In this document: piece by piece, positions 1 to 64,000 of the stretch
Position numbering within the stretch: position 1 is the stretch's first letter
Layout of the letters: every line of letters starts with the position of its first letter
Source of the DNA: a virus
Taxonomy: Duplodnaviria > Caudoviricetes
Direction: 5' to 3' (one strand)
Virus record (IMG/VR): IMGVR_UViG_2873737359_000001
Span: 113,487-177,486 of that record
Length of the DNA stretch: 64,000 nt
The notes under the pieces: generated by a model
The model's database searches: none
Told to the model about the DNA's origin: nothing
What the model saw: the letters and a program-made list of their open reading frames with translations, nothing else
Program-made: the position numbers and the translations under genes

Positions 1-2
1 TT

Positions 3-1730
3 AACAACTATTGGACCTATATTGCTTCAGGCTCAGGCAGTCAGGCTGAACAAACCTTTACGACCCTTGAAAGAATTGCGAATGATAATATAGACACAAT
101 GCTTGGATCAACAGGATACATATTCAAGGCTGAAATTGAAATAAAGAATGCTGCGGGAGATGGTTTCAGCCACTCTTCTAATGGATTTTCATATAGTCTT
201 TATAATGGCGCATTTACTCAAACACTCAATAGTAATATAGATAAAAAAAGAGGTATGCGTGGTAATGTAATATTTGATGAATGTGGATGGCTTTCTGATG
301 AAATGCTTCAAACATATGGTGCATTCGCAATCGTCAATAAAAGTTTCAAATCTGGAAAAGACCGTGATGGTAATTCTATTGATATTAATCGTCTCAGATG
401 TATTCCATCAAATATCCCTAACCAATTATTTTATATATCTTCTGCTTCTTCTACTGATACAGAGTTTTACAAGTTATATCGCGATTTCAGTAAACGACAA
501 CTTATGGGAGATCCAGATTATTTTGTAGCCCATATTGATTGCGAAGTTGCGTTTAAGCCTACCATTCGAGGACAGGTTATGGAGCCTCTTCTTACCCGAT
601 CCACAGTAGAAGCTGCTATGCGTTCTAATCCCGAAAAAGCTCGTCGTGAATATTATTGTGAATTTACTTCTGATGCCGGAGCGAATGCAATCATTCGTAG
701 GGGTGTTATTGCTAGAAATGAAGAAGTTCGTAAACCTATTTTATATAACGATACTGGCAAACGAAAAATAGTTATTGCATACGATCCAGCTCGTAGCAGA
801 GATAATTCTGTAATCCTTATTGCAGAAGTGTATGAAGACAAAGATCAAAATGGTGATAAAGAATACAGAATGCGACTGCTCAACTGTATTAATCTTATAG
901 ATATTAGTGCAAAACGTAAAAAGCCAATGCAAACTCCGGATCAGATTGATTATTTAAAAGAATTAATTCTTGATTATAACCAAGGCGGCGATGATACATA
1001 TAGTAACATTTTAGGAATCTATATCGATGCCGGATCTGGTGGAGGCGGAGTTAATATTGCCGATTATCTTATGCCAGATTGGAAAGGAAAAGATGGAAAA
1101 ATACACAGAGGGCTTATAGATAAAGAATATTCTGAAGAGTATATAAAAAAATTCCCGAATGCAGTAAATAAAATACATCTTATGTCTCCTACCCAATATA
1201 AATCTGAAATGTATGAGGCAATGATTGAACTTATGAACCAAGATAAGATAAATTTTACTGCTTCTTATGATGGAAAAGGTTATATTACTATGTTTGATAT
1301 TGACAAAGAAAAGTACAACAAAACAAAAGCGGATCTTATTGCAAAATACAAAAAACAAAAATTATCTCAAGAAGAAATTGAAGAAAATGTGCAAAAAGAT
1401 CTTGATAATTTACAGAATGTCAAAAGTCGTATTGAAAAATTAAATTGGCAAGAGCAAATTGCACTTGCTAGTATTGACGCTTTAAAAGAAGAACTTGTAA
1501 ATATGATACGTATTAAAAGAGAATCCGGAAAAGATTCTTTTGAAATATGCCCTGAAAAACGAAACAAATTACATGATGACCGAGCTTATGTAATGTGTAT
1601 GGCATCTTACGCTCTTCAATGTGAGCGAAGAAAATATATTACTTCAAAACATAAACCCAAAACAGATATTTCATTAGTGCAATCTCTCACCATCCGTAGA
1701 GGGAAATTGCATTCTATATTTGATGAATAG
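3..1730 (+). CDS. terL: Terminase large subunit (5'-truncated by window edge)
   Basis: Frame is open from base 3 (NNYWTYIASGSGSQ...). Walker B VIFDECGW, coupling motif ISSA, nuclease motifs AYDPA, IDAG and HDDRAY. Directly upstream of portal. Confidence 0.9.
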   Translation, partial: NNYWTYIASGSGSQAEQTFTTLERIANDNIDTMLGSTGYIFKAEIEIKNAAGDGFSHSSNGFSYSLYNGAFTQTLNSNIDKKRGMRGNVIFDECGWLSDEMLQTYGAFAIVNKSFKSGKDRDGNSIDINRLRCIPSNIPNQLFYISSASSTDTEFYKLYRDFSKRQLMGDPDYFVAHIDCEVAFKPTIRGQVMEPLLTRSTVEAAMRSNPEKARREYYCEFTSDAGANAIIRRGVIARNEEVRKPILYNDTGKRKIVIAYDPARSRDNSVILIAEVYEDKDQNGDKEYRMRLLNCINLIDISAKRKKPMQTPDQIDYLKELILDYNQGGDDTYSNILGIYIDAGSGGGGVNIADYLMPDWKGKDGKIHRGLIDKEYSEEYIKKFPNAVNKIHLMSPTQYKSEMYEAMIELMNQDKINFTASYDGKGYITMFDIDKEKYNKTKADLIAKYKKQKLSQEEIEENVQKDLDNLQNVKSRIEKLNWQEQIALASIDALKEELVNMIRIKRESGKDSFEICPEKRNKLHDDRAYVMCMASYALQCERRKYITSKHKPKTDISLVQSLTIRRGKLHSIFDE

Positions 1731-1742
1731 GAGGTGCTGAAT

Positions 1743-3320
1743 TTGGCCCAACGAAAGAAAAATAATGTCAATACTACAAAGGTGCCGACAGCAAAAGCTA
1801 TTGAGCCAGCACCTACTTCTCAAAGTACTGCTTCTGAATTAAGAAATTGGTATCAGAAAAATAAAAAAAGTATTGAAAACTATGCTCAAGCAATGGAAGG
1901 GGCAAAATCTCTCCGAGATATTACTAAGACAAGTACTAAGACAGTAACTGCATTTAACAAAGATAGTCTTAGGTCTTATCTACAGAATATTGGTAGTAAC
2001 GAAAAAAATCTCAGAAGCTTATCTAGGTATCTTTATTATAGATGCCATCCTTATTATAGATTGATAGCATATAATGCGAATATGTTTTGTCTCGATGCAC
2101 GATCTGTAATTCCTGAATATGATTTAGTAGCTGGCGGTGATGCAAACGCGATGCTCTCTTCTTATCAGGATACATTAAATGTATTAGATAAATTGAACCT
2201 TCAATATGAATTTTTAAAAATTTATATGATCTGTTTTAGAGAAGACGTATTTTATGGATGTGCTTATTATGACGAAACGGGCATGTTCATTCTTCCACTT
2301 GATCCAGATTATTGTAAAATCTCCGGTATTTATAGTACTGGGGATTTTTCTTTTGCAATGGATATGTCTTATTTTAGATCTAGGCAGACAATACTAGAAT
2401 TATGGGGCGAACCATTCCAGTCTATGTATAGAGCATATGAAAATGATACAACCAACGGTAAGTGGCAGCCTATGCCGGATGAATATGCCGTATGTCTTAA
2501 AACTCGTGCCGAGGATTGGGAAACTGTAGTTCCACCGTTTTCTGGACTTTTGTCTGGAATTATCAATCTTATTGATCTGGATGATATTCAGGCCATTGCA
2601 GATAAACAAGACATTTATAAAATGATATGGCTTGAATTAGAAACTATAACCGGAAGTGATTCTGTAGATGATTGGAAAATTACTCCAGATATTGTTATTG
2701 AGTATTTTAACCGGATGATCAATGAAGCTCTTCCCGATTATACTTCTGCCGCTATCATCCCGGGAAAGCTTGATCAGGTTACATTTAATAATGATAGAGC
2801 TACGGATACAAATAAAATAGCCAAGTCTACAGAAACATTTTTTAACAGTTCTGGAGGCGCACAGATATTGAATAGTGCGTCAATCAGCGGAACAACCGCT
2901 TTCTCAGCTGCTGTTCAAGCAGATACAGAAATGGCTATTTCGATGCTTCTTCCTCAAACACAAGGATGGGTCAATAGATTCTTGTCTTATTGGGTATCTA
3001 ATCCTTCTAAAGTGAAGTTTTTTGAGGTAAGTGCATATACAAAAGAAGAATTTAAGAAAACATTATTGGAAGCAGCAACCAGTGGACTTCCTACCAAACT
3101 TGCTTATAATACTTTAAATCAATTCTCTGAGAAAGACACTTTGGCTCTTAATTACTTAGAAGAACAAATTCTTGGTATAACCAAACTATTTGTTCCGCTT
3201 CAGACATCATATACTCAATCAGGATCTTCGGATACAGGTGGAGCACCTACTAAAGATGATTCAGAGATTACAGATGATGGCGATGCTAGTAGAGATAAAA
3301 CAGACAAGGCCAATGGCTAA
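1743..3320 (+). CDS. Portal protein
   Basis: ~525 aa immediately after terL. AGGAGGTG RBS favours TTG at 1743 over the ORF-track start at 1734. Confidence 0.8.
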   Translation: MAQRKKNNVNTTKVPTAKAIEPAPTSQSTASELRNWYQKNKKSIENYAQAMEGAKSLRDITKTSTKTVTAFNKDSLRSYLQNIGSNEKNLRSLSRYLYYRCHPYYRLIAYNANMFCLDARSVIPEYDLVAGGDANAMLSSYQDTLNVLDKLNLQYEFLKIYMICFREDVFYGCAYYDETGMFILPLDPDYCKISGIYSTGDFSFAMDMSYFRSRQTILELWGEPFQSMYRAYENDTTNGKWQPMPDEYAVCLKTRAEDWETVVPPFSGLLSGIINLIDLDDIQAIADKQDIYKMIWLELETITGSDSVDDWKITPDIVIEYFNRMINEALPDYTSAAIIPGKLDQVTFNNDRATDTNKIAKSTETFFNSSGGAQILNSASISGTTAFSAAVQADTEMAISMLLPQTQGWVNRFLSYWVSNPSKVKFFEVSAYTKEEFKKTLLEAATSGLPTKLAYNTLNQFSEKDTLALNYLEEQILGITKLFVPLQTSYTQSGSSDTGGAPTKDDSEITDDGDASRDKTDKANG

Positions 3321-3323
3321 TAG

Positions 3324-3512
3324 GTGAACATTATGATTGATAACAATTCAAAATTTATAATTACAACAAATGAAGAGTCCGCTGCACTTTTAATTAAGAC
3401 TGGTTTTAAATTAATGAATCAGCAAGGGAAGCAGTGGATTTTTATGAATGATAATAAAATGCTTTTTAATAATTTGAGTGATCTCGTTTATACAGATAAG
3501 CTATTTATTTAA
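3324..3512 (+). CDS. Small hypothetical phage protein
   Basis: Fills the gap in the operon; ATG at 3333 follows AGGTG. Confidence 0.6.
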   Translation: MNIMIDNNSKFIITTNEESAALLIKTGFKLMNQQGKQWIFMNDNKMLFNNLSDLVYTDKLFI

Positions 3513-3557
3513 ACAGCTCCTCTTCTATTGAGGGGACTCTCAAGGAAAGGAGGAACA

Positions 3558-5141
3558 ATGGCAAAAATACATAAAATTTTGACATTAGATCAGTTAATAA
3601 AATTCTGTGAAGATAATAAATTCTATAATTTCAATTCTAAAGATTCTGGGTATACTCTTTCAGTTCAAATTCCTGGACAACTTTCATTCGATTCAGATTC
3701 AACACAAGGACTTTTATTTACAAAAGTGAAAACTTGCCACACATTACTTAACAGAAACGGTAGTTATGTTTCTGAGGATAATATGAAAAATGCAATGCCG
3801 TCATTAAAATATCGTCCACTTTTAGGTTATATTCATCAGCTTGATTCTGGGGAATATGACTTTCATACACATGACATTGAAGTAGAGCAAGACGAAGATG
3901 GTAATGATTATTTGGTGTATGCGGAGAAGCAGATTGGTACTTTTACAGCTGACGAACCATATCTCGAATATGATAAAGACATGGATAAAACATATGTTAT
4001 TGCTACCGCCGCTATACCGGAAGATTATACAATGGCTGCAGATATTATTCGTAGAAAAAATGGTACAAAAGTAAGCTGCGAGCTATGTATTAACTCAATG
4101 TCTTATAATGCGAAAGAAAAGTATCTTGAATTAGAAGATTTTTACTTTTCAGGCGTTACTTGTTTAGGATCTGAAAAAGACGGAACTGAAATTGGAGAAG
4201 GTATGCTTGGCAGCAGACTTGATATTCAGGATTTTAGCACAGAAAACAATTCAATTTGTGCTAAATATGAACAATTAAATGAAGATAAATTGATTGAAAC
4301 ATTAGAGAAATTAAACACTACCATCTCTAATTTCAATATAAATAATGCTGATGGAAAGGAGGATAATCAGGTGAATAAATTTGAGGAACTTTTAAAGAAA
4401 TATAACAAAACAGTTAATGATATTACTTTTACATATGAAGGACTTTCAGATGAGGATCTGGAATCAGCTTTTGCAGAAGCATTTGAAGAAAGTGATCCAG
4501 AGCCAGATGGTAATACCGAACCAGATCTTGAAGTTTTTGTAAAATCTTTTGAACTTTCACATAGCGATATTCGTTATGCTCTTTATAATCTTTTAGGAGC
4601 GTATGAAGAAGCAGACAATGAATGGTATTACATTAATTCTGTTTATGATACACATTTTACATATGAGAATTGGGACGGAGATAAAATCTACGGTCAGAAT
4701 TATACAAAAGATGGTGATAATGTATCATTTGATGGAGAAAGATATAACCTACATCGTGAACTTTTAACTGATTCAGAGTATTCCGAACTGCAGAATATGC
4801 GTTCTAATTATGCTGCTATTTATGAAAAACTGCAGAAATATGAGAAGGCTGAAGAAGATGCGAATAAGGATGCTTTATTTGTTTCTGATGAGTATAAGGC
4901 TATCAATGATGCAAAAGAATTTGCAGAATTAAAAGAAAATCATTCAGAGTTTTCAGTAGAACAGGTAAAAGAAAAACTTGATTCAATTTTATTATCTTAT
5001 GCCAAATCTGGCAAATTAAATTTCTCAACAATTGAAGAAAAAGAACCAGAAAAGAAAACAGTTGGAAAACACAATCTTGGATCTCCGGCTGCAACTAAAA
5101 AGAGAAATAAATATGGTTCGCTATTTTCAAGTAAAAATTAA
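3558..5141 (+). CDS. Prohead protease / scaffold fusion
   Basis: AAGGAGG RBS before ATG 3558. N-terminal region with HTLLNRNGS and KVSCEL protease-like motifs, acidic coiled-coil C-terminus. Lies between portal and capsid genes. Confidence 0.7.
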   Translation: MAKIHKILTLDQLIKFCEDNKFYNFNSKDSGYTLSVQIPGQLSFDSDSTQGLLFTKVKTCHTLLNRNGSYVSEDNMKNAMPSLKYRPLLGYIHQLDSGEYDFHTHDIEVEQDEDGNDYLVYAEKQIGTFTADEPYLEYDKDMDKTYVIATAAIPEDYTMAADIIRRKNGTKVSCELCINSMSYNAKEKYLELEDFYFSGVTCLGSEKDGTEIGEGMLGSRLDIQDFSTENNSICAKYEQLNEDKLIETLEKLNTTISNFNINNADGKEDNQVNKFEELLKKYNKTVNDITFTYEGLSDEDLESAFAEAFEESDPEPDGNTEPDLEVFVKSFELSHSDIRYALYNLLGAYEEADNEWYYINSVYDTHFTYENWDGDKIYGQNYTKDGDNVSFDGERYNLHRELLTDSEYSELQNMRSNYAAIYEKLQKYEKAEEDANKDALFVSDEYKAINDAKEFAELKENHSEFSVEQVKEKLDSILLSYAKSGKLNFSTIEEKEPEKKTVGKHNLGSPAATKKRNKYGSLFSSKN

Positions 5142-5165
5142 TTAAATAAGTACAAAGACAAAATG

Positions 5166-5188
5166 GAGCTGGTAACAGCTCTTTTTAT
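5166..5188 (+). terminator. Intrinsic terminator-like hairpin
   Basis: GAGCTG-GTAA-CAGCTC followed by TTTTT. Confidence 0.6.
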
Positions 5189-5220
5189 TATCCAAAAATA
5201 TATGAAAGGAGCTTAATAAA

Positions 5221-5685
5221 ATGGCAATTCGTTATAATATCGAAACTCATGCTGTAGCATTCCCATCTAAGCTTTTAGCTCAGAATGGCGGAAAGCACAT
5301 TTATAATATCGAGCTTACTACAGATACAGATAACGGTAATCTTGTAGCTCGTGGCGAATTCGAAGATCTTGATCTTTATAAAGAAGCCGCTGTAACAAAA
5401 TTTGAAGGAAAGGTTCAGAAACAGGCTACTAACGGACATTGGTATGTCGAGGTAGTAGATCCGGGCGACGCTCTGTTTGTTTATATGCAGGCATTTATTG
5501 CTGAGGATTGGACAAATAAGTGGAAGAAAGAATCTAATTTCTTCAATGCAAAAGGTGACGTAGTTCGTGGATATGAGCTTGCTGTTGGTGATGTTTTTGA
5601 GGTATCCGAAGAGGGATTCGATGGAGATATTACCAAAGGTGCAAAAGTTGTTTGTGAAAATAAGAAATTAAAGATTAGTGCGTAA
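5221..5685 (+). CDS. Capsid decoration / head stabilising protein
   Basis: 154 aa, strong RBS, directly upstream of the major capsid gene. Confidence 0.55.
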   Translation: MAIRYNIETHAVAFPSKLLAQNGGKHIYNIELTTDTDNGNLVARGEFEDLDLYKEAAVTKFEGKVQKQATNGHWYVEVVDPGDALFVYMQAFIAEDWTNKWKKESNFFNAKGDVVRGYELAVGDVFEVSEEGFDGDITKGAKVVCENKKLKISA

Positions 5686-5709
5686 TTAGGAAAGGAGGGA
5701 AAATATACG

Positions 5710-6846
5710 ATGAGAAAAATGTTATTTAGTGATTTAAGTATGCATGTACAGACTGTATTTGCAAATCTATGTGAAGACGGTGTAACACCGGAGGAAAATT
5801 ATGAAGGATTCAAGAAACTTACATATGATCTGAATCATAATCCAAATGAGATTTATGACGAAGAAGGAAATAAGATTTCTAAGAAAGAAGCTGATGATGC
5901 AGTTCGTAAATTCGTATTTGCGATTATGGGATTGAATGAGCATTCAACAAAACGTGATAGAAAACGTGCTATGGATAGACATGGCATTGAGCTGTTTGAA
6001 GTTATGGAAGAAGAAATCGATATTAAAGTTGAAACAGGCTTTAGAGAGTCTGAATTCTTTAATAACTATGTTGAGCAGCGAAATCTTTCTCGTGGAGATT
6101 CACAGGAATTCTGGACAAACGAAAAAGTCATTCTTTCTGTTACTAAAATCTCTGGCGATCATCATGACTTTACACTCCAGAGACTGGGTTCTGGAGAATC
6201 TTATACAGTAACAACATCTGTATATGGTATCGCTGTTGGTGCTGATATTGACTTATATCTTGCAGGAAGATATGACTGGGCTAAACTGACTGATCAGTGT
6301 GCTGCTGCTTTTGTAAGAAAAGTTCAGAATGACATCTATGCTGAAATGATGAATGCAGGAAAGAAACTTCCGGCTCAGTTCCAGGGAACAGGTGCTCTTT
6401 CTACTACTACAAAGGACAAACTTGATACTCTTCTTGAGGATGTATCTCTCGCAAACGATGGTGCTCAGGTAGTAATCATGGGAACAAGAACTGGACTTCA
6501 GCAGTTCCAGAAGCTAATGGATGTTGATTGGATCACAGACGATCAGAAGCGTGACGTTGCTACAATGGGACGCCTTGGTTATTATGGTCCGTATACTCTT
6601 GTAGAGCTGCCACAGAGATTCGCTCTCAATGATACTACAAAGAAACTGTTAGATCCGAAGACTCTGTTCATTATGCCGCAGGTTGAAGATAAATTCATCA
6701 AATTTGTTGATGTAGGCGAAACTGAAATTTATGAGGTAAATGAGAAAGGTGCTCGTATGGATGACACAATGAAGTACGAAGTACAGAGAGCTATGGGTGT
6801 TGGCGTACAGATCGGACGTTATTTTGGCGTTTGGACCTTAGCATAG
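5710..6846 (+). CDS. Major capsid protein
   Basis: 378 aa, strong AAGGAGG RBS, codon usage of a highly expressed gene, position after scaffold and decoration genes. Confidence 0.85.
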   Translation: MRKMLFSDLSMHVQTVFANLCEDGVTPEENYEGFKKLTYDLNHNPNEIYDEEGNKISKKEADDAVRKFVFAIMGLNEHSTKRDRKRAMDRHGIELFEVMEEEIDIKVETGFRESEFFNNYVEQRNLSRGDSQEFWTNEKVILSVTKISGDHHDFTLQRLGSGESYTVTTSVYGIAVGADIDLYLAGRYDWAKLTDQCAAAFVRKVQNDIYAEMMNAGKKLPAQFQGTGALSTTTKDKLDTLLEDVSLANDGAQVVIMGTRTGLQQFQKLMDVDWITDDQKRDVATMGRLGYYGPYTLVELPQRFALNDTTKKLLDPKTLFIMPQVEDKFIKFVDVGETEIYEVNEKGARMDDTMKYEVQRAMGVGVQIGRYFGVWTLA

Positions 6847-6894
6847 TCATAAAATATATATTTTTTTAACGTTTTTTGTATACAGTATATTGTA

Positions 6895-6932
6895 TGTTCT
6901 TGCATATCTTTTTAGATGTGCAAGAACTTTTT
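6895..6932 (+). terminator. Intrinsic terminator after capsid gene
   Basis: GTTCTTGCATATCT / AGATGTGCAAGAAC stem followed by a T run. Confidence 0.7.
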
Positions 6933-6953
6933 GAATAAAAGGAGAATTTAATA

Positions 6954-7532
6954 ATGGCAACAGCAACAAAAAATAGCAAAGCAACTACTTCTGCTACTGC
7001 GGCTAGTTCGGCAGAAAATACTGCTGAGGTTAAGGCAGAAATAAAAACAGAAGTAAAGAAAGAAAAAAGAAAATATGAACAGTCCGAGGGAATTCTCTGC
7101 AAGTCTATTACTTCTGGAGGACTTTATATGCCAGGATTGAAATCCAATATTTTATACACCTGGATCGACAGTGGTGATCAGATCGAAGTTGAATATCAGG
7201 ATCTTCTTGCTGCAATCCGTTCAAACAATAGTTATGTTATGAGACCGTTCTTTGTTATTGAAGATGAAGAGTTCGTATCACAGTTTCCACAGCTTAAGAA
7301 GCTTTATGACAAGCTTTATTCCGTTGGAGAACTTAAAGATGTTATTACTGATTTAAGTCCGGCAGATATGAAGGCTACTATTCTGTCACTTCCACAGGGA
7401 GCACAGGATTCTATTAAGCATATTGCATCTAAGATGGTTTCTGATGGGACTCTTGATAGCGTCAGAAAAATTAAAATTCTTGATGAAATCTTCGATACAG
7501 AAATGAGTGTAATGACAGGACTATTTGATTAA
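6954..7532 (+). CDS. Hypothetical head-associated protein
   Basis: RBS AAGGAG, operon position. Confidence 0.65.
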   Translation: MATATKNSKATTSATAASSAENTAEVKAEIKTEVKKEKRKYEQSEGILCKSITSGGLYMPGLKSNILYTWIDSGDQIEVEYQDLLAAIRSNNSYVMRPFFVIEDEEFVSQFPQLKKLYDKLYSVGELKDVITDLSPADMKATILSLPQGAQDSIKHIASKMVSDGTLDSVRKIKILDEIFDTEMSVMTGLFD

Positions 7533-7549
7533 TAGTTAGGAGGTATCAT

Positions 7550-8014
7550 ATGCCTTCAATTAATTACGAAGAAATATATTCTAAATTTCGTCTTAAAGCC
7601 GATGCATATGATTTACTTGATCTTCGCGAAGATGATGTAAATATGTTTATGTGCGAATGGCTTCATTCTTCTATCCAAAAACCTTATATTTATAGATTGT
7701 TTAACCAAGTTGAATTTCACGATGATATTCAAAAGCTAGAGTATTCAATGAAATATGTTGTTGAGAAATATTTTGATCAAGGATTTGTCTCAGATATTTT
7801 AGGCATCGGTATGGTTATTGAATGGATTACTCCCAAAATCGTTAATTTGAATAACATTGTGCAAGTATACGCCTCTTCTGATGAAAAATTTTACAGTCAG
7901 ACGAACCATTTAAATGGGCTTAAAGATCTAAGAGCATCTTTAGTGAAAGAGCAACAAGATATAATTAAGCAGCGTGGCTATATTTGGAATTCGTATTTGG
8001 AAAGTAATAGTTAA
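7550..8014 (+). CDS. Putative head-tail adaptor
   Basis: 154 aa helical protein in the connector position, AGGAGG RBS. Confidence 0.55.
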   Translation: MPSINYEEIYSKFRLKADAYDLLDLREDDVNMFMCEWLHSSIQKPYIYRLFNQVEFHDDIQKLEYSMKYVVEKYFDQGFVSDILGIGMVIEWITPKIVNLNNIVQVYASSDEKFYSQTNHLNGLKDLRASLVKEQQDIIKQRGYIWNSYLESNS

Positions 8015-8347
8015 ATGAAAACTATTTATGGTCATTTTGATGACAAACAATTTGAGAATTATAAGGTAAGGTTACATAAAGAATTATTTTGGTTACTTTT
8101 ATATAAAGATCCGAAAACAAAAGACGAATTTAATAACATTGATTTCGAAAAATATTTTATTAATTTGATGAAACGGATTGACGGATTAAATACACTTCTC
8201 TCCTATCCTGTTGAAATTATATCTATAATGTCAACTCTTCAGGCTGCTTTAAATGAAACACGAGAAGAAAATTTTGATTATCAATCTTACAGAAAATTAG
8301 TATTAGATGCACATTCGTTAGTAGATAAAATTAATGATAGGAGTTGA
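8015..8347 (+). CDS. Hypothetical phage protein
   Basis: Abuts both neighbouring genes (translational coupling). Confidence 0.65.
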   Translation: MKTIYGHFDDKQFENYKVRLHKELFWLLLYKDPKTKDEFNNIDFEKYFINLMKRIDGLNTLLSYPVEIISIMSTLQAALNETREENFDYQSYRKLVLDAHSLVDKINDRS

Positions 8348-8352
8348 TTTTA

Positions 8353-8868
8353 ATGATTACTGCCGACATGTACAGATCGCATCTTAATTCATATGGCAGT
8401 AATTTAGCACAGGTTAAACAAAGCCAATCTAATATGGTTGTAAATAGTGCCTTTACTGCGGATGCACAATATAAAAGAGTTTATATATTAACAAAAGATG
8501 GATGGAAATTCGAGGATGCAAAGTTTCAAAAGCACGCGAAATATTCTATTCTTAAAGATGCCGTTGATTATTACGTTCAGTTTCGCCCAAAAGTACATTA
8601 CTCTGTTGGTAGTTATCTTTTTATTCCGGACGATACTGCTCACGAAATTAATATTCACGGTAAAGACTTAGAACATCCATTATCGCTTCCAGAAGATCAA
8701 ATCACTCAATTGTGGTTTATAGTCGGTCGTGATTATGATCCATCTTTTGTTAGATATAATGTTTTGCAATGCAATTGGAAATTTAAATGGATATACAACA
8801 ATAAGTTATATACATGCTGGGGTGCGAATAGATCGGCCAACAGCTACACAAGCGGTAAATGGACAGAT
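8353..8868 (+). CDS. Putative head-closure/completion protein, exon 1
   Basis: AGGAG RBS then ATG 8353. Reads ...NSYTSGKWTD and then enters group I intron sequence. Junction uncertain by a few nt. Confidence 0.65.
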
Positions 8869-10385
8869 TTTGTATGGATTTTCTGTACATACATGGTCCG
8901 CTGTAAAGGGAAACCTTGACAGCGCATTCTTTCGGATATGCTGGAATTAGGCTGTACACATAGCCGTCCTAAAGCTTACTAAACTACAACATAATGATGG
9001 AATATGCATAAGTGTGAATGTCGCGAAAGCAGAAAAAATTAGTAAGATGGTATAAGCTGAAACAAAAGCTTTTATATAATAAAAGTGCTAAGTACTACTA
9101 CAATGGGAAATCAGCAGGGAATAGTTTAACTAGGCTTGCCCTCATCGACTATCGGTTGAAATACCGTTAGGGAGAAGTCTCCCGAAGTGAAAGACTCCTA
9201 AGTGCTTAATTGCATATGGTGAATGATATAGTCAGTGCTTACATGAAAGTGTAAGAAAAGTTGTTTATAAATTAATATTGAATATTAAGACCAGACAGCG
9301 GGTAGCTCCTGTTTTGTTATACCTCCTATATAACAATTATGGTCTTTTTATTATACATAAATTTAGGAGGAATTTTTATGTCAAAATTATCAGTACAAAA
9401 AATATTTGAAAAGCACGGAGACGAAATTATTAATCTTCGGAAAAATGGTATGCAGATGCAAGAAATTGGTGAAAAATTTAATTTGAAAACTCAAACTGTG
9501 AGCAGCTTTTTGCGAAGAAATAATATAAGAGTTCGCGGATTAAGGAATGAAGAAACAGAAAATAAGATAGTTCAATTATATAATGATGGAGTGTCTATGA
9601 GAGAAATTGCTTCAAATTTTCATTTTACACAAGGAACCGTCAGAGATATACTTGTTAATCATGATGTGCATATCAAAACTAATTCTGAATCACATAGGAT
9701 ATATGATATAAACGAAAATTATTTTAATCAAATAGATACGCCTAAAAAAGCTTATATTTTAGGATTACTATATGCAGACGGTAATAGAAGTAGCAGATCT
9801 AACACAATTTCAATTCGTCTTCAAGAAAGTGATAAAAACATTTTAGAAAATATTAAAAAAGAATTGAATGCAGAAGTGCCATTACGATTTATTGATTATT
9901 CTAATGATTCTAAAAGACAAAACCAGTTTCTACTAGCAATAAGTAATGAACAAATTGCAAAAGATTTATATAAATACGGCATTGTTCCAAGGAAAGAATT
10001 TAAATTAACCTTTCCTAATTGGTTAGATAATAATCTCCTATCTCACTTTATAAGAGGATATTTAGACGGTGATGGTTTTATTTCAAATAACCCGAAAGAA
10101 AAACGAGCCAATATTACCGGAACCGAAAATTTGTTACTTGGAATTAAAAATATTTTAGAAGAACAATTAAATATACATTTTAGTATATATTCACCTCATA
10201 ATAAAGATACTAATACTAGAACGTTAGCTGTAGCTGGAGGGAATCAAGTTAAAAAATTTTTGGACTACCTTTATAAAGATGCTGATTTATATATAGAAAG
10301 AAAATACGACAGATATTATAATATGTACTGTGCTTAATATAAACAATCCTTATTTAAAGTAACGAATTAAATAAGTAACATTCAG
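8869..10385 (+). ncRNA. Group I intron (IA2-like) with homing endonuclease in the P9 region
   Basis: P element ATATGCTGGAA (~8936), Q element AATCAGCAGG (~9109), P7 GACTAT 9147-9152 / ATAGTC 9228-9233, P7.1 and P7.2 hairpins, P9 GAAA hairpin. TTGTTTATA 9261-9269 / TATAAACAA 10338-10346 encloses the ORF. Ends in G at 10385. Confidence 0.85.
9378..10337 (+). CDS. LAGLIDADG homing endonuclease with N-terminal HTH repeats
   Basis: Motifs AYILGLLYADG and HFIRGYLDGDG; TAGGAGG RBS at 9364-9370. Confidence 0.9.
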   Translation: MSKLSVQKIFEKHGDEIINLRKNGMQMQEIGEKFNLKTQTVSSFLRRNNIRVRGLRNEETENKIVQLYNDGVSMREIASNFHFTQGTVRDILVNHDVHIKTNSESHRIYDINENYFNQIDTPKKAYILGLLYADGNRSSRSNTISIRLQESDKNILENIKKELNAEVPLRFIDYSNDSKRQNQFLLAISNEQIAKDLYKYGIVPRKEFKLTFPNWLDNNLLSHFIRGYLDGDGFISNNPKEKRANITGTENLLLGIKNILEEQLNIHFSIYSPHNKDTNTRTLAVAGGNQVKKFLDYLYKDADLYIERKYDRYYNMYCA

Positions 10386-11081
10386 GAATATTCATCTGCG
10401 CTTGACAATTTGACATCAGCGTGGATGCCAGACATTTATTATGCTTATGGTAATAACTTATACGAACTTGGATTAGATGATAATAGAACTGTGATGCATG
10501 AACAACGTTTCATGCTCTCAAATAATATTCTTGATCCTAAAGTATATCAGGTTACGAAAGTAACAGATCTTAATCCTTCTGGAGTAATAAAATACTCTAT
10601 TAAGCAGGATGAATTGGATAATAAACGGGATAATGTAGAATTACAAATATGTGATTATTATACGGACTCCGGTGATCAAAAAACTGAGACTATACAAAAG
10701 CCTCAAATGATGATTACGGAATCTCAAATCAGGTGGTTAACTCTTAATGATGATGGAGAATTAGAACCTATCTATGATAAATCTAAGCAATGTCTATATC
10801 TAGGAAAGAATTCTTATTTCGAATACAAACTCCCATATCAAGACTTAAAATCCGAATGGAATCTAAGTGTATATGATAGAAAAAACGAATTATCTGACGA
10901 AGACAAATCTTATTATGAAGGATTAATGAAAATAACAGTTATGGATAATGTAACTATTTCAATTAAGCCGGGAAAGGCTAATAGTCTTATTGGTAAAAGA
11001 TTTATTCTTTCAGCGACAGATAATAATGGCGATAACCACTCTTCTATCGTACTGGAGGTGGAAAAATGGTCAGAGACATAA
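10386..11081 (+). CDS. Putative head-closure/completion protein, exon 2
   Basis: In-frame continuation EYSSALDNLTSAWMP with no RBS of its own. Joined product ~403 aa. Confidence 0.65.
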   Translation, partial: EYSSALDNLTSAWMPDIYYAYGNNLYELGLDDNRTVMHEQRFMLSNNILDPKVYQVTKVTDLNPSGVIKYSIKQDELDNKRDNVELQICDYYTDSGDQKTETIQKPQMMITESQIRWLTLNDDGELEPIYDKSKQCLYLGKNSYFEYKLPYQDLKSEWNLSVYDRKNELSDEDKSYYEGLMKITVMDNVTISIKPGKANSLIGKRFILSATDNNGDNHSSIVLEVEKWSET

Positions 11082-11671
11082 AAAATATAGATAGGAATCT
11101 TGAGGATAAAAAGAACAATGATATTATTCTGAAAAAACATTTATTACTGAAAATGTTTAACGAGGACCCAGATCTAAATGAAATTTTAGGCAAAAAAGAT
11201 AAGCGTCCTTTAAATAAATATGAGGATAAAGATCATCCAACAAATACAGAAATCGAAGAACGCCACTTAATTGTTGAATATAACAAAAGAGTTGATAAAA
11301 AACAAATTATTCCATTCTTAAAACTAAATGGCATTAACAAAGAAGTATTAAATTTTATTATGTTTGATATTGATGACGATTCTGTATCTTATTCAAATGA
11401 AGTAATTAAGTCACAGATACTCAGTGTTATGTGCTTAGTTCATGAAGATGATATGGAAACCGAATACGGAATAATGCGTACAGATCTCTTAAGTTATATA
11501 GTTAAAGACTTATTATGTTGGACTAATGTTCTTGGATGTCATTTAAAATGTAAGGCCGATTACTGTGATATTGTTGATTCACGATATTATTGTAGAACTA
11601 TAAAGTTTTTAATTGAATGTCCAAACAATCTTTATCAGGGAATGAATAATAGATATGACCGATTCAAATGA
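11066..11671 (+). CDS. Putative tail terminator/completion protein
   Basis: GGAGGTG RBS, overlaps the upstream stop, connector position. Confidence 0.5.
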   Translation: MVRDIKNIDRNLEDKKNNDIILKKHLLLKMFNEDPDLNEILGKKDKRPLNKYEDKDHPTNTEIEERHLIVEYNKRVDKKQIIPFLKLNGINKEVLNFIMFDIDDDSVSYSNEVIKSQILSVMCLVHEDDMETEYGIMRTDLLSYIVKDLLCWTNVLGCHLKCKADYCDIVDSRYYCRTIKFLIECPNNLYQGMNNRYDRFK

Positions 11672-12428
11672 CAAATTGGAAATAGACACTCTCCAATTAT
11701 ATTTTGGAGAACCTTTTATTATTCATGATGATATTTTTAATGACATTCAAATACTTCAGCCTACAATTGGTGACATTATAAAAGAAGGCGAAAAAAAAGT
11801 ATATTCTGCTGTTAATATCTTTGTTACTAATACTACATCTTATAGAGTTCAATTATGGGACTTAGGAATCGACTGGAATAAGTTATCTGATTTTAGTTTG
11901 TTCTGTATGTTAGCTCCTACTCTGTCTAAAGATTCTACAAAATTATTATTCAATGATTTAGATTTCCAAAAATTTCAATTACTACAAACTACAGACGATG
12001 AGCCTGTAGTTTATTTATTTAATGAAGAAAGTAATGTTCTAATCGATGAAAAGAAATACATTACTATCTCTTCTTATATTCAATCTATGTTCAATATTCA
12101 TCCAAAAGTAGAGAAAGCAAAAGGCAAATCTACAAAAGAATGGATAATATTCGAGGATCGTCAAAATCAAGATCTCCATAAAAACGATTCTTATCAATCT
12201 ACACTTCTTCCGCTCATCTCTGCTTGTCTTAATCATCCCGGATTTAAATACAAGAAAAATGAATTACGTGAAGTTGGAATAGTTGAATTCATGGACAGTG
12301 TTCAAAGACTTCAAATTTATGAATCTTCTACTGCTCTCATGAAAGGAATGTATTCTGGATTTCTTGATACTTCAAAAATTAATAAGGAAGAACTCAATTT
12401 TATGAGAGATATCTCGATTAAAAATTGA
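11655..12428 (+). CDS. Hypothetical phage protein
   Basis: 257 aa ORF coupled to the upstream gene. Confidence 0.65.
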   Translation: MTDSNDKLEIDTLQLYFGEPFIIHDDIFNDIQILQPTIGDIIKEGEKKVYSAVNIFVTNTTSYRVQLWDLGIDWNKLSDFSLFCMLAPTLSKDSTKLLFNDLDFQKFQLLQTTDDEPVVYLFNEESNVLIDEKKYITISSYIQSMFNIHPKVEKAKGKSTKEWIIFEDRQNQDLHKNDSYQSTLLPLISACLNHPGFKYKKNELREVGIVEFMDSVQRLQIYESSTALMKGMYSGFLDTSKINKEELNFMRDISIKN

Positions 12429-12469
12429 TTTCACATAAAAAAAATAATTAAATAAAGGAGGAAATAATA

Positions 12470-13264
12470 ATGGCTTTTGCATTAGGAGATATTATTATTG
12501 ATCGTGTTCAGTATGGTTATGCTGAGGATTTTAGTGGTACACCACTTTATACATTAACACAGCTTCAGGATGCTACAATTAACATTAGTGCAGAGTCAAC
12601 AGATGCTGTTGATAACACAGGTGCTATTGTTAAGAGATTCTGGAAAGCTAAAACAGGTGAATTTACAGCAAATAACGCTATGATTAACCTGAATATTATC
12701 GCTGCTGGTGCAGGTGAAGGATCTGCTACTCTCGCAGAGACAAAAGCGTTTGATATGCCAAGAATCATTACAGCAACACAGGATGGAACAGGTGCTGTAA
12801 CTGTAAAACTTGGTGAGTCTGCAGACGTCAAAGAGGAAAGCATTAAAGTTAATGTATTCAATAAAAATGGGTCTATGGGAACGCTTTGCACAAAGGATTC
12901 AGCTGCTGCAGAGACTAAATATTCTTATTCTGAAGGAACTCTTGCTTTGCCTAAAACAGCTGGTACATATATTATCAAATATAAAAGAAATGTATCTAAA
13001 GATGGCGTTAAGATCGTTAATGAGGCAGATAAGTTCCCGTCTACAGTTAAGCTTACTCTTAAAGCTCTTGCTGTTGATCCATGTACACCGGATACTCTTA
13101 GAGGTGTGTACATTGTAATTCCGTCATTCCAGGTATCACCTGAAGTTGAAATTTCTCTGACAACAGACGGTCAGTTACAGTATTCTGGACAGATGCAGAT
13201 GAACTACTGTGCTGCCGACAAAGCTCTGTATGAAGTATACTTCGCAGATGGCGACGAAGAATAA
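12470..13264 (+). CDS. Major tail (tube) protein
   Basis: 264 aa, AAGGAGG RBS, beta-rich, followed by a hairpin, upstream of the tape measure gene. Confidence 0.75.
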   Translation: MAFALGDIIIDRVQYGYAEDFSGTPLYTLTQLQDATINISAESTDAVDNTGAIVKRFWKAKTGEFTANNAMINLNIIAAGAGEGSATLAETKAFDMPRIITATQDGTGAVTVKLGESADVKEESIKVNVFNKNGSMGTLCTKDSAAAETKYSYSEGTLALPKTAGTYIIKYKRNVSKDGVKIVNEADKFPSTVKLTLKALAVDPCTPDTLRGVYIVIPSFQVSPEVEISLTTDGQLQYSGQMQMNYCAADKALYEVYFADGDEE

Positions 13265-13295
13265 TTTGATATAATAATTATTCGAAATTTATTTA

Positions 13296-13329
13296 TGGTC
13301 GGTACGGGTCAAATCGTACCGGCTATTTT
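13296..13329 (+). terminator. Hairpin with GGTCAAAT loop after the tail tube gene
   Basis: TGGTCGGTACG / CGTACCGGCTA stem followed by TTTT. Confidence 0.6.
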
Positions 13330-13354
13330 AATGCCATTTTAAAGGAGGCAAATA

Positions 13355-13741
13355 ATGATAAAGGATAATAAAATATGTATTTTATGTGGTAAAAAATATA
13401 GCTTCTGTAATCGTTGCGAAGAATATGATCATTTGCCAAGATGGATGGCTATTTATTGCAGCGAAAATTGTAAAAACATATTTAACACAATTTCTGGATA
13501 TAACATGAAACTTAAAACTAAAGAAGAAGCTGCTAGTGCTCTTGGAGAATGTGATCTTTCAAAGAAAAGTCAATTTAATCAAGCATGTCAGCAATATATC
13601 GATGAGATTCTTGATACTAAAGAAGAGCCTATAAAAAAACCTGTTGTTGTAAATACAATTTTTAAAGTAGAAGAATCTAAAGAAGTTATAACAGAACCAC
13701 AGAACAAACCAAAACGTATAAGAAATGTTAAAAATAAATAG
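13355..13741 (+). CDS. Cys-rich (zinc-binding) hypothetical protein
   Basis: CILCG, CNRC and CSENC motifs; AAGGAGG RBS. Confidence 0.65.
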   Translation: MIKDNKICILCGKKYSFCNRCEEYDHLPRWMAIYCSENCKNIFNTISGYNMKLKTKEEAASALGECDLSKKSQFNQACQQYIDEILDTKEEPIKKPVVVNTIFKVEESKEVITEPQNKPKRIRNVKNK

Positions 13742-13761
13742 TATTTGAATAGTGGTTTTAT

Positions 13762-13797
13762 AAGGGGTATAGACTATTCAAGCTATACCCCTTTTTT
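13762..13797 (+). terminator. Intrinsic terminator
   Basis: AAGGGGTATAG / CTATACCCCTT stem followed by a T run. Confidence 0.7.
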
Positions 13798-13820
13798 CAC
13801 TTTTAAGGAGTAAAAGGAAT

Positions 13821-14027
13821 ATGGGAAAATTTGATGTTGAACCAAATGAACTTAATTTAAAACCGAGACTATATAATACGCACGAAGTTGTAAGAATTGT
13901 AAACCCAAAGCAAAGAGATCTTTATATTAAACATCGTGTGTATCCGATTGATATTATTGTATATATCTTTTTAAAAGAAGAAACTAAAGATCTTTTTCAA
14001 AAATGGATTGATCATACATTGGAGTAA
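13821..14027 (+). CDS. Small hypothetical protein
   Basis: AGGAG...AAGGA RBS. Confidence 0.6.
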   Translation: MGKFDVEPNELNLKPRLYNTHEVVRIVNPKQRDLYIKHRVYPIDIIVYIFLKEETKDLFQKWIDHTLE

Positions 14028-14032
14028 ATTAT

Positions 14033-14299
14033 ATGGATAATTATGAAAAAATTTTAGATAAACAAGAATTAAGATATGTACTTGGAACTGCTGTATCAGG
14101 ACATACTACATATCTAAAAAAGACATTAGCAAAAGCAGAATATGAATTTGTAACAGATATTACAAAGGCAACGAAAACAGTTTCTGCTAAGATTGCAAAA
14201 ATTATACTTGAAAATTATGTTCGAGATACTGGAGATACAGAATCCGAACTTATTGTTATACCTTTATTGATTAGTTATGAACTTATAAAAGAGGTATAG
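14033..14299 (+). CDS. Hypothetical protein
   Basis: GGAG RBS, coupled to upstream gene. Confidence 0.6.
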   Translation: MDNYEKILDKQELRYVLGTAVSGHTTYLKKTLAKAEYEFVTDITKATKTVSAKIAKIILENYVRDTGDTESELIVIPLLISYELIKEV

Positions 14300-14320
14300 A
14301 TATATAGGAGTAAAAGGAAT

Positions 14321-14674
14321 ATGGAAAATACAAAAAATTATTTAGACAAACTTGATTATGTAAAAATGATATTTGATGATGAAGAATTTTGCATAATCAA
14401 TAACATAAAAGATTATGAGATCGATTTATATAGTGATAGACCAAGCTGTATCAAAATAGATACTAACCTATTTGATCCATTAATTAAAGAATATTTTGAT
14501 AATAGGAAATATGTAAATAAGGTAATGTTATATTTTGTTGGTGTAGGTTCAAATAATTTATGTGCAAATTCATCATATTTGATATACAAATATAATGTTA
14601 ACGCTCTTATTCAAAATATACGAATAACAGATCTTGAAGTCAGTTTCACAATAGAGGGTGATTTTCATGTCTGA
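14321..14674 (+). CDS. Hypothetical protein
   Basis: Same 19-nt leader as the 13821 gene; very AT-rich. Confidence 0.55.
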   Translation: MENTKNYLDKLDYVKMIFDDEEFCIINNIKDYEIDLYSDRPSCIKIDTNLFDPLIKEYFDNRKYVNKVMLYFVGVGSNNLCANSSYLIYKYNVNALIQNIRITDLEVSFTIEGDFHV

Positions 14675-15131
14675 AATATTAAAGCTAACATTAGATAATG
14701 ATGTTGTAGAAAAATATAATAAGAAATATTTTTTTGAACATCCAAGAGCTAAGAAAGAGCCAATAACAAAACCATATCATCCTTCTATTAATACATGGAT
14801 GATACTACCACGTATTCAGATGAATGCATTAAAACAAAAATGGAAAGACTTCGTTGGATTTTGGGTAAAATTAAACAAATTAGAAAATAGACAGTTAGAC
14901 AATTTTGATCTTGTCGTGACTGTCTTTTTTGATACCAGAAGACGTCATGATTGTGATAATCAAATACCAAAATTTATTCTTGATGGATTTACAGAGTCCG
15001 GATTGATCGTTGATGACGACGAAAAACATTTGCACTCTCTCACTTTAAAAACTGGATACGACAAAGAAAATCCACGAACTGAATTTGAATTTTATATACA
15101 TTCTGATGAAAAGATAAGTCAGGATAAATAA
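14667..15131 (+). CDS. rusA: RusA-like Holliday junction resolvase
   Basis: PSIN motif, RRHDCDNQIPKFILDGF and IVDDD acidic catalytic pattern of the RusA family. Confidence 0.7.
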   Translation: MSEILKLTLDNDVVEKYNKKYFFEHPRAKKEPITKPYHPSINTWMILPRIQMNALKQKWKDFVGFWVKLNKLENRQLDNFDLVVTVFFDTRRRHDCDNQIPKFILDGFTESGLIVDDDEKHLHSLTLKTGYDKENPRTEFEFYIHSDEKISQDK

Positions 15132-15161
15132 TTATATATGGAATAAAAAGGAGAAATTATT

Positions 15162-15743
15162 ATGCCAGAAAATATTATTAATAAATCTAATAAAGAAACC
15201 GTAGAAAGAAAACTTACTGTAAAAGAGTTTTGTCGTAGATATGATATGTTAAAAACTGACGAGCAGAAATCTAATTTTGTGCAGTCTATGGTTTATAGAA
15301 CATATTGTCCGGTTCTTGAGAAAAAAGTGATTCTTCAGACTATGCTTGATAAAACAATTGTATCAGATAAAAACGGCGTGGAATATATAGATATGTTTTT
15401 ATCTAAGATTAACTTTACTACTACTATTCTTCTGCTTTATACCAAATTTAATATAAGCAAAAATGATGATAGTGAAACAACTGCGTTCCAGGATTACGAT
15501 CTTCTTATTGAGAGAGGATTCTTAAATGTTATCAGTGCTGCCATAGGCGAAGACGAACTTAATGAACTGACGACAATCAATGGATTGCTTATGGATAATT
15601 TTTACGCAAAAAATAAAAATCTTGAAGCATTTATTGCCAAGTATACACAGGCATTTGCTACTATATTCGGCATGTTTGCAGATGAGGGCATCTCTGAATT
15701 AATGAAGTACATCAAAGAGTACGGAGACGTATTAGGCAAGTAA
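15162..15743 (+). CDS. Hypothetical protein (possible tail assembly chaperone)
   Basis: Helical protein two genes upstream of the tape measure gene. Confidence 0.5.
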   Translation: MPENIINKSNKETVERKLTVKEFCRRYDMLKTDEQKSNFVQSMVYRTYCPVLEKKVILQTMLDKTIVSDKNGVEYIDMFLSKINFTTTILLLYTKFNISKNDDSETTAFQDYDLLIERGFLNVISAAIGEDELNELTTINGLLMDNFYAKNKNLEAFIAKYTQAFATIFGMFADEGISELMKYIKEYGDVLGK

Positions 15744-15794
15744 AACTTTAAAAATAATATATGAGATTTAAATAAAACTATGGAGGTGAATATT

Positions 15795-16352
15795 ATGAAG
15801 CAGATTGAAATTACTTATGAAAAATTGATGAAGTTGCATGATGAATTTGTTATTGGTACAAAAAAAGAAAAGAAAAATATAGAAAAAGAAATTGCTGAAT
15901 TTTTAGCGAAGGATATTCTTGAAGATGTAAAACGTGCGTATACACAAATTATAAATAATTGGTACGCTTCGTATTCGCCTTCAATTTATGACAGAAAAGA
16001 AACTCTTAAAGATACCGGAAAATTTATTTTAAATGGAAGCAAAATAACAATTTATGCAAGCTCTGATCCTATGAACGGTCATAGATTAGATAATGATCGT
16101 TTGTTTAAATTAACAATGTTACAAGGATATCATGGCGGCGCATGGCATAATGGTACTCCTATGTATCGTGGTCCAGTGCCTAGTTATTATATGTGGACTA
16201 GACCGGCTGAAAAAACATTTTCTCCAGCAAGAGCAATGGCTAATTGGATAAAGTCTTATCAATATAGGCCAGTAACAAAAAAAATAAATAAAATTGAAGA
16301 AATATTTCGAAAATATTATTCAAAATATGACTATTTTAAAATGTTTTTTTAG
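15795..16352 (+). CDS. Hypothetical tail-associated protein
   Basis: GGAGGTG RBS before ATG 15795; immediately upstream of the tape measure gene. Confidence 0.6.
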   Translation: MKQIEITYEKLMKLHDEFVIGTKKEKKNIEKEIAEFLAKDILEDVKRAYTQIINNWYASYSPSIYDRKETLKDTGKFILNGSKITIYASSDPMNGHRLDNDRLFKLTMLQGYHGGAWHNGTPMYRGPVPSYYMWTRPAEKTFSPARAMANWIKSYQYRPVTKKINKIEEIFRKYYSKYDYFKMFF

Positions 16353-16374
16353 TATGTATTAAGGAGGAATATAA

Positions 16375-19300
16375 ATGAGTGATATGAAATTAGGAGAGAT
16401 TAGTCTTGATCCTGTTGCTGAAGCAATTGTTAAAGGGGTCAATATGAAAGCAAATTCTAAGGCTAATAAAGAATTTCAAAAAACAATAGATCAAATAAAA
16501 GAAGGCACAGACATGCCTGTTAGATTTAACCCCAATACTTCCGAATTTGATAAAGCTAAAAAAGAAGCTGAGAAACCAATAAAGACTCCGGTTAAATTAG
16601 AGACAGAAAATGTTGATCTCCCGCTTCTAGGGAAAACTCCTGTAAAATTATCAATTGATAAAGATAGTCGAACTGCTATTAAAAAAACTTTAAAGGATGC
16701 AGAAAAAGCATCAAAAAGTTTAATTGATTCTGCGGCAAGAACTGTAAAAAAAATAGGTTCCGCAAATTATTTAGAAGAACTTACAAAAAATGAACGACAA
16801 GCAATTTCTACTGCAGTGTCTAAAGTAAAACGTAACCATCCTGAAATTTCAGATGATAGGTTAAAAACATTTGAGCAAAATCTTATATTAGATAGACGAG
16901 CAAAAAAAACACATGAAACATTATCAGAAAATTTCAAGCTTCCAGATTCTTCTTCTAAATCATATGGACAAGAGATGTATGAAGCTGCTATTGCAGCTGC
17001 AAAGATTCAGGCTGCTGTTAAAATCAGAGAAGATCTTCATAACGATGAAAGCTATACACAATTTTTATCAAAAAATGATAGAAGCAAAAGTTATAATGGC
17101 AACACTCTTAAGATACCAGGAAAATTTATAGATCAAATACAAACTGGTTTGTACGAACATTTAGGGGTTACAGAATTAGGCAATGCTCTTACTTCTGGAA
17201 ATAGCTGGACTGGAATACAAGATCGTATGGTACGATCAATTGATTCTTTTAGTGCAGGTTTAACAGATGTTATAGAAGCTTCTATTCCAAAGACTTCTTC
17301 TGGAGATCGTATCACTAAGAAATTTCAGAAAAGAATAGATTCTGCTGTTAAAATGGCTGTTGGTATGTCTGTAGATGATGCCATTAATTATTTAACAGGG
17401 AAAAGGGGCATTAAAGAAAATAAAGAGGCGTTATCTTTATTAGGAAAGAAAAAAAATGGAGAATATGAATATTCTGTTGATGATATACTTGGCATATTAT
17501 CAGAGAAGGCGCCAACAGGTGGATCTGAAAACGGTGGCACTAATTATAAAGGATTTAGTCAAATTTTAGGAGCCTTACAGGTATATAACAGAAACGGAGC
17601 GTCTGGATTAAGTGCAAATCGTATTGAACGATTATCAGAACTTGTTGATGTAATTACCTCTACTTATACAGGCAATGATGGTTTCGTTGATTATGATGCA
17701 AAAACCGTAATTAAGTCAATCGATACAGCATTAGATAAAGTTCAGGACGAAGCCGAAAAGGCGTCAAAAGAATCAAAAGAACAACCTAAAGTAGCGGAAA
17801 AACCTAAATCTAAAAAATCTAATGAGAAGTCCTCTTCTACAACTTCTAAAAAAGAATCTGCAAAGACTGAGACTAAAACGGTTGAAGAAAAAGAACCGGG
17901 AAAAATTGAAAAATCTAAAGAAGAATTTGTTTCTTCTACTCCAAATAAATCCCATCGTAAAGTAGTAAAACCTCCTAAAATCTTAAAGGGCAATTCTCAA
18001 GCCAGAGATGTGAATGGTAATTTATTATCTTGGGATGGACAAGATTGGAAAATAAAATCAAATTCAGAATCCGATTCTTTATGGGAAAATATACCAGAGA
18101 ATCCGTCTCCTGAATTTTTAAAAAGATTTGAAAGAGCTAAAAAATTTACCAAAAATCATCCTGAATTATTTGGTCCAGATGCTCTCCCTATAGAATTTGA
18201 TGAGGAAGCTTTTTTGAAAGATTTTTTGAAAACATTGAATGATGCTCCCCCTATAAAATTTGATGAGGAAGATTTTGGGAAAACAATGAATGATGGAGTA
18301 AGTGTTAAAGTTCCAGATGCATCCAAAGATATAAAAGATGGAGCAAAGCAAATAAAACAGGCGTCAGATACAATAGAAAAAACTTCCAAAACCGATCAAA
18401 AAATATCTGATGACAAGAAAGAATCTTCTGATTCTATAAAACCAAAAACTCATTCATCTTCACATTCGAAAAAAGGAAATAATCAACAAGATGACGATCA
18501 AGATCAAATAAATACTGGAAATGATGTAAAAAAAACAAAAAAAGAATTTACATCACAATATAAAGAAGCCATTTCTGATATTAAAGATCTAGGGAAAGCA
18601 TATGTTAATCTTCAAAATGCTATTTTAAATCCAACAGGTAAAACTTATAAAAAATCAAATGGAAAAATAGGATCTTCATATGAAGATTTTATTGATCAGC
18701 AATTATCTGATATTGAAAATAAGGAAAATCGAATTAGGTCATTTAACAAAAATGTTCATAATCAAAATAAGACAAATCCTTCTCAAATTAAGGATCAGAA
18801 TATTTTTGATAGTTATGAGAAAGAATTGCAAGATAGTCAGTTACAGCAAAGTCAATTTGATGATAATCTAGTTAGTCTTATGAGATCTGCATACGAAGTT
18901 CGTAATAATGCTCAAAATGAAATACTTAAAACGATTGGCAGTCCTACACGAAAAGGAGAAATTAATTTAGAAAAATTTGCAAAGCAGCAAGAACGCTTTG
19001 CTAAAAGTGATTATGTGTACAATTTGCTTAGTGATAAAGTAAGCAAACGTAAAGGAAATGCATATCAAGAATCTGCCATATCTGATATTGCGGAATCTTC
19101 AAAAACAGATAGAGAGTCTATTTTACAAACGAATTTTGGTACGTTGTCTCAACAAATCAATGATTATGTATCATCTATTGAAAGAGCTGGACGCGCAAGC
19201 GAACAATTCAAATCAGATTTTGGAAAAATACAATCTGATTTGAATAAAAATGATCCTTCTCAATTTAAAGATACTGAATCAGGTATGAAAGAATATCTTG

Positions 19301-21153
19301 ACTTTATGACAGATATTCGCAGTCGTTTTAACAGCAATAAAGATTTTTATGAAAATGGCATCGGAAAATCTACTTTAGATTATGAAGCTATCAAAAATAA
19401 ATTAATTAAAGCAGAAAACTATAATACTAAAACAAATGAGTATAAATCAAAAGTTTTTGGTTTTCAAGAACAATGGGATGGTATTATAGATAGTTACAGT
19501 TCCGGAGATATAGAGAAAATGAAAGAAGCGGAACATGCCGCCACTTCTCTTATATCCACAATGAACGACTTTTATAAAGAATCATCTAAAAGTGATAAAT
19601 ATAAAAAGACAACGTCGAAAGGTACTTTAGTAGAAGACACTGTAGGTAAGGTTCAAGATATTAATGATGCAAAACAATCATTAAAACAATTTACCGATGA
19701 AATGAAATTAACTAATAAGGTGTCAGAAACCATTGATACATCAACAGGTAAGATCACACAAAAATTCAAAGATGATTATTCTGGAAATATAATTACTATC
19801 ACAAGTAATATTGACGAACTTAACAATGCTCTTAGAACAACTCAAAAAATTCAATCATCCGGTTCAGGTGGTTCAGGCGGCTCTCTTCTGGGAGGATTAA
19901 AAAATCTCGTATCCGGCAACTTTAAATCAATTGTTGGTGAAATAGGAAGTAGCGTAGCTAATGTTCAAATTCTTGGCCAAGCTTTCCAGCAAATGAAAGA
20001 TGGATTTAATACATTCCTTGATTTCAATAAAGGATTAACTAATATCAGTTATACCATGGATATGAGCAAAGAACAGCTCTCATCTCTCGGATCATCTGCT
20101 GTTGATATGGCCAAAGATCTTTCTATGTCCTTGGATAATACCATGGATATCTATCAGATCTATGCAAATATGAATACTACACCTAAGGAAATCCAGGAAA
20201 CAGCGAAGCCTACTGCTATTCTGAGTAACTTAAGTGGTGTAGATGCTTCTACCGCCGCCGATCAGGTACAGGGTATTCTTCAGCAGTTCCATATGCTTGA
20301 AGATGGCTCTACTACTGCTGCCGATGCTTCCATGCACGTAGTTGATGTATTGGATAAGATTTCCGGAAATATCGGTATGGATTATGCTAAGGGAATCAAG
20401 GTTATTTCTGATGCGGTACAGGCTTCCGGTCAGGTAGCATTTGATGCTGGAATGAGCTACGAGCAGTTAGCTGCTGTATCTGCTAAAGTAGCTGAAAGAA
20501 CTCGTGAAGATGGATCTTCTATTGGTAATGCAATGAAGACTATCATAACGAGAATCAGTAAAGTTGGATCTATGCCAGAATATGCTGCAGATGTAAGTAA
20601 TGAAGATCTTTCCCAGGCTTCAGAGTCTTTACATAAAGTTGGTGTAGAAGTCTATAACACAGATGGATCATTCCGTGATCTTGATACAATCCTTTCAGAA
20701 CTTAATTCTAAATGGGACGGATTGACAGACGCTCAAAAAGCAAATATTTCATACAATGTTGCAGCCACGAGGCAAACTTCAAAATTCAAGAATATACTTG
20801 AAGCTTGGACAGATTCTATGAATTTGGCAAACGAGGCCACTACAACCAGTGGTAATGCCGAAGCCAATCAGGAAAAATATATGGAATCTTTCTCCGGAAA
20901 GATCCAGGCAATAAAAACTCAGATGGATGAGTTTTGGTTAAACTTCTATAATTCAGACCAGGTATCTGGAGCTTTAGATTTTGTACAAGGTTTAACCGAA
21001 GGATTTACAGGGCTTGAAGAAGCCATTGGTCCAATTCCTACTCTAATCACGGCTGTATTCTCAGCATTGACCGTAAAAAATGCAGCAACAAAAGGATTAG
21101 ACTTTTTAGTAGGGAAAGATGGACAAGCAAGTGGACTTGCAAATGCCGTGGGT
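16375..21153 (+). CDS. Tail tape measure protein, exon 1 (contains TP901-family core)
   Basis: Core motifs such as GSSIGNAMKTIITRI and DGSFRDLDTILSELNSKW. Ends at the predicted 5' splice site GGU; the ORF-track stop TGA is the first intron codon. Confidence 0.88.
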
Positions 21154-21615
21154 TGACCCAAATTCGGGGTTACAGTTATTATTTCCGATTAATAATGAGC
21201 CTATCTACATAAAGATCGTGAGATCAATGTGTGGAGACGAGCGGCAATAAATAACTAGAGGATTAAAACGTTGAAACCTGCTATTCTATAATATAGTGAA
21301 TCGGGCGAAAGCCTGCAGGTAACGCACGTGCCAACCTGGTTAACGTCTAGTAATATGTGAAACATTAGTAACAATTGCGGAAGCAATGATGAGGGAAGCA
21401 TATGAATAATCAGGAAGTGTAGAGAGCGCACCCTTCCTCGGAGTATATACAAAATCCATATATGTATATGCTTTTAATGAATGTGCCTATAGTAATGATG
21501 GTGAAATCCATCCAGTACTCTTCTACTGTTATTTTAAATGAAGAAAAATATTTTTAGGAAGTGCCCCTATAAAAGAGGCACTGTTATTAAAGGTTTTATC
21601 CTTTAATCCTCGGGC

Positions 21616-21637
21616 AAAAAAAATGGTCCCCGACCGT
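21616..21637 (-). terminator. Terminator of the minus-strand cargo gene
   Basis: On the minus strand, ACGGTC-GGG-GACCAT followed by a T run. Confidence 0.5.
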
Positions 21638-21638
21638 C

Positions 21639-21839
21639 TCACTTGCCGCCCGATGCAACGCTTGCAAAGTCACAATTAAAATTAGCCGAGATCTCATTTA
21701 TGCTAACTTTAATATAGAAACTTAAAGCTTCTGGATTATGTTTGAGTATCATCCAGATAGCTGCAAGAATCAATATTGAAATTATAGCTAATATAATTAT
21801 TGACCCTACAAGCTTAATTCGTTTTGAATTATTGTCCAT
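21639..21839 (-). CDS. Small single-TM membrane protein (intron cargo)
   Basis: GGAGGTG RBS, hydrophobic segment LVGSIIILAIISILILAAIWMIL, own terminator right after the stop. Confidence 0.65.
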   Translation of the reverse strand: MDNNSKRIKLVGSIIILAIISILILAAIWMILKHNPEALSFYIKVSINEISANFNCDFASVASGGK

Positions 21840-22070
21840 ATTTCACCTCCTGTCTGCAGTGTTTATGGCACTGCCATAGGAGACAAATTGACTCTAACCA
21901 AAACGTCAGAATCATGATGACTTCTGATAATTTACCACCTACACTTTTCTGAAGGTATTATGTAAGAAATATATAGTGCACTTATATATTCTACACATGG
22001 TAAATTATACCAATTATATTCGAAATGTATAGTCAGAACGTTTGATCTGGTTAATATAAAAGTGCATCAC

Positions 22071-22110
22071 AAATAGAGCAGGACGATTGATCCTGCTCTA
22101 TTCTATTTTT
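22071..22110. terminator. Strong hairpin inside the intron
   Basis: AATAGAGCAGGA / TCCTGCTCTATT 12-bp stem followed by a T-rich tail. Confidence 0.55.
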
Positions 22111-22138
22111 CTCCAATATCCTCCAAAGGAGATTTCAC

Positions 22139-22321
22139 ATGAAAAAGTTATATAAATCTAATCTAAAATTTAATCTTAACATACTATGTAAGATAATTAA
22201 GTTTGAACTGAAAATAATTACAAAGCATAAACGACTCGCAGAAAAGTGGTTTGAAAAGATCACAACACTAGAATGTGAGTCTATATTTGAGAAAATGGAC
22301 GAGCGGAAGAAATATCTATAA
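22139..22321 (+). CDS. Small basic hypothetical protein (intron cargo)
   Basis: AAGGAG RBS before ATG. Confidence 0.45.
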   Translation: MKKLYKSNLKFNLNILCKIIKFELKIITKHKRLAEKWFEKITTLECESIFEKMDERKKYL

Positions 22322-22399
22322 TTTGCGCCACTTCTCTTTGTCTATTACTTCTTCCCGATTCTTCTATTTTCCTCTTCTACCTGAAAGGACTAAATACCC

Positions 22400-22645
22400 A
22401 TGAACAAATTTCAACGAATTTTACAACATTATGGACAAATCAAAAATTCTACTACTGGACCGTATACAAAACCTTACGAGTTCAGAAATATGACTGATTA
22501 CGAATGGTACAAAAAATGTTGTTCTGATATATCACAAAACTATGGGATACTGCTCAACCAAAATCAATCATATTTAAGCTATTGGTTTCATAGGAAAAAG
22601 GCAGATGTAAAATTGTTATTGTCTATTGTTGTTTCCTCCATTTAG
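22400..22645 (+). CDS. Hypothetical protein (intron cargo)
   Basis: GAAAGGA RBS. Confidence 0.45.
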   Translation: MNKFQRILQHYGQIKNSTTGPYTKPYEFRNMTDYEWYKKCCSDISQNYGILLNQNQSYLSYWFHRKKADVKLLLSIVVSSI

Positions 22646-22662
22646 AAAGGTGGCGATCCATT

Positions 22663-22896
22663 ATGCAGACAAACCACAAGGTTCTTTCTACTGTTATAGA
22701 TATTACACAGTTACTTTGCAAAAATTCTTGTACATATGATGAAGCGTATAAAATATTAAATATGGTTACTGCCGAATTTAAACAGCAGCAAGAAAATTTA
22801 GAATACGCAACATACGATGACTATTTTGCAGGTACAAAAACTGATGATGTAAGTAATAAAGTCATTGCACCATTAAATCATGCGGGTGGTTATTGA
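22663..22896 (+). CDS. Hypothetical protein (intron cargo)
   Basis: GAAAGGTGG RBS. Confidence 0.55.
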   Translation: MQTNHKVLSTVIDITQLLCKNSCTYDEAYKILNMVTAEFKQQQENLEYATYDDYFAGTKTDDVSNKVIAPLNHAGGY

Positions 22897-22898
22897 TC

Positions 22899-23468
22899 TT
22901 ACTTACTTCCTGGTTTCCAACGATATCCGCACTTCTGACAAAGATTATGCTTTTTGCTAGATCCCCAAAATCCTGTTAAAAGTGAATATCCGGATTCTTC
23001 CGTTGTCACTGACGTTGATCCGCACTTTGGACAGCGAACGGTTTTGGACGGATCTGGAATATCGGCAGTGTTGAATTCGAAGTATTGGAAGTTGTGGTCG
23101 ATACAGGTTGTAATGAATTTGTAGGCAAGATGAGCTGTATTATTTTGTGCATACCAATTAAAACGTTCTCGAATAAGCCGAGTTATTTTAGTAGTAACAG
23201 ATAGATATTTTTGCTGTCCTTCAGGGCAATTAACATTGTCAAAATTTTTAGGGTTATTAAAGCGTTGAAAATTTTCTTTATAGAATCCTTTTTGAGCTTC
23301 GTTCGATAATGAATTATATAACTCTTTAAAATGTGTTAAATCGTATTCTACTCCATCGACCAAACAAATATTTTCTTTATGAATATTGCTCAAAGGGAAA
23401 CCACAGTGTATACAAGCTGGAGCTTTATCAGAGACATTACCGCCACATTCAGGACATTTAATTAACAT
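22899..23468 (-). CDS. Double zinc-ribbon protein (intron cargo)
   Basis: N-terminal CPECG...CIHCG and C-terminal CPKCGS...CQKCG motifs; GGAGGG RBS. Confidence 0.8.
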
Positions 23469-23493
23469 ACCTTTATCCCTCCATTTTCTTTTA

Positions 23494-23522
23494 ATTTTAT
23501 CATACTATAGTCATTAAGTAAA
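23494..23522 (-). promoter_or_regulatory. Putative sigmaA promoter for the zinc-ribbon gene, straddling the 3' splice site
   Basis: Minus strand TTTACT-N17-TAAAAT with an extended -10 TG. Confidence 0.5.
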
Positions 23523-26500
23523 ATCGGAAATCTAAAAAAAGCGATAAATTCAAAAGATACGGATACGGTGAAAAGTGTTCTTAGCGGAATGGATCTTGAT
23601 ACTGCTGGTAAATGGTTTGGACGTTTAAATCAGGAAAATGGAAAAACTATAATTTCTGAAGATATTTTTTCAGATATATTTTCACAATTATTTGGTGAAT
23701 TAGGCGAAGACACTATCAAAAAAGCCATTGCTAAAGGCACTGCTTCAAAAGGTTTCAAAGGTGCACTCTCTGCTGGTATTAGCGGTTTTGCTGGTGGATT
23801 AGCTGGTATTGGAGAAAGTATTGGTACTGTAGGTACAGGATTAGTATCATTTCTGGGTTCTATCTGGCCTTTATTAGCAGTTGGTGGAGGAATTTTTGCA
23901 GGTATTAAAGGATACCAGGCATTAAACGATAAATTCACTCTTACTAAAGGAATGGCGGACAAACATTATTCTCAGTCCACACAGGAATATGCAAATAACC
24001 AGTCCGAACTGGAATCCTTGCAGTCTCAGAGAGATACCAACCAAGAGCGTATTTACGAACTCCGGGCCAAAGAAAATCAGTCTCCTGACGAAAAAGCAGA
24101 ATTGAGTCAACTTCAGGAAGAAAATAATCTTCTTGATTCTCAGGTAGCTATAAAAGAAAAGTCTGTGGACGTATCTAAGCTAAAGGCAGCCAATGATGCC
24201 AAAACGAAACTTGAGAAAAAAGGATACCAGAAGAACTATAAAAAGGAAGCTTACGATAATCAAGATAAAACTTCAATCAATGATTTAGATGAAGCTTCTG
24301 AAATGATTGATTATTTAAATCAGCTTAAATCTGAGTACAAAGATCGTGTTCAGAAAATTGCGGATGAAGGTAGAGAACCAAGTTGGATTGAACAGAAAGG
24401 TTTGGATAGCACAAAGAAAAAGATTGACAGTTTGGAATCAGATGTTGCTGATAAGGTAACAGAAATCTCTGACACCGCTAAAAGCATGAAGAACGATGAT
24501 GGATCTCTTATTGATGAGAAATTCAAAGATACTGTTGCTTCTGCTGATGCTGTTGTACAGAAATATCTGAACTCTACAGACTCTACCACAGCCACTTCCG
24601 ATAAGATGAATAACATCTTTGCACTCTCTCAATTCTCAGATCTGAAGGATAAACTCATTGCCGCAGGTAAATCCGGTGGTACAGATGCTATCCAGAAAAT
24701 GATTGATGACACAGACGGTCTTAAAGATGCAATGAATAATGCCGGACTCACTGCGGATGATCTCAAGGATAGTATTATGTCTATAGCAGATCCTGACGCG
24801 AAGAATCTGGAAGGCATCAAGGAGAATCTTGAGGACATATTCGGTAAGGATGGTCTTGGACAGTCTGATTTCTTCAAAGGTAAAACGGATGAAGAGCTTG
24901 AGAACTTCTGGGATTATCTCCAGGACAACAACTATAATCCTAAGCAGATGAACTGGAATGAGGAAACCACTAAGAAAAACTTCGAGGCAGCACAGGAAGC
25001 TAAGAAGAAAACTCCAGAGGAATCTGCCACATTCGCTTCTAAATTCAAGAATGCAGCAGAAGATACTGCTACTGACATTGATACTGTAACAGATAACTTC
25101 CAATCTGACATGAAGAATATCCAGTCTGCTATGGAGTCCGTAACAAACGGTACATTCCAGAATTCTGATATGGCAGATCTGATCCAGCAGTTCCCGGAAT
25201 TAAGTAATGCCAGTGGTGATTTGAAGGATAATCTTCAGGATCTTGCCATGAATAAAGGGGCTGAGGCCATTGGTAAGATCAGGGATTCTGTAAAGGATGT
25301 TACGGACCCGAAGCAGTTAGCACAGGCGGATAAATATGTTCAGAGTATCATGGATACGATGGACATGAGCGATTTTGATGTAAATGAGGCAGACGTTAAA
25401 GACATTGCTACAAAAAACATCAAAAAAAATGCAGATAAGTGGGTTAATAGAGATAACGCATCAAAAAAAGTATCTGAGTTAATGGAAAAATATTCTGGCA
25501 ACGAAGATGCTATGAAGGCCATTGTTCAACTTTCTATGGATCCTTCTATGGCTGATGCCAGTATAGAAGAATGGGAATCTAAGATTGAAGATCAAGAAAT
25601 TCAGATAAAGATTAATGCTGATACCAAAGAATTAGATAACCTTTCTAAATCAATGACCCGTCTTCAGACAGACGCTTCTAATACTCAGACAGATATGAGT
25701 AATAAGTCTGCTTTCAACCAGAAAATAAATAAAGATGATTACGATGCTTTAATTAAAAATGGCGATGCTCAAATTAAGAACTATGACGAGCAAATCGCAC
25801 ATTATAAAAATTTACAGAAAATACTAAAAGAAAACAATATTGATGCAGAGAGCACTGAGCAATGGAAACAATGGCAGGATAATATTGATGCAGCACAGCA
25901 GTCTATAGAGAATATGAAGGCTTCTCAGGCTGAATGGGGCGATGCGATTAAGAATCTTCCTATTACAGATATAACAAATCTGTCAAGTGCTATCACTACT
26001 GCTATGAGCGAAATGCAGAGTGATACCGGATTAACCACAGATAGTGTAAAAAATCTGGCTACACAGTTTAGTGATCTCGGTGATATTAACATTGATAGCT
26101 TATATACTAGAACTGCAAAAGGTTTACAGCTTAATACCGATCGTCTCCAGGATTATATGGAGCAACAGAATGATTTTGTCAATTCTGATTTTGAGAACAA
26201 AGTTAAGGAGCAAAAGCAGATTGTTGAGGATGCTTTTAAAGCATATCAGAATGGGGATCAATCACTCGCAAATTATACTGCAGAGCAGAATGCTCTCGAT
26301 GAATTATTAAATCGTAGAAATCAATATTTCGCACGGTATCAAGAGGCTCAGGAGCAATTTACTGATTTCCAGAAGATGATCAATGCCGAAAACGCAGCTA
26401 ATGCTGGCGACGAATATACCACAGCTAAATCAAAACTCGATGAATTAAAAGAGTTATATGACAACAATCTTATTGGAACTGAAAAGTTTAAAAAAGGTGC

Positions 26501-29500
26501 TGCTTATTTCTCACAAAACGGATTTGAAGATCCAGAAAACTTCATTGAAAATTATAATCATCTCAAAAAGTATTACACCGATGATTCTTCCGGTCCACAG
26601 AAATTCTTAGAGGATTTAAATAAGAAAGGTCTCGCTACATATGAGACTCTTGCAAATGGTCAAAAGCAATGGGCTTATTCATTTAATGATGTCAAAGACG
26701 CTGCTGATCAGATGGGAATGAGATATGAATCATTCCAGTCTATATTAGGAAGACTTTCTGATTATGGTTTTGTGAATAATCTTGTTACTTCTACTCAGGA
26801 TGGAGAACAACAAATTGACGAGCTGACAGATGACCTTATTACAGAGAAAAATAAGCTGTCAAAACTGAAAGCAAATGGAGCCACAGATCAGGCTATTCAG
26901 GATCAGGAAAATGTTGTTGATCAACTTGAATCTAAAATTAGTGGTGTAAATCAGGCAGTAACAGATTATGCTAATGGTGAAACAGACAGAAAAGTTCAGG
27001 ATTTAAAAGAAGCAAAGCAGATTATCAAGGATTCAAAAGAAGCCTATGATGAGGCAATGAAATCTGGCGATACGGATCTCGCTCAGAAACTTCGTAAAAA
27101 TATCCAGGATACTGCTAAAGATAATAACATAGAGTTGACTCCGGAACTAAATATTGATGAGAAAGCTCTTGATAAGCAAATTGACAACTTACAAAGTGAA
27201 GCTCGCGAAAAGAGTGTACAGAAATATAAGGATATCCAGGATCAGCTCCATAATGGACAAACAGAATGGACAGATTCTGAAGATTTCAATGCAGCGGATG
27301 CTATTACCAAATTAGAACAGGCTCAATCAGAAAACGCAGAAGGATTTAATAATCTTGTATCTAATATGAAGAAATATAATCTTTCTGACTTGGAATCTAT
27401 GATTTTTGATAATGGTGCATATGAATCTGAAGATCAAGGTCTTCGCGATATGGAAGATCAGATTCAGGGCTTTGCTGAATCTATAGGACTTACTACCGAT
27501 CAAGCTAATATGCTCGTTCCTATTCTTGAGGCAATGGGTACTTTAGATATATCTCCTAAAGTTGATAATTCAGAGCTTGAAAAGACCGTGACAGATACTC
27601 AGACTGCAGAGCAGACTCTTGAAGAAACAACAGGAAAACAATATAATTTTGATTTTAACACAACAGACCTGGATACTATTCAGAAACAGGTTGATCAAGT
27701 TAAAAAGGATATCGAGGACACTTATCTTAAGCGAGATGAGAACGGCAATGTCATTAGAGACGAAAACGGTATCCCTACTTATGATTATAGTGCTCCTGGT
27801 GCAAAAGAAACAGCTCAGATTTATGATGCTTCTATTAAACAACAGCAACAGGCAGAATATCAAACCTCAGCTTTAGGCCAATCAACATCTTCTGATGAAG
27901 TAGTAAAAGCCGCCCAAGATTATATGACAGCTAAGAATGCAATGGATGTGGAAACACAGAAATATAATCTTGGTATGGAGAACAAGTTACGAGAAGCAAC
28001 GGATAATGCTACCAATGCTATGAATGCATATGCTGAAGTTGCAGATAAAAATGGCAATCCATTAGAAACTGACTTAAAAAATATTGATCCACAAAAACTT
28101 GAAGATCAATTGTTAGGAGTAACTGATAAGGATCTTAAAGTAAAAGTCGAAGCAGATACATCCGATGCAGAAAATGATATTCAAAGTCTTGAAAATCTCG
28201 AAGGAAGTTCTATTACTATCAATGCAGACGTTTCTACAAATGGTGGTGTTGAAGAATTACAAGATTCTCTTGCTTCTATTCCTCAAGGAGTATCTACTAC
28301 TGTGACATGTGATGTAGAAGGCGAGTCTGATGTAGATAATTTGGAGTCTTCTATGGAGTCTATCCCGGATAATACTCCTGTTACAATCGATTGTCACGTT
28401 GAAAATCAAGATCAACTTGATCAGATTAACCAAAAGGCAGACGAACTTAATGCCAATGGAAAACAAATAAAAATCAACGCTACTGTTGGAGAAGTAAAAA
28501 CTGATGGAGCAACTTCTAATACGCCTATAAATGTAAAAGGCAATGTCACAGAAGTTTCAGGAAACCCCTCTGGCACTGTAGATATAAAAGGCAACGTCAC
28601 TAAAATCTCAGGAAACCCTTCAGGTACAGTCGACGTCAAGGGTAATGTTACATCTGTTACAGGTAATCCATCAGGAACAGTAAATGTCAAGGGAAACATC
28701 ACAGGTATAACAAACGAAGATGCAGTAAAAGGTAAGGCTAATTATACAGTAGGACATTCACCAAAGAAAGTTCCTGATGCAAGCGGAAAAGCTAATTTTG
28801 GCCTTGGAAAACATCCCGAAAAAGCCCCTGATATTTGGGGTACAGCTCATTATACTGGGGATTTCCCAACATCAGCTCCCACCCTTTCTGGTACTGTAGT
28901 ATATCACGCACAAATTCTAGGAGCACCTTCTGGCGCAAAATCAGTTGCAACAGGTACAATGCTCTCTCCTGCTCATGCTTCAGGTACGGCTTATAATGTT
29001 TTAAATATGAAGCGACTCTCTCCTGCTCATGCCGGAGGAAATGTTGCTATCAAACATAATGAACAAGCTCTTGTAAATGAAGTAGGTACAGAATCTATTG
29101 TTCGTAATGGTGTATGGTCACTTCTTCCAGGCGGAGCACATCTTGAGAATTTAAAACAGGGAGACATTGTATTCTCTGCTTCTCAGACAAAAGATCTTCT
29201 TGAACATGGACGTACAGCTGGACATGCACGTGCTTATGCAGAAGGCACTGCTTCTCTCACACATGCTTATGCTCGTTCTTCTGCTGCTAATGGCGGTGGA
29301 GCTTTTGGCGGAGTTAGAACAAGAACTACCACTTCAAACCAGTCATCTAGTTCTAATAATTCAAATAATAATAATGCACTTCAAACAATCGCAGATAATA
29401 CAGATTCAATTGCGGGAAGTTCACAGCAAACAGCAGACAACACTTCGAATTGGGAAGATCCATGGAAGAATGCAGTAGACTGGTTCGAACGGTATAGCAC

Positions 29501-32500
29501 CAGAATAGATAATAAGTTGGATCTAAATAGTGCTATTTCTGATAATTATCAAGGAAATAAATCTAATAAGAAAAATCCATTTAGTATTGCTACAAAAAAT
29601 AGCACTTTAGATTATTCTATTGATACAATCAAAAAAGAAATTCCAAATTATCAAAAACAACGGGATTATTATGCTTGGCAAGCTGAGGCTTATGGAGATA
29701 AAATTGGTCTTTCTCAGGATCTACGTAAATTAGTTCAGGAAGGTAAAATCCAGGATATCGAAATTTACGATGAAGATACAAAATCTAAAATTGAAGCATA
29801 TCAGACATGGTACGATAAAGTTCATAGTGTTGAATCTTCTATTGAGGATCTAAAATCTAAAGAAGCGGATCTTTGGAACCAAAAATTCAGTAATATTACT
29901 GACCGTTATGATGCATTAAAAGGTATTTACTCAGGAAAGAATGATATTCTTAGTGCAACAAATGATTATCGAAAAGAAACAGGACAATCTGAATCTTATA
30001 AATCGGTATACGCAAATAATATTAGAGCGCAAAGAACAAATCAAATCAAGCAGAATGCTATTACTGCTGAGGAAATCAAAAAATATCAGGCAGAGTTAAG
30101 AAGTCTTGGAAAAGAATATGGCACTCAGTCTACTATTTATAAGGAAGCGCAGTCTACTCTTCTTGATCTAAATAAGGAATATCAAGAAGGGAAAACAGCT
30201 GTAAGAAATTTCACAAACCAGCTTAATGAGTTAAAATTAAAAGATCTTCAAAATGTAATTGATAGATATGATAACGCTTCTGATAAACAATCTTCTTATC
30301 GCGACTGGAAAGATGCTACACATTTCAAAGGAACATCCGGTGTTACACAGAATGATTTACTAGAGGGCATTAAAACTAATGACAAACTTATTGATGCCAT
30401 ATCTGCTAGAAGGGATGAGGTTCAGCGTCAAATGCTTGGACTTTCCACGAGTTCTGATGATTATCGAACATTGGCAGACGAGCTTGCACAATTAGACGAA
30501 AGGACTGCAAACATTGCTAAAAACAATGCAGAATTACGTCAGCAAGCAACTCAGTTACGTACAGACCAATATGATAAAGCAATAGACAAACTTGAGCGTA
30601 TCACAACTGACTGTGAAAATATTCAGAGTATGATGGATTCAGACACATTTTTATCTGATGACGGATCTCTTACTACAAATGGTCTTACTAATATTGCTTT
30701 AGAAAATCAGTCTATACAGACTAATCAGAAAAAAATTGCCACATTAAAGCAGGAATTAGCAGAAGTTCAACAAATGTATGACAATCATTGGATGACCGAG
30801 GAACAATTCTTATCTCAGAGCCAACAGATTATTTCTGATATTAATTCTGCGGCGAAAGATATTTCTTCAAGCCAACAAAATTTAATCGATACATATATTA
30901 ATCAGATTACAAAAGAGAACGAATATTTACAAGACAATATCTCTAAACGTAAAGAAGCTCTTGAGGCCAAAAAGGATTATTATGATTATGATAAGACTAT
31001 TAAGAATAAGACAAAAGATATCAATGTAATCAAAGCACAGATTGCTGCTCTTGAGGGAACAACAAACGCCGTTGCGAAGGCAAAATTAGAGCAACTTAAA
31101 GCAGACCTTGTAGATAAGCAAGAAGATCTCGAAGATACCAAGTATGACCATAAGATTGATATGGAATCTAAAGGCTATGATAATCTTGCAGATCAGGCAG
31201 ATAAGGCTTTGGATTCTACTACACAGGCAGTTAAAACCAATGCCGATATGCAAAAATCTGTTATCGATAATATGCTTAAGGAAGTACAAGGCAATTACAA
31301 GGATGTATATGATAATATTACAAACATTGTAAAAGATTCTGGTGCTCAAATATCTAAAGAATTTGATAGCATTCTTAAAAATATTGGAAACGGCAAAGGT
31401 AATTTTACTGTTACTGTTACAAGTAAAGCTAAATCTTCTGTAGGGAAAACAAAAATTTCTAATGCTCCTGGAGTTACTGGACGAGGAAAGACTTCCGGAG
31501 ATAAGAAAGTAAGACGAACTGCTAAAGACGGAAGCTCTGCAAATAACGCTGCCGATGAAAATGGTACAGATCGACAGGCAACACAAGCTGTTACTGCTAC
31601 TCCGAAATCTATATCTATAGGTGTTGGAAATAGCGCGACTGTGAAAATTGGATTTAAGCCGACAAATGCTACCTATAAAGATTTTACATACGAAGTTTCA
31701 AAAAAAGGAATTGTTTCAATTTCTAAAGGTAAATCTTCTATTACTGTAAAAGGCACGGCGGTTGGCAGTGTAAAAATTACTATCAAAGGTCATGGCGCAG
31801 GATGTAAATCTACGACTGTTTCTGTAAAAGTCTTAAAAGATGGAGCCAAACATACAACAATTGCAAAAAACGTAGCAAAATCTATGAGAACATCATTAGA
31901 CACCAATGATGTTACTAAGATTCTAAATGCTACAAGCGGTAAAAAAACGGTAAAAGAAGTTGAATCATACGTAAAACAATATGTTATTCAAAATAAAAAT
32001 AATAATGTAACAAAAACTGCATTATCTAAGTGGTTTAAAGCTCTTCCAGCTTTTAAAGGTGATGTTTCAAAAGTTACTGGTATCGTTACAAAGCATTTAG
32101 CCCAAAAAGGCAAAAAAGCTACCGTTGCTGATATTCAAAAGGCTGCATCTATTCTTGGATATAAGGATTATAAAAATGTGGCCAAATGGAGTACTACTCA
32201 GAAAAACGCACTCGTATCTAAATTAAAAGGATATGGATTTGCTAATGGTGGAATCATTCGTAATCTGATTCCTGCTAATATGAGTACATTATTTGGTGAT
32301 GCTATTATGAAAAATGGCGATACAGGTCTTATATCTGCTCGACAGGGAGAAACTGTATTAACAGAGAAGTTCACAAATATGCTCGAACCAACTGTGACTG
32401 CTATGAACGCATTTACAGATATGTACCAGAAAATGAGCGCTCCTAATGTAAGTAGTGTTCCAACTCAGCAACAAAATATATTCCAGCCAGAGTATAATAT

Positions 32501-32612
32501 TAATATTACTGGAATGGATCTAAGCAAGGCTACTGAACTGAAAAAGGTTATTCGAGGGGAACTCAATAATCATGATAAAGCACTTGCAAAAGAATTTAAA
32601 AAGTTCAGTTAA
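23511..32612 (+). CDS. Tail tape measure protein, exon 2
   Basis: Frame is open from 23511 (SLSKIGNLKK...) with no convincing RBS before the ORF-track start GTG 23568. Gly/Ala-rich hydrophobic segment, long coiled coils, ALVNEVGTE and GFANGG motifs typical of TMP C-terminal halves. Confidence 0.88.
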   Translation, partial: SLSKIGNLKKAINSKDTDTVKSVLSGMDLDTAGKWFGRLNQENGKTIISEDIFSDIFSQLFGELGEDTIKKAIAKGTASKGFKGALSAGISGFAGGLAGIGESIGTVGTGLVSFLGSIWPLLAVGGGIFAGIKGYQALNDKFTLTKGMADKHYSQSTQEYANNQSELESLQSQRDTNQERIYELRAKENQSPDEKAELSQLQEENNLLDSQVAIKEKSVDVSKLKAANDAKTKLEKKGYQKNYKKEAYDNQDKTSINDLDEASEMIDYLNQLKSEYKDRVQKIADEGREPSWIEQKGLDSTKKKIDSLESDVADKVTEISDTAKSMKNDDGSLIDEKFKDTVASADAVVQKYLNSTDSTTATSDKMNNIFALSQFSDLKDKLIAAGKSGGTDAIQKMIDDTDGLKDAMNNAGLTADDLKDSIMSIADPDAKNLEGIKENLEDIFGKDGLGQSDFFKGKTDEELENFWDYLQDNNYNPKQMNWNEETTKKNFEAAQEAKKKTPEESATFASKFKNAAEDTATDIDTVTDNFQSDMKNIQSAMESVTNGTFQNSDMADLIQQFPELSNASGDLKDNLQDLAMNKGAEAIGKIRDSVKDVTDPKQLAQADKYVQSIMDTMDMSDFDVNEADVKDIATKNIKKNADKWVNRDNASKKVSELMEKYSGNEDAMKAIVQLSMDPSMADASIEEWESKIEDQEIQIKINADTKELDNLSKSMTRLQTDASNTQTDMSNKSAFNQKINKDDYDALIKNGDAQIKNYDEQIAHYKNLQKILKENNIDAESTEQWKQWQDNIDAAQQSIENMKASQAEWGDAIKNLPITDITNLSSAITTAMSEMQSDTGLTTDSVKNLATQFSDLGDINIDSLYTRTAKGLQLNTDRLQDYMEQQNDFVNSDFENKVKEQKQIVEDAFKAYQNGDQSLANYTAEQNALDELLNRRNQYFARYQEAQEQFTDFQKMINAENAANAGDEYTTAKSKLDELKELYDNNLIGTEKFKKGAAYFSQNGFEDPENFIENYNHLKKYYTDDSSGPQKFLEDLNKKGLATYETLANGQKQWAYSFNDVKDAADQMGMRYESFQSILGRLSDYGFVNNLVTSTQDGEQQIDELTDDLITEKNKLSKLKANGATDQAIQDQENVVDQLESKISGVNQAVTDYANGETDRKVQDLKEAKQIIKDSKEAYDEAMKSGDTDLAQKLRKNIQDTAKDNNIELTPELNIDEKALDKQIDNLQSEAREKSVQKYKDIQDQLHNGQTEWTDSEDFNAADAITKLEQAQSENAEGFNNLVSNMKKYNLSDLESMIFDNGAYESEDQGLRDMEDQIQGFAESIGLTTDQANMLVPILEAMGTLDISPKVDNSELEKTVTDTQTAEQTLEETTGKQYNFDFNTTDLDTIQKQVDQVKKDIEDTYLKRDENGNVIRDENGIPTYDYSAPGAKETAQIYDASIKQQQQAEYQTSALGQSTSSDEVVKAAQDYMTAKNAMDVETQKYNLGMENKLREATDNATNAMNAYAEVADKNGNPLETDLKNIDPQKLEDQLLGVTDKDLKVKVEADTSDAENDIQSLENLEGSSITINADVSTNGGVEELQDSLASIPQGVSTTVTCDVEGESDVDNLESSMESIPDNTPVTIDCHVENQDQLDQINQKADELNANGKQIKINATVGEVKTDGATSNTPINVKGNVTEVSGNPSGTVDIKGNVTKISGNPSGTVDVKGNVTSVTGNPSGTVNVKGNITGITNEDAVKGKANYTVGHSPKKVPDASGKANFGLGKHPEKAPDIWGTAHYTGDFPTSAPTLSGTVVYHAQILGAPSGAKSVATGTMLSPAHASGTAYNVLNMKRLSPAHAGGNVAIKHNEQALVNEVGTESIVRNGVWSLLPGGAHLENLKQGDIVFSASQTKDLLEHGRTAGHARAYAEGTASLTHAYARSSAANGGGAFGGVRTRTTTSNQSSSSNNSNNNNALQTIADNTDSIAGSSQQTADNTSNWEDPWKNAVDWFERYSTRIDNKLDLNSAISDNYQGNKSNKKNPFSIATKNSTLDYSIDTIKKEIPNYQKQRDYYAWQAEAYGDKIGLSQDLRKLVQEGKIQDIEIYDEDTKSKIEAYQTWYDKVHSVESSIEDLKSKEADLWNQKFSNITDRYDALKGIYSGKNDILSATNDYRKETGQSESYKSVYANNIRAQRTNQIKQNAITAEEIKKYQAELRSLGKEYGTQSTIYKEAQSTLLDLNKEYQEGKTAVRNFTNQLNELKLKDLQNVIDRYDNASDKQSSYRDWKDATHFKGTSGVTQNDLLEGIKTNDKLIDAISARRDEVQRQMLGLSTSSDDYRTLADELAQLDERTANIAKNNAELRQQATQLRTDQYDKAIDKLERITTDCENIQSMMDSDTFLSDDGSLTTNGLTNIALENQSIQTNQKKIATLKQELAEVQQMYDNHWMTEEQFLSQSQQIISDINSAAKDISSSQQNLIDTYINQITKENEYLQDNISKRKEALEAKKDYYDYDKTIKNKTKDINVIKAQIAALEGTTNAVAKAKLEQLKADLVDKQEDLEDTKYDHKIDMESKGYDNLADQADKALDSTTQAVKTNADMQKSVIDNMLKEVQGNYKDVYDNITNIVKDSGAQISKEFDSILKNIGNGKGNFTVTVTSKAKSSVGKTKISNAPGVTGRGKTSGDKKVRRTAKDGSSANNAADENGTDRQATQAVTATPKSISIGVGNSATVKIGFKPTNATYKDFTYEVSKKGIVSISKGKSSITVKGTAVGSVKITIKGHGAGCKSTTVSVKVLKDGAKHTTIAKNVAKSMRTSLDTNDVTKILNATSGKKTVKEVESYVKQYVIQNKNNNVTKTALSKWFKALPAFKGDVSKVTGIVTKHLAQKGKKATVADIQKAASILGYKDYKNVAKWSTTQKNALVSKLKGYGFANGGIIRNLIPANMSTLFGDAIMKNGDTGLISARQGETVLTEKFTNMLEPTVTAMNAFTDMYQKMSAPNVSSVPTQQQNIFQPEYNINITGMDLSKATELKKVIRGELNNHDKALAKEFKKFS
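28533..28706 (+). repeat. 51-bp (17-aa) tandem repeat in the TMP, ~3.5 copies
   Basis: VKGNVTEVSGNPSGTVD-type units start at 28533, 28584, 28635 and 28686. Confidence 0.85.
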
Positions 32613-32618
32613 TTATTC

Positions 32619-32655
32619 GATGCACAATGGGGTCAAATCTATTGTGCATCATTTA
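32619..32655 (+). terminator. Hairpin with GGTCAAAT loop after the TMP gene
   Basis: 12-bp stem GATGCACAATGG / CTATTGTGCATC. Confidence 0.55.
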
Positions 32656-32694
32656 TATATGATTTAAATGCAATTCGAAAAGAGAGGTGAGAAA

Positions 32695-33717
32695 ATGTTA
32701 GAATTTGAATTCAATGGGCACAAATCAAGTGAATTTGGTGTAATTATTTCAGAAATACAAGAAAATGACACTATGTTATCAAGAAATATTATTTTGGGAC
32801 AAAAAAATAAATATCATGATTGTGAAAATAATTTTGGTACGACTTATGATAGCAATTACTCTTTTAATATCAAATTATTAAAGAATCCTTGTAAAATATT
32901 GCATGCTGATATTTCAAAGCAAATTACAAATGTTATAAACGGGGAAGCTTCCGTCGAACAAGGTTTATTAATTTTTGATCATGGAAATCTTTTGCCAAAT
33001 ATTTCTATTGAAAAAAATAATGCAAATACAGATGAACGATATTTGGATTTTCCAGATGAATATTATAAAGACCTTGATCATAATATTTTTAGTTTAGATG
33101 GCACAGATTATTTTACATCAAATGATGTTCGTAAAATCAATGCATGGCTCACTTCCCCACAATTTCCTAGATTGTTTAGATTTTTGCAAAATGGATATTT
33201 TAAAGAAGATATTGAATACTTTGTAACGGTAACATCTATTGAGACAGAAAATATTGGGAAGCCCTACTCTCTCTCTTTTACGATCACATGTGATAGTCCA
33301 TATGGATACACACCAGAAATCGTAAAAGAATTTAATATAAGTGTTATTGATCGTGATTCCGTAGAATCTTTTTTCAATAATACGGATTGTAGAGAAGAAT
33401 ATATATATCCGCTTATATATATTAATCCATATGATGATGGAAAACTTATTATAAAAAATAGATCTGACCAAAATAAAACATTAACTATATCAAATTTGAA
33501 AAAGAACAACTCATTTTATATAGACTGTAGTAAATACAAAATATATAAGAAACAAGAAAATGGAGAAAAAATACCAATCCCATTTAGTCAATTTAGTCTT
33601 ACACCAAATATGTATTGGCCTAGATTGGTTTTTGGACGTAATATTTTTAATTTTGATGGAACCGCAATTATTAAAATAATATATCGTGAACCTCGAAAGG
33701 CTGGTGTTTTCGCATGA
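32695..33717 (+). CDS. Distal tail protein (Dit-like)
   Basis: Follows TMP. EFEFNGHKSSEFG N-terminus, INAWLT and ITCDSPYGY motifs; GAGGTG RBS. Confidence 0.75.
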   Translation: MLEFEFNGHKSSEFGVIISEIQENDTMLSRNIILGQKNKYHDCENNFGTTYDSNYSFNIKLLKNPCKILHADISKQITNVINGEASVEQGLLIFDHGNLLPNISIEKNNANTDERYLDFPDEYYKDLDHNIFSLDGTDYFTSNDVRKINAWLTSPQFPRLFRFLQNGYFKEDIEYFVTVTSIETENIGKPYSLSFTITCDSPYGYTPEIVKEFNISVIDRDSVESFFNNTDCREEYIYPLIYINPYDDGKLIIKNRSDQNKTLTISNLKKNNSFYIDCSKYKIYKKQENGEKIPIPFSQFSLTPNMYWPRLVFGRNIFNFDGTAIIKIIYREPRKAGVFA

Positions 33718-36700
33718 CGACATTGGTGCATAATTATGATATATATAATAGAACGGAACCTTCACTCATCTACCTAGCTAAACCTGGAAAACGATTATAT
33801 ACCGTACTCAATGGTGTGGATACATCTACCGCAAATATTAAATGGAGGACCAATGATACTGCAGAGCTTACTTTCACAATAAACAAATATGTTAACGGGG
33901 AGCTTCTTCCAGAATTTGGTGAAGTAGATGAAATGATGGAACTCTACTGTTCTGGAATTTGGTTTAAAATTGTGGATCCTCCATCTATCGATAATGATAG
34001 TTATCAATGTACAAAAGAAGTAACTGCTGAATCTTATGAAATCGGTTTGTCACAATATACATTAAATGAGTTTAATATTAATAATGGTGAAGATAGTGCT
34101 TATAATCTTATATATAAAAAGAAAATGGATAAGATTGAAGCTATTGAAAAGTATCCAGATCGTAAAGATGATCAGGAATTCATTGATAGTTATGATTCTG
34201 GAAAGTACTATAGCGTAAAGCTGTATGATCCTGATTATGAGGAACTAAGTTTTCTTGATCTAGTCTTAAAACATGCAGATGTTCCTGGATGGAAAGTCGG
34301 AACAGTTGATCATCTTGAAGAAGCGATAGCAGCTAATAAAAAGGCCGAAGCAGAAACAGATCCGGAGAAAAAGCAAGAACTTTTATCTGAGGCGGCAAAA
34401 ATGCTTCCTAATAGAATTTGTAACTTTCAGGTTGATGATAAATCCGTATTTTCATTTTTGACACAGGAAGCAGCAACCGCTTATGATTGTGTATTTGAAT
34501 TTGATACAGAAAATATGTTGATCAATGTTCATGATATTGCTGATTTTGGAAAAGATACAGATATCATTATTGGATTTCGTAATATTCAGAATAAAGTATC
34601 CATGTCACGTGATGATAGTATGGTTACTCAATTCTATGTAGATGGGCTTGATGATTACGGAATAGATCAAGCAAACTACGGAAGCTCGATATTGACCGAT
34701 CTCTCCTATTTTGCAAGGGAGCCATATATGGATGATAGCCTTGTAAAGAAATATAAAGAATGGGCAGATTACAGATATAATGAAGACAATATTAAATCTT
34801 ATATGGAATTATCCAAATCATATAATAAACAAAATGAAATATTGGCAGAACTAAGAGATCGTGTACCGACTGATACAGTAGAAAATAATTGGTTTGAATC
34901 TAAAATTGATGATTTGATTACGGCATACAATGATAATGTTGCGATTATCAATGGGTTACAATCTCTATATGTAGATGAAGATGGAAACACAGATCTTCAG
35001 GCATTAAAAAATAGTAGCGATTGGTCTATGTATGAATCTATCATGAATTATACTCTTCCGGCCATTGTAGCTGCAATCCAAGCAAAGGACGAAGATGATA
35101 AAAAAGATATCAGCGATAAAATAACGGATAATAATGTCATTAAGTTTTCAGAGTATGGAAACGGTAATCTTCTATCTAATGTAAATCCTGTTGTTATTGA
35201 TACATACTGGATTCCCAATGGAATCGATCTTGCAGATATTAATACTGTTCTATTAGAGTATGATCCTACAAATTCAACAACTGGTTCTCCGTCTTATGGT
35301 ATTACAAGAGGAATTCGTTTTAATAAGAAAAAAGATGGAGAATTTGGCGTAATTCAAAAGAAAATAAGCATCACCCCAGATAGTAAACATACTATTAGCT
35401 GTTTTGTTAAATCCGATGTTCCATGTACATTTCAACTTGGCTATAGAACAAATGGAGATAATTCTAGTTTTACCGTGCAAAAAATCAGCTTAAATGGACT
35501 GCAGACGGTTTGGCAAAAAATCTCTTATACATTTTCAACAAGCAGTCACTTAATTGATGTATGCTTTAAAAGTAATGGATCCTGCACGATTTGTGGGATG
35601 CAGCTTGAATTAGGTGAATCTGCCAAAAAGTTTGGATATTTTATTCAATCCGAAGATGCTATGAAATCTTATGAAACAGATTGGAAATTATATGGTATTG
35701 ATGAGCTTGAAACGAAAATTTCTACATATAAAAAATGTATGGAGACTCTTGAAAAAGGAGGACTTAACAAACCATATCAAGAAGGTACAGATTATGAAGA
35801 AGACTATGCCAATCAGATGTACCAGACATATGATGATTATAAGAAATTAAAGGCCCAAGCAGAAGCAGCTCTTAAAGAAAGACAAGCTGAATATGATGCA
35901 GCCAGAAAACCACAGGATGAAGTTCAGTCAAAACGTATAAAATTCGCAGAGGCTGTTACCTGGGAAAAATATGGAAAAGAATATAATAATATCTATACAG
36001 ATTGTAATCATGAACATATTTATTCTAAGTTTACAGAAGAAGAATTATTAATTCTTAAAACATTGACACGTCAAGCAACTTATTCTAATGAGAATATCAT
36101 CACTACTTCTCTTACTACTACAGAATCTGCTGTAGATAAATGTAAAGAATTATATGACGATGCTGTAGATGAATTATATGCAGAATCACATCCTCAATAT
36201 GAATACACAGATGAAGTCGAAAATATTTATGCTCTTCCGGAATTTAAAGAGTATCATGATCAGCTGAATATCAATGATTTTATCTACTTAGAGACAGATG
36301 ATAATGAATATGTAAAACTCCGTGTAACAGAAATATCCTATAATCCTTGTGATATGGATGAATCTATGGATATTACATTCACAAGTCCTACTATATATAA
36401 GACAAAACGAAATGATTTTAATAAAATTCTTGACGCAGCAATAAATAGATCTTCTCACGATGGTGGAACTGTACAGGGAGTGAACAAAATTTCTGATACG
36501 TCTAGTTATGTGATCAATTCTGATGTAATTCAAAGATTATTTGCGAACCCGGTATTTTCTACTAAAACAACCGGAATGACAACTGGTAATTCGGGAGATA
36601 TCACTGCGAATAAAATTGTGACACAGTTATTGAATGCAGATGAAGGTATTATCAAGAAATTAACTTCCGAATTAGTCTATTCCGATTATATCAAAGCAAA

Positions 36701-37673
36701 AGAACGATATTCTATATATAATAAAAATTCTGAAGAATATCAAGATATTATTTGGTATGATGAATCAGATTATGCCAATAGTCTAAAACTTGGTTTAATG
36801 GGAAAGGTTATTGGAACCATAAATCCATTGAACGCTTATTTAGAATTTAAAGATCAGGACGATACTATTTATATACATGGAAATTTAGATACTTCATCAA
36901 ACAGAATTTTATGTTCCGAATTACAAGTGCCAAATAATACTAATTTAACTGGAACTATATCTTTAGAACCGTCTCAAGGAAAAATAATAATGAATAATGT
37001 TATGGTGGACGCTATAAAGAATTGTCATTCTCATAATCAAATTCAGACTAATACTCTTGCATTACGCATAAATAGTACAAATATTTCTATGTATCAAGAT
37101 CCTGATGCAGGATGGCAGCCATTAGGAACAAATACTTATACAGATAGAACCCAGGCTCCTTCTTTAGGTACAAATTCTAATATGTATAACAGTTTGTATC
37201 TTGCAGGAGGGATTCAGTCTTTGGGTACATATAATGTAACGACTAGCAGCGGAAATTCTATTTATGTTACAAAAGAAGGATATATCCGAAAGTATGTTGC
37301 GTCCTCTTCTTCTATGAGCTTAAAAAATCATATCAAAGAAATATCTTATGACGATGCAAAACCTTTATTAGATTCTCGTATATTTTCATTTAGATATAAT
37401 TCGGAACTATATTCTTTAGAAAATCAGGAAGAATCAAAAAAAGATCGATATGGGTTTATTCTCGAAGATCTTGAAAAAACATTCCCAATGGCAGTCGAAC
37501 ATGATGAAGATGGATTACCCTCTTCTTGGTGTTTGCAAGTTGTGGTTCCAACGCATTTAGCAATTACAAAAGAACATGAGCATGAAATTAAGCAGCTAAA
37601 AATAGAAAATGAACAGCTTCGAAAGGAGCTTGACTTATTAAAGGAGGAAATTCATGAAATTTCAAAAAATTAA
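33714..37673 (+). CDS. Baseplate hub / tail spike (Tal-like) with CBM-like insert and C-terminal S74-type chaperone
   Basis: Follows Dit. HTISCFVKS...MQLELGE carbohydrate-binding-like module. SSMSLKNHI...YGFILEDL chaperone motif followed by a coiled coil. Confidence 0.75.
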   Translation: MTTLVHNYDIYNRTEPSLIYLAKPGKRLYTVLNGVDTSTANIKWRTNDTAELTFTINKYVNGELLPEFGEVDEMMELYCSGIWFKIVDPPSIDNDSYQCTKEVTAESYEIGLSQYTLNEFNINNGEDSAYNLIYKKKMDKIEAIEKYPDRKDDQEFIDSYDSGKYYSVKLYDPDYEELSFLDLVLKHADVPGWKVGTVDHLEEAIAANKKAEAETDPEKKQELLSEAAKMLPNRICNFQVDDKSVFSFLTQEAATAYDCVFEFDTENMLINVHDIADFGKDTDIIIGFRNIQNKVSMSRDDSMVTQFYVDGLDDYGIDQANYGSSILTDLSYFAREPYMDDSLVKKYKEWADYRYNEDNIKSYMELSKSYNKQNEILAELRDRVPTDTVENNWFESKIDDLITAYNDNVAIINGLQSLYVDEDGNTDLQALKNSSDWSMYESIMNYTLPAIVAAIQAKDEDDKKDISDKITDNNVIKFSEYGNGNLLSNVNPVVIDTYWIPNGIDLADINTVLLEYDPTNSTTGSPSYGITRGIRFNKKKDGEFGVIQKKISITPDSKHTISCFVKSDVPCTFQLGYRTNGDNSSFTVQKISLNGLQTVWQKISYTFSTSSHLIDVCFKSNGSCTICGMQLELGESAKKFGYFIQSEDAMKSYETDWKLYGIDELETKISTYKKCMETLEKGGLNKPYQEGTDYEEDYANQMYQTYDDYKKLKAQAEAALKERQAEYDAARKPQDEVQSKRIKFAEAVTWEKYGKEYNNIYTDCNHEHIYSKFTEEELLILKTLTRQATYSNENIITTSLTTTESAVDKCKELYDDAVDELYAESHPQYEYTDEVENIYALPEFKEYHDQLNINDFIYLETDDNEYVKLRVTEISYNPCDMDESMDITFTSPTIYKTKRNDFNKILDAAINRSSHDGGTVQGVNKISDTSSYVINSDVIQRLFANPVFSTKTTGMTTGNSGDITANKIVTQLLNADEGIIKKLTSELVYSDYIKAKERYSIYNKNSEEYQDIIWYDESDYANSLKLGLMGKVIGTINPLNAYLEFKDQDDTIYIHGNLDTSSNRILCSELQVPNNTNLTGTISLEPSQGKIIMNNVMVDAIKNCHSHNQIQTNTLALRINSTNISMYQDPDAGWQPLGTNTYTDRTQAPSLGTNSNMYNSLYLAGGIQSLGTYNVTTSSGNSIYVTKEGYIRKYVASSSSMSLKNHIKEISYDDAKPLLDSRIFSFRYNSELYSLENQEESKKDRYGFILEDLEKTFPMAVEHDEDGLPSSWCLQVVVPTHLAITKEHEHEIKQLKIENEQLRKELDLLKEEIHEISKN

Positions 37674-38556
37674 AGTAAATGATGATAAAACATATTCCTG
37701 TTTTTATATCCATAAAGTCGATAGTAGTTATATAGAATTTTGTATTGTCGGAGATGATATTGCGGCAGTCAAAGATAGTTTTTCAAAAATTCATGAACTT
37801 ACAACATACAATGAAGACGGAACTGTTAATTACATCTCAAATCAGTATAACAAAATGACAGATGTTCGTATTTTTTTTGAATATATGGAATTGAAACTTG
37901 AAGAGATTGAAGACGAATCAGTCCTTACAGAAGTTGACAAAACTACATTAAAAGAAAATCCAAACGCAGAGAGATGGTTTGGTGGTATTCAGGTAAAAAT
38001 TATTGCGTATGATGATATCAAGGATCAGGTAAAAGAAATTAGAGAAACATTAAAAATTGATGTGGATACATCAGCTATGAATCTTGATGATTATAGAAAT
38101 TATATAATTGCTCAGATGTCAGATGCATGTTCTGCTGCTATTGAAAAAGGCGCAGAGGTTAAAACATCAAAAGGTGAAATTCAATTCTCATACTCTCTTA
38201 CTGATCAATCAAATCTTAAAACTCTTGTTATGTCCGCAGCGGGTAGCGATCTTGATTGCCCGTATTACTCTTCTGATTCTCATTGTTATATCCTGACAAG
38301 TGAAGATATTATTGCGATTTGGATTGCATGTGAATCTAATATCCTTGCACAGAGAGCTTATTATAATGCTCTTCTTGAGTATGTAAAAACGCTTTCAACT
38401 AAAGATGAAATTGCAAAAGTGACATATGGTATGGAACTTCCAGAAGAATATAAAAATAAAATGGAAGAATCTGCTGCTTGTGGACAGGCTATTATTCAAG
38501 CTACATTAGCAAAATATAAAGGAAATAATTCAGAAACTACAACAGACAATAAATAA
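37654..38556 (+). CDS. Tail-associated protein (DUF4376-like C-terminus)
   Basis: FSYSLTDQSNL...YYNALLEYVK...TYGMELPEEY pattern. Confidence 0.55.
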   Translation: MKFQKIKVNDDKTYSCFYIHKVDSSYIEFCIVGDDIAAVKDSFSKIHELTTYNEDGTVNYISNQYNKMTDVRIFFEYMELKLEEIEDESVLTEVDKTTLKENPNAERWFGGIQVKIIAYDDIKDQVKEIRETLKIDVDTSAMNLDDYRNYIIAQMSDACSAAIEKGAEVKTSKGEIQFSYSLTDQSNLKTLVMSAAGSDLDCPYYSSDSHCYILTSEDIIAIWIACESNILAQRAYYNALLEYVKTLSTKDEIAKVTYGMELPEEYKNKMEESAACGQAIIQATLAKYKGNNSETTTDNK

Positions 38557-38586
38557 GTGAAAAAATGAATAAAAGGAGAAATTTAT

Positions 38587-38988
38587 ATGAAAATGACAAA
38601 CGGATTAATTGATGCACTTTTAACAGCACTCAGCCAGAAAGAATTTATTAGTGGAGCTACTAAACAGACTGGTTATGCAATCTATAGAAATTTACGGATT
38701 CTTACTGAAGAAAACAAAGATTATACAAAAATGATTGGCGAACTCTTGAAAAAATACGGAAAAGAAAATGAAAATGGCGGATATTACATTGATCAGGATG
38801 ATAAAGACGCTATGGATGCATTTTACAAAGAGCTTGTCCCTATCTCAAATATGATCGTAGACGTAAATTTATATCAGATTGACAAAAAAGACTTTGATCT
38901 TCCTTATTGCGAAACTGCTACCCCTCAGCAGTATGCTCTAATCGAGGAGTGTCTTGTAAAAAATGAACCTGAATCAGATGAAAAGTGA
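38587..38988 (+). CDS. Hypothetical phage protein
   Basis: AAGGAG RBS. Confidence 0.65.
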   Translation: MKMTNGLIDALLTALSQKEFISGATKQTGYAIYRNLRILTEENKDYTKMIGELLKKYGKENENGGYYIDQDDKDAMDAFYKELVPISNMIVDVNLYQIDKKDFDLPYCETATPQQYALIEECLVKNEPESDEK

Positions 38989-39005
38989 TTGGTGTGATAT
39001 GAAAA

Positions 39006-39455
39006 ATGGATATTAAAAATTTCATAAAATATTTATTGCTATTTACATTCTCCGGATATATATATGTATGTCTTGAAATATTATTTCGTGGTCGAAGCGA
39101 TATCACTATGATGTTCTGTGCATCTATCTGTGTTATTCCAATGGTTATATTAAACAACAAATTCACATATGAAATGGATTTTTTATTACAAATTATCCTA
39201 TGTACTATATTTGCCACGATTATTGAATTTATATTTGGAATTATTTTTAATACAGATTATCACATTTGGGATTACAGGAATATGCCTTTAAATTTATATG
39301 GAATGGTATGTTTGCCATTTTCATTTTTATGGATGTTTATAGCATCTTTAGTAATTCCTCTTATGGATTGGATAGATTATTATATTTTTAATTATCGTCC
39401 GGATACAAAACCATATTATAAAATATTTGGTAAGAAAATATGGCAAATGAAATAA
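39006..39455 (+). CDS. Four-TM membrane protein (CmpB/TMEM229 putative ABC permease family-like)
   Basis: EILFRGRS, WDYRNMPLNLYGMVCLPFS motifs. Confidence 0.7.
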   Translation: MDIKNFIKYLLLFTFSGYIYVCLEILFRGRSDITMMFCASICVIPMVILNNKFTYEMDFLLQIILCTIFATIIEFIFGIIFNTDYHIWDYRNMPLNLYGMVCLPFSFLWMFIASLVIPLMDWIDYYIFNYRPDTKPYYKIFGKKIWQMK

Positions 39456-39522
39456 AGTAATTATGGAAGAGGCTGGCTCGTGCGGTCTCTTCTGTTTTAT
39501 ATAGAAAAGGAGGTCAAAATTA

Positions 39523-41175
39523 ATGGCTGACTTAATTGTAAAATCAGAAGAAATAATCGATGGTGTTAAACTTGATGATAATTCTATTGGTTATTTTAAT
39601 TATAAAACATTAGCAAATAAGCCTAAATCAGATGTTACTTTAGCTAAAGCTGGATGGTTTGCTGACTCAGAAATTGTTGGAGAAAAATTCGATCTAATTT
39701 TTGATGATAATGACACTCATTCAAAAGAAAATCCCGATGTTAAGGATGAATTTATAAGTAAAATCATAAATAAAAATCCTATTAGATCTGTAAATTATGA
39801 TGGACCACTTTCTGGTAATGGTTATAGTACAAAAGGAGTTTTTGTCGATTTAAAAGAAGGCTTTATACATACGCCAGGATTATATACTACAAATTCAAAA
39901 GCTTATATACGTGGCGATATAACAGCTACAAATCTAACATTAAATGATGGAGTAACAATTCCGGCAAGTAAAATAGATACATTACATAAGGTTGCTACAT
40001 CTGGAAATTATGAAGATTTAAATAGCAGACCTGTGGTATTAGAGTTAGATCATGCTTATGGCAATTTAACAGATAAAGAATTACCTGGAATATCAGTCAC
40101 ATCTGATGGTAAATTAACTGCAAATAATGCTGATCTTAGCGGAATATTTGCCGGGACATTTAATGGCAAAGCAAATATTTCTAGTGGGAATATTGGCGGA
40201 GTAACTATTAATGAAGATGGGAAGTTAATTATTCCAGCAGATCAAATTACAGGATTAACAAAATTAACTGGTGAAAAAGGTGAAATTGATTTAAACGCTG
40301 GAACATTTAATTTCGGATTAAATAATTTTGTTTTTAATAATGATCCCATAAATAGTGATGGTGGTGCATTCTTTATTATTCGTCCAACTGGGGAAGAAGC
40401 GGTTTCTGCATGGATGGACAATACAAATACATTATATTTTAAAAAAGAAGTAGATAACGATTATTATCAATCTTCTATATCAACAACAACATTAGGATTC
40501 TTAACAGACACGGATTCATCTAGTTACTCAATAAATAAAATATCATTTACAAATAATAATACTACTTGTTCAATTGTATTTGATGGAAAAAATATTAAAC
40601 TAGATAGCCCTCTTTTCTTAGATCATTATGAAAGAGCGCAATCTGAAACTAATAGAATTTGGCGTAGGCCAATAGCCTCTGTAGGGTCTGATGGATTAAA
40701 TATTGGTTATATGAAAGCTAAAACAAGTTCTGGGGGAACAAAACAGGTTGCCATCAAAGGTCAATGGGGAAAAGAGGACGTAAACGGAACCCCGATAAGT
40801 AATCAAGGCGTATGGGATAGTGGATTACAATATATCAATATTGACTCCACCTCTGATATACGTCTTAAGGAAAATATTAAAGATTCTACTATTTCTGCAT
40901 TACCGGTAATTATGGATATGAAAGTTCGTGAATTTGATTGGAAAGAAACGAAAGTTCATCAGTCGCTTGGTTTAGTCGCTGATGAAATCGAGGAGCTTGA
41001 TCCTCTCCTAACTATTGGAGGAGGTTATGAAAGCGATGGATCTATAAATATTAAAAGTATCGACCGTCTTTTATTAACAGAATATGCGATTAAAGCGATC
41101 CAAGAGCAGCAAAATATTATTAACAAACAACAGAAAGAAATCAATACTTTAAAACAAGTTTTAAATATAAAATAA
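39523..41175 (+). CDS. Tail fibre/spike with C-terminal peptidase S74 intramolecular chaperone
   Basis: SDIRLKENIK...LGLVADE motif and terminal coiled coil. Confidence 0.8.
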   Translation: MADLIVKSEEIIDGVKLDDNSIGYFNYKTLANKPKSDVTLAKAGWFADSEIVGEKFDLIFDDNDTHSKENPDVKDEFISKIINKNPIRSVNYDGPLSGNGYSTKGVFVDLKEGFIHTPGLYTTNSKAYIRGDITATNLTLNDGVTIPASKIDTLHKVATSGNYEDLNSRPVVLELDHAYGNLTDKELPGISVTSDGKLTANNADLSGIFAGTFNGKANISSGNIGGVTINEDGKLIIPADQITGLTKLTGEKGEIDLNAGTFNFGLNNFVFNNDPINSDGGAFFIIRPTGEEAVSAWMDNTNTLYFKKEVDNDYYQSSISTTTLGFLTDTDSSSYSINKISFTNNNTTCSIVFDGKNIKLDSPLFLDHYERAQSETNRIWRRPIASVGSDGLNIGYMKAKTSSGGTKQVAIKGQWGKEDVNGTPISNQGVWDSGLQYINIDSTSDIRLKENIKDSTISALPVIMDMKVREFDWKETKVHQSLGLVADEIEELDPLLTIGGGYESDGSINIKSIDRLLLTEYAIKAIQEQQNIINKQQKEINTLKQVLNIK

Positions 41176-41188
41176 GGAGGTGCGATTA

Positions 41189-41908
41189 TTGTACACTCTA
41201 AAAATTTCAGACGAAAATACAGTGACTACAACTGTAAAAGAAAAAATTGTAGAACGCAGTAATTATGTTGACAAAATTCAAATAATTGTAGATCGTTTGT
41301 ATCGAGAGCAAATTGATATGAGCAATGATACTACTGTATGGATGAAATACAAATTACCTATTACAAATAAGATTAAAATGACACAATTAGTAATTAATAA
41401 TTCAGCTTACGAAAATGATTATATTCAGTATCTTATTCCTGCGGACGCCTATCTTACAGCTGAGGCTGGAGATATCGAAGTATCATTCACATTTCTTAAA
41501 TTAATTCAAAATGAAGATGAATCTACTACTTCTTATATTCGTAAAACCACATCTGGTGTTATTCATATTTCTCCTCTTGCAGAATTTGACAAATATGAAC
41601 CTTCCGAAATGTTTGATGAAATCGATCAAAGACTTCTTATGCTAATTGCGAAACAGAAGGATCTTGAATCATTAAATAAATCTATTTATAACAATATGAT
41701 TAAGGATGTTCGATTAGATACAGAAAAAGAAAAGATTACACTTGTCAATAAAGAAGGCGAAGATACTGGAGACGGAATTCAAGTATCAGACCTATCTACA
41801 ATTGTATCCAAAGACCTTATTGGAAAAGATCCGGACGGAAATCAAGATGGCGTTATTGATTTGGATAAAGTTCCAGATCTTCAAAGCCTAGATTTATTAT
41901 TAAAATAA
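41189..41908 (+). CDS. Baseplate upper protein (BppU-like)
   Basis: LTAEAGDIEVSFTF motif; AAGGAGG RBS favours TTG 41189. Confidence 0.55.
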   Translation: MYTLKISDENTVTTTVKEKIVERSNYVDKIQIIVDRLYREQIDMSNDTTVWMKYKLPITNKIKMTQLVINNSAYENDYIQYLIPADAYLTAEAGDIEVSFTFLKLIQNEDESTTSYIRKTTSGVIHISPLAEFDKYEPSEMFDEIDQRLLMLIAKQKDLESLNKSIYNNMIKDVRLDTEKEKITLVNKEGEDTGDGIQVSDLSTIVSKDLIGKDPDGNQDGVIDLDKVPDLQSLDLLLK

Positions 41909-41920
41909 AAGGAGTATGCT

Positions 41921-44900
41921 ATGTCATTTAAAGATTCAAAGGAAAAAATAATTACGGCTAACTCAGCACAAATAGCATCTTTGACTGCTGACTTAGCCGA
42001 ATCCGTAGAAACAAATGATAATTATGAGACAGTTGATGGATACGACTATTATCCACAATATTCTGATAATAAATATTCTACGGTTGATAATAATAAAAAT
42101 ATAACTATGGACGCCACTCAAATTAATATCACACAAGAATCTAATAGTCAATTCATTCCATTTCAGATTCCAAGATATTATGATGGTATTGACCTTTCCA
42201 ATATGACTATTTGTATTCGATATGCAGATAGATTGAATGGTGATATTGTTGGAGAGTATCCAGTAATTAATGTAATTCGAAATGATACATATATTCGATT
42301 TGGATGGTTGATTGATGACAAATTGACACAAAATGCTGGTGATTATATTTTTGAAATACGTGCCACAGGACAAGTACCTGTATCTGATAATAAACTTGTT
42401 AATTATGCATGGAGTACAAGACCAAACGGTAAAATCAATGTATTACAAGGTATTAATATTAACGGGGCAATTGAACCATCTGATTCTGGATGGATGACGG
42501 CATTTGAAAAAAGAATTATTAACTATACAGAAGATGCTAAAAACGCAGCAAAACAGGCCGCTGCTTCTGCTTCAAGTGTGGATGTCGACAATATTGCAAA
42601 TTCGGTTATTAATAAAGTAACCGATAATTTTAATAAAACGTCTTCTTTAGAAAACTATTATACAAAAAGCGAAATCAATGATCAAAAATCCGGAATAGAT
42701 AATAGTCTTTCAAATATTAATTCGGAGATTAATAATGTAAAAGAATCTATACAAAATATTGATGGATTAGCCAACCTTGATGTCTCATATAACAAAGAAA
42801 ATCAGAAGCTTTCTTTATTATATAAAGATTCAAAGAAAGAAGTCGCCAATGCTATAATTGATATTGACAGTCTTTCAAAACTACAAGTAAGATATACAAC
42901 TTCTGATGGAAAAGGCGTATTAAGTTTTTATCAAGAAAATATTGAAGATCCAATTACATCTGTAGAATTAGGATCTATTGATCCATCTGCTGAATGGATA
43001 TCTTCACATATTACTCCGATTAGTAATAGTATTAATTCTATTCAAAAACAGCAGACAGAGGATGAAAAGAAAATCACAACACTGACATCTTCTGTAAAGG
43101 AAATAAAACGTGCCAATACAAATCGCGACAATAAGATTAAGACCAATGAAGATGCTATTTTGGAGATAAGAACATCTGTAAGCGAAATTCCACAACTCAA
43201 AGAAAGCGTATCTCAAGCAACAAATACGGTTGCAAATATGAAACAGACTGTTGACGGAAATAAAGAAGCCGTAGATACTTTAGGAACAAATTTTGATGAC
43301 TTAAAAAAAGAAGTCGATAAACTAAAAGAAAATCCGGCAGCTTCAGAATATGATGTAAATTATGAAGGAAGCACATTTTCATGGATTAAGGATGGAGAAG
43401 TGTTAAAAACATTTAAGATAGAAGGTGGCGGTGGACAGACTACTACTTCTACTTTAACCATAGAACGTATTACTCAGGCAGATGCTATTTTCTTATTGGG
43501 GAATAAAGCTATTATCGAATATACTTGGTCATCTGTGGATAATGTTGGTGATTCTACTGGAATAGGCACAGCGGTATGGAAAGTAGATAATACTACCGTA
43601 TCTACTTCAACCGTTGGACAAGGTAAAAATAGCATTGATCTTACTAATTATCTTAAAACAGGAACAAATTCTATCAGACTGTCTATTACCGATAGCGTTG
43701 GTACCTTATCAACAAAAACTTGGACAATCACTATTGTTGATTTCAAACTTGAAAGTTCTTTTGATGATACACTCTTCTATTCTGATGAAGTATCATTTAG
43801 GTATATTCCATATGGAAATATTAATAAAACAGTACATTTCATTCTTGATGGAAATGAATTAAGTTCTGTAAATACTTCTGCTTCCGGAAGACAGTTGTCT
43901 TATGTACTCACTAAGCAATCTCATGGTGCACATTCACTTAAAGTTTATATGACAGCTACTGTAAATAATCAAGATATCAAATCAGATACGATTATTAAAG
44001 ATGTTATTTGGGTAGACCCAGATGATAGAACTCCTATTATTGGATGTTCTATGCAGGAATTTACTGCAAAACAATATCATGCTACAAGTATTAATTATGT
44101 TGTATATGATCCGGACCACAACCCGGCAACCGTAAAATTATCAGTTGACGGAAATACAGTATCTACTCTTTCTGTAAATCGTACACAGCAGATCTGGAGT
44201 TATAAAGCAAGCACTGTTGGAAAACATGATTTAACAATTTCTTGTCGAAAAGTAACAAAGATACTTAAGGCTACTATTAAAAAACTGGATATTGATGTCG
44301 AGCCTATCACAGCAAACCTTGAGTTTGACTTTAATCCAGTAGGATTATCAAATAATGATGTGAATAGATTATGGAAAGATAGCAAACATCCAGAAGTCAC
44401 ACTTACTGTATCCGATAATTTTGACTGGACAAATGGTGGATATCAGATTGATGACAAGGGAGATCAGTATTTTTGTGTAAAAGCAGGAACAAAAGCCACC
44501 ATAAACTATAATTTGTTTGGGAAGGATCCTAAACAAACTGGTTCCGAATTTAAGATAATCTTTAAAACTAAAAATGTAAGAGACGCATCCGCAACATTTT
44601 TATCATGTATTTCTGCATCAGATGATAAGCCAGTTGGATTGGAAATGAATGTACATGAAGCGTATATCAAATCTTCTGTGGACAATCTATACTTCCCGTA
44701 CAGCGAAGAGGATGTCATCGAATATGAGTTTGATATTAATGCTCTTGATACTAAAAAAGCCACCACTTCTATAATAATGACATATGAAGATGGCTGTGGC
44801 GGAAGACCAATGATTTACGATAATACACATAGATTACATCAGTATACTCCAGTCCCTATCACCATTGGATCCGATGATTGCGATGTGTGTATCTATAGAA

Positions 44901-47900
44901 TAAAGGCATATTCTGCAGCTTTAACAGACTCTGATATATTAGCAAACTATATTGCCGACGCAAGAGATTCTGATGAAATGGTTGCTCGTTATGAACGGAA
45001 CCAGATATATGATGAAAATAATACTCTTACCCCGGATTCTGTAGCAAGAGCATGTCCTAATGTTAGAGTTATTAAAATTGAAGCTCCGTACTTTACAAAT
45101 GACAAAAAGGATTTTGTAAAAGGAACTTCTGTAGAATGTATCTATAAGAACGGTGATCCAAAATTAGATAATTGGAAATTCAATAATGCATATCATGCAG
45201 GACAAGGTACTACTTCAAATGAGTATGGATTTGCAGCAAGAAATATGGATTTAATTTGTTGTGCCGATGGTGTACATCAAATCAATAGCAAAATTCCTCT
45301 TGATACAGAATACAAAACAGAACTTATCCTTGGAGATGGAACAAAATATTCTGATGGTACTGGTAAAATTACATTAACACGTAACTCTGTGCCTAATAAC
45401 TGGCTTAATATTAAAACAAATGTAGCTAGTTCTGAAATGTCTAATAATGCTCTTCTGCAAAAAAGATATAATGATTATCTTCCATACTCTACTCCTGCTT
45501 CTCGTAGAGACCCAAAGATTAAAAATAGTATGGAGTTTGTAAATTGTGTTGTTTTCTTAAGAGAGACTAATGCAGATATATCTACACATAGAGAATTTTC
45601 AGATAACGAATGGCATTTTTATAGTCTGGGAAATATTGGAGATTCTAAAAAAGCGGATGTGACCAGAGCTTATGATCCAGATGATATGAACGAATTTTGT
45701 ATTGAAATCTCTGATAACACTCTTCCAAACTCTGCATTCCAGACAGGAGTAATGGATCCTGATGGAACAATGAAATATCCTATTTCTAAAGAAGAATGGA
45801 AAACAGGGAATACTGCATATGATAATCTTTATAATAATTGGGACGGATCATTTGAGTTTAGATATGATTGTTGTGGAGACACAAAGGATGGATCTGCCAT
45901 TTCTACCGACGCAGAAAAAGAAAAAATCCGTACAAAGAATCGTCAGATATGGAGAGATTTTTATGAATTTGTAATTACTTCTTCAGATGATGATTTCAAA
46001 GCACATATTAGTGACTGGATGATTAAAGATGCTCTTTTATATATGTATCTGTTCACTCTTAGATATACTATGATTGATAATAGAGCTAAGAATATATTCC
46101 CACATTGGGCTAAACATTATATTTCTCAAACAGAAGCTTCTACCTTAGGTGAGAAAGCAAAATATTATATAATAAACGATTCTGCGGCAGCTATAAATAA
46201 TGGTTATAGATTTGATTTTTGGGATTATGATAATGACACAGGTTTAGGCATTAATAACTCAGGAGAGTTAACAATGTCATATGGCAAAGAAGATACTGAT
46301 TATAAGACAGATGGCGATCCGAATTCAGGGTATATCTTTAATGCAGCTGAAAGTGTAATATGGTGTAGAACCAGAAAATTAATGAAATCAGATCTCCGTA
46401 AAATGTATCAATCACTTCCACAAAATTGTTTTAGCGCAGAACATCTTATTAATGAATTTGATGCTTGGCAGAATCAATTCCCAGAAGAACTTTGGAGATT
46501 ACATTTTGAAAGACTATATTTTAGAACTTATGAAGGAGTTACACTGCCTGGTAAAACAGAAGTAACAAAAACAGACCGATTCCTTAAAGAAATGATGAAC
46601 GGTAAGAAAAAATACCAGCGTAGACAATGGGAACGTGATCAGCATTTCTATATGGGAAGCAAATTTATACATACCGATATTACTTCTGACCAGATTATGT
46701 TTAGATGTAACACTCCAAAAGATGCTGTAGTAAAACCGGATTATACATTAAAGATTGTGCCGTATTCTGACATGTATGTATCGGTATTATATGGCAACTC
46801 TTCTGATGTTACTCAGGTACGTGCTAAAGCCGGACAAGAATATGAATTAAAAACTAATCTTACAAACATGGATGATACTGCAATTCTTATTTATGGCGCA
46901 TCCAGAATTCAGGCACTTAATGACTTGTCTGCATGCTACATCCATGATAATGACTTCTCTAAAGCTTCTAAATTAAAGACTCTTATTATAGGAAACAATA
47001 CTGAGGGATATCAAAACTCATTCTTAACAAATCTTAATATGGGCAATAATACTTTGCTCGATACTCTTGATATTCGGAATTGTCCAAATCTTACAGGAAC
47101 TATTAATTTATCAGCCTGTGAAAATCTTATAAGTCTTTATGCAGATGGAACTATCGTGACATCTGTATCATTTGCAAATCATGGAAAGATTACACATGTA
47201 CATCTTCCGGAGACAATTAATAATCTAACATTCCAGAATCTTAAAAATCTTACAGATTTTAATATCGCATCATATAAGAATCTCGAAAAATTCATATGTG
47301 AGTCGTCCACATTTGACGCATTTAGTGTTGTTAAAGCGGCAATCGATACTCTTAAATCTGTTAGAATCACAGATATCAATTGGAATCTTGAAAACACAGA
47401 TTTACTTAAAAAGTTAGCGAAGTTAATTGGCGAAGATGAAAATGGTTCTACTACAGATCATTCTGTTCTTACTGGTCAGATTCATGTTCCGGTAATCAGA
47501 GCGCAGGAGCTAAAAGAATTTATTGGTACGGAAGAAGAAAGAGGAATTTGGCCAGATCTTGAAATTACTTATGATTCTATGATTGAACAGTTTACTCTTA
47601 CTTTTATAAATGATAATGAGGAACATACAGTACTCGAAGTGCAATATGTTGATAAAGGTGCAGATGGAACAGATCCTGTTACACGAAAAGAAAATCCAAT
47701 AGCAACTCCTACAAAAGCAAGTACGCAAAAGGAAGACTTTACTTATAAAGGATGGGATGGATCACTTGAAAAAGTGTTCTCTAATCGTATTATTACGGCA
47801 GTATATACGAGTACAGTCCGCAAATATACAATTAAATATTGCTCAAAAGGTTATGATGGACCACTTTATACAGTAAGTGCACCTTATGGTACTATTGCTG

Positions 47901-49288
47901 AATATAAAGGAGACGTTGAAATTCCTATTTATACGGGTGAAGAGTCTGCGTATAAATTCTACTTATTTAAAGAATGGGACAATTCAGGATATGTAACCAG
48001 AAACAAAACTATCAATGCTATATTCGACACCTGCGAATATCGAGATGGATACTTCAATGATAAAGATTTAAATAATCTTTCTGAAGTTGAGCTGTATGCT
48101 TTAATGAAGATGGGATTAGACGCATCATTCTTAGATGATAAAGATTATATGAATTTTACACTTGGAAATGATTGCAGTTTCGAAGATATTACAGAGCATG
48201 TAGTTATTAATACTCCGAAAGAATTTGATGGTACAAATTATGTTGACACAGGACTGAAATTATTTGAAAAAGATAAGAGTTTTACATTAGCTCTTGATTA
48301 TGTATTCTCATCAAATAATTCTAATAATGCTACTCTCGCTCAGTGTTTCCAGGGTGATGGTTCAAATGGATTTAAACTATCCTATAATTCAGGAGTGCAA
48401 CTTAAATGGGGAACCACAAATGCCAATCCGTCATCAACAGACCAAAGAGAAATCATAGTATTAAGACATATTGCAGGAGAAGAAAAACTGTATCTTTATT
48501 CTTCTAATGCTGCAAATAATAATGTTGCCGCTACTACTCTTTCTGCAATTCGAAGCCCGGAACATGAATATACATTTGTACTTGGATGTGAAAAATCTGA
48601 TGTTGGTGCTTATTTGAGATATGCAAAAGGCACAGTATATTGGTGTAAAATTTGGGACGCAGATCTTGGCGACGAAAAATGCCAAGAACTTGCTGCTTGG
48701 GTTCATGAAACAATTCCAATGGAAGTTGCTAAATATGGTGATACTCAGGAATATTATCTTTCTGATGGATCTTCTAAACAGGCAAACATTACTTTCTTAG
48801 CAAAGAATCTTCTTGGTACAAGTAAGGGATACGGGGCAAGAAGTGGTGGATGGGCTACATCTACTATGAATAAATGGCTTAATACCAGACTTCCAAAAGC
48901 AATTTCACCATTATGGAAATCTCTTATCAAAGAAGTAAAAGTTAAATCATTCAATGGAGATAAAGCAAATACAATCACGGAATCCAATTGCAAATTCTAC
49001 ATCCCATCAATTTATGAAGTTGACAACAATTATAATCGCGAACCTTATAATGGAGAGACTGATAATACAATCAGTTATATGGTTTCTGATGAAAATCGTA
49101 AACGTGCGAAAGTCACTACACCAAATAAATATGAGGCATATTATACAAGAACTCCAAATGCGGAACAGTTTGGAACAGATTATGTCAAAACTGTAGCTGA
49201 TGATGGTAACACACAGAATAGTTTTATTTGGCCGTCAAGTGATGCGGGAGTGCTTCTTATGTTCTCTGTTTTTGCAGATAGATTATAA
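41921..49288 (+). CDS. Giant multidomain tail/receptor-binding protein (BppU-like N-terminus, coiled coil, CotH-kinase-like region, LRRs, LamG-like and DUF6273-like C-terminus)
   Basis: PRYYDGIDLS N-terminus; GQGTTS, IDNRAKN and WDYDNDT motifs; LDIRNCPNL LRRs; GGWATSTMNKWLN and YYTRTP C-terminal motifs. Confidence 0.75.
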   Translation: MSFKDSKEKIITANSAQIASLTADLAESVETNDNYETVDGYDYYPQYSDNKYSTVDNNKNITMDATQINITQESNSQFIPFQIPRYYDGIDLSNMTICIRYADRLNGDIVGEYPVINVIRNDTYIRFGWLIDDKLTQNAGDYIFEIRATGQVPVSDNKLVNYAWSTRPNGKINVLQGININGAIEPSDSGWMTAFEKRIINYTEDAKNAAKQAAASASSVDVDNIANSVINKVTDNFNKTSSLENYYTKSEINDQKSGIDNSLSNINSEINNVKESIQNIDGLANLDVSYNKENQKLSLLYKDSKKEVANAIIDIDSLSKLQVRYTTSDGKGVLSFYQENIEDPITSVELGSIDPSAEWISSHITPISNSINSIQKQQTEDEKKITTLTSSVKEIKRANTNRDNKIKTNEDAILEIRTSVSEIPQLKESVSQATNTVANMKQTVDGNKEAVDTLGTNFDDLKKEVDKLKENPAASEYDVNYEGSTFSWIKDGEVLKTFKIEGGGGQTTTSTLTIERITQADAIFLLGNKAIIEYTWSSVDNVGDSTGIGTAVWKVDNTTVSTSTVGQGKNSIDLTNYLKTGTNSIRLSITDSVGTLSTKTWTITIVDFKLESSFDDTLFYSDEVSFRYIPYGNINKTVHFILDGNELSSVNTSASGRQLSYVLTKQSHGAHSLKVYMTATVNNQDIKSDTIIKDVIWVDPDDRTPIIGCSMQEFTAKQYHATSINYVVYDPDHNPATVKLSVDGNTVSTLSVNRTQQIWSYKASTVGKHDLTISCRKVTKILKATIKKLDIDVEPITANLEFDFNPVGLSNNDVNRLWKDSKHPEVTLTVSDNFDWTNGGYQIDDKGDQYFCVKAGTKATINYNLFGKDPKQTGSEFKIIFKTKNVRDASATFLSCISASDDKPVGLEMNVHEAYIKSSVDNLYFPYSEEDVIEYEFDINALDTKKATTSIIMTYEDGCGGRPMIYDNTHRLHQYTPVPITIGSDDCDVCIYRIKAYSAALTDSDILANYIADARDSDEMVARYERNQIYDENNTLTPDSVARACPNVRVIKIEAPYFTNDKKDFVKGTSVECIYKNGDPKLDNWKFNNAYHAGQGTTSNEYGFAARNMDLICCADGVHQINSKIPLDTEYKTELILGDGTKYSDGTGKITLTRNSVPNNWLNIKTNVASSEMSNNALLQKRYNDYLPYSTPASRRDPKIKNSMEFVNCVVFLRETNADISTHREFSDNEWHFYSLGNIGDSKKADVTRAYDPDDMNEFCIEISDNTLPNSAFQTGVMDPDGTMKYPISKEEWKTGNTAYDNLYNNWDGSFEFRYDCCGDTKDGSAISTDAEKEKIRTKNRQIWRDFYEFVITSSDDDFKAHISDWMIKDALLYMYLFTLRYTMIDNRAKNIFPHWAKHYISQTEASTLGEKAKYYIINDSAAAINNGYRFDFWDYDNDTGLGINNSGELTMSYGKEDTDYKTDGDPNSGYIFNAAESVIWCRTRKLMKSDLRKMYQSLPQNCFSAEHLINEFDAWQNQFPEELWRLHFERLYFRTYEGVTLPGKTEVTKTDRFLKEMMNGKKKYQRRQWERDQHFYMGSKFIHTDITSDQIMFRCNTPKDAVVKPDYTLKIVPYSDMYVSVLYGNSSDVTQVRAKAGQEYELKTNLTNMDDTAILIYGASRIQALNDLSACYIHDNDFSKASKLKTLIIGNNTEGYQNSFLTNLNMGNNTLLDTLDIRNCPNLTGTINLSACENLISLYADGTIVTSVSFANHGKITHVHLPETINNLTFQNLKNLTDFNIASYKNLEKFICESSTFDAFSVVKAAIDTLKSVRITDINWNLENTDLLKKLAKLIGEDENGSTTDHSVLTGQIHVPVIRAQELKEFIGTEEERGIWPDLEITYDSMIEQFTLTFINDNEEHTVLEVQYVDKGADGTDPVTRKENPIATPTKASTQKEDFTYKGWDGSLEKVFSNRIITAVYTSTVRKYTIKYCSKGYDGPLYTVSAPYGTIAEYKGDVEIPIYTGEESAYKFYLFKEWDNSGYVTRNKTINAIFDTCEYRDGYFNDKDLNNLSEVELYALMKMGLDASFLDDKDYMNFTLGNDCSFEDITEHVVINTPKEFDGTNYVDTGLKLFEKDKSFTLALDYVFSSNNSNNATLAQCFQGDGSNGFKLSYNSGVQLKWGTTNANPSSTDQREIIVLRHIAGEEKLYLYSSNAANNNVAATTLSAIRSPEHEYTFVLGCEKSDVGAYLRYAKGTVYWCKIWDADLGDEKCQELAAWVHETIPMEVAKYGDTQEYYLSDGSSKQANITFLAKNLLGTSKGYGARSGGWATSTMNKWLNTRLPKAISPLWKSLIKEVKVKSFNGDKANTITESNCKFYIPSIYEVDNNYNREPYNGETDNTISYMVSDENRKRAKVTTPNKYEAYYTRTPNAEQFGTDYVKTVADDGNTQNSFIWPSSDAGVLLMFSVFADRL

Positions 49289-49342
49289 AATAAGGAAGGG
49301 ATATTTATTATCTCTTCCTACAAATAAAAAAGGTGATGTCAA

Positions 49343-49588
49343 ATGTATTATAAAGTAATAAAAGATAATAAGGTGGTTGATGTATTATCTCATATCAGCT
49401 ATGTTAAGTATCAAAAAAAACATGATATCTTATTATTATGTAATATAAAAGAAGCGCAAGCTGTATTAAGTTCTGATGGGAAACGTGGTTGGCACATCGA
49501 AGGATTATTCAATTTCCCATTAGATAATACAGTTTGCGAAATAAGTGAAATAACCAAAAAAGAATATGATGATTTAAAAGCGAGGTGA
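49343..49588 (+). CDS. Small tail-associated protein
   Basis: MYYKVIKDNKVVD...EITKKEYDDL; AGGTG RBS. Confidence 0.65.
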   Translation: MYYKVIKDNKVVDVLSHISYVKYQKKHDILLLCNIKEAQAVLSSDGKRGWHIEGLFNFPLDNTVCEISEITKKEYDDLKAR

Positions 49589-49596
49589 CAAACAAA

Positions 49597-50469
49597 ATGG
49601 CTCTATTACCAAATTGGTTTTCGGCCTCAACAAAAGCTATTGCTGAAAAGGCTCTTGATAGAGGGGTTTTAAAATATCCAGGCATGTGCTATATAGAAGA
49701 AACAAAAGAATTAGCCTGGATCACGCAAGACAATCAAATCAAATATATACTCGGAGATAACCAAATTACAAATGTTAAATTTGTTGGATCAAATCTCATG
49801 TTTTATTCTGGCACTACTCTTCTATTTTCTTATGATATGAGTCTTACTGAAGAGGACCAGGCGCACATCATCGAAGAAGTTAAAAAGTCTATTGGTCTTG
49901 ACCAATATATAAAGACTTCAGATATGACAACTCTTTTAGACAATATCATAGGCAATCTCGAAGACAAGTCAACAGTTGTTGATTATATCAATAGTCTTTC
50001 TTACAATAAACTATCTGATAAGCCAATCGAAAATATGATTGGTACATTAAATGCTCCAGTTTATATTTCATCTCTTGAAGATGGTATATATAAAATAAAA
50101 GGCCAATATATTATTGGCGGCTCTAACACTACTGTCAATTCATCCCCAAATGATATCTTATTCTTCGTTTCTCACGATCCCGAAATTAATAATAAAATAA
50201 CAGTTACGAAAATTGAAGGAACTTCTATAGTCCTTTACTTTTTAGATTCTGATGGAACATTTCGGACGGACAAATACATTACAGAAGGATGGATTAATGA
50301 TCAGAATTTTATGAGCGCAGATTCTGTAAAAGAATATGTTAATCAGACAATTACAGAAACTGTTGCGGAAATTATTGACCAACAATTAGATATAAAACTT
50401 GACAGTGCGTTAGATAAAAAAATCAGTGGTATATCCACTGAGGATCTAAATAATATTTTTTCAAATTAA
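49597..50469 (+). CDS. Hypothetical tail protein
   Basis: GAGGTG RBS, operon position. Confidence 0.65.
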   Translation: MALLPNWFSASTKAIAEKALDRGVLKYPGMCYIEETKELAWITQDNQIKYILGDNQITNVKFVGSNLMFYSGTTLLFSYDMSLTEEDQAHIIEEVKKSIGLDQYIKTSDMTTLLDNIIGNLEDKSTVVDYINSLSYNKLSDKPIENMIGTLNAPVYISSLEDGIYKIKGQYIIGGSNTTVNSSPNDILFFVSHDPEINNKITVTKIEGTSIVLYFLDSDGTFRTDKYITEGWINDQNFMSADSVKEYVNQTITETVAEIIDQQLDIKLDSALDKKISGISTEDLNNIFSN

Positions 50470-50484
50470 AGGAGGAAGCTTATT

Positions 50485-51558
50485 ATGGCTAAATTACAAT
50501 TCGCTACACTTTCTAATCTTACTGAGTTCCTGTCACTTCACAATGTTCAGATTGATGCAAAAATTTCTGATGCAGTAAAAAGTTCTATTAAAACTGTATC
50601 CCAGTCTTCAGACGGATACACACTGTATTTCTACACAAAAACTGCTCCTGTAACAGTTGATGATGCTGTATTCACAATTACTCTTCCAAAAGACAAAGCA
50701 AAAGCAGACAAGGTAACTGGTGCTGTTAATGGACATCTTGCAGGATTGGATGCAAATGGAAATCTTGTAGATTCTGGTAAATCAGTGACAGATTTTGATA
50801 TTGCCGGAGCCGCTGCTACTGCCAAAACAGAAGTAATGGCATATGTTGGTACTATTCCGACCGGTGCAAAAGCTAAAGATGTAGTTGCATATATCAAAGA
50901 AGCTGTACAGGCTGGGACATATGATGATTCCGCATTAAAAGCAAGTGTTTCTCAAAATACAACAGCGATTGAAACACTTAATGGCACAGGCGATGGTTCT
51001 GTAAAGAAAGCAGTTGCAGATGCAGTAACTTCTATTATTGCAGGCGCACCAGAAAGCAGAGACACATTTAAAGAACTTTCAGATTGGATTGATTCTCATG
51101 CATCTGATGCGGCAACAATGAATAGTCAAATTAAGACAAACAAAGAAGATATTACAAAACTGAAAACATTAATCGGTACTCTCCCGGACACAGCAACATC
51201 TAAAGATATTGTAAGCTACATTGCTGAATATGTATCTAAAGCGCTTGCTGATTCTGATCTAAGTCAGTATGCAAAAGCAGATGATCTGAAAGCTGCTGTT
51301 GGTAGAATTGATGCTCTTGAGAAAAAGATCCCAACACTGGAAACTGCAGATAAAACAAATGCCGACAATATTACTGCTGTCTCAGGCAGAGTAACAACTG
51401 TTGAAGGTAAAGTCAAAACACTTGAAAACGATATGGCAACCGAAAAACCAAAGATCGCAGCTAATGCTACTGCTATTAAAGGATTGAAGGATCTTGTCGG
51501 AGATGGATACGAAGCAATTCCATCCGAAAAGATTAAAGCTCTTTTCGCAACTGAATAA
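50485..51558 (+). CDS. Tail fibre-like coiled-coil protein
   Basis: GDGSVKKAVADAV...APESRDTFKELSDWI motif common in phage fibre proteins. Confidence 0.65.
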   Translation: MAKLQFATLSNLTEFLSLHNVQIDAKISDAVKSSIKTVSQSSDGYTLYFYTKTAPVTVDDAVFTITLPKDKAKADKVTGAVNGHLAGLDANGNLVDSGKSVTDFDIAGAAATAKTEVMAYVGTIPTGAKAKDVVAYIKEAVQAGTYDDSALKASVSQNTTAIETLNGTGDGSVKKAVADAVTSIIAGAPESRDTFKELSDWIDSHASDAATMNSQIKTNKEDITKLKTLIGTLPDTATSKDIVSYIAEYVSKALADSDLSQYAKADDLKAAVGRIDALEKKIPTLETADKTNADNITAVSGRVTTVEGKVKTLENDMATEKPKIAANATAIKGLKDLVGDGYEAIPSEKIKALFATE

Positions 51559-51566
51559 TTCATCAT

Positions 51567-51773
51567 TTATTCTTTTATTAGCTCAATCACATCTGTTAAT
51601 TCTAAATTATACGCATTACATATCGCAATAACAGCATTAAGATGAACTGGTTCGTTATTCTTCATTTTAAGTAAGGTGTTTCTACTAACACCACTCTTTT
51701 TTGATGCCGATAGCATAGATATGTTATTTTTAAAGAAATATAAAAATAATTTTTCATAAGAAACTCTCATCAA
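51567..51773 (-). CDS. XRE/Cro-family HTH regulator
   Basis: VSYEKL...SGVSRNTLLKMKNNEPV...ICNAYNLELTDVIE pattern (HTH_26-like). Confidence 0.75.
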   Translation of the reverse strand: MMRVSYEKLFLYFFKNNISMLSASKKSGVSRNTLLKMKNNEPVHLNAVIAICNAYNLELTDVIELIKE

Positions 51774-51876
51774 CTATCACCTCACTATTATCACTTCTAT
51801 TATCTCATTATATCATATTATTCAATTTGAATGTTGTTGATATTTTGTGCTAACTGCTCATATATTAAACATATTG

Positions 51877-51905
51877 TTGACATTCTGAGCATGTTCATTT
51901 ATAAT
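51877..51905 (+). promoter_or_regulatory. Consensus sigmaA promoter of the tubR-tubZ-rep operon
   Basis: TTGACA (51877-82), 17 bp, TATAAT (51900-05). Confidence 0.85.
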
Positions 51906-51910
51906 TCAAG

Positions 51911-52010
51911 TAGGAACTCTTACGAAACTATAAGAACTAATGTGAATTTTTAGGAAGAGGTGAGAAATTTTGAGAACTGATAGGAACTCCAAAGAACTCA
52001 GTAGAATTGA
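51911..52010 (+). repeat. Ten tandem 10-bp repeats (consensus TRNGAACTNN); candidate tubC centromere/operator
   Basis: GAA occupies positions 4-6 in ten consecutive 10-mers. Confidence 0.75.
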
Positions 52011-52242
52011 TTACTTAATTTTATCAACACTATTAAGTAATAATGCTACATCTGCCATGGTCGGATTGACTATCAAAGAATTAGAAATCACGGATGTAAC
52101 CAGAACCACTATCTGGAAGCATATTAAATTTATGATTAATAATGGTTTGATATGTCAATCCGGGACTAATGGTAGAGAAAAAATGTATTATATTACTCAA
52201 AATGGCATTAAAGTAATCGGAGGAGATCATGATGAAAAATAA
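51970..52242 (+). CDS. tubR: Winged-HTH DNA-binding protein, TubR-like adaptor
   Basis: TRTTIWKHIKFMINNGLI...MYYITQNG winged helix; directly upstream of and overlapping the tubulin gene. Confidence 0.6.
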   Translation: MRTDRNSKELSRIDYLILSTLLSNNATSAMVGLTIKELEITDVTRTTIWKHIKFMINNGLICQSGTNGREKMYYITQNGIKVIGGDHDEK

Positions 52243-53290
52243 TTTCTCACTGCTTGGGATTGGCGCTTGTGGAGGAAATCAAGTCGCAGCATTTAAAAAA
52301 TATGGAATGAATAGCTTCTATATTAATAGCGCATTGGAAGATTTACAAAGTCTAGGAATAGACAACATTCACTACTATCACTTAGACGGAGCAAATGGAT
52401 GTCATAAAAATAGAGATGTATCAAAAACCTATTTATCAGATAATTATGAGGATATATTAAGAAATATTGAAAGATATTCTACAGGCAAATATATCTTTCT
52501 ATTTGGTTCTATTGGCGGTGGTACATTCTCTGGAATGTGTGCATTGATTACTGAGCTAATTGAATCAGAATTGAATAAGATTGTAATACCTGTGGTTACA
52601 ATACCAAATTTTTCCGAATCTCTTCAGGCAAAAACAAATGCATATGAATCTTTAAAAGAATTACTTGATGTGGTAAAGCATACTGTTTTTATCGTTGATA
52701 ACAATAAAGAGACAAATTATGTTAAAAGTAATGAGATTTTAGCAAATCTTATTTATTCTCTTATTTCAGATGTATCTACTTCGGCAGATGGAATCTATGA
52801 TTATAGTGAAATCTGTTCGATGCTAGAATGCCATGGATACGGTATTATAAATACATTTACCAGAAAGCCTAATCAATCTAATATTACATCAGAACTCAAA
52901 AGAGCAGTTACGAATAACATATTCTGCGATATTGAATCTCGGAATCCTTTGTACTACTGTGGAATAAAAAATTCTACGATGAGAAAAACTGTCTCGATCG
53001 ATACTTCTGAATTGCAACTCCAATTTGGATTTTGGCGAGATCTGTTTTTAGGATATCAAACTAAGACTAATTTAATATTCTTGAGTGGATTGAAATATCC
53101 TGCTACTACTATCAATGCTCTTTATAAATCTATTCAGGAAGACAAACGAAGAATTGAGGAAGATTTAAAATCTTCACAATCTGAATCATTATTTAAAGAC
53201 GATTATTCTATTGCTCTTTCATCTTCTCTACAAGAGAAGAAAACATTATCTGCCAGGGAAAAATTAATACAAATGAGAAATTCTAAGTAG
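52229..53290 (+). CDS. tubZ: Tubulin/FtsZ-family GTPase (TubZ-like)
   Basis: GIGACGGN T1 loop, GGGTFSG tubulin signature variant, IVDN motif, DYSE T7-like loop. Confidence 0.85.
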   Translation: MMKNNFSLLGIGACGGNQVAAFKKYGMNSFYINSALEDLQSLGIDNIHYYHLDGANGCHKNRDVSKTYLSDNYEDILRNIERYSTGKYIFLFGSIGGGTFSGMCALITELIESELNKIVIPVVTIPNFSESLQAKTNAYESLKELLDVVKHTVFIVDNNKETNYVKSNEILANLIYSLISDVSTSADGIYDYSEICSMLECHGYGIINTFTRKPNQSNITSELKRAVTNNIFCDIESRNPLYYCGIKNSTMRKTVSIDTSELQLQFGFWRDLFLGYQTKTNLIFLSGLKYPATTINALYKSIQEDKRRIEEDLKSSQSESLFKDDYSIALSSSLQEKKTLSAREKLIQMRNSK

Positions 53291-53298
53291 GTGATATA

Positions 53299-54072
53299 AT
53301 GACCAATAAAAAATCTGGTGTTATTAGAAAGAAGCGAACATATTATGCACAGGTAAGTAATGTCGCATTAAGAGATGAGACATTATCCCTTAAAGCAAAA
53401 GGATTACTTGCTATAATTGAATCATATTTGACACTAGATGGTTTTATCTTATATAAAGACTTTCTTATGAGTAAATCTACCGATGGTGAATGTTCTTTTA
53501 GAGGAGCTTGGAAAGAATTAAAAGACCATGGTTACTTGATACAGTATAAACTTAAAGACAATGAAACTAAGCAATTTTATTATGAGTATGAGATATGCGA
53601 CAACCCACATGTTGAAAATCACCATATGGCTCAAAAGCCAGATGCAGAATTTCCACTTGTGGCTAATCTAGGTGATGGGAATTCCACAAGTGGAAAACCA
53701 CCCTCGTATAATAATACTTTATGTAATAATAATATATATATTAATACTATACATACCAACATCAATTACAACCCAATATTTGTTAATTCGATTGATAGAA
53801 AGTTGGTGGATAATATAGTAGATATTATGAATGAAGTATTATGCAACAATACTGAGTATATTGTAATTAATGGTAGTAATATACCATTAAATCTTGTGAA
53901 ATCTACGTTCTTAAAAGTTGGATCATCTCATATTCAATATGTTGTTAATGTAATAAATAATTACAATAACAAAATCAGTAATATGAAAAATTTCATTATT
54001 ACTACATTATACAATTCTGTATTAACACTCGATGCGTATTACATAAATCTAGTAACAAATACAGAATTATAA
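53299..54072 (+). CDS. Replication initiator-like protein (N-terminal wHTH, DUF6017-like C-terminus)
   Basis: LRDETLSLKAKGLL N-terminus; HIQYVV...ISNMKNFIITTLYNS C-terminus as seen in Firmicute Rep proteins. Confidence 0.7.
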   Translation: MTNKKSGVIRKKRTYYAQVSNVALRDETLSLKAKGLLAIIESYLTLDGFILYKDFLMSKSTDGECSFRGAWKELKDHGYLIQYKLKDNETKQFYYEYEICDNPHVENHHMAQKPDAEFPLVANLGDGNSTSGKPPSYNNTLCNNNIYINTIHTNINYNPIFVNSIDRKLVDNIVDIMNEVLCNNTEYIVINGSNIPLNLVKSTFLKVGSSHIQYVVNVINNYNNKISNMKNFIITTLYNSVLTLDAYYINLVTNTEL

Positions 54073-54083
54073 TTAGAAATATA

Positions 54084-54118
54084 AAAAATAGGCGCCTTTT
54101 AAGGTGTCTATTTTTTTT
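54084..54118. terminator. Bidirectional terminator closing the cassette
   Basis: AAAAATAGGCGCC-TTTTAA-GGTGTCTATTTTTTT. Confidence 0.7.
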
Positions 54119-54153
54119 ATACAAAAAAAAATACAGAAAGGACATGATGGATA

Positions 54154-54411
54154 ATGAAAGATCAATTCCTTGATTATCGTGGCTTGACCGAGCTAACAGA
54201 ATACATCAAAAAATATATTTCTGATGTAAATCCTATCCGTCCTTATGCTTCTTATACATTGTTCCCAACGGTAGGTGATCAACATGCAATTTATGTTGAT
54301 ACATCAACAAATGCAATCTATCGGTGGGATGATGCAAATATAAAATACTACGCATTAGCATTTGATCCAAATGATCAATATATGATGCAATGCGGATCTG
54401 CGAAAGGATGA
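54154..54411 (+). CDS. Small tail-fibre-associated protein
   Basis: FLDYRGL...FPTVGD...IYVDTSTNAIYRWD fibre-type motif. Confidence 0.65.
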   Translation: MKDQFLDYRGLTELTEYIKKYISDVNPIRPYASYTLFPTVGDQHAIYVDTSTNAIYRWDDANIKYYALAFDPNDQYMMQCGSAKG

Positions 54412-54415
54412 TAAT

Positions 54416-56125
54416 ATGGCAACAAAAACATTAACTACCCGTATCGCCCTAAAAACGGATACAACTGCCAATTGGTCTGCTTCTACCCTTGTGTTGCTCA
54501 AGGGTGAGCAAGCCATCGAAATTCCAGAATCGGGCGAGTATAAACTAAAAATCGGTGACGGAGTTAATACATTTAAGGATCTTCCTTATGTAGCAATGAC
54601 TCCGACTGAGATTAAAAATTTGATTAACAGTGGTGCTGTACAAACTGTATCTCTTGCATCTGGTACAAATAATGGTACCGTAAAATTAACTGTAGATGGA
54701 ACTGTCACAGACAATATTGCGGTAAAAGGTCTTGGAAGTGCGGCTTATACAAATTCAGGTGCTTATGCAACTGCTGGACACGGACATTCTATTTCTGGTG
54801 TTTCAGGCTTGCAGGCTGCGCTTGATAGCAAATCTGCTGTAGGACACACTCATGATGATAGATATTACACAGAATCAGAAATGAATACAAAACTTGCGGG
54901 AAAAGCAAACAGCTCCCATACTCATGGTTCTGGAGATATCACATCACTTGACGCCAGTAAACTGACTGGCACTATTAATATTGAGAGACTTCCAGCCGGT
55001 GCTCTTGAAAGATGTGTGATTGTAGCTGATGACGCTGCGAGACTGAAACTTACTACAAAAGATGTCCAAAAAGGTGATACTGTTAAAGTAACTGCAACAG
55101 GAAAAATGTATTTTGTTATTGACGATTCAAAATTGAGTACAGAAGACGGTTACACAGTATATACCGCAGGTACTGCAACATCTGTACCTTGGAGCGGAGT
55201 AACAGGTAAACCTTCTACCTTCACTCCATCAGCTCACACTCATACCATTGCAAATATAACAGGACTTCAGAATGCTTTAAATGGTAAAGCCAATTCATCT
55301 CATACCCATTCTATTGATAATGTAACAGGCTTACAGTCTGCATTAGATGGTAAATCAAATACAAATCACGGCCATACATCAATTACAACATATGGTGAAG
55401 AGACGATTGGCAAAGTGGCCGACGACACTACGGCTAATTGGGCTAGCAAAAATAATAGTATTCATTTCTATAAAACAGATAAGTTACTTAATGGACAACC
55501 TAGCCAGTATGGTTTCTTATTTAATATGGCACAGGGAGAATCTGAACTTCATCAGATTTGGGCTGCACATGGAGGTAGTTTATATCATAGATATGGAAAC
55601 GCAAATGGTATCGAAACTACATGGCGTGAAGTCTTAGATTCTTCTAACTACACTAATTATACCGTAACTAAAGGTGGTTCTGGTGCTACTGGTACATGGG
55701 GAATCTCTATTACTGGAAACGCTGCCACTGCTTCAAAATGTACAGGTAACGCTGCCACTGCAACAGTCGCTGATTCTGCAAAAGCTTGTACAGGTAATTC
55801 TGCGACAGCAACTAAACTTGCTACCGCTAGAAAAATCGGTAACGCTTCTTTCGATGGATCAGCCGACATTACTCTTTCTGCAATCGGAGCTGCTTCAAGC
55901 GGTCATACACATAACTATGCTGGATCAAGTTCTGTAGGCGGAGCAGCAAATTCCGCTGTAAAACTTTCTACAGCTAGAGCATTTTCTATTACAGGTGGCG
56001 CAACTGCTGCTGCTGTTAGTTTTGATGGATCTGCTGCTGTAGCTCTTAATGTTACATCTGTAAGCACTGATGTACTTAATAATGGTTCTAACACACTTAT
56101 TTTAAGTTGTGGAGGAGCTGCTTGA
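54416..56125 (+). CDS. Tail fibre protein with HxH repeats
   Basis: DTTANW...VLLKGE...KIGDGVNTFKDLPY N-terminal anchor; repeated GLQxALxGKANSSHTH and GNAATA motifs. Confidence 0.8.
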   Translation: MATKTLTTRIALKTDTTANWSASTLVLLKGEQAIEIPESGEYKLKIGDGVNTFKDLPYVAMTPTEIKNLINSGAVQTVSLASGTNNGTVKLTVDGTVTDNIAVKGLGSAAYTNSGAYATAGHGHSISGVSGLQAALDSKSAVGHTHDDRYYTESEMNTKLAGKANSSHTHGSGDITSLDASKLTGTINIERLPAGALERCVIVADDAARLKLTTKDVQKGDTVKVTATGKMYFVIDDSKLSTEDGYTVYTAGTATSVPWSGVTGKPSTFTPSAHTHTIANITGLQNALNGKANSSHTHSIDNVTGLQSALDGKSNTNHGHTSITTYGEETIGKVADDTTANWASKNNSIHFYKTDKLLNGQPSQYGFLFNMAQGESELHQIWAAHGGSLYHRYGNANGIETTWREVLDSSNYTNYTVTKGGSGATGTWGISITGNAATASKCTGNAATATVADSAKACTGNSATATKLATARKIGNASFDGSADITLSAIGAASSGHTHNYAGSSSVGGAANSAVKLSTARAFSITGGATAAAVSFDGSAAVALNVTSVSTDVLNNGSNTLILSCGGAA

Positions 56126-56243
56126 TACTTTTAAATTGATATTAGCTGTCTCTCATTCATTTGGGAGGCAGTTATTTTTATGGATTTTATGGAGACGAAA
56201 ATAATGAACGAAAAGTTCTTAATAAATATAAGGAGGTGCATTA

Positions 56244-59201
56244 ATGGCTGATAAAACATTAAATGTGCGAGTAAAACACAGATATGATACAGAAGCCAAT
56301 TGGACTTCTAAAAATCCTGTTCTTTTAGCAGGTGAATTAGCTTTTTCAAAGGACAAAAATGGTAGATATAAAGTGGGTGATGGAACATCGAAATGGTCAG
56401 AGTTGCAATATGCCACAGCTAATTCAGTTCCCTGGTCAGGAATTACTGGGAAACCATTAACTTATCCTCCATCATCTCATACTCACTCTTATCTTCCATT
56501 AAATGGAGGAACTTTAACAGGTGCTTTAACAGCTCCGAATATAATTGCTTCGAATTACTTTACGACTCCTACTATGCTTGGTGAAGGCAGTACTTCAACA
56601 TATTATCATAGAGTAGATTTTGGCCATTCAGGTGTAAATCAATTCGATTTTTATGAATATGGTGGATTATATAATTTCTATCAAAATCAAAGCGCCGGAA
56701 AAGATAAAGCTGTTTTATTAGGAAAAATTACAGCTAATGGCTGGGAAGGTAATGTTGTAGGTAATGTTACAGGTAAAGCTTCAACAGCAGGAACAGCAGA
56801 TGTAGCAAACTCTGTGGATTGGTCTAAAGTAACAAATAAACCATCAACATTTACTCCTTCTTCTCATTCTCATACATTTAATCAAATCTCAGATAGGACC
56901 ACATATATTTATGACGCTTCTACTTCTCGTACCAAGAATACAGTACTTGCAGCTCCTAATGGTTCTGATGGAAAAGCAACATTTAGAGCATTAACGGCTG
57001 CTGATATACCTAACTTAACTAAAAGTAAGATAAGTGATTTTCCAACTTCAATGCCTGCTTCTGATGTATCGTCATGGGCAAAAGCAAGTACAAAACCAAG
57101 TTATACTAAAGCTGAGGTCGGATTAGGAAACGTTGATAATACGGCAGACGCAAACAAATCTGTAAAATATGCCACAAGTGCTGGAAGCGCAGAATCATGT
57201 ACGGGTAACGCAGCTACCGCCACAAAGTTAGCAACATCAAGAACCGTATCTGGCGGAACAGATATCACTATGAGTTTTAATTATGATGGCTCTGGAAATT
57301 CATTAGCTAATATTGGATATTACAATTGTAATGCTAGCAATGGAAATACAAACAACTATCCATATCATAGATTTGCAAAATTAGATGTTATTGCAGATCC
57401 ATATAGAGATCAAACAATGACTGTATATATTACACAGGACTATAACGGTGGTTGTTTTGGTATTGCGAGAATTTCTTTAAGAACAAATAATTCATCATAT
57501 GTATCAGAAGCAGAAGCAAAATGGTTAGTTCGATCAGGATTTTCTGCTGATGCACTTCAAGTTGCTATATATGAAGTATATGGTAAAACTTATGCAGATG
57601 CATTTATTAAATTACCTGGAACATATAACGGAACAGTGATTCGTGCCATTGCGAACGGTGGTAGAGGAAGTATATCTCGTACTTGGACATTGATTAATTC
57701 CAGAGAGGCAGACAGTACGACGACATCTGATGCTAAAACATCTACGGAATCTTATGTTAATATAACAACCGCAGGTACAGAGATCCATAATCAAGCTTAT
57801 TCAAAAATTATTACAGGTGTTGATGCCGGTACCACTTCTGCTGCAAATAGTGTAGCCTGGGGAGGAATTTCAGGAAAACCTGCTATTGTTGGGAAAACAA
57901 TAAAATCTCGTTCTAATTTAGGTGATGCTAATTGGACAGATTTGACAACAGCTCAGGGACTTATTCCTGATATGGCCTTTATATCATATTGGAATGGTGC
58001 ATTTAGCGGTGCTTCTTCTAATCTTGCATACTGCAATAAAGGTGCTTTTGGTTCAATTGTAACTAAAAATATAAATGATTATGCTACTGCTAATCATAAC
58101 CATGATTCTGTATATGCAAAATTATCTCATAATCATGCTATATCTGATATTACGAATTTACAAACTACATTAAATGGTAAAGCAAACAGTTCGCATACAC
58201 ATTCTTATCTTCCACTTTCAGGCGGAACATTAACTGGAAATTTGACTGTTAATGGCGGTATTACTACTTCTTCAGACATAATTATACCTTCTATATGTTT
58301 TTCACAAGACAAAGATTCCATAGCGTTAGGCATGACAGCAGACAATACAATTATTGTTCCTAATCATAAGATTACTATTGGTAATTTGTTAAAAGCAAAT
58401 GGCGGAATATCTACTGAAGATATATCTACTACGAATATAGACATAACAAAATTAACATTTACCAGATCTACTGCAGCATCTATAAATTTTTCAAATAATA
58501 AAGTAAGTATAAATAGCGCTGGACTAAATGTAGATAATGGCGCTTCATTTGGAGCGGCAATCAGTATAAACGGAACAGTGATAGCTAATGGTTCTGTACG
58601 TTTTATTGATTACTACAGTGAGAGCACTGGAGATGGTAATACACGAAGAGCAGTTTCTTCATCAGCTACTGATGGTTTAAAGGTCGGATATTTAAAAAGC
58701 AAAACAAATTCTAGCACAAGCAAAAAGCAGTTTTGTGTTATGGGACAATGGGGAAAAGAAGATGACTTTGGAAATGCAACAACTAAAGGATCTTGGACCA
58801 TGGGTTATATCCTTATCGATTCTACATCTGACGTTCGTTTAAAGAAGAATATAAAAAATACAGATATTTCTGCGCTTCCAATCATTAATCAAATGAAAGT
58901 AAGACAGTTTGACTGGAAAGAAACTGGAGTACATCAGCAATTAGGTCTTGTCGCAGATGAGCTTGATAAATTTGACCCTCTGCTTACTGTTGGCGGTGGA
59001 TATGAGGCCGACGGATCTATGTATGTAAAACAGATTGATAGATTACTTCTTACTGAGTACGCTATTAAGGGTATCCAGGAACAGCAAGATGAAATTGTTG
59101 AACTTCAAAAAGAAAATAAAGAATTGAAACAGAAAATATCTGAAATAGACACTCTTAAGGATGAACTTGTTCAACTTAAGGCTTTAATTATGAACAAATA
59201 A
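56244..59201 (+). CDS. Tail fibre protein with C-terminal peptidase S74 chaperone
   Basis: DTEANWTSKNPVLLAGE N-terminus, VGLGNVDNTAD and YLPLSGGTLTG repeats, SDVRLKKNIK chaperone motif. Confidence 0.85.
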   Translation: MADKTLNVRVKHRYDTEANWTSKNPVLLAGELAFSKDKNGRYKVGDGTSKWSELQYATANSVPWSGITGKPLTYPPSSHTHSYLPLNGGTLTGALTAPNIIASNYFTTPTMLGEGSTSTYYHRVDFGHSGVNQFDFYEYGGLYNFYQNQSAGKDKAVLLGKITANGWEGNVVGNVTGKASTAGTADVANSVDWSKVTNKPSTFTPSSHSHTFNQISDRTTYIYDASTSRTKNTVLAAPNGSDGKATFRALTAADIPNLTKSKISDFPTSMPASDVSSWAKASTKPSYTKAEVGLGNVDNTADANKSVKYATSAGSAESCTGNAATATKLATSRTVSGGTDITMSFNYDGSGNSLANIGYYNCNASNGNTNNYPYHRFAKLDVIADPYRDQTMTVYITQDYNGGCFGIARISLRTNNSSYVSEAEAKWLVRSGFSADALQVAIYEVYGKTYADAFIKLPGTYNGTVIRAIANGGRGSISRTWTLINSREADSTTTSDAKTSTESYVNITTAGTEIHNQAYSKIITGVDAGTTSAANSVAWGGISGKPAIVGKTIKSRSNLGDANWTDLTTAQGLIPDMAFISYWNGAFSGASSNLAYCNKGAFGSIVTKNINDYATANHNHDSVYAKLSHNHAISDITNLQTTLNGKANSSHTHSYLPLSGGTLTGNLTVNGGITTSSDIIIPSICFSQDKDSIALGMTADNTIIVPNHKITIGNLLKANGGISTEDISTTNIDITKLTFTRSTAASINFSNNKVSINSAGLNVDNGASFGAAISINGTVIANGSVRFIDYYSESTGDGNTRRAVSSSATDGLKVGYLKSKTNSSTSKKQFCVMGQWGKEDDFGNATTKGSWTMGYILIDSTSDVRLKKNIKNTDISALPIINQMKVRQFDWKETGVHQQLGLVADELDKFDPLLTVGGGYEADGSMYVKQIDRLLLTEYAIKGIQEQQDEIVELQKENKELKQKISEIDTLKDELVQLKALIMNK

Positions 59202-59275
59202 ATTTTAAAAGAGAGGCTTTTATAGTCTCTCTTTTATTGTATACAAATTTACACAAAAAAGGAGGCTGATATTCA

Positions 59276-61171
59276 ATGAGCGAAATTAAAGGAATTGATG
59301 TTTCCGCTTTTCAAGGAAATATAAATTGGAAAACTGTAGCGAACTATGGAATGGGATTTGCGATTCTTAGAATCACAGAGGCCGGAAATGTAACTGATCC
59401 TACGTTTGAACAGAATTATAAAGGCTGTATTAATAATAAAATTCCTGTTGGAGTTTACAAATATTCTTATGCTTCTACTATTGCAGAGATTCAAAATGAA
59501 GCTCGTAAGGTTGTGTCTGTGCTCAATAAGAGAAAATTGGATTATCCTGTATGGTTAGATCTCGAATGGAACAATCAACGTGCTTTAGGTTCTGAAAGTA
59601 TTCATAAAATGGCAGAAGCATTTAAAGAAATTATAGTTGCGGCTGGATATCAGTTTGGAATCTACTGTAATGCCGATTGGTACACAAATGTAATTTGTAG
59701 CCATTTGAAAAAGTACGATTTTTGGATTGCTCGTTACCCATCCAATGATACAGGAGTTGTAGTGGAAAGATTACGCCCAGATTATGGAGCTATGTGGCAG
59801 TATTCTTCCAAGGCTACTATCCCGGGAATTTCTACTAAAGTAGATCGTAGTGTTTCATATAAAAACTACTCTTCTACTGCTACAAACAAAAGTAATTCTA
59901 CAACTACAAAACAGGAAGGAGGAACTAAATTGACAAAAGAACAAATAATTAATGCGTTGATTACGGTTGCAAAAAATGAAATTGGATACCTTGAGAAAGC
60001 AACAAATGCCCAATTAGATAGTAAAACAGCTAATGCAGGTTATAATAATTATACAAAATACTGGCGTGATGTATATCCAGCATATCAAGCACAGGCTTGG
60101 TGTGCGTGCTTTATTAGTTGGATTATGATGACCGCATTTGGATTAGAAACTGCAAAGAAACTATTAAAACACTGGCCTTATGTTTATTGTCCAAGTATGC
60201 GAGACTATTTTACTTTATACGCTAATCCTCAAGTTGGAGATATCGTTATATTTTGGAGTAGTAAGAAAAAAGAATTTACTCATACAGGATTTGTTATTGA
60301 GGTTCAAGGTGATAAATTTAAAACCATTGAAGGAAATACATCCGGTGCATCTGGAATTGTAGCAAATGGTGGCGGAGTATGTCAAAAAAGTTATTATAAC
60401 TCTCAACTTCCAGGAACAAAATTCTGTCGTCCTGATTATTCTATTGTTACATCTATTAAATCTGGAAATTCTATAAATACCGCTACAACTACAACAACTA
60501 AAAGTTGGATTGAGCTTGGCGATAGAGGAGATAATGTAAAAACTCTTCAAACAAAACTTAATAAGCTTAGTTATAAGCTTGACATTGATGGTATATGTGG
60601 AAATGCAACTGTTGCTGCAATTAAAGACTTCCAGAAGAAATATAATCTTACTATTGATGGGCAGGCGGGTAAAAATACTATTACTAAGCTTGACTCTGTT
60701 ATAGCCGCGAAGGAAAATAAAAACTTTAAAGTATTTGTCGGTGCATGTACCACAGATGGAACTCCAGTATATCAGAAATCAACTGGTACTACTGTTCTTG
60801 CTACATATCCAAAACTAAATAGGAGAAATCTTGTTGATGTTATTGCTATGTCTGGGTCTCGTTATAAAATCAAGATTGCCAATACACATACAGGTTATAT
60901 TGACAAAAATAAGATTACAACACCAGATAAATTAACTACAACAAAATCTAAATATCCTTATGTAGGTAAATGTACTGGAAACGACGTATCTGTAAGAAAA
61001 AAGGCTGGAACTTCTTATGCTAAAATTTCTGGATATCCAACTTTAAATAAAGGAAATAAAGTTGATGTTCTTGGGGTTAAAAAAGATTCTTCTGGACAAG
61101 AGTGGAAAAAAGTTCGTATTGCAGGGAAATATACTGGTTATGTATACGGCAAATATATCCAAAAAGTTTAA
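59276..61171 (+). CDS. Modular endolysin: GH25 muramidase + CHAP + peptidoglycan-binding + SH3-like domains
   Basis: GIDVS...WLDLE...WQYSS (GH25); AWCACF...HTG...TIEGN (CHAP); DGICGNAT..AIKDFQ (PG-binding); two SH3b-like repeats. Confidence 0.92.
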   Translation: MSEIKGIDVSAFQGNINWKTVANYGMGFAILRITEAGNVTDPTFEQNYKGCINNKIPVGVYKYSYASTIAEIQNEARKVVSVLNKRKLDYPVWLDLEWNNQRALGSESIHKMAEAFKEIIVAAGYQFGIYCNADWYTNVICSHLKKYDFWIARYPSNDTGVVVERLRPDYGAMWQYSSKATIPGISTKVDRSVSYKNYSSTATNKSNSTTTKQEGGTKLTKEQIINALITVAKNEIGYLEKATNAQLDSKTANAGYNNYTKYWRDVYPAYQAQAWCACFISWIMMTAFGLETAKKLLKHWPYVYCPSMRDYFTLYANPQVGDIVIFWSSKKKEFTHTGFVIEVQGDKFKTIEGNTSGASGIVANGGGVCQKSYYNSQLPGTKFCRPDYSIVTSIKSGNSINTATTTTTKSWIELGDRGDNVKTLQTKLNKLSYKLDIDGICGNATVAAIKDFQKKYNLTIDGQAGKNTITKLDSVIAAKENKNFKVFVGACTTDGTPVYQKSTGTTVLATYPKLNRRNLVDVIAMSGSRYKIKIANTHTGYIDKNKITTPDKLTTTKSKYPYVGKCTGNDVSVRKKAGTSYAKISGYPTLNKGNKVDVLGVKKDSSGQEWKKVRIAGKYTGYVYGKYIQKV

Positions 61172-61190
61172 GAAAAGAGGCTGAGATATT

Positions 61191-61784
61191 ATGGAAGCAA
61201 TTGATGCAATAAAAAATATTCATGAAATTGGAGAGATTAATATATTCATAGGTATCATTTCAGTCGTCGCTCTTATCGTACTAGTAATTACTGGAATACA
61301 AAAGTTTATGGATGTACTTGGCCTAGAAACTAAAGGAAGTTTAAGAAGAAAAGCCCAAGAAAAACGTATTGCAGAATTAGAAAACAAAATTATGCTTCAG
61401 GAATCTGAGATAAAAAAATATAATCAAAAATTATATGATAAACAAAAAACTTATCATGAACAATCTATACAGATTCGAAGTAATCTTGAACAAAATCAAG
61501 ATCTTCTTAGTAAACAAATTACTGATTTTTCTAACATGATGAAAGACTACATAAATGTCCAAAATGCACGTACAATCGCTTCATTTCGCAGTTCTTTATG
61601 GCGTATGCACAGAGACTTTACAAACCAAGGTTATATTACGGCAGATGGGCTAAAAACATTTTTGGAGATGGGGAAACTCTATGAAGATGCTGGCGGAAAC
61701 GATATCTATCATTCTAAGCTTTTGCCAGAGATAACCGCACTTGAAATCAAATATTCAAAAGATGATATTATTGACAAAATTTAA
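61191..61784 (+). CDS. Lysis-module membrane protein (N-terminal TM, coiled coil)
   Basis: One TM segment and a YEDAGGN C-terminal motif; lies between endolysin and holin. Confidence 0.6.
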   Translation: MEAIDAIKNIHEIGEINIFIGIISVVALIVLVITGIQKFMDVLGLETKGSLRRKAQEKRIAELENKIMLQESEIKKYNQKLYDKQKTYHEQSIQIRSNLEQNQDLLSKQITDFSNMMKDYINVQNARTIASFRSSLWRMHRDFTNQGYITADGLKTFLEMGKLYEDAGGNDIYHSKLLPEITALEIKYSKDDIIDKI

Positions 61785-61801
61785 AGAAAGAAGGAATCGC
61801 T

Positions 61802-62062
61802 ATGAAAAATATTAACTGGTTAGTTCGTATTAAAAATAAATCATTCTGGATCGCATTAATTCCTGCAGTCCTTTTACTGATCCAGGTTGTTGCCGCAGTA
61901 TTCGGAATTACATTAGACTTAGGTGATCTTGGCAACAAATTACTCGCCGTGGTCAATGCTGTATTTGGAGTACTGGCAATTTTAGGTATTGTAATTGATC
62001 CGACTACTTCAGGAATTACTGATTCAGAGCAGGCACTTACATATATTGAGCCTAAAGAATAA
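61802..62062 (+). CDS. Holin (phi LC3 family-like)
   Basis: INWLVRIKNKSFW...LGIVIDPTTSGITDS signature. Confidence 0.9.
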   Translation: MKNINWLVRIKNKSFWIALIPAVLLLIQVVAAVFGITLDLGDLGNKLLAVVNAVFGVLAILGIVIDPTTSGITDSEQALTYIEPKE

Positions 62063-62070
62063 TTTTGAGA

Positions 62071-62106
62071 AGGGGATATGGTATTATTACCATATCCCCT
62101 TTTTTC
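62071..62106 (+). terminator. Terminator ending the late operon
   Basis: AAGGGGATATGGTA / TACCATATCCCCTT stem followed by a T run. Confidence 0.8.
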
Positions 62107-62323
62107 ACTTTTTAAATTAAATAAGAGAGAGACCTTAGTATATCATTTATCTCTCTCTACACTCTCACCACAAAGGCACTGTCTGCGCCTACACATTTTG
62201 TATAATAGACTAATAATTTTCATATTAAATCTCATTATGATTTTATAATATTTGTTAAAAATTTTTATGTGGTAATTGCTATAGTTGTAGTTTAACAAAG
62301 TAACATTATTATTACGTCAAGAG

Positions 62324-62587
62324 TTATTTATTAAGCATAGCTTCAATATCATCTACGCTAAGGTTCTTTTTTTTCATCAGAGACACTACTCTATCAAGCG
62401 TTTCTTTATTTTTTTCTTCGTTCTCTCTGTTTTCTGCTTCAGAAAGCCATTTATTAAGATTGCGCTTTTTAGCTTTTAATTCTTTTAACTCTGTAGTTTT
62501 AGTAGCGATTTCCTCTTCTATCTTATAAATCTCTGCAAGAATATCTTCAACAGAAGAATCTTTTGTAATTTTTTTAGTTCTTGCCAT
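62324..62587 (-). CDS. Small coiled-coil protein (moron near the prophage end)
   Basis: AAGGAGG RBS before ATG 62587; highly charged helical sequence. Confidence 0.7.
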   Translation of the reverse strand: MARTKKITKDSSVEDILAEIYKIEEEIATKTTELKELKAKKRNLNKWLSEAENRENEEKNKETLDRVVSLMKKKNLSVDDIEAMLNK

Positions 62588-63004
62588 GATAATCAACCTC
62601 CTTCAGGTTATATATTATTTAATAAATATTATATATTAAAATCATTCTGATGTACAGTATATATTTATTTTAAAATTATGGTATTTATTGGTAAATAAAT
62701 ATTACTATCATAGCAAAAATAATGGTAACATTGCTGCCTTTAAATTATCTGACAATTTTATCGAGTACTACGACATAAAGCTTGTAACAATCACCAATAT
62801 TAATCCGCATCGAAATTGTATATACAATTATTTATTTAAAAATATAATCCTTATAAAAAGATCAATACAAGTAAATTGAATAAAAATCATATAAGATTAA
62901 TAAAAAATAAAATTGGGGAATAAAATTTTTTAAATTCAATAAGGGTGAAATAAGGTGGTAAGATTTTTAGAAATCCTTGTTTTATAGGATTTATAAGAGT
63001 TTTA

Positions 63005-63049
63005 ACATGGTACCGGAAACCACTGCTCTATCCACTGAGCTACAGGTGC
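63005..63049 (-). tRNA. 5' half of tRNA-Arg(CCG), truncated after the anticodon arm; prophage attachment junction
   Basis: Minus strand GCACCTGTAGCTCAGTGGATAGAGCAGTGGTTTCCGGTACCATGT. Acceptor 5' strand, D arm and anticodon CCG are present; no T arm follows. Confidence 0.85.
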
Positions 63050-63113
63050 ATAATGAAAAACATAACTTCTAAATCAGGTATGAAATTATCAAAGTTGGCT
63101 TACACTGTCTTTG

Positions 63114-63142
63114 ATTGTAGCACATAAACATAAAATTGTAAA
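63114..63142 (-). promoter_or_regulatory. Putative host promoter of the tRNA gene
   Basis: Minus strand TTTACA-N17-TACAAT. Confidence 0.5.
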
Positions 63143-63226
63143 GATTTTTTTAAACAGTGTACATTCATCACACATTTCATATTATTTCCGGTACAGATTC
63201 TGAAGTAAACTGTACCAGAAACATAT

Positions 63227-64000
63227 TCATTTATATTTATCACACGAAAATATATAATACGGACTTACCGTATCCAGAACCTGGTAGCCGCCGGCCACCA
63301 TATCCAGAACAAAATTTTCATCCGGAGGTACCATCACCACATATGTACAGTGAACGGCATCTGCCAGGCTGGAAGTCTTTTTTCCATCGGGGACTTCCGA
63401 AGTGATCTGTTTATACAGAACTCTTGCCTTCTTACCTACAGCACCATCCCCTCTGCGTCCGTAGGCCATTTTCAGGGAAGGATCATACACCCGGATATAG
63501 GATGCCGTATATTCATCTGCGGCGATCCGCACTTCCTTTCCTTCTCTGTCCTCATTGATCCGGTTACAGATCATTGCGATCTGATCCGGTACCTGCTGGC
63601 GGTTATAAACTCTTTCGAAATTTCCTGCTTTTATCATTCCGGTCCCAGAAGCAGCAATAACTCCTGTCAAAACCAGCACCAGGATCACCTGCACGATCCG
63701 GTTGCGACTTCTTCGGACAAGCTCTGTAAAACCGCCTGCGATCAGCGGAACCGTAGGTAAAAGCCACAAAACACGCCAGTACACGATTTTTCCTATACAT
63801 TTCATAATCACCCGTCCGGAAAACGGACAGAAAAACAATACCAGAAGAAAAACGGAATATAAAACCAGACTGAGACTGTTTTTTTTCTTTTTCCCAAAAA
63901 TCAGTGCACATGCTCCGCCAAGAGCCAGAAGATACGGTATCCAGCCATTTCCCCAGTACATCCTCCACACATTAACTGTCCATGCAATTATTTCTTTCAT
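63227..64000 (-). CDS. Host membrane protein of unknown function
   Basis: Several TM segments, higher GC and different codon usage, located outside the att junction. Confidence 0.75.
   Translation of the reverse strand: MKEIIAWTVNVWRMYWGNGWIPYLLALGGACALIFGKKKKNSLSLVLYSVFLLVLFFCPFSGRVIMKCIGKIVYWRVLWLLPTVPLIAGGFTELVRRSRNRIVQVILVLVLTGVIAASGTGMIKAGNFERVYNRQQVPDQIAMICNRINEDREGKEVRIAADEYTASYIRVYDPSLKMAYGRRGDGAVGKKARVLYKQITSEVPDGKKTSSLADAVHCTYVVMVPPDENFVLDMVAGGYQVLDTVSPYYIFSCDKYK

Follow-up and report, generated by a model that had tools for sequence, protein, structure and literature searches.

Whether the tape-measure protein of this phage is encoded by two genes or by one interrupted gene is the question raised by a locus in the window analysed here, a 64,000-nt stretch of viral DNA. 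One open reading frame (ORF1, 16375–21156) ends with the codons GCC GTG GGT TGA and contains, near the 3′ end of exon 1 as defined below, a TP901-type tape-measure core domain (TIGR01760, 3e-26; PF10145, 4.6e-22). A second frame (ORF2) opens at 23511, immediately 3′ of a TAG at 23508–23510. Deleting 21154–23510 (2357 nt) joins the two in frame (...GLANAVG/SLSKIGNLKK..., 1593 + 3033 = 4626 aa). The first-pass annotation of this DNA had proposed this exact join, which holds on re-checking against the sequence, as do all of its coordinates and letters; it had also expected standard annotation to call two tape-measure genes, and automated pipelines do give two proteins. Our analysis indicates that a group I intron very probably splits the gene and that splicing would yield one protein. 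The parts of the locus are as follows:

16375 to 21153, plus strand: putative tape-measure exon 1, 1593 codons (from the list of open reading frames)
21154 to 23510, plus strand: predicted group I intron of 2357 nt, with an in-frame stop TGA at its start and a terminal G at its end
23511 to 32612, plus strand: putative tape-measure exon 2, 3033 codons plus stop

All of the ~45 related viral contigs contain an insertion of 1587–3608 nt at the identical codon boundary, which opens after ..GGT with TGA or TAA followed by CCCAAA and closes with ..G before TCATTA; in the window-clade relatives exon 1 always ends in ..GCC GTG GGT. The first ~350–390 nt of the insertion are far more conserved than the flanking protein (about 60% identity before the insertion and about 40% after it). 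The predicted ribozyme elements in and next to this part are:

21154 to 21545, plus strand: ribozyme core (P1 loop hairpin, P2, P3, P4-P5-P5a-P5b, P6-P6c, P7, P8, P9 and P9.1), conserved in 33 distinct sequences
21149 to 21153, plus strand: exon strand of P1, UGGGU, paired in 33/33 distinct sequences
21193 to 21204, plus strand: internal guide TAATGA-GCCTAT (P10 part UAAUGA, 21193–21198; P1 part GCCUAU, 21199–21204)
21144 to 21148, plus strand: exon-1 strand of an extra exon–intron helix, with its partner (CGGCA) at 21242–21246
21258 to 21262, plus strand: 5′ strand of P3, GAGGA, with its partner (UCCUC) at 21435–21439, in a pseudoknot with P7
21424 to 21430, plus strand: 5′ strand of P7, G[A]GCGCA, with bulged A21425 and its partner (TGTGCC, UGUGCC in RNA) at 21482–21487

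Pairing was counted over the 87 pairs of a group I model with the P3/P7 pseudoknot in 33 distinct homologous sequences. Overall, pairing holds in 99.6% of cells, and compensatory (i.e. both-side) changes occur at 19 of the 87 pairs; shuffles gave 4.5 ± 1.6 compensatory pairs, with 0/500 reaching 19, and slid partners gave 0–3. The helices are beyond chance because the same ones hold in 33 distinct homologues, above both controls. Taken by itself, the core has an only modestly unusual folding energy (z = −2.26). Compensatory changes are seen in each of P4, P5, P5a, P5b, P6b and P6c; P6, P6a and P8 keep their pairing in all sequences and show one-sided changes only. P3 is invariant and 100% paired, so covariation is neutral on it. 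P7 is 100% paired, with one pair being C:G, A:U or U:A according to clade and the remaining pairs invariant, and its bulged nucleotide and G-C pair form the predicted guanosine site. U21153·G21199 is the P1 wobble at the 5′ cut, and a single P1 pair varies from G·U to A-U. The extra helix (21144–21148/21242–21246) is 100% paired, with both-side changes in two of its five pairs (A-U/U-A and U-A/C-G), and may act as an additional exon–intron pairing. The core topology is present (P3 to P8, the P4–P6 domain and the P3/P7 pseudoknot), and sequence comparison shows the first ~390 nt to have the predicted fold of a group I core. In the covariation-supported model P8 (from 21440) abuts P3 (21435–21439) with zero nucleotides between them; the P7.1/P7.2 helices of subgroups IA1 and IA2, which are usual for phage introns, are absent from the helix model used here.

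The 3′ splice site lies 2 kb off and, as sequence comparison shows, is held by a predicted set of P9.0 (7 bp), G23510, P10 (6 bp) and a 10-bp extension of P10:

21488 to 21494, plus strand: 5′ strand of P9.0, UAUAGUA, directly 3′ of P7, with its partner at 23503–23509
23503 to 23510, plus strand: 3′ strand of P9.0, UACUAUA, and terminal G23510; it covaries as a whole helix
21181 to 21190, plus strand: intron strand of the extended-P10 clamp, ATTTCCGATT / AUUUCCGAUU, with its partner at 23522–23531
23522 to 23531, plus strand: exon-2 strand of the clamp, AATCGGAAAT, which pairs with 21181–21190

In their extended form the P9.0 strands read TATAGTAATGAT at 21488–21499 and ATCATACTATA at 23499–23509. 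The whole P9.0 helix covaries among three clades, being UAUAGUA/UACUAUA in that of the window, AUGAG/CUCAU in the main one and ACUGU/ACAGU in L023; it is weak or register-shifted in the L006/L052 clade, and L096 has a mismatch adjoining the terminal G. The terminal G itself is conserved in every relative, despite at least nine different upstream tails. P10 (21193–21198 with 23511–23516) has 6 bp in the window and 5–6 bp across all sequences, and its extension has 10 bp in the window and 10–12 bp overall, with an exon-2 strand that is invariant except for one change, giving G·U. Exon-2 nucleotides 1–6 and 10–21 are 93–100% conserved, third codon positions included; codon 3, in the internal loop, is variable, and further downstream conservation drops to 0.3–0.8. 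Covariation is silent on P1 and P10 because they are invariant or nearly so. Of what the first-pass annotation had suggested looking for in a comparison of relatives, the conserved core, covarying P9.0 and variable cargo are present. The features on which it had built the group I reading (P1 U·G, single-guide P10, bulged-A P7, long P9.0, 10-bp clamp and terminal G) are conserved or covary in the ~45 contigs.

From established group I chemistry, free guanosine would attack after U21153 during late transcription, and the released exon 1 would attack after G23510 to give ...GCC GUG GGU/UCA UUA AGU.... The ligated junction is expected to read ...GCCGTGGGT-TCATTAAGT... and would be translated as a single protein; on unspliced RNA, ribosomes would halt at the intron-opening UGA. 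Among 120 uninterrupted tape-measure homologues (2800–5000 aa), 105 have an ORF1-like core and then an ORF2-like region in one polypeptide. A Shine–Dalgarno sequence before exon 2 is absent from all 13 distinct 3′ tails, and in the window clade the triplet directly before exon 2 is TAG, not ATG. The GTG at 23568 also lacks a Shine–Dalgarno sequence, whereas AAAGGAG or GGAGG precedes most genuine genes in the window. A covariance-model search, which had been suggested as a check, gave no match to the Rfam group I model RF00028 at E ≤ 10 (421 nt); this test is insensitive here because the canonical LAGLIDADG intron of the same window (9063–9255) scores 22.1 bits and is also far below the threshold of 50. 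The present locus lies 12 kb downstream of that LAGLIDADG-bearing group I intron.

What fills the intron between its constant ends is a cargo of 1.2–3.2 kb, which is multi-gene and mostly on the opposite strand. In the window it contains:

21639 to 21839, minus strand: gene for a 66-aa single-pass membrane peptide, found in nearly all relatives
22033 to 22922, plus strand: window-specific cargo cassette, absent from the closest relative (L004)
22072 to 22102, plus strand: terminator-like hairpin (12-bp stem, T-rich tail) between the core and the 3′ splice site
22139 to 22321, 22400 to 22645 and 22663 to 22896, plus strand: three small ORFs of the cassette
22899 to 23468, minus strand: gene for a 189-aa protein with N- and C-terminal zinc ribbons, found in every relative
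23494 to 23522, minus strand: promoter-like site of the zinc-ribbon gene (TTTACT, 17 nt, TG-extended TAAAAT)

The zinc-ribbon protein matches phrog_2546, and its structural model (pLDDT 80.8) has no nuclease fold match; the membrane peptide has no family match. Both genes have predicted promoters of their own on the opposite strand, and the other cargo is variable: a 77-aa ORF of the cassette is common to the window and one relative (L009), and there are metagenome contigs without 22102–22362. Searches of Pfam, PHROGs and PADLOC recognised no homing endonuclease (LAGLIDADG, GIY-YIG, HNH, His-Cys or PD-(D/E)XK) in the cargo of the window or its relatives, in agreement with the first reading of the locus, and no TnpA/TnpB (IS200/IS605) domains of IStrons were found in the cargo. 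The segment between the core and the final ~11 nt appears to tolerate gene gain and loss; the earlier idea of an accessory-gene slot is supported by cargo whose size and set of genes differ while the ends stay constant. The passenger genes of that first reading are no arbitrary collection, since the zinc-ribbon and membrane-peptide genes are constant and the predicted promoter overlaps the splice site. This minus-strand promoter-like site overlaps P9.0, the terminal G and P10 in every clade; in the other clades it reads ATGACA-17-TATAAT, with the −35 box across the splice junction. The predicted minus-strand transcription is convergent and crosses the intron.

No intron-less allele of the site was found, with all ~45 loci that have the exon junction carrying the intron; metagenome contigs aligned to the stretch have no 21153/23511 joint, and similar DNA was not found among 50,697 phage records. 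The intron occurs once in the genome and once per viral contig, always at the same site, which gives no hint of transposition. It looks fixed and vertically inherited within the phage family, not mobile. A mobile intron with a homing endonuclease was rejected, as no endonuclease is recognised and no intron-minus allele exists among the ~45 loci. In some relatives the same gene is split by other insertions at other sites, which are absent from the window.

Three other explanations of the locus were weighed. The intron could be real and the pre-mRNA still rarely whole as far as the 3′ splice site because of the hairpin at 22072–22102, so that late antitermination or trans-splicing would be needed; in the trans version, a core-bearing transcript and a second transcript (tail plus exon 2) would be joined by P9.0, P10 and the 10-bp clamp. 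The plus-strand stem and its T-rich tail do lie inside the intron, within the cassette that the closest relative lacks, and more than 20 bp of long-range pairing connects the core and the 3′ end. However, the long-range helices are just as long in relatives without a strong plus-strand terminator, so that such a terminator is not what they are adapted to; a promoter-like site for an exon-2 transcript does not stand out; and hairpin read-through is common in phage late operons. We consider this explanation unlikely.

It is less probable still that ORF1 and ORF2 encode two distinct tail proteins, each translated on its own, on either side of a gene island, and that the conserved structured RNA after ORF1 is a relic that has lost splicing or has a regulatory role. 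In favour of this, gene callers predict two proteins and Rfam has no match; moreover, independent initiation of ORF2 (ATG/GTG-SLSKIG) is possible in most relatives because ATG or GTG stands immediately before exon 2. Yet P9.0 with the terminal G, together with the minus-strand −35 box ATGACA, accounts for this ATG, TAG replaces it in the window clade, and no tail has a ribosome-binding site. Both parts occur in one protein among uninterrupted homologues, and a relic would not retain the U·G, terminal G, P10, clamp and a P9.0 covarying with the changing 3′ tail. A decaying gene of a defective prophage, joined in frame by coincidence, is barely credible: broken variants exist, since a deletion in the metagenomic relative L097 joins the P9 region to tape-measure coding sequence, but neither frame is broken in this DNA (1593 and 3033 codons) or in dozens of viral contigs of 90–180 kb that share the arrangement, and purifying and compensatory selection clearly acts on the structure.

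If the gene is spliced as proposed, a tail gene is mis-annotated across a family of large gut and wastewater phages, because pipelines split it and Rfam is blind to the intron; our alignment could seed a new covariance model. An intron can act as a stable, evolvable accessory-gene site within an essential structural gene, with cargo that opposes the direction of its host gene and a predicted promoter that uses the nucleotides of the 3′ splice-site signals. The 7-bp P9.0, P10 and the 10–12-bp clamp offer a natural route to a splice site 2–3 kb from the core, and such long-range clamps are relevant to engineered introns with large inserts. A more speculative and rather unlikely reading is that the intron serves as a permanent docking point for accessory genes expressed in lysogeny, with a splice-site promoter that couples cargo expression to tail-gene silencing in one 30-bp element. 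The RNA made by cargo transcription would then be complementary to the intron tail, its transcription complexes would collide with late transcription, and in the prophage state splicing or completion of leaky tape-measure transcripts could be blocked.

A group I intron in the tape-measure gene of a prophage has precedents: TMP-IVS1, -IVS2 and -IVS3 interrupt such genes in prophages of the Bacillus cereus group (Tourasse and Kolsto 2008, PMC2504315). These introns are self-splicing, typical IA1/IA2 ribozymes that are kin to known phage introns, occupy conserved gene positions with several sites per gene, and in some cases lack a complete homing endonuclease gene (PMC2504315). IStrons are group I introns with an IS200/IS605 element inside their 3′ end (PMC3984707, PMC4227781). 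The first-pass impression that such an arrangement might be undescribed is therefore not upheld, since both prophage tape-measure group I introns (PMC2504315) and non-endonuclease cargo in IStrons (PMC3984707) have been published. As in the Bacillus cereus group, a predicted group I intron here interrupts the tape-measure gene of a prophage; by contrast, it has no P7.1/P7.2 between P3 and P8 in the helix model, a non-standard P7, no Rfam match and a multi-gene cargo of 1.2–3.2 kb that is mostly antisense. Like IStrons, it has a 5′ ribozyme core, then ~1–2 kb of non-homing-endonuclease cargo and a distant 3′ splice site, but neither TnpA nor TnpB, and its mostly antisense cargo has predicted promoters of its own; the absent transposase domains and the single copy speak against an IStron.

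The nrdD (sunY) intron of phage T4 has its core first and then a long coding stretch, a sense-strand homing endonuclease ORF downstream of the catalytic core, and reaches its 3′ splice site via P9.0 and P10. The present intron shares the 5′ core, the long coding stretch that follows and the use of P9.0 and P10 at the 3′ site; it differs in having no endonuclease, antisense genes and a P10 extended by 10–12 bp. A further likeness is to phage morons, i.e. independently transcribed accessory genes inserted between structural genes, which are small, have their own promoter and terminator, often oppose the late operon and vary between related phages. Unlike morons, the cargo here is inserted inside a coding gene, where the intron would neutralise it, and its predicted promoter overlaps the splice site.

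The tape-measure gene of the window is carried by two frames on either side of an insert that has genes of its own:

16375-21156, plus strand: ORF1, 1593 aa, with a TP901-type tape-measure core domain towards the C-terminal end
~21546 to 23498, both strands: cargo region of the insert, with five ORFs in the window
21639-21839, minus strand: 66-aa membrane peptide, constant cargo
22072-22102, plus strand: 12-bp hairpin with a T tail, ahead of three small ORFs
22139-22896, plus strand: the three small ORFs, window cargo
22899-23468, minus strand: 189-aa protein with a zinc ribbon at each end, constant cargo
23511-32612, plus strand: exon-2 frame, open directly 3' of the TAG at 23508-23510

The core domain of ORF1 matches TIGR01760 (3e-26) and PF10145 (4.6e-22), and its TGA stop lies immediately 3' of ...GCC GTG GGT. 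Once 21154-23510 (2357 nt) is taken out, the frames fuse as ...GLANAVG-SLSKIGNLKK... (4626 aa in total). This in-frame join, proposed in the first-pass annotation, was reproduced, and each helix named there was found in its place. Exon ligation would yield the RNA junction ...GCCGTGGGT-TCATTAAGT... The coordinates and the sequence observation are confirmed, and the interpretation as a group I intron is, on comparative grounds, very probably right.

Relatives were gathered from IMG/VR by protein-guided scans, giving ~45 contigs (20-250 kb) that share the tail module. In all of them the ORF1-like frame ends at ..GTN GGT, followed by TGA or TAA CCCAAA, and the ORF2-like frame opens at ..G-TCATTANNNAAAATCGGRAA, 1587-3608 nt past that end. 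The insert's first ~350 nt give a near gap-free alignment among relatives, despite diverged flanking proteins (~60% identity upstream of the insert and ~40% downstream). A 32-nt core motif occurs once per contig and nowhere else, and the genome of the window likewise contains a single copy. Among 50,697 phage records, BLAST found no match to the core or the exon-2 N-terminus, and only distant tape-measure proteins matched the exon-1 C-terminus; exon 2 has no relative in 60 related bacterial genomes, and one scan of species-representative genomes matched 1 metagenome-assembled contig. A contiguous ...VG-SLSKIG..., as expected of an intron-less allele, is absent from 152 retrieved homologous proteins. 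One distant contiguous protein, P0146, was dropped as a junction marker for its ambiguous alignment to both exon ends.

Two close relatives differ in this region. In the metagenomic contig L097, at 3100-3232, a deletion has brought the coding sequence of the tape-measure core domain straight up to the intron P9 region, with loss of the end of exon 1 and of most of the ribozyme; the contig represents a broken variant or else an assembly artefact. Exon 2 has 715 codons in L096 (5001-7148) and 1039 in L097 (5001-8120), with a holin gene soon after, versus 3033 in the window, so the part of the tape measure encoded 3' of the intron differs widely in length.

The RNAalifold consensus of 33 distinct sequences contains P1, P2, P4-P5 (carrying two side hairpins), P6 as a long helix, P7 and P8; 20 of its pairs show compensatory changes. 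For pair counting, a full group I helix model, including the P3/P7 pseudoknot, was written out by hand. Across its 87 pairs, 99.6% of cells are paired, and 19 pairs show two-sided changes versus 4.5 +/- 1.6 in shuffles (0 of 500 reach 19) and 0-3 in a control with the 3' partners slid 1-3 columns. The bulged A of P7 (G[A]GCGCA / UGUGCC) is retained throughout, and one P7 pair is C:G, A:U or U:A. The group I core reading is supported by the pairing, the two-sided changes and this P7. Among the aligned sequences P1, P3 and the greater part of P6 and P8 are invariant or nearly so, and covariation is neutral for these helices. Of what the first-pass annotation had expected from relatives, a conserved core, covarying P9.0 and variable cargo were found; for P1 and the nearly invariant P10, covariation speaks neither for nor against. 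The model has no P7.1/P7.2, because P8 directly adjoins P3; this absence and the unusual P7 sequence set the predicted structure apart from phage-typical IA1/IA2 introns.

Three further pairings were observed around the core. Exon-1 nucleotides -10 to -6 (21144-21148) pair, beyond P1, with an intron segment 3' of P2 (21242-21246); two of these pairs covary, and one change swaps the encoded residue from Ala to Val. The stem of the P9.1 hairpin (21513-21528) covaries (U:A to C:G and A:U to G:C). Its conserved loop CUCUUC is complementary to AGAGGA of the P3 5' strand (21257-21262). RNAalifold favours this pairing over P3, and it could reflect an alternative fold or else a tertiary contact.

The covariance-model search that had been proposed gave no support: Rfam group I models do not match the element at gathering or lax thresholds in the window, the 421-nt core or ten related loci. 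The window also contains a canonical intron:

8920-10410: second group I intron, with a LAGLIDADG gene at 9339-10337 (PF14528 6e-13)

On the core of this intron (9063-9255), RF00028 scores 22.1 bits versus a threshold of 50, and the null result for the element therefore carries little weight. ORFs 8344-8919 and 10410-11081 lie on either side of the canonical intron and are apparently split by it. Relatives have further ~1.6-kb insertions in exon 1 (L024 6771-8386, L033 6765-8371, L049 6540-8298 and L004 2345-3997) at two core-domain sites, both uninterrupted in the window. These hold sense-strand ORFs of 304-413 aa with a GcrA-like helix-turn-helix or a DUF4379 treble-clef zinc finger, and the insertions probably represent more introns, carrying endonuclease-like genes.

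At the 3' splice site, the nucleotides right after P7 pair with those right before the terminal G (P9.0) in one register with differing letters in three clades: UAUAGUA/UACUAUA in the window clade, AUGAG/CUCAU in the main clade (4-7 bp over seven different tails) and ACUGU/ACAGU in L023. The pairing is weak or register-shifted in the L006/L052 clade, and L096 has a U-U mismatch adjoining the terminal G. P10 (UAAUGA with UCAUUA, 5-6 bp) and a clamp helix of 10-12 bp (AUUUCCGAUU with AAUCGGAAAU), separated by an internal loop, are present in all sequences; together with the covarying P9.0 they uphold the long clamps described earlier. In exon 2, conservation is 93-100% at nucleotides 1-6 and 10-21, including third codon positions, and 0.3-0.8 from nucleotide 22 onward; codon 3, which falls in the loop between the two helices, varies among S, G, K, N and Q. 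The sole change within the clamp, GGA to GGG, retains a G.U pair. This pattern on the exon strand is the mark of RNA constraint.

Two separate genes would be the alternative. Most relatives have ATG (GTG in one, TTG in one) immediately 5' of TCA, where gene callers begin a separate protein, a split annotation that had been predicted. In the window clade this position is TAG. A Shine-Dalgarno sequence ahead of exon 2 is missing from all 13 distinct tails, and GTG 23568 lacks one too; most window genes carry AAAGGAG or GGAGG 5-12 nt ahead of the start. All tails keep a minus-strand sigma-70-type promoter-like site (ATGACA, 17 nt, TATAAT or TACAAT, often TG-extended; TTTACT-17-TGnTAAAAT at 23522-23494 in the window clade). 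The -35 box ATGACA, which in most clades spans the splice junction, covers intron -2, -1 and exon +1 to +4 and also explains the ATG ahead of exon 2. The putative promoter of the zinc-ribbon gene shares sequence with P9.0, the terminal G and P10 (window 23494-23522; L008, a related contig, 6199-6227), and the xTG letters are accounted for by the predicted P9.0 plus terminal G and by this candidate -35 box. Among 120 uninterrupted tape-measure homologues (2800-5000 aa), 105 have an ORF1-like core and then, ~1000-1800 residues beyond it, a region resembling ORF2 residues ~1980-2640 (e.g. P0003, E = 9e-152 and 5e-58); ORF1 and ORF2 therefore correspond to the halves of one protein elsewhere. The TAG, the lack of Shine-Dalgarno sequences, the explained xTG and the fused homologues argue against a real exon-2 start codon.

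The cargo fits the proposed slot for passenger genes: homing endonucleases, transposases and defence families went undetected in it, and its gene set varies among relatives. In L004, the closest relative, it consists of the two constant minus-strand genes only, and the plus-strand cassette 22033-22922 is, judged from this comparison, an insertion. Other relatives have extra minus-strand genes of 134, 147, ~270 or ~425 aa (DUF6173, DUF2513 or no family). The zinc-ribbon gene adjoins the 3' splice site in all relatives; its protein conserves little besides eight cysteines, and its model (pLDDT 80.8) matches generic zinc ribbons only. A C-terminal motif, C-D/E-F-A-S, is conserved in the membrane peptide from clade to clade, its gene has an apparent promoter of its own (22031-22004) and a terminator, and PADLOC gives a marginal match only (E 0.0097).

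An intein, translational bypass and a group II intron were rejected for the 2.4-kb insert, which has stops in all frames; a reverse transcriptase and a domain-V-like element are absent, and group I hallmarks are present instead. The main rival to the group I reading as it stands is that splicing in this prophage needs antitermination or works in trans, since full-length precursor could become scarcer through the plus-strand hairpin (22072-22102) and through convergent transcription of the cargo. The segment 22102-22362 is missing from some metagenome contigs, and this cargo indel is all that was seen in contigs of one possibly-RNA run and three DNA runs, which contain no joint across the intron.

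The suggestion that such an arrangement had not been described does not hold for its general kind. Prophage tape-measure genes of the Bacillus cereus group have group I introns at three sites, and not all of these introns have a complete endonuclease gene (PMC2504315); other phage structural genes also contain introns (PMC3706429; PMC4299906). IStrons combine a group I core with ~2 kb of non-endonuclease cargo at the 3' end (PMC3984707). The present element, as a probable group I intron in a prophage tape-measure gene, resembles the Bacillus introns, and it resembles the IStrons in its 3' non-endonuclease cargo. What is new is (i) a divergent ribozyme lineage fixed at a single site in an uncultured phage family; (ii) variable, mostly antisense cargo with constant zinc-ribbon and membrane-peptide genes; (iii) the sharing of nucleotides between a putative cargo promoter and splice-site signals; and (iv) a P10 extension of unusual length.

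Follow-up and report, generated by a model that had tools for sequence, protein, structure and literature searches.

A tape-measure gene of this phage is split by a group I intron that carries genes of its own, some of them fixed and others exchanged among related phages. The best explanation, which taken as a whole we consider probable, is that the intron is vertically inherited and harbours genes read from the opposite strand, with their own promoter at the 3′ splice site. The window (the whole stretch of 64,000 nucleotides analysed here) sits in a 3.7-Mb bacterial assembly, with the nearest tyrosine-recombinase match (PF00589) ∼52 kb upstream, and lysogeny of the phage is plausible. The gene and its insert are arranged as follows:

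16375–21153, + strand: exon 1 of the tape-measure gene, 1593 codons, an ORF with a PF10145-type core
21154–23510, + strand: group I intron, 2357 nt, placed by insertion point, covariation, P10, P9.0 and omega-G
23511–32612, + strand: exon 2 of the tape-measure gene, frame open from 23511

The gene is split between 21153 and 21154 and between 23510 and 23511, with an in-frame TGA (21154–21156) that lies inside the intron directly after exon 1. The insertion point is identical in ∼45 related viral contigs (IMG/VR), and the opening of exon 2, TCATTA[AG]GTAAAATCGG, is kept among relatives. Tape-measure relatives without the intron exist; without the intron, the window's junction would read GTGGGT (end of exon 1) followed directly by TCATTAAG (exon 2). 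The core of exon 1 is also present in uninterrupted homologs of 3000–5000 aa, and such homologs establish that the two ORFs belong to one protein. Searches of GenBank phages with this locus (blastn, tblastn) gave no match.

We derived the fold of the insert independently of the initial annotation, which had described the insert as an intron, and tested it on 35 related copies. Its main elements are:

21144–21545, + strand: ribozyme 5′ part, from the alignment of 35 related copies and covariation
21144–47/21243–46, + strand: exon-intron helix, from the fold of related copies
21148–53/21199–204, + strand: P1, 6 bp, with U21153·G21199
21193–21204, + strand: internal guide, 12 nt, kept in all relatives, aligning both exons
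21258–62/21435–39, + strand: P3, invariant in the alignment
21424,26–30/21482–87, + strand: P7, with A21425 bulged
23503–23516, + strand: 3′ splice elements, namely P9.0′ UACUAUA (23503–09), omega-G (23510) and the exon side of P10, UCAUUA (23511–16)

The fold also contains P1a, P2, P4, P5(a,b), P6(a–c), P8, P9 and P9a. Its core follows the canonical order P3-P4-P5-P6-P7-P3′-P8-P7′, with the P3/P7 pseudoknot and the bulged P7 nucleotide. Across the related copies 95% of the cells of the fold are paired, and 27 pairs have changed on both sides, compared with 10.2±2.2 in shuffles (0/500 shuffles); slid control alignments gave 2–4 compensatory pairs. Covariation is found in P2, P4, P5, P5a, P5b, P6b, P6c, P7, P8 and P9, and at one position of P7 the pairs C-G, U-A and A-U alternate. 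The guide pairs through GCCUAU (21199–204) with the end of exon 1, GUGGGU, forming P1, and through UAAUGA (21193–98) with UCAUUA of exon 2, forming P10. In the 35 sequences the U·G wobble at the 5′ splice site is invariant, and the P1 pair beside it switches from A-U to G·U. At the other end, omega-G (G23510) is invariant, P10 (UAAUGA/UCAUUA) has 5–6 bp in all relatives, and P9.0 covaries between clades (UAUAGUA/UACUAUA, AUGAG/CUCAU, ACUGU/ACAGU). The covariation bears out that the insert is a real group I intron, and at the level of comparative sequence analysis the fold and the predicted splice sites of a group I intron are shown.

A covariance model (R1) scores the window's copy at 236.8 bits, this copy being among the sequences from which R1 was built. 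The Rfam model Intron_gpI gave no match at its gathering score or at E up to 10. A second, LAGLIDADG-bearing insert in the same window likewise had no Rfam match; with both inserts missed, the model seems blind to such phage introns. Single-sequence folding of 21130–21560 was uninformative (z = −1.17 for the + strand, −0.48 for the − strand). A pairing of the + strand AUUAUA, complementary to the −10 element described below, with a 5′ GUUAU stretch was rejected, as it occurs in one clade only.

Behind the ribozyme core, the intron holds the following genes and signals:

21639–21839, − strand: small membrane-protein gene, 66 aa, cluster c3, one transmembrane helix
22004–22031, − strand: TATACA-16-TGnTATAAT, a second site resembling a promoter, ahead of the membrane-protein gene, from a motif scan restricted to the window
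22072–22102, + strand: terminator-like hairpin, 12 bp, then a T run, at the module boundary
22139–22321, + strand: 60-aa ORF, one homolog cluster, presence varying among near-identical relatives
22400–22645, + strand: 81-aa ORF, weak Shine-Dalgarno (SD) sequence AAAGGA, three homolog clusters
22663–22896, + strand: 77-aa ORF, cluster c14, converging on the zinc-ribbon gene across a gap of 2 nt
22899–23468, − strand: double zinc-ribbon gene, 189 aa, cluster c2, with an N-terminal ribbon, a four-helix middle and a C-terminal ribbon

The five ORFs that the initial annotation had placed here in both orientations are all present, each with some sign of coding. It had also given each its own ribosome-binding site, and an SD motif does precede all five: GGAGGG 8 nt before the zinc-ribbon start at 23468 (23482–23477), GGAGGTG 4 nt before the membrane-protein start at 21839, AAGGAG 7 nt before 22139 and AAGGTGG 9 nt before 22663, with only the weak motif for the 81-aa ORF. 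The predicted membrane peptide is upheld by a single hydrophobic helix in the 66-aa ORF, whose motifs HNP and C[DE]FAS are conserved.

Comparison of the cargo between relatives separates two fixed ends from a variable middle. The zinc-ribbon gene is found in 39/39 distinct introns and the membrane-protein gene in 38/39, and only the middle differs, where relatives carry a 271-aa unknown, DUF6173, DUF2513, a 425-aa unknown or small ORFs. The proposal of a moron-like cassette thus holds for the middle genes, which turn over at this site, but not for the two end genes, which lack the sporadic presence of morons. The 60-aa ORF has a homolog cluster at 63% identity (E = 4.7e-10), and the differences listed for run X1, 3/3, all affect the third base of a codon; it is missing from variants in X2 and X20. 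Metagenome variants without 22102–22362 or 22108–22367 have their breakpoint directly after the 22072–22102 hairpin. Among the sequencing runs listed as containing the stretch, none is an RNA run. The three homolog clusters of the 81-aa ORF are 68–89% identical by alignment, with residues 1–76 conserved. Cluster c14 occurs in 8 distinct introns, the window's included, and the 77-aa ORF ends right at the zinc-ribbon gene in all intron maps checked. The same layout is common to dozens of related gut phages.

The double zinc-ribbon protein, recognized as such from the start, has two CxxC...CxxC ribbons (Pfam Zn_ribbon_3, E = 8.5e-8) and belongs to a family of >268 proteins. Hardly any of its residues are invariant apart from the eight zinc ligands and glycines, and its middle domain is poorly conserved and in some members swapped. 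In distant phages, whose tape-measure proteins are 25–30% identical, the gene is retained at 30–36% identity, again antisense and head to head with exon 2. In nine of these loci (L074–L080, L083, L085) the P7–P8 part of the core lies ∼75 nt behind the zinc-ribbon stop codon, so that there is no space for another ORF, and in the distant phages the zinc-ribbon gene appears to be the sole intron ORF. Homologs that stand free of introns also exist. GenBank phages gave no match to the protein (blastn, tblastn), and a DNA search of 200 host-family genomes gave short matches to its N-terminus only. With the AlphaFold2 model (pLDDT 81), Foldseek, a check that had been proposed for the cargo, found nothing at E≤0.001, and the best VIA-align hit (Z = 5.2, 69 residues of a type IV-A CRISPR subunit) is within noise. 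Structural resemblance is confined to the ribbons (those of TFIIS, Rpb9 or NrdR), and the ESM Atlas matches are only viral zinc-ribbon clusters without names.

This constancy raises the question of whether the protein serves the intron itself. One ORF is lastingly associated with the intron, in every copy and in the distant minimal introns, and an intron-tied role may therefore apply; constant presence is equally compatible with a function linked to the intron and with an accessory role. The zinc-ribbon protein might accordingly be the intron's own factor (a new homing endonuclease, a maturase or a chaperone), with the other genes as later hitch-hikers. Its repeated antisense position in distant phages, the introns with no room for another ORF, the intron-free tape-measure relatives, and the free-standing homologs, which many homing-endonuclease families also have, all point in this direction. 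Nevertheless, no nuclease family or fold was matched. Searches with Pfam, PHROGs, PADLOC and NCBIfam revealed no LAGLIDADG, GIY-YIG, HNH, His-Cys, PD-(D/E)xK or EDxHD domain in the cargo ORFs of the window or its relatives, and these four HMM libraries and two fold searches with the zinc-ribbon model agree with the original reading that the cargo has no recognizable homing endonuclease. An HNH-like reading of the C-terminal CxxC...N-L-C-x-x-C was rejected: it has no conserved histidine, and the model has no beta-beta-alpha helix there. Conservation limited almost entirely to zinc ligands and glycines, around a replaceable middle domain, also speaks against a dedicated intron factor, which we regard as unlikely. 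We hold a broader proposal to be equally doubtful: that a widespread gut-phage intron lineage has an obligate antisense double zinc-ribbon partner representing a new class of intron-associated protein (endonuclease, maturase, or a regulator coupling lysogeny to tail-gene expression), whose promoter would be fused to the junction so as to be present only in intron-bearing DNA, the intron being a landing pad for further antisense genes.

In the preferred reading, of an intron that harbours self-promoted genes, the zinc-ribbon gene would be driven from the 3′ splice site:

23494–23522, − strand: candidate promoter, TTTACT (23522–17, in exon 2), 17 bp, TGa-TAAAAT (23502–23494, in the intron)

The motif lies on the minus strand exactly where the initial annotation had put it. 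Its claim that the spacer coincides with splice elements agrees with our independent fold: the spacer (23500–23516) comprises P9.0′, omega-G and the exon side of P10. The same promoter sequence is found in L028 and L029, and every other clade has a counterpart that spans the junction. By itself the motif is not significant, since 21000–23700 contains 17 promoter-like sites compared with 11.3±3.3 in shuffles, and no member of the family has a weaker promoter than the window's (−35 matching 4/6, −10 TAAAAT). The evidence comes from the relatives. All 15 distinct 3′ tails, which form 12 groups below 70% identity (ungapped), have a −10 element matching at least 5/6 positions, 16–18 bp (mostly 17) from a −35 element matching at least 4/6, and in every one the −35 overlaps or adjoins the splice junction. 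Shuffling with composition preserved gave a mean of 0.144 such promoters per tail (0.07–0.24). The usual form in relatives is ATGA/CA-17-TATAAT, the slash marking the junction; in most of them the −35 ATGACA combines the four bases that open exon 2 with the last two of the intron, and in the window's clade the −35 lies entirely within exon 2. Most tails have the TG extension, and an SD and an ATG follow 20–35 nt downstream. Distant intron-borne and free-standing zinc-ribbon homologs have near-consensus promoters (e.g. TTGACA-17-TATAAT).

These hexamers could in principle be by-products of an AT-rich tail and of splice constraints, with the zinc-ribbon gene transcribed from elsewhere or hardly at all. 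The chance frequency of promoter-like sites in the region and the window's 4/6 match at −35 are compatible with this, and the conserved UG/UCAU junction automatically yields ATGACA. However, it leaves unexplained why the spacing to the −10 is held in 12 tail groups at a rate far above the shuffled one, why TG is frequent, why an SD and ATG follow at 20–35 nt, and why similar promoters precede the homologs that lie outside introns; we consider it very improbable. By comparison, the case is convincing that the cargo has a conserved, predicted sigma-70-type promoter overlapping the 3′ splice site, and a promoter of its own, as a moron would have, is thereby indicated by sequence in 15/15 tails.

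The position of this promoter also bears on the suggestion that antisense RNA dampens splicing. Transcription is predicted to start near 23487, ∼7 nt past the −10 and inside the intron, so that the antisense RNA would have no complementarity to P9.0′, omega-G or P10. It is therefore unlikely to mask the splice site directly; if splicing is disturbed, colliding polymerases or duplex RNA within the intron would have to be the cause. No clear minus-strand terminator was found behind the zinc-ribbon gene; the 22072–22102 hairpin could act both ways.

Finally, that the insert does not splice, leaving two polypeptides or a defective prophage, we hold to be barely credible. In favour of this reading, Rfam detects no intron, contig pieces from X1, X2, X3 and X20 (the last taken as RNA only by guess) contain no exon-exon joint and give no strand or start information, a GTG at 23568 is a possible start for exon 2, and the insert contains a sense-strand terminator-like hairpin. 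Against it stand the 27 covarying pairs in canonical P1–P9 order, a guide that pairs with both exon ends, the covarying P9.0, and the fact that dozens of phages, diverged in other respects, share exactly these boundaries and keep both exons under selection.

The arrangement we favour can be summarized as an intron that would shelter genes transcribed in the antisense direction, with the zinc-ribbon gene fixed at its 3′ end, the membrane-protein gene fixed just behind the ribozyme core, and a variable slot between them. The host-type (sigma-70-like) promoter predicted right at the 3′ splice site would drive the zinc-ribbon gene without phage late factors, making the cassette active in the lysogen or during early infection, and head-on late transcription of the tail operon would then silence it. 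Antisense placement may also keep ribosomes away from the ribozyme. Our best guess is that the cargo consists of a nucleic-acid- or protein-binding regulator and a membrane factor, both benefiting the lysogen; the initial annotation had proposed expression there for superinfection exclusion or defence, for example.

Several known systems share parts of this arrangement. A moron consists of a gene with promoter and terminator placed between temperate-phage genes and is expressed from the prophage. The present cassette resembles one in its predicted promoter, its genes unrelated to the late operon and its variable middle slot; it differs in being housed in an intron within a gene, in its two constant end genes and in having no clear terminator that we could find. 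The ORFs of T4 introns (I-TevI and others) also have their own promoters inside group I introns and are expressed apart from the host gene. In contrast to the present cargo, they lie on the sense strand, encode GIY-YIG or HNH endonucleases and are looped out of P6 or P9, with translation held down by hairpins at the ribosome-binding site, and we know of none with a junction-spanning antisense promoter such as the one predicted here.

The closest parallel in location is provided by the group I introns TMP-IVS1/2/3 in tape-measure genes of Bacillus cereus-group prophages (PMC2504315). There, as predicted here, a self-splicing group I intron splits a prophage tape-measure gene, and some copies without a complete homing endonuclease are passed on with the phage; unlike the present intron, they are of types IA1/IA2 and carry sense-strand endonuclease ORFs or their remnants (PMC2504315). 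The present intron differs further in its lack of an Rfam match, its P5a/P5b and long P6 extension, and its cargo of several, mostly antisense genes with a predicted promoter of their own. In I-DirII of the Didymium iridis rDNA intron Dir.S956-2, an antisense intron ORF likewise has its own promoter (PMC3073962), as is predicted for the zinc-ribbon gene. I-DirII, however, is a homing endonuclease of a eukaryote and is driven by a Pol II promoter, whereas the present intron is from a bacteriophage, has no recognizable endonuclease, carries extra genes and has a promoter overlapping the splice junction. The antisense RNA cfrI at the psbA intron of cyanophage S-PM2 (Millard et al. 2010, cited in PMC5931967) is comparable as an antisense transcript on the 3′ side of an intron-bearing phage gene with a proposed effect on expression or splicing; it encodes no protein, however, and connects psbA with an endonuclease gene next to it. 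Unlike cfrI, the antisense mRNA predicted here starts inside the intron and leaves the splice site uncovered.

Phage group I introns are usually viewed as selfish ribozymes with a sense-strand homing endonuclease. Here, the intron of an essential late gene holds a conserved antisense unit, apparently self-promoted, together with a variable gene slot, and ∼30 bp serve at once as predicted promoter, splice signal and coding sequence. The analysis delimits a large intron family that has gone unannotated and escapes the standard Rfam model, and with this family recognized, split tape-measure genes in gut-phage annotations become repairable; it also flags a protein family of the size given above as intron-linked. 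For the phages themselves, the layout would be a way to embed genes expressed early or in the lysogen within a tightly packed late operon while keeping the operon intact.

Two giant open reading frames flank the 2.36-kb stretch that holds the cassette, in a window that occupies positions 400997-464996 of contig 1 in a 3.7-Mb bacterial assembly and carries a series of phage structural genes on the plus strand:

16375-21156, plus strand: giant ORF 1, upstream flank
23568-32612, plus strand: giant ORF 2, downstream flank

ORF 1 terminates within a PF10145-type tape-measure core. In uninterrupted homologs (3000-5000 aa) this core leads to a linker, then a glycine-rich hydrophobic segment and a coiled coil, precisely the parts that ORF 2 encodes; the sequences therefore identify the two ORFs as parts of a single tape-measure gene. 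The spliced protein (16375-32612) is predicted to have ∼4600 aa (up to ∼5000 aa in relatives), which at the usual 0.15 nm of tail per tape-measure residue would give a tail several hundred nanometres long, unless a large share of the residues have no ruler function. Lysogeny is plausible for this phage; the closest match to a tyrosine recombinase (PF00589) lies 52 kb upstream. The sole match in the species-representative genome set is L012, a related locus (CAKVIN010000034.1) binned in an uncultured 'Candidatus Melainabacteria' MAG, where the phage contig was probably mis-binned; DNA runs containing parts of the stretch come mostly from pig-gut and wastewater metagenomes.

An Rfam search of the insert gave no match, even at E 10, and single-sequence folding was uninformative. 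We gathered 46 related loci by a protein-guided IMG/VR scan. In about 45 of these the gene is interrupted at the identical codon, ...GT(A/G)GGT|T(G/A)ACCC, by inserts of 1.6-3.6 kb that match the window at 77-80% identity over their first 335-376 nt, diverge in the middle, and have a conserved 3' end, ...(A/U)(U/A)G|TCATTA(A/G)GTAAAATCGG. An alignment of 35 distinct 5' parts yielded a fold whose helices follow the canonical sequence P1-P2-P3-P4-P5-P6-P7-P3'-P8-P7'-P9, with standard pairs in 95.0% of the alignment cells. Both sides changed in 27 of 98 pairs, against 10.2±2.2 in shuffled alignments (0 of 500 as high) and only 2-4 when partners were moved by 1-3 columns; compensatory changes occur in P2, P4, P5, P5a, P5b, P6b, P6c, P7, P8 and P9, one P7 position being variously C-G, U-A and A-U.

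At the 5' splice site U21153 pairs with G21199. The guide UAAUGA|GCCUAU (21193-21204) contacts both exons, its first half pairing with the six bases that open exon 2 (P10) and its second with the six that close exon 1 (P1). P9.0 (21488-94 with 23503-09) has 7 bp in the window and covaries between clades (AUGAG/CUCAU, ACUGU/ACAGU). Besides P1, exon 1 positions -10 to -7 (21144-21147) pair with 21243-21246, downstream of P2, with two compensatory positions, one linked to an Ala/Val codon change. Joining 21153 to 23511 preserves the frame (...AVG|SLSKIG...). Covariation, splice-site elements and kept frame thus identify the insert as a group I intron with predicted splice sites 21153|23511, so that the context assumed for the promoter and cargo is sound. 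The P9a loop CUCUUC (21518-21523) is also complementary to GAAGA(G) (21540-21544), about 20 nt downstream, and a clade with a wholly different P9 region retains an equivalent match, UCUCUU/AAGAGA; a pseudoknot between the two sites is possible.

The phages carry further interruptions:

8920-10410 (window): second interruption, flanked by ORFs 8344-8919 and 10410-11081
9339-10337 (window): LAGLIDADG_3 protein with HTH domains, 332 aa (Pfam E 6e-13)
6884-8125 (locus L031) and 7003-8151 (locus L028): examples of an extra insertion in the tape-measure core

Neither Rfam nor R1, our covariance model of the ribozyme core, matched 8920-10410, and the lack of an R1 match points to an intron type different from that in the tape-measure gene. 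The extra insertion (∼1.6 kb, about 6520-8130 in L028-L053) lies at residue 171-173 of the 300-aa query and is also found in L028 and L029, the 99%-identical relatives; its 380-413-aa sense-strand ORF matched no Pfam family. Because many relatives have it and the window does not, intron presence is polymorphic within this gene.

All five small ORFs described in the initial annotation are present on both strands of the intron; four have good Shine-Dalgarno motifs, that of the 81-aa ORF being weak. As proposed, no recognisable nuclease is among them: in the window and relatives, cargo ORFs matched no endonuclease, maturase or defence family, the sole hit (PADLOC, 0.006) being confined to a zinc ribbon. 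The proposed turnover applies only to the middle. Among 39 distinct introns, the minus-strand zinc-ribbon gene (180-201 aa) stands at the 3' end in 39, and a minus-strand single-helix membrane protein (∼65 aa, conserved motifs HNP and C[DE]FAS) directly behind the ribozyme in 38. The set between them varies (a 271-aa unknown, present in most distinct introns and missing from the window; DUF6173; DUF2513; a 425-aa unknown; small ORFs), and in the commonest layout (e.g. locus L016) every conserved, non-overlapping gene is on the minus strand. Of the plus-strand ORFs, the 60-aa ORF has one homolog cluster and the 81-aa ORF three, with conservation spanning residues 1-76; near-identical metagenome variants lack 22102-22362 or 22108-22367, the 60-aa ORF region, and a terminator-like sense-strand hairpin (22072-22102) sits at an indel boundary. 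Most of the substitutions listed in metagenome contigs affect a third codon position in one of the three plus-strand ORFs. The 77-aa ORF occurs in eight distinct introns, window included, and ends directly at the zinc-ribbon gene in all maps checked. In the window the two genes are convergent, with stop codons 2 nt apart (22896-22901) and no terminator; their mRNAs would overlap if both were transcribed.

The zinc-ribbon protein matches phrog_2546 (function not assigned); its family comprises over 268 clusters, mostly viral and nearly all unnamed. The eight cysteines, some glycines, E7, N175 and W184 are essentially the only invariant residues, and the helical middle varies between members, some of which have another segment in its place. 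An AlphaFold2 model (pLDDT 81, pTM 0.61) shows ribbon, four helices, ribbon, and Foldseek and VIA-align searches with it returned generic ribbons only. These results give no basis for a nuclease label; a nuclease of a new kind is possible. Homologs at only 30-36% identity also lie antisense, head to head with a long ORF (>1100 codons) that matches exon 2 in several loci. Behind the zinc-ribbon gene R1 found a full ribozyme in L073 (E 1.7e-30), L082 (2e-28) and L126 (1e-17), and a borderline full-length match in L105 (0.02). In L083 and L085 (about 0.006) and, with weaker scores, in L074-L080 (0.3-0.9), it matched the P7-P8 part, which lies ∼75 nt past the stop codon; these last two groups look like minimal introns with the zinc-ribbon gene as sole ORF. 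L087-L089 and L134 carry free-standing homologs.

The minus-strand promoter motif proposed for this gene is located exactly as described, and its spacer does consist of P9.0', omega-G and P10. Taken alone, it is unremarkable in a scan for promoter-like sites. Outside the window clade, the minus-strand junction ...TAATGA|CA... supplies the -35 hexamer ATGACA (5/6) in all but one distinct tail: four bases belong to exon 2 and two are the last of the intron. A spacer of 17 bp (16 or 18 in two tails), unrelated in sequence between tails, leads to TATAAT, TACAAT or TATATT, often with TGn, and then to a Shine-Dalgarno motif and an ATG 20-35 nt on. In the window, L028 and L029 the intron ends ...UAUAG, which spoils the junction hexamer (ATGACT); these loci have instead TTTACT-17-TGaTAAAAT, displaced 8 bp into exon 2, and a second TATAAT retained in L028 and L029 is lost from the window. 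In L041 the joint -35/-10 test selects TTTACT-17-TATTAT, and a stronger ATGACA-17-TGnTACAAT is also there. All 15 distinct tails (12 groups below 70% identity) pass this test and shuffled tails pass in 14%. The relatives share descent, so that comparisons with shuffles overstate independence. Equally good promoters stand at distant intron-borne and free-standing homologs. From these comparisons we conclude that the zinc-ribbon family travels with a predicted host-type promoter, which in the intron is pressed onto the splice junction.

Phage T4 intron ORFs have their own promoters, as the window cargo is predicted to. Prophage tape-measure genes are known to harbour group I introns, as here (PMC2504315); Didymium I-DirII is likewise encoded antisense within an intron and has its own promoter (PMC3073962), and S-PM2 provides a case of antisense RNA at a phage intron (PMC5931967), as predicted here. 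We found no report of a phage intron accompanied by a conserved antisense gene whose product is no recognisable endonuclease, of a variable antisense slot holding several genes, or of a splice junction that forms the -35 of a promoter.

Host RNA polymerase holoenzyme would initiate at ∼23487 and transcribe the zinc-ribbon gene leftwards, and a second promoter-like site (22031-22004) may drive the membrane-protein gene. The suggestion that antisense RNA dampens splicing has to be revised: starting 16 nt inside P9.0', this RNA would be unable to pair with P9.0', omega-G or P10, and any effect would have to come from RNA duplexes in the body of the intron or from polymerase traffic. In T4, RBS hairpins keep ribosomes off the ribozyme; here antisense placement may do so. 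Sense-strand polymerases moving through the tail operon late would run into the antisense promoters and block them; the cassette would then be active in the lysogen or at early times and silent at late ones.

Follow-up and report, generated by a model that had tools for sequence, protein, structure and literature searches.

Described systems and their likeness to the locus

To our knowledge, work on tubulin-based (type III) partition has up to now been confined to plasmids of Bacillus and the non-integrating phage c-st. In the Bacillus 'TubZ/RepX replicons', replication functions were initially ascribed to TubZ and TubR, a puzzle on which the lineage described here bears, as in it the partition pair is physically and transcriptionally coupled to a bona fide-looking initiator. 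Type III systems are carried by extrachromosomal low-copy replicons, whereas the carrier here is integrated between 50-bp att repeats. The locus occupies positions 51567-54120 of the window (the whole 64,000-nt stretch of viral DNA that was analyzed), and consists of an XRE gene, a promoter, iterons, tubR, tubZ, rep and a terminator. An XRE regulator, a promoter, a wHTH gene, a tubulin-family gene, a Rep-like gene and a terminator had been named in a preliminary description of the stretch, and all were found at the positions given for them there.

The tubC element of type III systems is made up of direct repeats upstream of tubR that double as operator and centromere, with that of c-st being split over ~350 bp and containing two iteron types (PMC6009700). 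With the c-st system, TubZRC(Y) (TubZ CST189, PDB 3V3T/4XCQ; TubR CST190; TubY CST188), the present locus shares the order tubR-tubZ-third gene, GAA-core iterons that precede tubR and extend into its promoter region, and, as carrier, a large phage infecting a low-GC Firmicute. The differences are several. The c-st phage is a non-integrating plasmid prophage, whereas the present phage has a tyrosine integrase and a tRNA-Arg site; instead of a split centromere there is one contiguous ten-unit block of 10-bp repeats running into tubR; the third gene, tubY in c-st, is here initiator-like and without TubY similarity; and the TubZ signature, AGGTGSG in c-st, is GGGTFSG.

For the third gene the closest described counterparts are in RepA_N replicons (pSK41 Rep; pTZ2162 RepA; pPR9 Rep), whose initiators have the same tripartite plan of winged-helix N-domain, linker and C-domain. 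Characteristic of these is a dispensable linker with semi-palindromic Rep boxes that constitute the origin, together with a host-specific C-domain. In pSK41 the boxes are central within rep and the Rep C-domain binds primase, and a chimeric pPR9 Rep in which the N-domain has been swapped for a phage-type HTH still yields a functional replicon (PMC5703833). The likeness extends to DUF6017, a C-domain that a genuine RepA_N protein encoded in the same genome also has. However, the Rep N-domain here is without a PF06970 match, the gene is on a phage and in a tubRZ operon, and no antisense-RNA control region was seen.

A filament, an adaptor and a DNA site on an integrated prophage are also the components of AlpAC/alpS of CGP3 in Corynebacterium glutamicum, where AlpAC acts on induced, excised phage DNA; its filaments, though, are of the actin fold (ParM-like), there is no coupled initiator and the host belongs to another phylum. 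An iteron-binding initiator beside a partition operon, the combination that serves as a low-copy maintenance kit, is familiar from P1 (repA-incA iterons with parA-parB-parS), which keeps it apart from its genes for lytic replication. The P1 partition protein is, however, a ParA Walker ATPase and not a tubulin, there is no integration by a tRNA-site integrase, and the sequences are unrelated. PhuZ of nucleus-forming jumbo phages is likewise a phage-encoded tubulin-family GTPase, but the TubZ of the module is much closer to that of c-st, it is accompanied by TubR and a centromere, both absent from PhuZ systems, and the phage is temperate and integrating. What the locus adds to these is a full type III system in a demonstrably integrating phage, within one operon that also has a conventional-looking initiator and a mapped candidate origin. 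At 2.5 kb, it is a compact unit with which to approach the question of what integrating phages gain from segregation machinery, and whether some large gut phages alternate between chromosomal and plasmid-like lysogeny.

The prophage and its attachment sites

The element that harbors the module is a 172,084-bp prophage in the chromosome of a gut Firmicute, located at tRNA-Arg(CCG), encoding a tyrosine integrase and bounded by 50-bp att repeats. Its right end is marked by the attR core (63005..63054, with no strand assigned), 50 bp identical to a stretch of tRNA-Arg(CCG) and repeated exactly at C1:291917-291966, 172 kb to the left; ARAGORN detected no tRNA within the window. Related strains have the site empty, with contigs of four other assemblies breaking exactly at 63005 and resuming the left-flank sequence. 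The att repeat and these empty sites bear out the initial assignment to a tRNA-integrated prophage. Matching contigs from other assemblies cover only 63005-64000 of the window, and the sequencing runs listed, none of them of RNA, contain only ~27-29% of the words searched for, which correspond to host flank and not to the phage.

The integrated form is present in two independent samples, the one analyzed here and that of locus L032, and in the cultured-type assembly it is the sole state seen. One metagenome contig (L033) contains the attP junction of a phage with 91% identity. Integrated and attP forms are both known, then, among near-identical phages, and the source of the latter could equally be virions or lytic replication. 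A 172.7-kb relative carries terminal repeats. In four IMG/VR relatives the 50-bp att core was not found, and these probably use other sites; in other clades, integrase genes adjoin the module.

The operon, its iterons and the partition pair

The XRE/Cro-type HTH regulator gene (51567..51773), on the minus strand and divergent from the rest, encodes 67-68 aa (PF13443 HTH_26, E 1e-7) and has the same position in eight related loci, with identity of 56-73%. To its right are promoter-like sites at 51837-51866 and 51877-51905, the -35 boxes of which are overlapped by two 20-bp direct repeats on the plus strand (51831-51850 and 51871-51890; 80% identity, 40-bp spacing), and from this placement the repeats are taken as candidate operators. 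The second of these tandem promoters, that of the tubR-tubZ-rep operon (51877..51905, plus strand), is a sigma-70 promoter, TTGACA-17-TATAAT, matching the consensus at 12/12 positions. It is the sole perfect match within the 64-kb window, against 0.12 expected, and relatives keep TTGAC(T/A)-17-TATAAT. At the other extremity is an intrinsic terminator (54079..54120, plus strand) with a 15-bp stem, an MFE of -18.3 kcal/mol and a z of -5.6 (0/200 shuffles being equally stable); given the A-run before and the T-run after its stem, it is possibly bidirectional. The flanking genes are fibre-like, followed by an endolysin, in agreement with the fibre-gene surroundings described beforehand.

Immediately after the -10 box begin ten contiguous 10-bp iterons (51910..52009, plus strand), with the consensus nTAGGAACTn and a GAA core in 10/10 units, that cover the 5'UTR and RBS as well as tubR codons 1-13. 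When periodicity is measured by a column-information score, this is the top 10-bp-periodic 100-bp segment of the window (98.3 versus a mean of 33.5, sd 9.3), and the equivalent segment ranks first in all ten of the related loci. Tandem Repeats Finder reported no array in 51700-52200, being blind to the iterons because the units are too degenerate, and the prophage has no second iteron cluster. On its sequence the block is centromere-like, a tubC-type candidate for the site, both centromere and operator, to which TubR binds. Neither the ten phased iterons nor the palindromic boxes of rep, considered below, featured in the preliminary description.

The tubR gene (51970..52242, plus strand; TTG start, RBS AAGAGGTGA) encodes the winged-helix centromere-binding adaptor, of 90 aa. 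Pairwise identity to c-st TubR CST190 is 29%, and the TubR family profile matches PDB 6TEY (c-st TubR) with E 3.9e-13 over 74/87 positions, the runner-up being at E 0.0027. Overlapping it by 14 nt is tubZ (52229..53290, plus strand), encoding a tubulin/FtsZ-family GTPase of 352-353 aa (PF00091, E 1e-15, 58.9 bits versus a cut-off of 33). The best sequence match of TubZ, extending over its full length, is to c-st TubZ, PDB 3V3T (E 1.8e-23, 27% identity), and the same entry is the top Foldseek match (E 2e-20, TM 0.72/0.84) of its structure model (pTM 0.80). Among PHROGs, phrog_17961 is matched with E 1e-25 and phrog_4733 (PhuZ) weakly, with E 4e-6. The proposed TubR-TubZ pair is, by the 6TEY profile match and the 3V3T sequence and fold matches, of c-st type, and the structural check for a tubulin fold that had been suggested for TubZ came out in its favor. 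In the model a C-terminal helix (342-351, pLDDT ~89) follows a disordered, low-confidence linker; it is conserved, with E344/L346 nearly invariant.

A proposed role in a plasmid-like phase

The reading favored here, though held with slightly less than even confidence, is that the module is the phage's own plasmid-type replication-segregation kit for its free circular genome, and gives it a low-copy plasmid-like phase beside integration, as befits a facultative phage-plasmid. What the module most likely does is to replicate and segregate the excised circular phage genome. For the binding events, origin firing, timing and regulation we infer the following. A single autoregulated operon, extending from the consensus promoter to the terminator, would supply TubR, TubZ and the initiator. 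TubR would coat tubC, the ten-iteron block that extends from the -10 box to tubR codon 13, with the coating both repressing the operon and forming the cargo complex, and TubZ would polymerize, engage TubR-tubC via its conserved C-terminal helix and separate sister genomes. Rep, for its part, would bind the palindromic boxes in its own linker-coding DNA, open the adjacent AT-rich run and recruit the replisome through DUF6017, a layout like that in pSK41-type RepA_N replicons. The divergent XRE protein probably silences the module while the phage is integrated.

A different proposal, of considerable probability though well short of an even chance, is that the module is active only after induction or infection, with the initiator firing a vegetative origin and TubRZC moving or positioning the replicating phage DNA, in the manner of AlpAC with CGP3, and no plasmid-like lysogeny. 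A working-looking integrase and att system, with integration in two independent samples, is what this would lead one to expect, and there is a precedent in an integrated prophage whose ParMRC-like system is needed for efficient viral DNA replication (PMC4446434). On the other hand, having initiator and partition functions in one autoregulated unit is the layout for plasmid-prophage maintenance, segregation is useful in dividing cells alone, and the tubR-tubZ-rep unit is insulated from the surrounding late operons. A scan of early genes, which included ten around the early/late divergence (PHROG) and covered part of the early arm, revealed no second initiator, so Rep may be the phage's sole initiator, as would suit vegetative firing. 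A difficulty for both readings is that the cumulative GC-skew minimum is at the early/late divergence, ~72 kb from the module and away from the candidate origin, so the main origin may be elsewhere. For the phage-plasmid reading, further points of caution are that a helicase, a primase and Pol III alpha are encoded by the prophage itself, so that a plasmid-like replicon is not obviously needed; that the fifth Gly of the TubZ signature is Phe in this protein and Ser in most relatives, which may affect nucleotide binding; that the Rep N-domain matches neither RepA_N nor HTH_36 in Pfam and has middling fold scores; and that integration is the sole state seen in the cultured-type assembly, with attP DNA explicable by virions or lytic replication.

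The third gene and a candidate intragenic origin

The product of rep (53299..54072, plus strand), of 257 aa, is a candidate modular theta-type initiator. It has an N-terminal winged helix (1-105), a variable linker and a DUF6017 C-domain (143-253), and matches PF19481 (DUF6017) with E 7e-20 and phrog_4707 'replication initiation protein' with E 4e-15. With these matches, and with the gene being in one operon with tubR and tubZ, the earlier suggestion of a Rep-like gene coupled to the pair stands. The DUF6017 domain is also present in the same genome in a RepA_N+DUF6017 protein whose gene follows parA-parB on contig C4, and to which the Rep C-domain has 33% identity (E 4e-13; hhalign probability 98.7%); in hhalign comparison of the two proteins the C-domain alone aligns. 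As modeled, the N-domain is a winged helix of DnaD/RctB/RepA type, with VIA-align Z scores of 9.1 to RctB domain 1 and primosome DnaB and of 6.5 to pTZ2162 RepA (PDB 4PTA), scores that are middling and among many winged-helix matches. In sequence, this domain has homologues, at 52-59% identity, in candidate Rep proteins encoded on circular plasmids of clostridia; one of these homologues is located near ParM, and on a 13.7-kb circular plasmid the homologue is the sole Rep-like gene seen. Pfam searches of Rep and 19-20 homologues gave no match to PF06970 (RepA_N) or HTH_36, a Rep profile had no match below E 0.4 among PDB sequences, and Foldseek on the Rep model had none at E <= 0.001.

The DNA encoding the linker includes a candidate intragenic origin (53605..53765, with no strand assigned), in which boxes CCACATGTTG (53605), CCACTTGTGG (53653) and CCACAAGTGG (53684) are followed by an AT-rich run of ~22% GC at 53700-53765. 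The 172-kb prophage has two exact copies of CCACWWGTGG, both of them within the rep linker, as against eight in 3.7 Mb. In the window and eight relatives, 2-4 CCACNNGTGG boxes and an AT-rich run are present in the rep linker DNA. Because this DNA holds clustered boxes of that type together with an AT-rich run, it probably serves as an origin inside the gene, like that of pSK41. Most of the boxes translate as P-x-V-E/D peptide repeats in the disordered linker, and the last, also conserved, is read in another frame (S-T-S-G); the involvement of two frames argues for selection on DNA.

The peptide repeats are pertinent to the idea, improbable as it appears, that the third gene encodes a TubY-like DNA-binding modulator of TubZ and that the boxes are the DNA face of a repeated peptide. 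Such a modulator would be in keeping with c-st having a third HTH-bearing gene, tubY, likewise after tubZ, but the frame of the last box counts against it, and Rep has no similarity to c-st TubY (CST188; best BLASTP E 18), nor to c-st CST186. The C-domain held in common with a RepA_N initiator, the PHROG replication-initiator matches and the N-domain homologue on the 13.7-kb plasmid also point away from it.

Conservation and age of the module

The four-gene unit is in the same place in related 168-173-kb phages, position and gene order being the same in L003, L007, L032 and L033, and another phage clade retains it too, among different neighbors. Across eight related phage loci the module is syntenic and under purifying selection (dN/dS 0.05-0.25). 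Among relatives, identity of the module proteins is 68-81%, versus 66-87% for the neighboring fibre genes. Searches of viral contigs gave 0 related loci with a single TubZ query and nine with a TubZ alignment; genome contigs gave none with either. Because of the shared position, the neighbor-like divergence and the dN/dS values, the module is judged, from these sequence comparisons, to be an old, vertically inherited part of the phage lineage and not a recent insertion. The descriptions of it as an 'inserted' cassette and a 'captured mini-replicon' are, on the same grounds, not supported.

That a plasmid mini-replicon was recently captured, or that an independent mobile element resides among the fibre genes, is accordingly very improbable. 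It is true that the unit is self-contained, with its own promoter and terminator, that it interrupts fibre genes and that its GC (29-31%) is slightly under that of the surroundings. Against this are the constancy of position and order in the four loci named, divergence like that of the flanking fibre genes, persistence of the four genes in a clade where the neighbors differ, and the lack, in the searches made, of flanking repeats or a recombinase of the unit's own.

The TubZ signature does read GGGTFSG instead of GGGTGSG, as initially noticed. Its fifth-position Gly is replaced in 72/80 homologue clusters, by Ser in 61 and by Phe in 11, and GGGTFSG and GGGTSSG are clade-specific signature variants. 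Hardly to be credited is that the module is a non-functional remnant from an ancestral phage-plasmid that turned integrative, with Gly-to-Phe betokening a dead GTPase: both variants do deviate from an otherwise near-universal GGGTGSG, but Ser or Phe in so many clusters, a tubZ dN/dS of 0.05-0.10 across the clade with Phe-carrying pairs included, the invariance of T7 residues G188/D191/E194 across 14 sequences including c-st, and retention of the C-terminal helix, iterons, promoter and translational coupling all speak against it.

The phage-plasmid reading of this one module can be widened, more doubtfully, to a proposal that the ~170-kb gut phage family consists of facultative phage-plasmids with a tRNA-site integrase and a tubulin replicon, and so with two modes of lysogeny, and that the Ser/Phe signature marks a TubZ subfamily with altered nucleotide handling. 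If that were true, each genome would have an integrase and a tubulin maintenance replicon, and lysogeny could take either the integrated form or that of a low-copy episome that segregates. The helically phased ten-unit centromere and the Ser/Phe signatures are, in any case, natural experiments on TubR filament assembly and TubZ nucleotide binding, respectively. Among 300 species genomes of the host's family there is no TubZ of this clade, and seven of them have distant TubZ-like genes only, with 26-31% identity.

A c-st-type partition module with a contiguous predicted centromere

The cassette at 51567-54120 very probably unites a tubC-TubR-TubZ partition system with a replication initiator and an origin, a composition that is well supported. 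The parts listed in the preliminary description (XRE gene, promoter, wHTH gene, tubulin gene, Rep-like gene and terminator) are all found there. An XRE/Cro-type HTH gene on the minus strand (51567-51773; 67-68 aa; PF13443, E 1e-7) is separated from the divergent tubR by 196 bp containing a plus-strand sigma-70 promoter of perfect consensus (TTGACA-17-TATAAT, 51877-51905), the one such site in the whole 64-kb window, where 0.12 would be expected. Close-packed on the plus strand, each with a Shine-Dalgarno sequence, follow tubR (51970-52242, 90 aa), tubZ (52229-53290, 353 aa) and a third gene, rep (53299-54072), and then a terminator hairpin and T-run (54079-54120; -18.3 kcal/mol, z -5.6). The 5′ neighbours comprise a DUF6273 fibre protein of 2455 aa and fibre-like proteins with coiled coils; to the 3′ side are fibres with collagen-like/PTR repeats and an endolysin.

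TubZ scores 58.9 bits against the Pfam Tubulin cut-off of 33, and among solved structures it is nearest, along its whole length, to the TubZ (3V3T; E 1.8e-23, 27% identity) of the non-integrating Clostridium botulinum phage c-st. The tubulin fold proposed earlier holds on structure prediction: the AlphaFold model (pTM 0.80) has 3V3T as its best fold match (E 2e-20, TM 0.72/0.84), six orders of magnitude ahead of CetZ, Bacillus TubZ and FtsZ. T7-loop residues G188, D191 and E194 are unchanged across 14 sequences that run from this protein to the c-st one. The C-terminus is a disordered linker and then a short conserved helix, which is the form that the adaptor-binding tail takes in TubZ systems. 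A family profile built on the 90-aa protein finds c-st TubR (6TEY, E 3.9e-13; runner-up 0.0027), and the suggested TubR-TubZ pair is thus of c-st type.

Directly after the -10 box, at 51910-52009, is a predicted tubC-like centromere, absent from the preliminary description, of ten consecutive 10-bp units (consensus nTAGGAACTn; GAA core in 10/10) that take in the 5′UTR and ribosome-binding site of tubR and run on to its codon 13. By column-information score this is the top 10-bp-periodic 100-bp segment of the window (98.3; mean 33.5, sd 9.3), and in all ten of the related loci the stretch corresponding to it, at the start of tubR, outscores every other segment of the ~21-kb locus; between clades the iteron sequence drifts and the position is kept. 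A search of the prophage found no second iteron cluster. In published type III systems the direct repeats that make up tubC lie 5′ of tubR, and it is there that TubR both represses the promoter and assembles the cargo complex (PMC6009700). Whereas the c-st centromere is split and of ~350 bp, the present array is contiguous, helically phased and extends into coding sequence. A weaker second run of ~10-bp, CTATTATCAC-like repeats between the XRE start and the promoters (51774-51830) may be either an operator for XRE or another site for TubR.

Set against the c-st type III system, what is new here is the different centromere layout, an initiator-like third gene in place of TubY, the variant signature GGGTFSG in TubZ, and carriage by an integrating phage. 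A literature search found no description of TubZRC in an integrated prophage, nor of DUF6017, a domain of the third gene.

Integrated and circular forms

That the carrier is a tRNA-integrated prophage, as had been proposed, is borne out by its ends. The window (C1:400997-464996 of a 3.7-Mb, ~44%-GC bacterial genome) holds, in its positions 1-63054, the right 63 kb of a ~33%-GC prophage island (C1:291917-464050) bounded by an exact 50-bp direct repeat, 172,084 bp from repeat start to repeat start, the left copy lying within tRNA-Arg(CCG); a 400-aa tyrosine integrase (C1:292312-293514) adjoins attL. Four other isolate-type assemblies have contigs identical to window 63005-64000, and leftward of 63005 these carry the 30 bases that this genome has before attL, the arrangement of an empty attB. 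In a related phage, L032 (a 244-kb scaffold, ~91% identical), the sequence continues through attR into the same host flank, and in another, L033, phage right end, core and phage left end are joined in an attP junction, so that integrated and circular forms both exist in nature. A third, L007, is recorded as a contig of 172,685 bp that has terminal repeats and a rating of complete.

A centromere and an origin can be of use only to a free replicon, and the module's target must therefore be the phage circle, whether excised or just injected. A second clade (L008-L013; TubZ 68-70%) keeps the four-gene unit among different neighbours, and there a tyrosine integrase gene comes directly after rep on the opposite strand; with this 396-410-aa integrase 350-470 bp past rep (L008:12323-13555, L011:12208-13398), the module abuts the integration region. 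In the distant phage L014 (168,971-bp IMG/VR contig, terminally repeated; upstream iterons with a TGCA core) the pair tubR-tubZ (TubZ 27%) and, immediately behind it and read in the same direction, a gene for a large serine recombinase of 643 aa lie at L014:9724-13026. In these phages, therefore, tubulin partition genes repeatedly have an integrase gene as neighbour. We lean, tentatively, to a low-copy plasmid-like phase beside integration, which is favoured by a layout like that of plasmid-prophage maintenance kits (P1 repA-par, c-st), by the transcriptional insulation of the unit and by its linkage to integrase/att regions. The main rival, somewhat less probable, has the module used only after induction, as is the actin-like AlpAC system of CGP3, an integrated prophage (PMC4446434).

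The phage brings much of its own replication and nucleotide machinery (Pol III alpha, a DnaB-like helicase, primase, RecD2 helicase, an exonuclease, a Sak4-like annealing protein, NrdD and thymidylate synthase) and 11 tRNAs (C1:392.7-399.4 kb); its late genes are within the window. In a scan of part of the early genes no second initiator was found. Also encoded are a NAMPT-like enzyme, a P-type ATPase and a stand-alone reverse transcriptase.

The third gene as probable initiator with a candidate origin

A TubY-like role for rep is unlikely: it occupies the place that TubY has in c-st, but similarity to c-st TubY was looked for and none was found. Over its first ~110 residues it matches PHROG families whose annotation is replication initiation protein or DnaD-like loader (phrog_4707, E 4e-15), and its C-terminus is DUF6017 (E 7e-20); in an alignment of 20 homologues a low-complexity linker of variable length joins the two conserved domains. 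The modelled N-domain is an extended winged helix whose fold matches (RctB domain 1 and primosome DnaB, Z 9.1; DnaD-NTD, 6.7; the pTZ2162 RepA initiator, 6.5) are middling among many winged helices, and against Pfam RepA_N it gave no match.

On host contig C4, directly 3′ of parA and parB and close to a T4SS coupling protein gene, is the gene of a 383-aa protein that combines DUF6017 with a true RepA_N domain; between this protein and that of rep the DUF6017 C-domain shows 33% identity (E 4e-13, hhalign probability 98.7%). This C4 locus (G000:C4:134001-152144; genes at locus positions 9098-11856, followed by a DUF6050 gene and the coupling protein gene) is a conjugative element or plasmid of the prophage's host. 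The shared C-domain suggests that DUF6017 is the host-specific, replisome-recruiting domain of this bacterial group. The N-domain is 52-59% identical to proteins of circular clostridial plasmids annotated 'RNA replicase', which are probably misannotated Rep proteins: one is the only Rep-like gene of Sarcina sp. JB2 plasmid p4 (13,674 bp), another is encoded by a 54-kb Clostridium perfringens cpb2 plasmid, and a homologue other than that of p4 lies near a ParM gene. The rest of p4 is phage head and packaging genes only, and it therefore looks like a satellite or mini phage-plasmid.

Within the linker DNA of rep, three boxes, CCACATGTTG, CCACTTGTGG and CCACAAGTGG, precede a 22%-GC run, together a candidate origin. 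Exact CCACWWGTGG occurs twice in the 172-kb prophage, both times in this linker, and eight times in the 3.7-Mb genome; relatives have two to four such boxes at the equivalent position. These are mostly read as P-x-V-E/D, the last in another frame as S-T-S-G, which argues for selection on the DNA and not the peptide. In pSK41, likewise, the Rep boxes sit in the middle of rep, whose protein can do without its linker and binds primase through its C-domain, and in a pPR9 chimera the N-domain was exchangeable for a phage-type HTH (PMC5703833, PMC7145576). As domains and boxes match the pSK41 layout, rep may be read as a theta-type initiator of modular build that carries its origin within the gene; its N-domain does not pass the RepA_N Pfam test. 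The cumulative GC-skew minimum (C1:~380-384 kb) is at a transcription divergence away from the candidate origin, an ambiguous position because skew tracks gene strand in this phage.

Long residence and selection

TubZ homologues form 80 clusters, mainly metagenomic, many on 110-220-kb contigs. The suggestion of an inserted or captured mini-replicon did not survive as a recent event, and such capture is unlikely: in L003, L007, L032 and L033 the entire neighbourhood is syntenic (giant fibre, three small genes, XRE, tubR, tubZ, rep, an 85-aa gene, fibres, lysin, holin), and module proteins are 68-81% identical to their L003/L007 counterparts, as against 66-87% for the neighbours. With this synteny, divergence and low dN/dS (tubZ 0.05-0.10, tubR 0.08-0.25, rep 0.14-0.17, rough values with dS near saturation) the cassette is an old resident, and such strong purifying selection on tubZ makes an inert relic unlikely.

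The signature GGGTFSG instead of GGGTGSG is present as described, and is confined to the nearest sub-clade (11 of the 80 clusters); 61 further clusters have GGGTSSG, and Gly is retained at this position in the 49% clade and in distant TubZ genes, that of c-st among them. Given the purifying selection, the Phe/Ser forms are, to judge from sequence, a lineage trait rather than decay.

Elsewhere in the window are tape-measure-like ORFs of 1593 and 3014 aa (16375-21156 and 23568-32612), with a 189-aa minus-strand ORF in the ~2.4-kb gap between them, and, between holin and attR, a conserved 87-90-aa minus-strand ORF (62324-62596), the phage gene nearest the junction.
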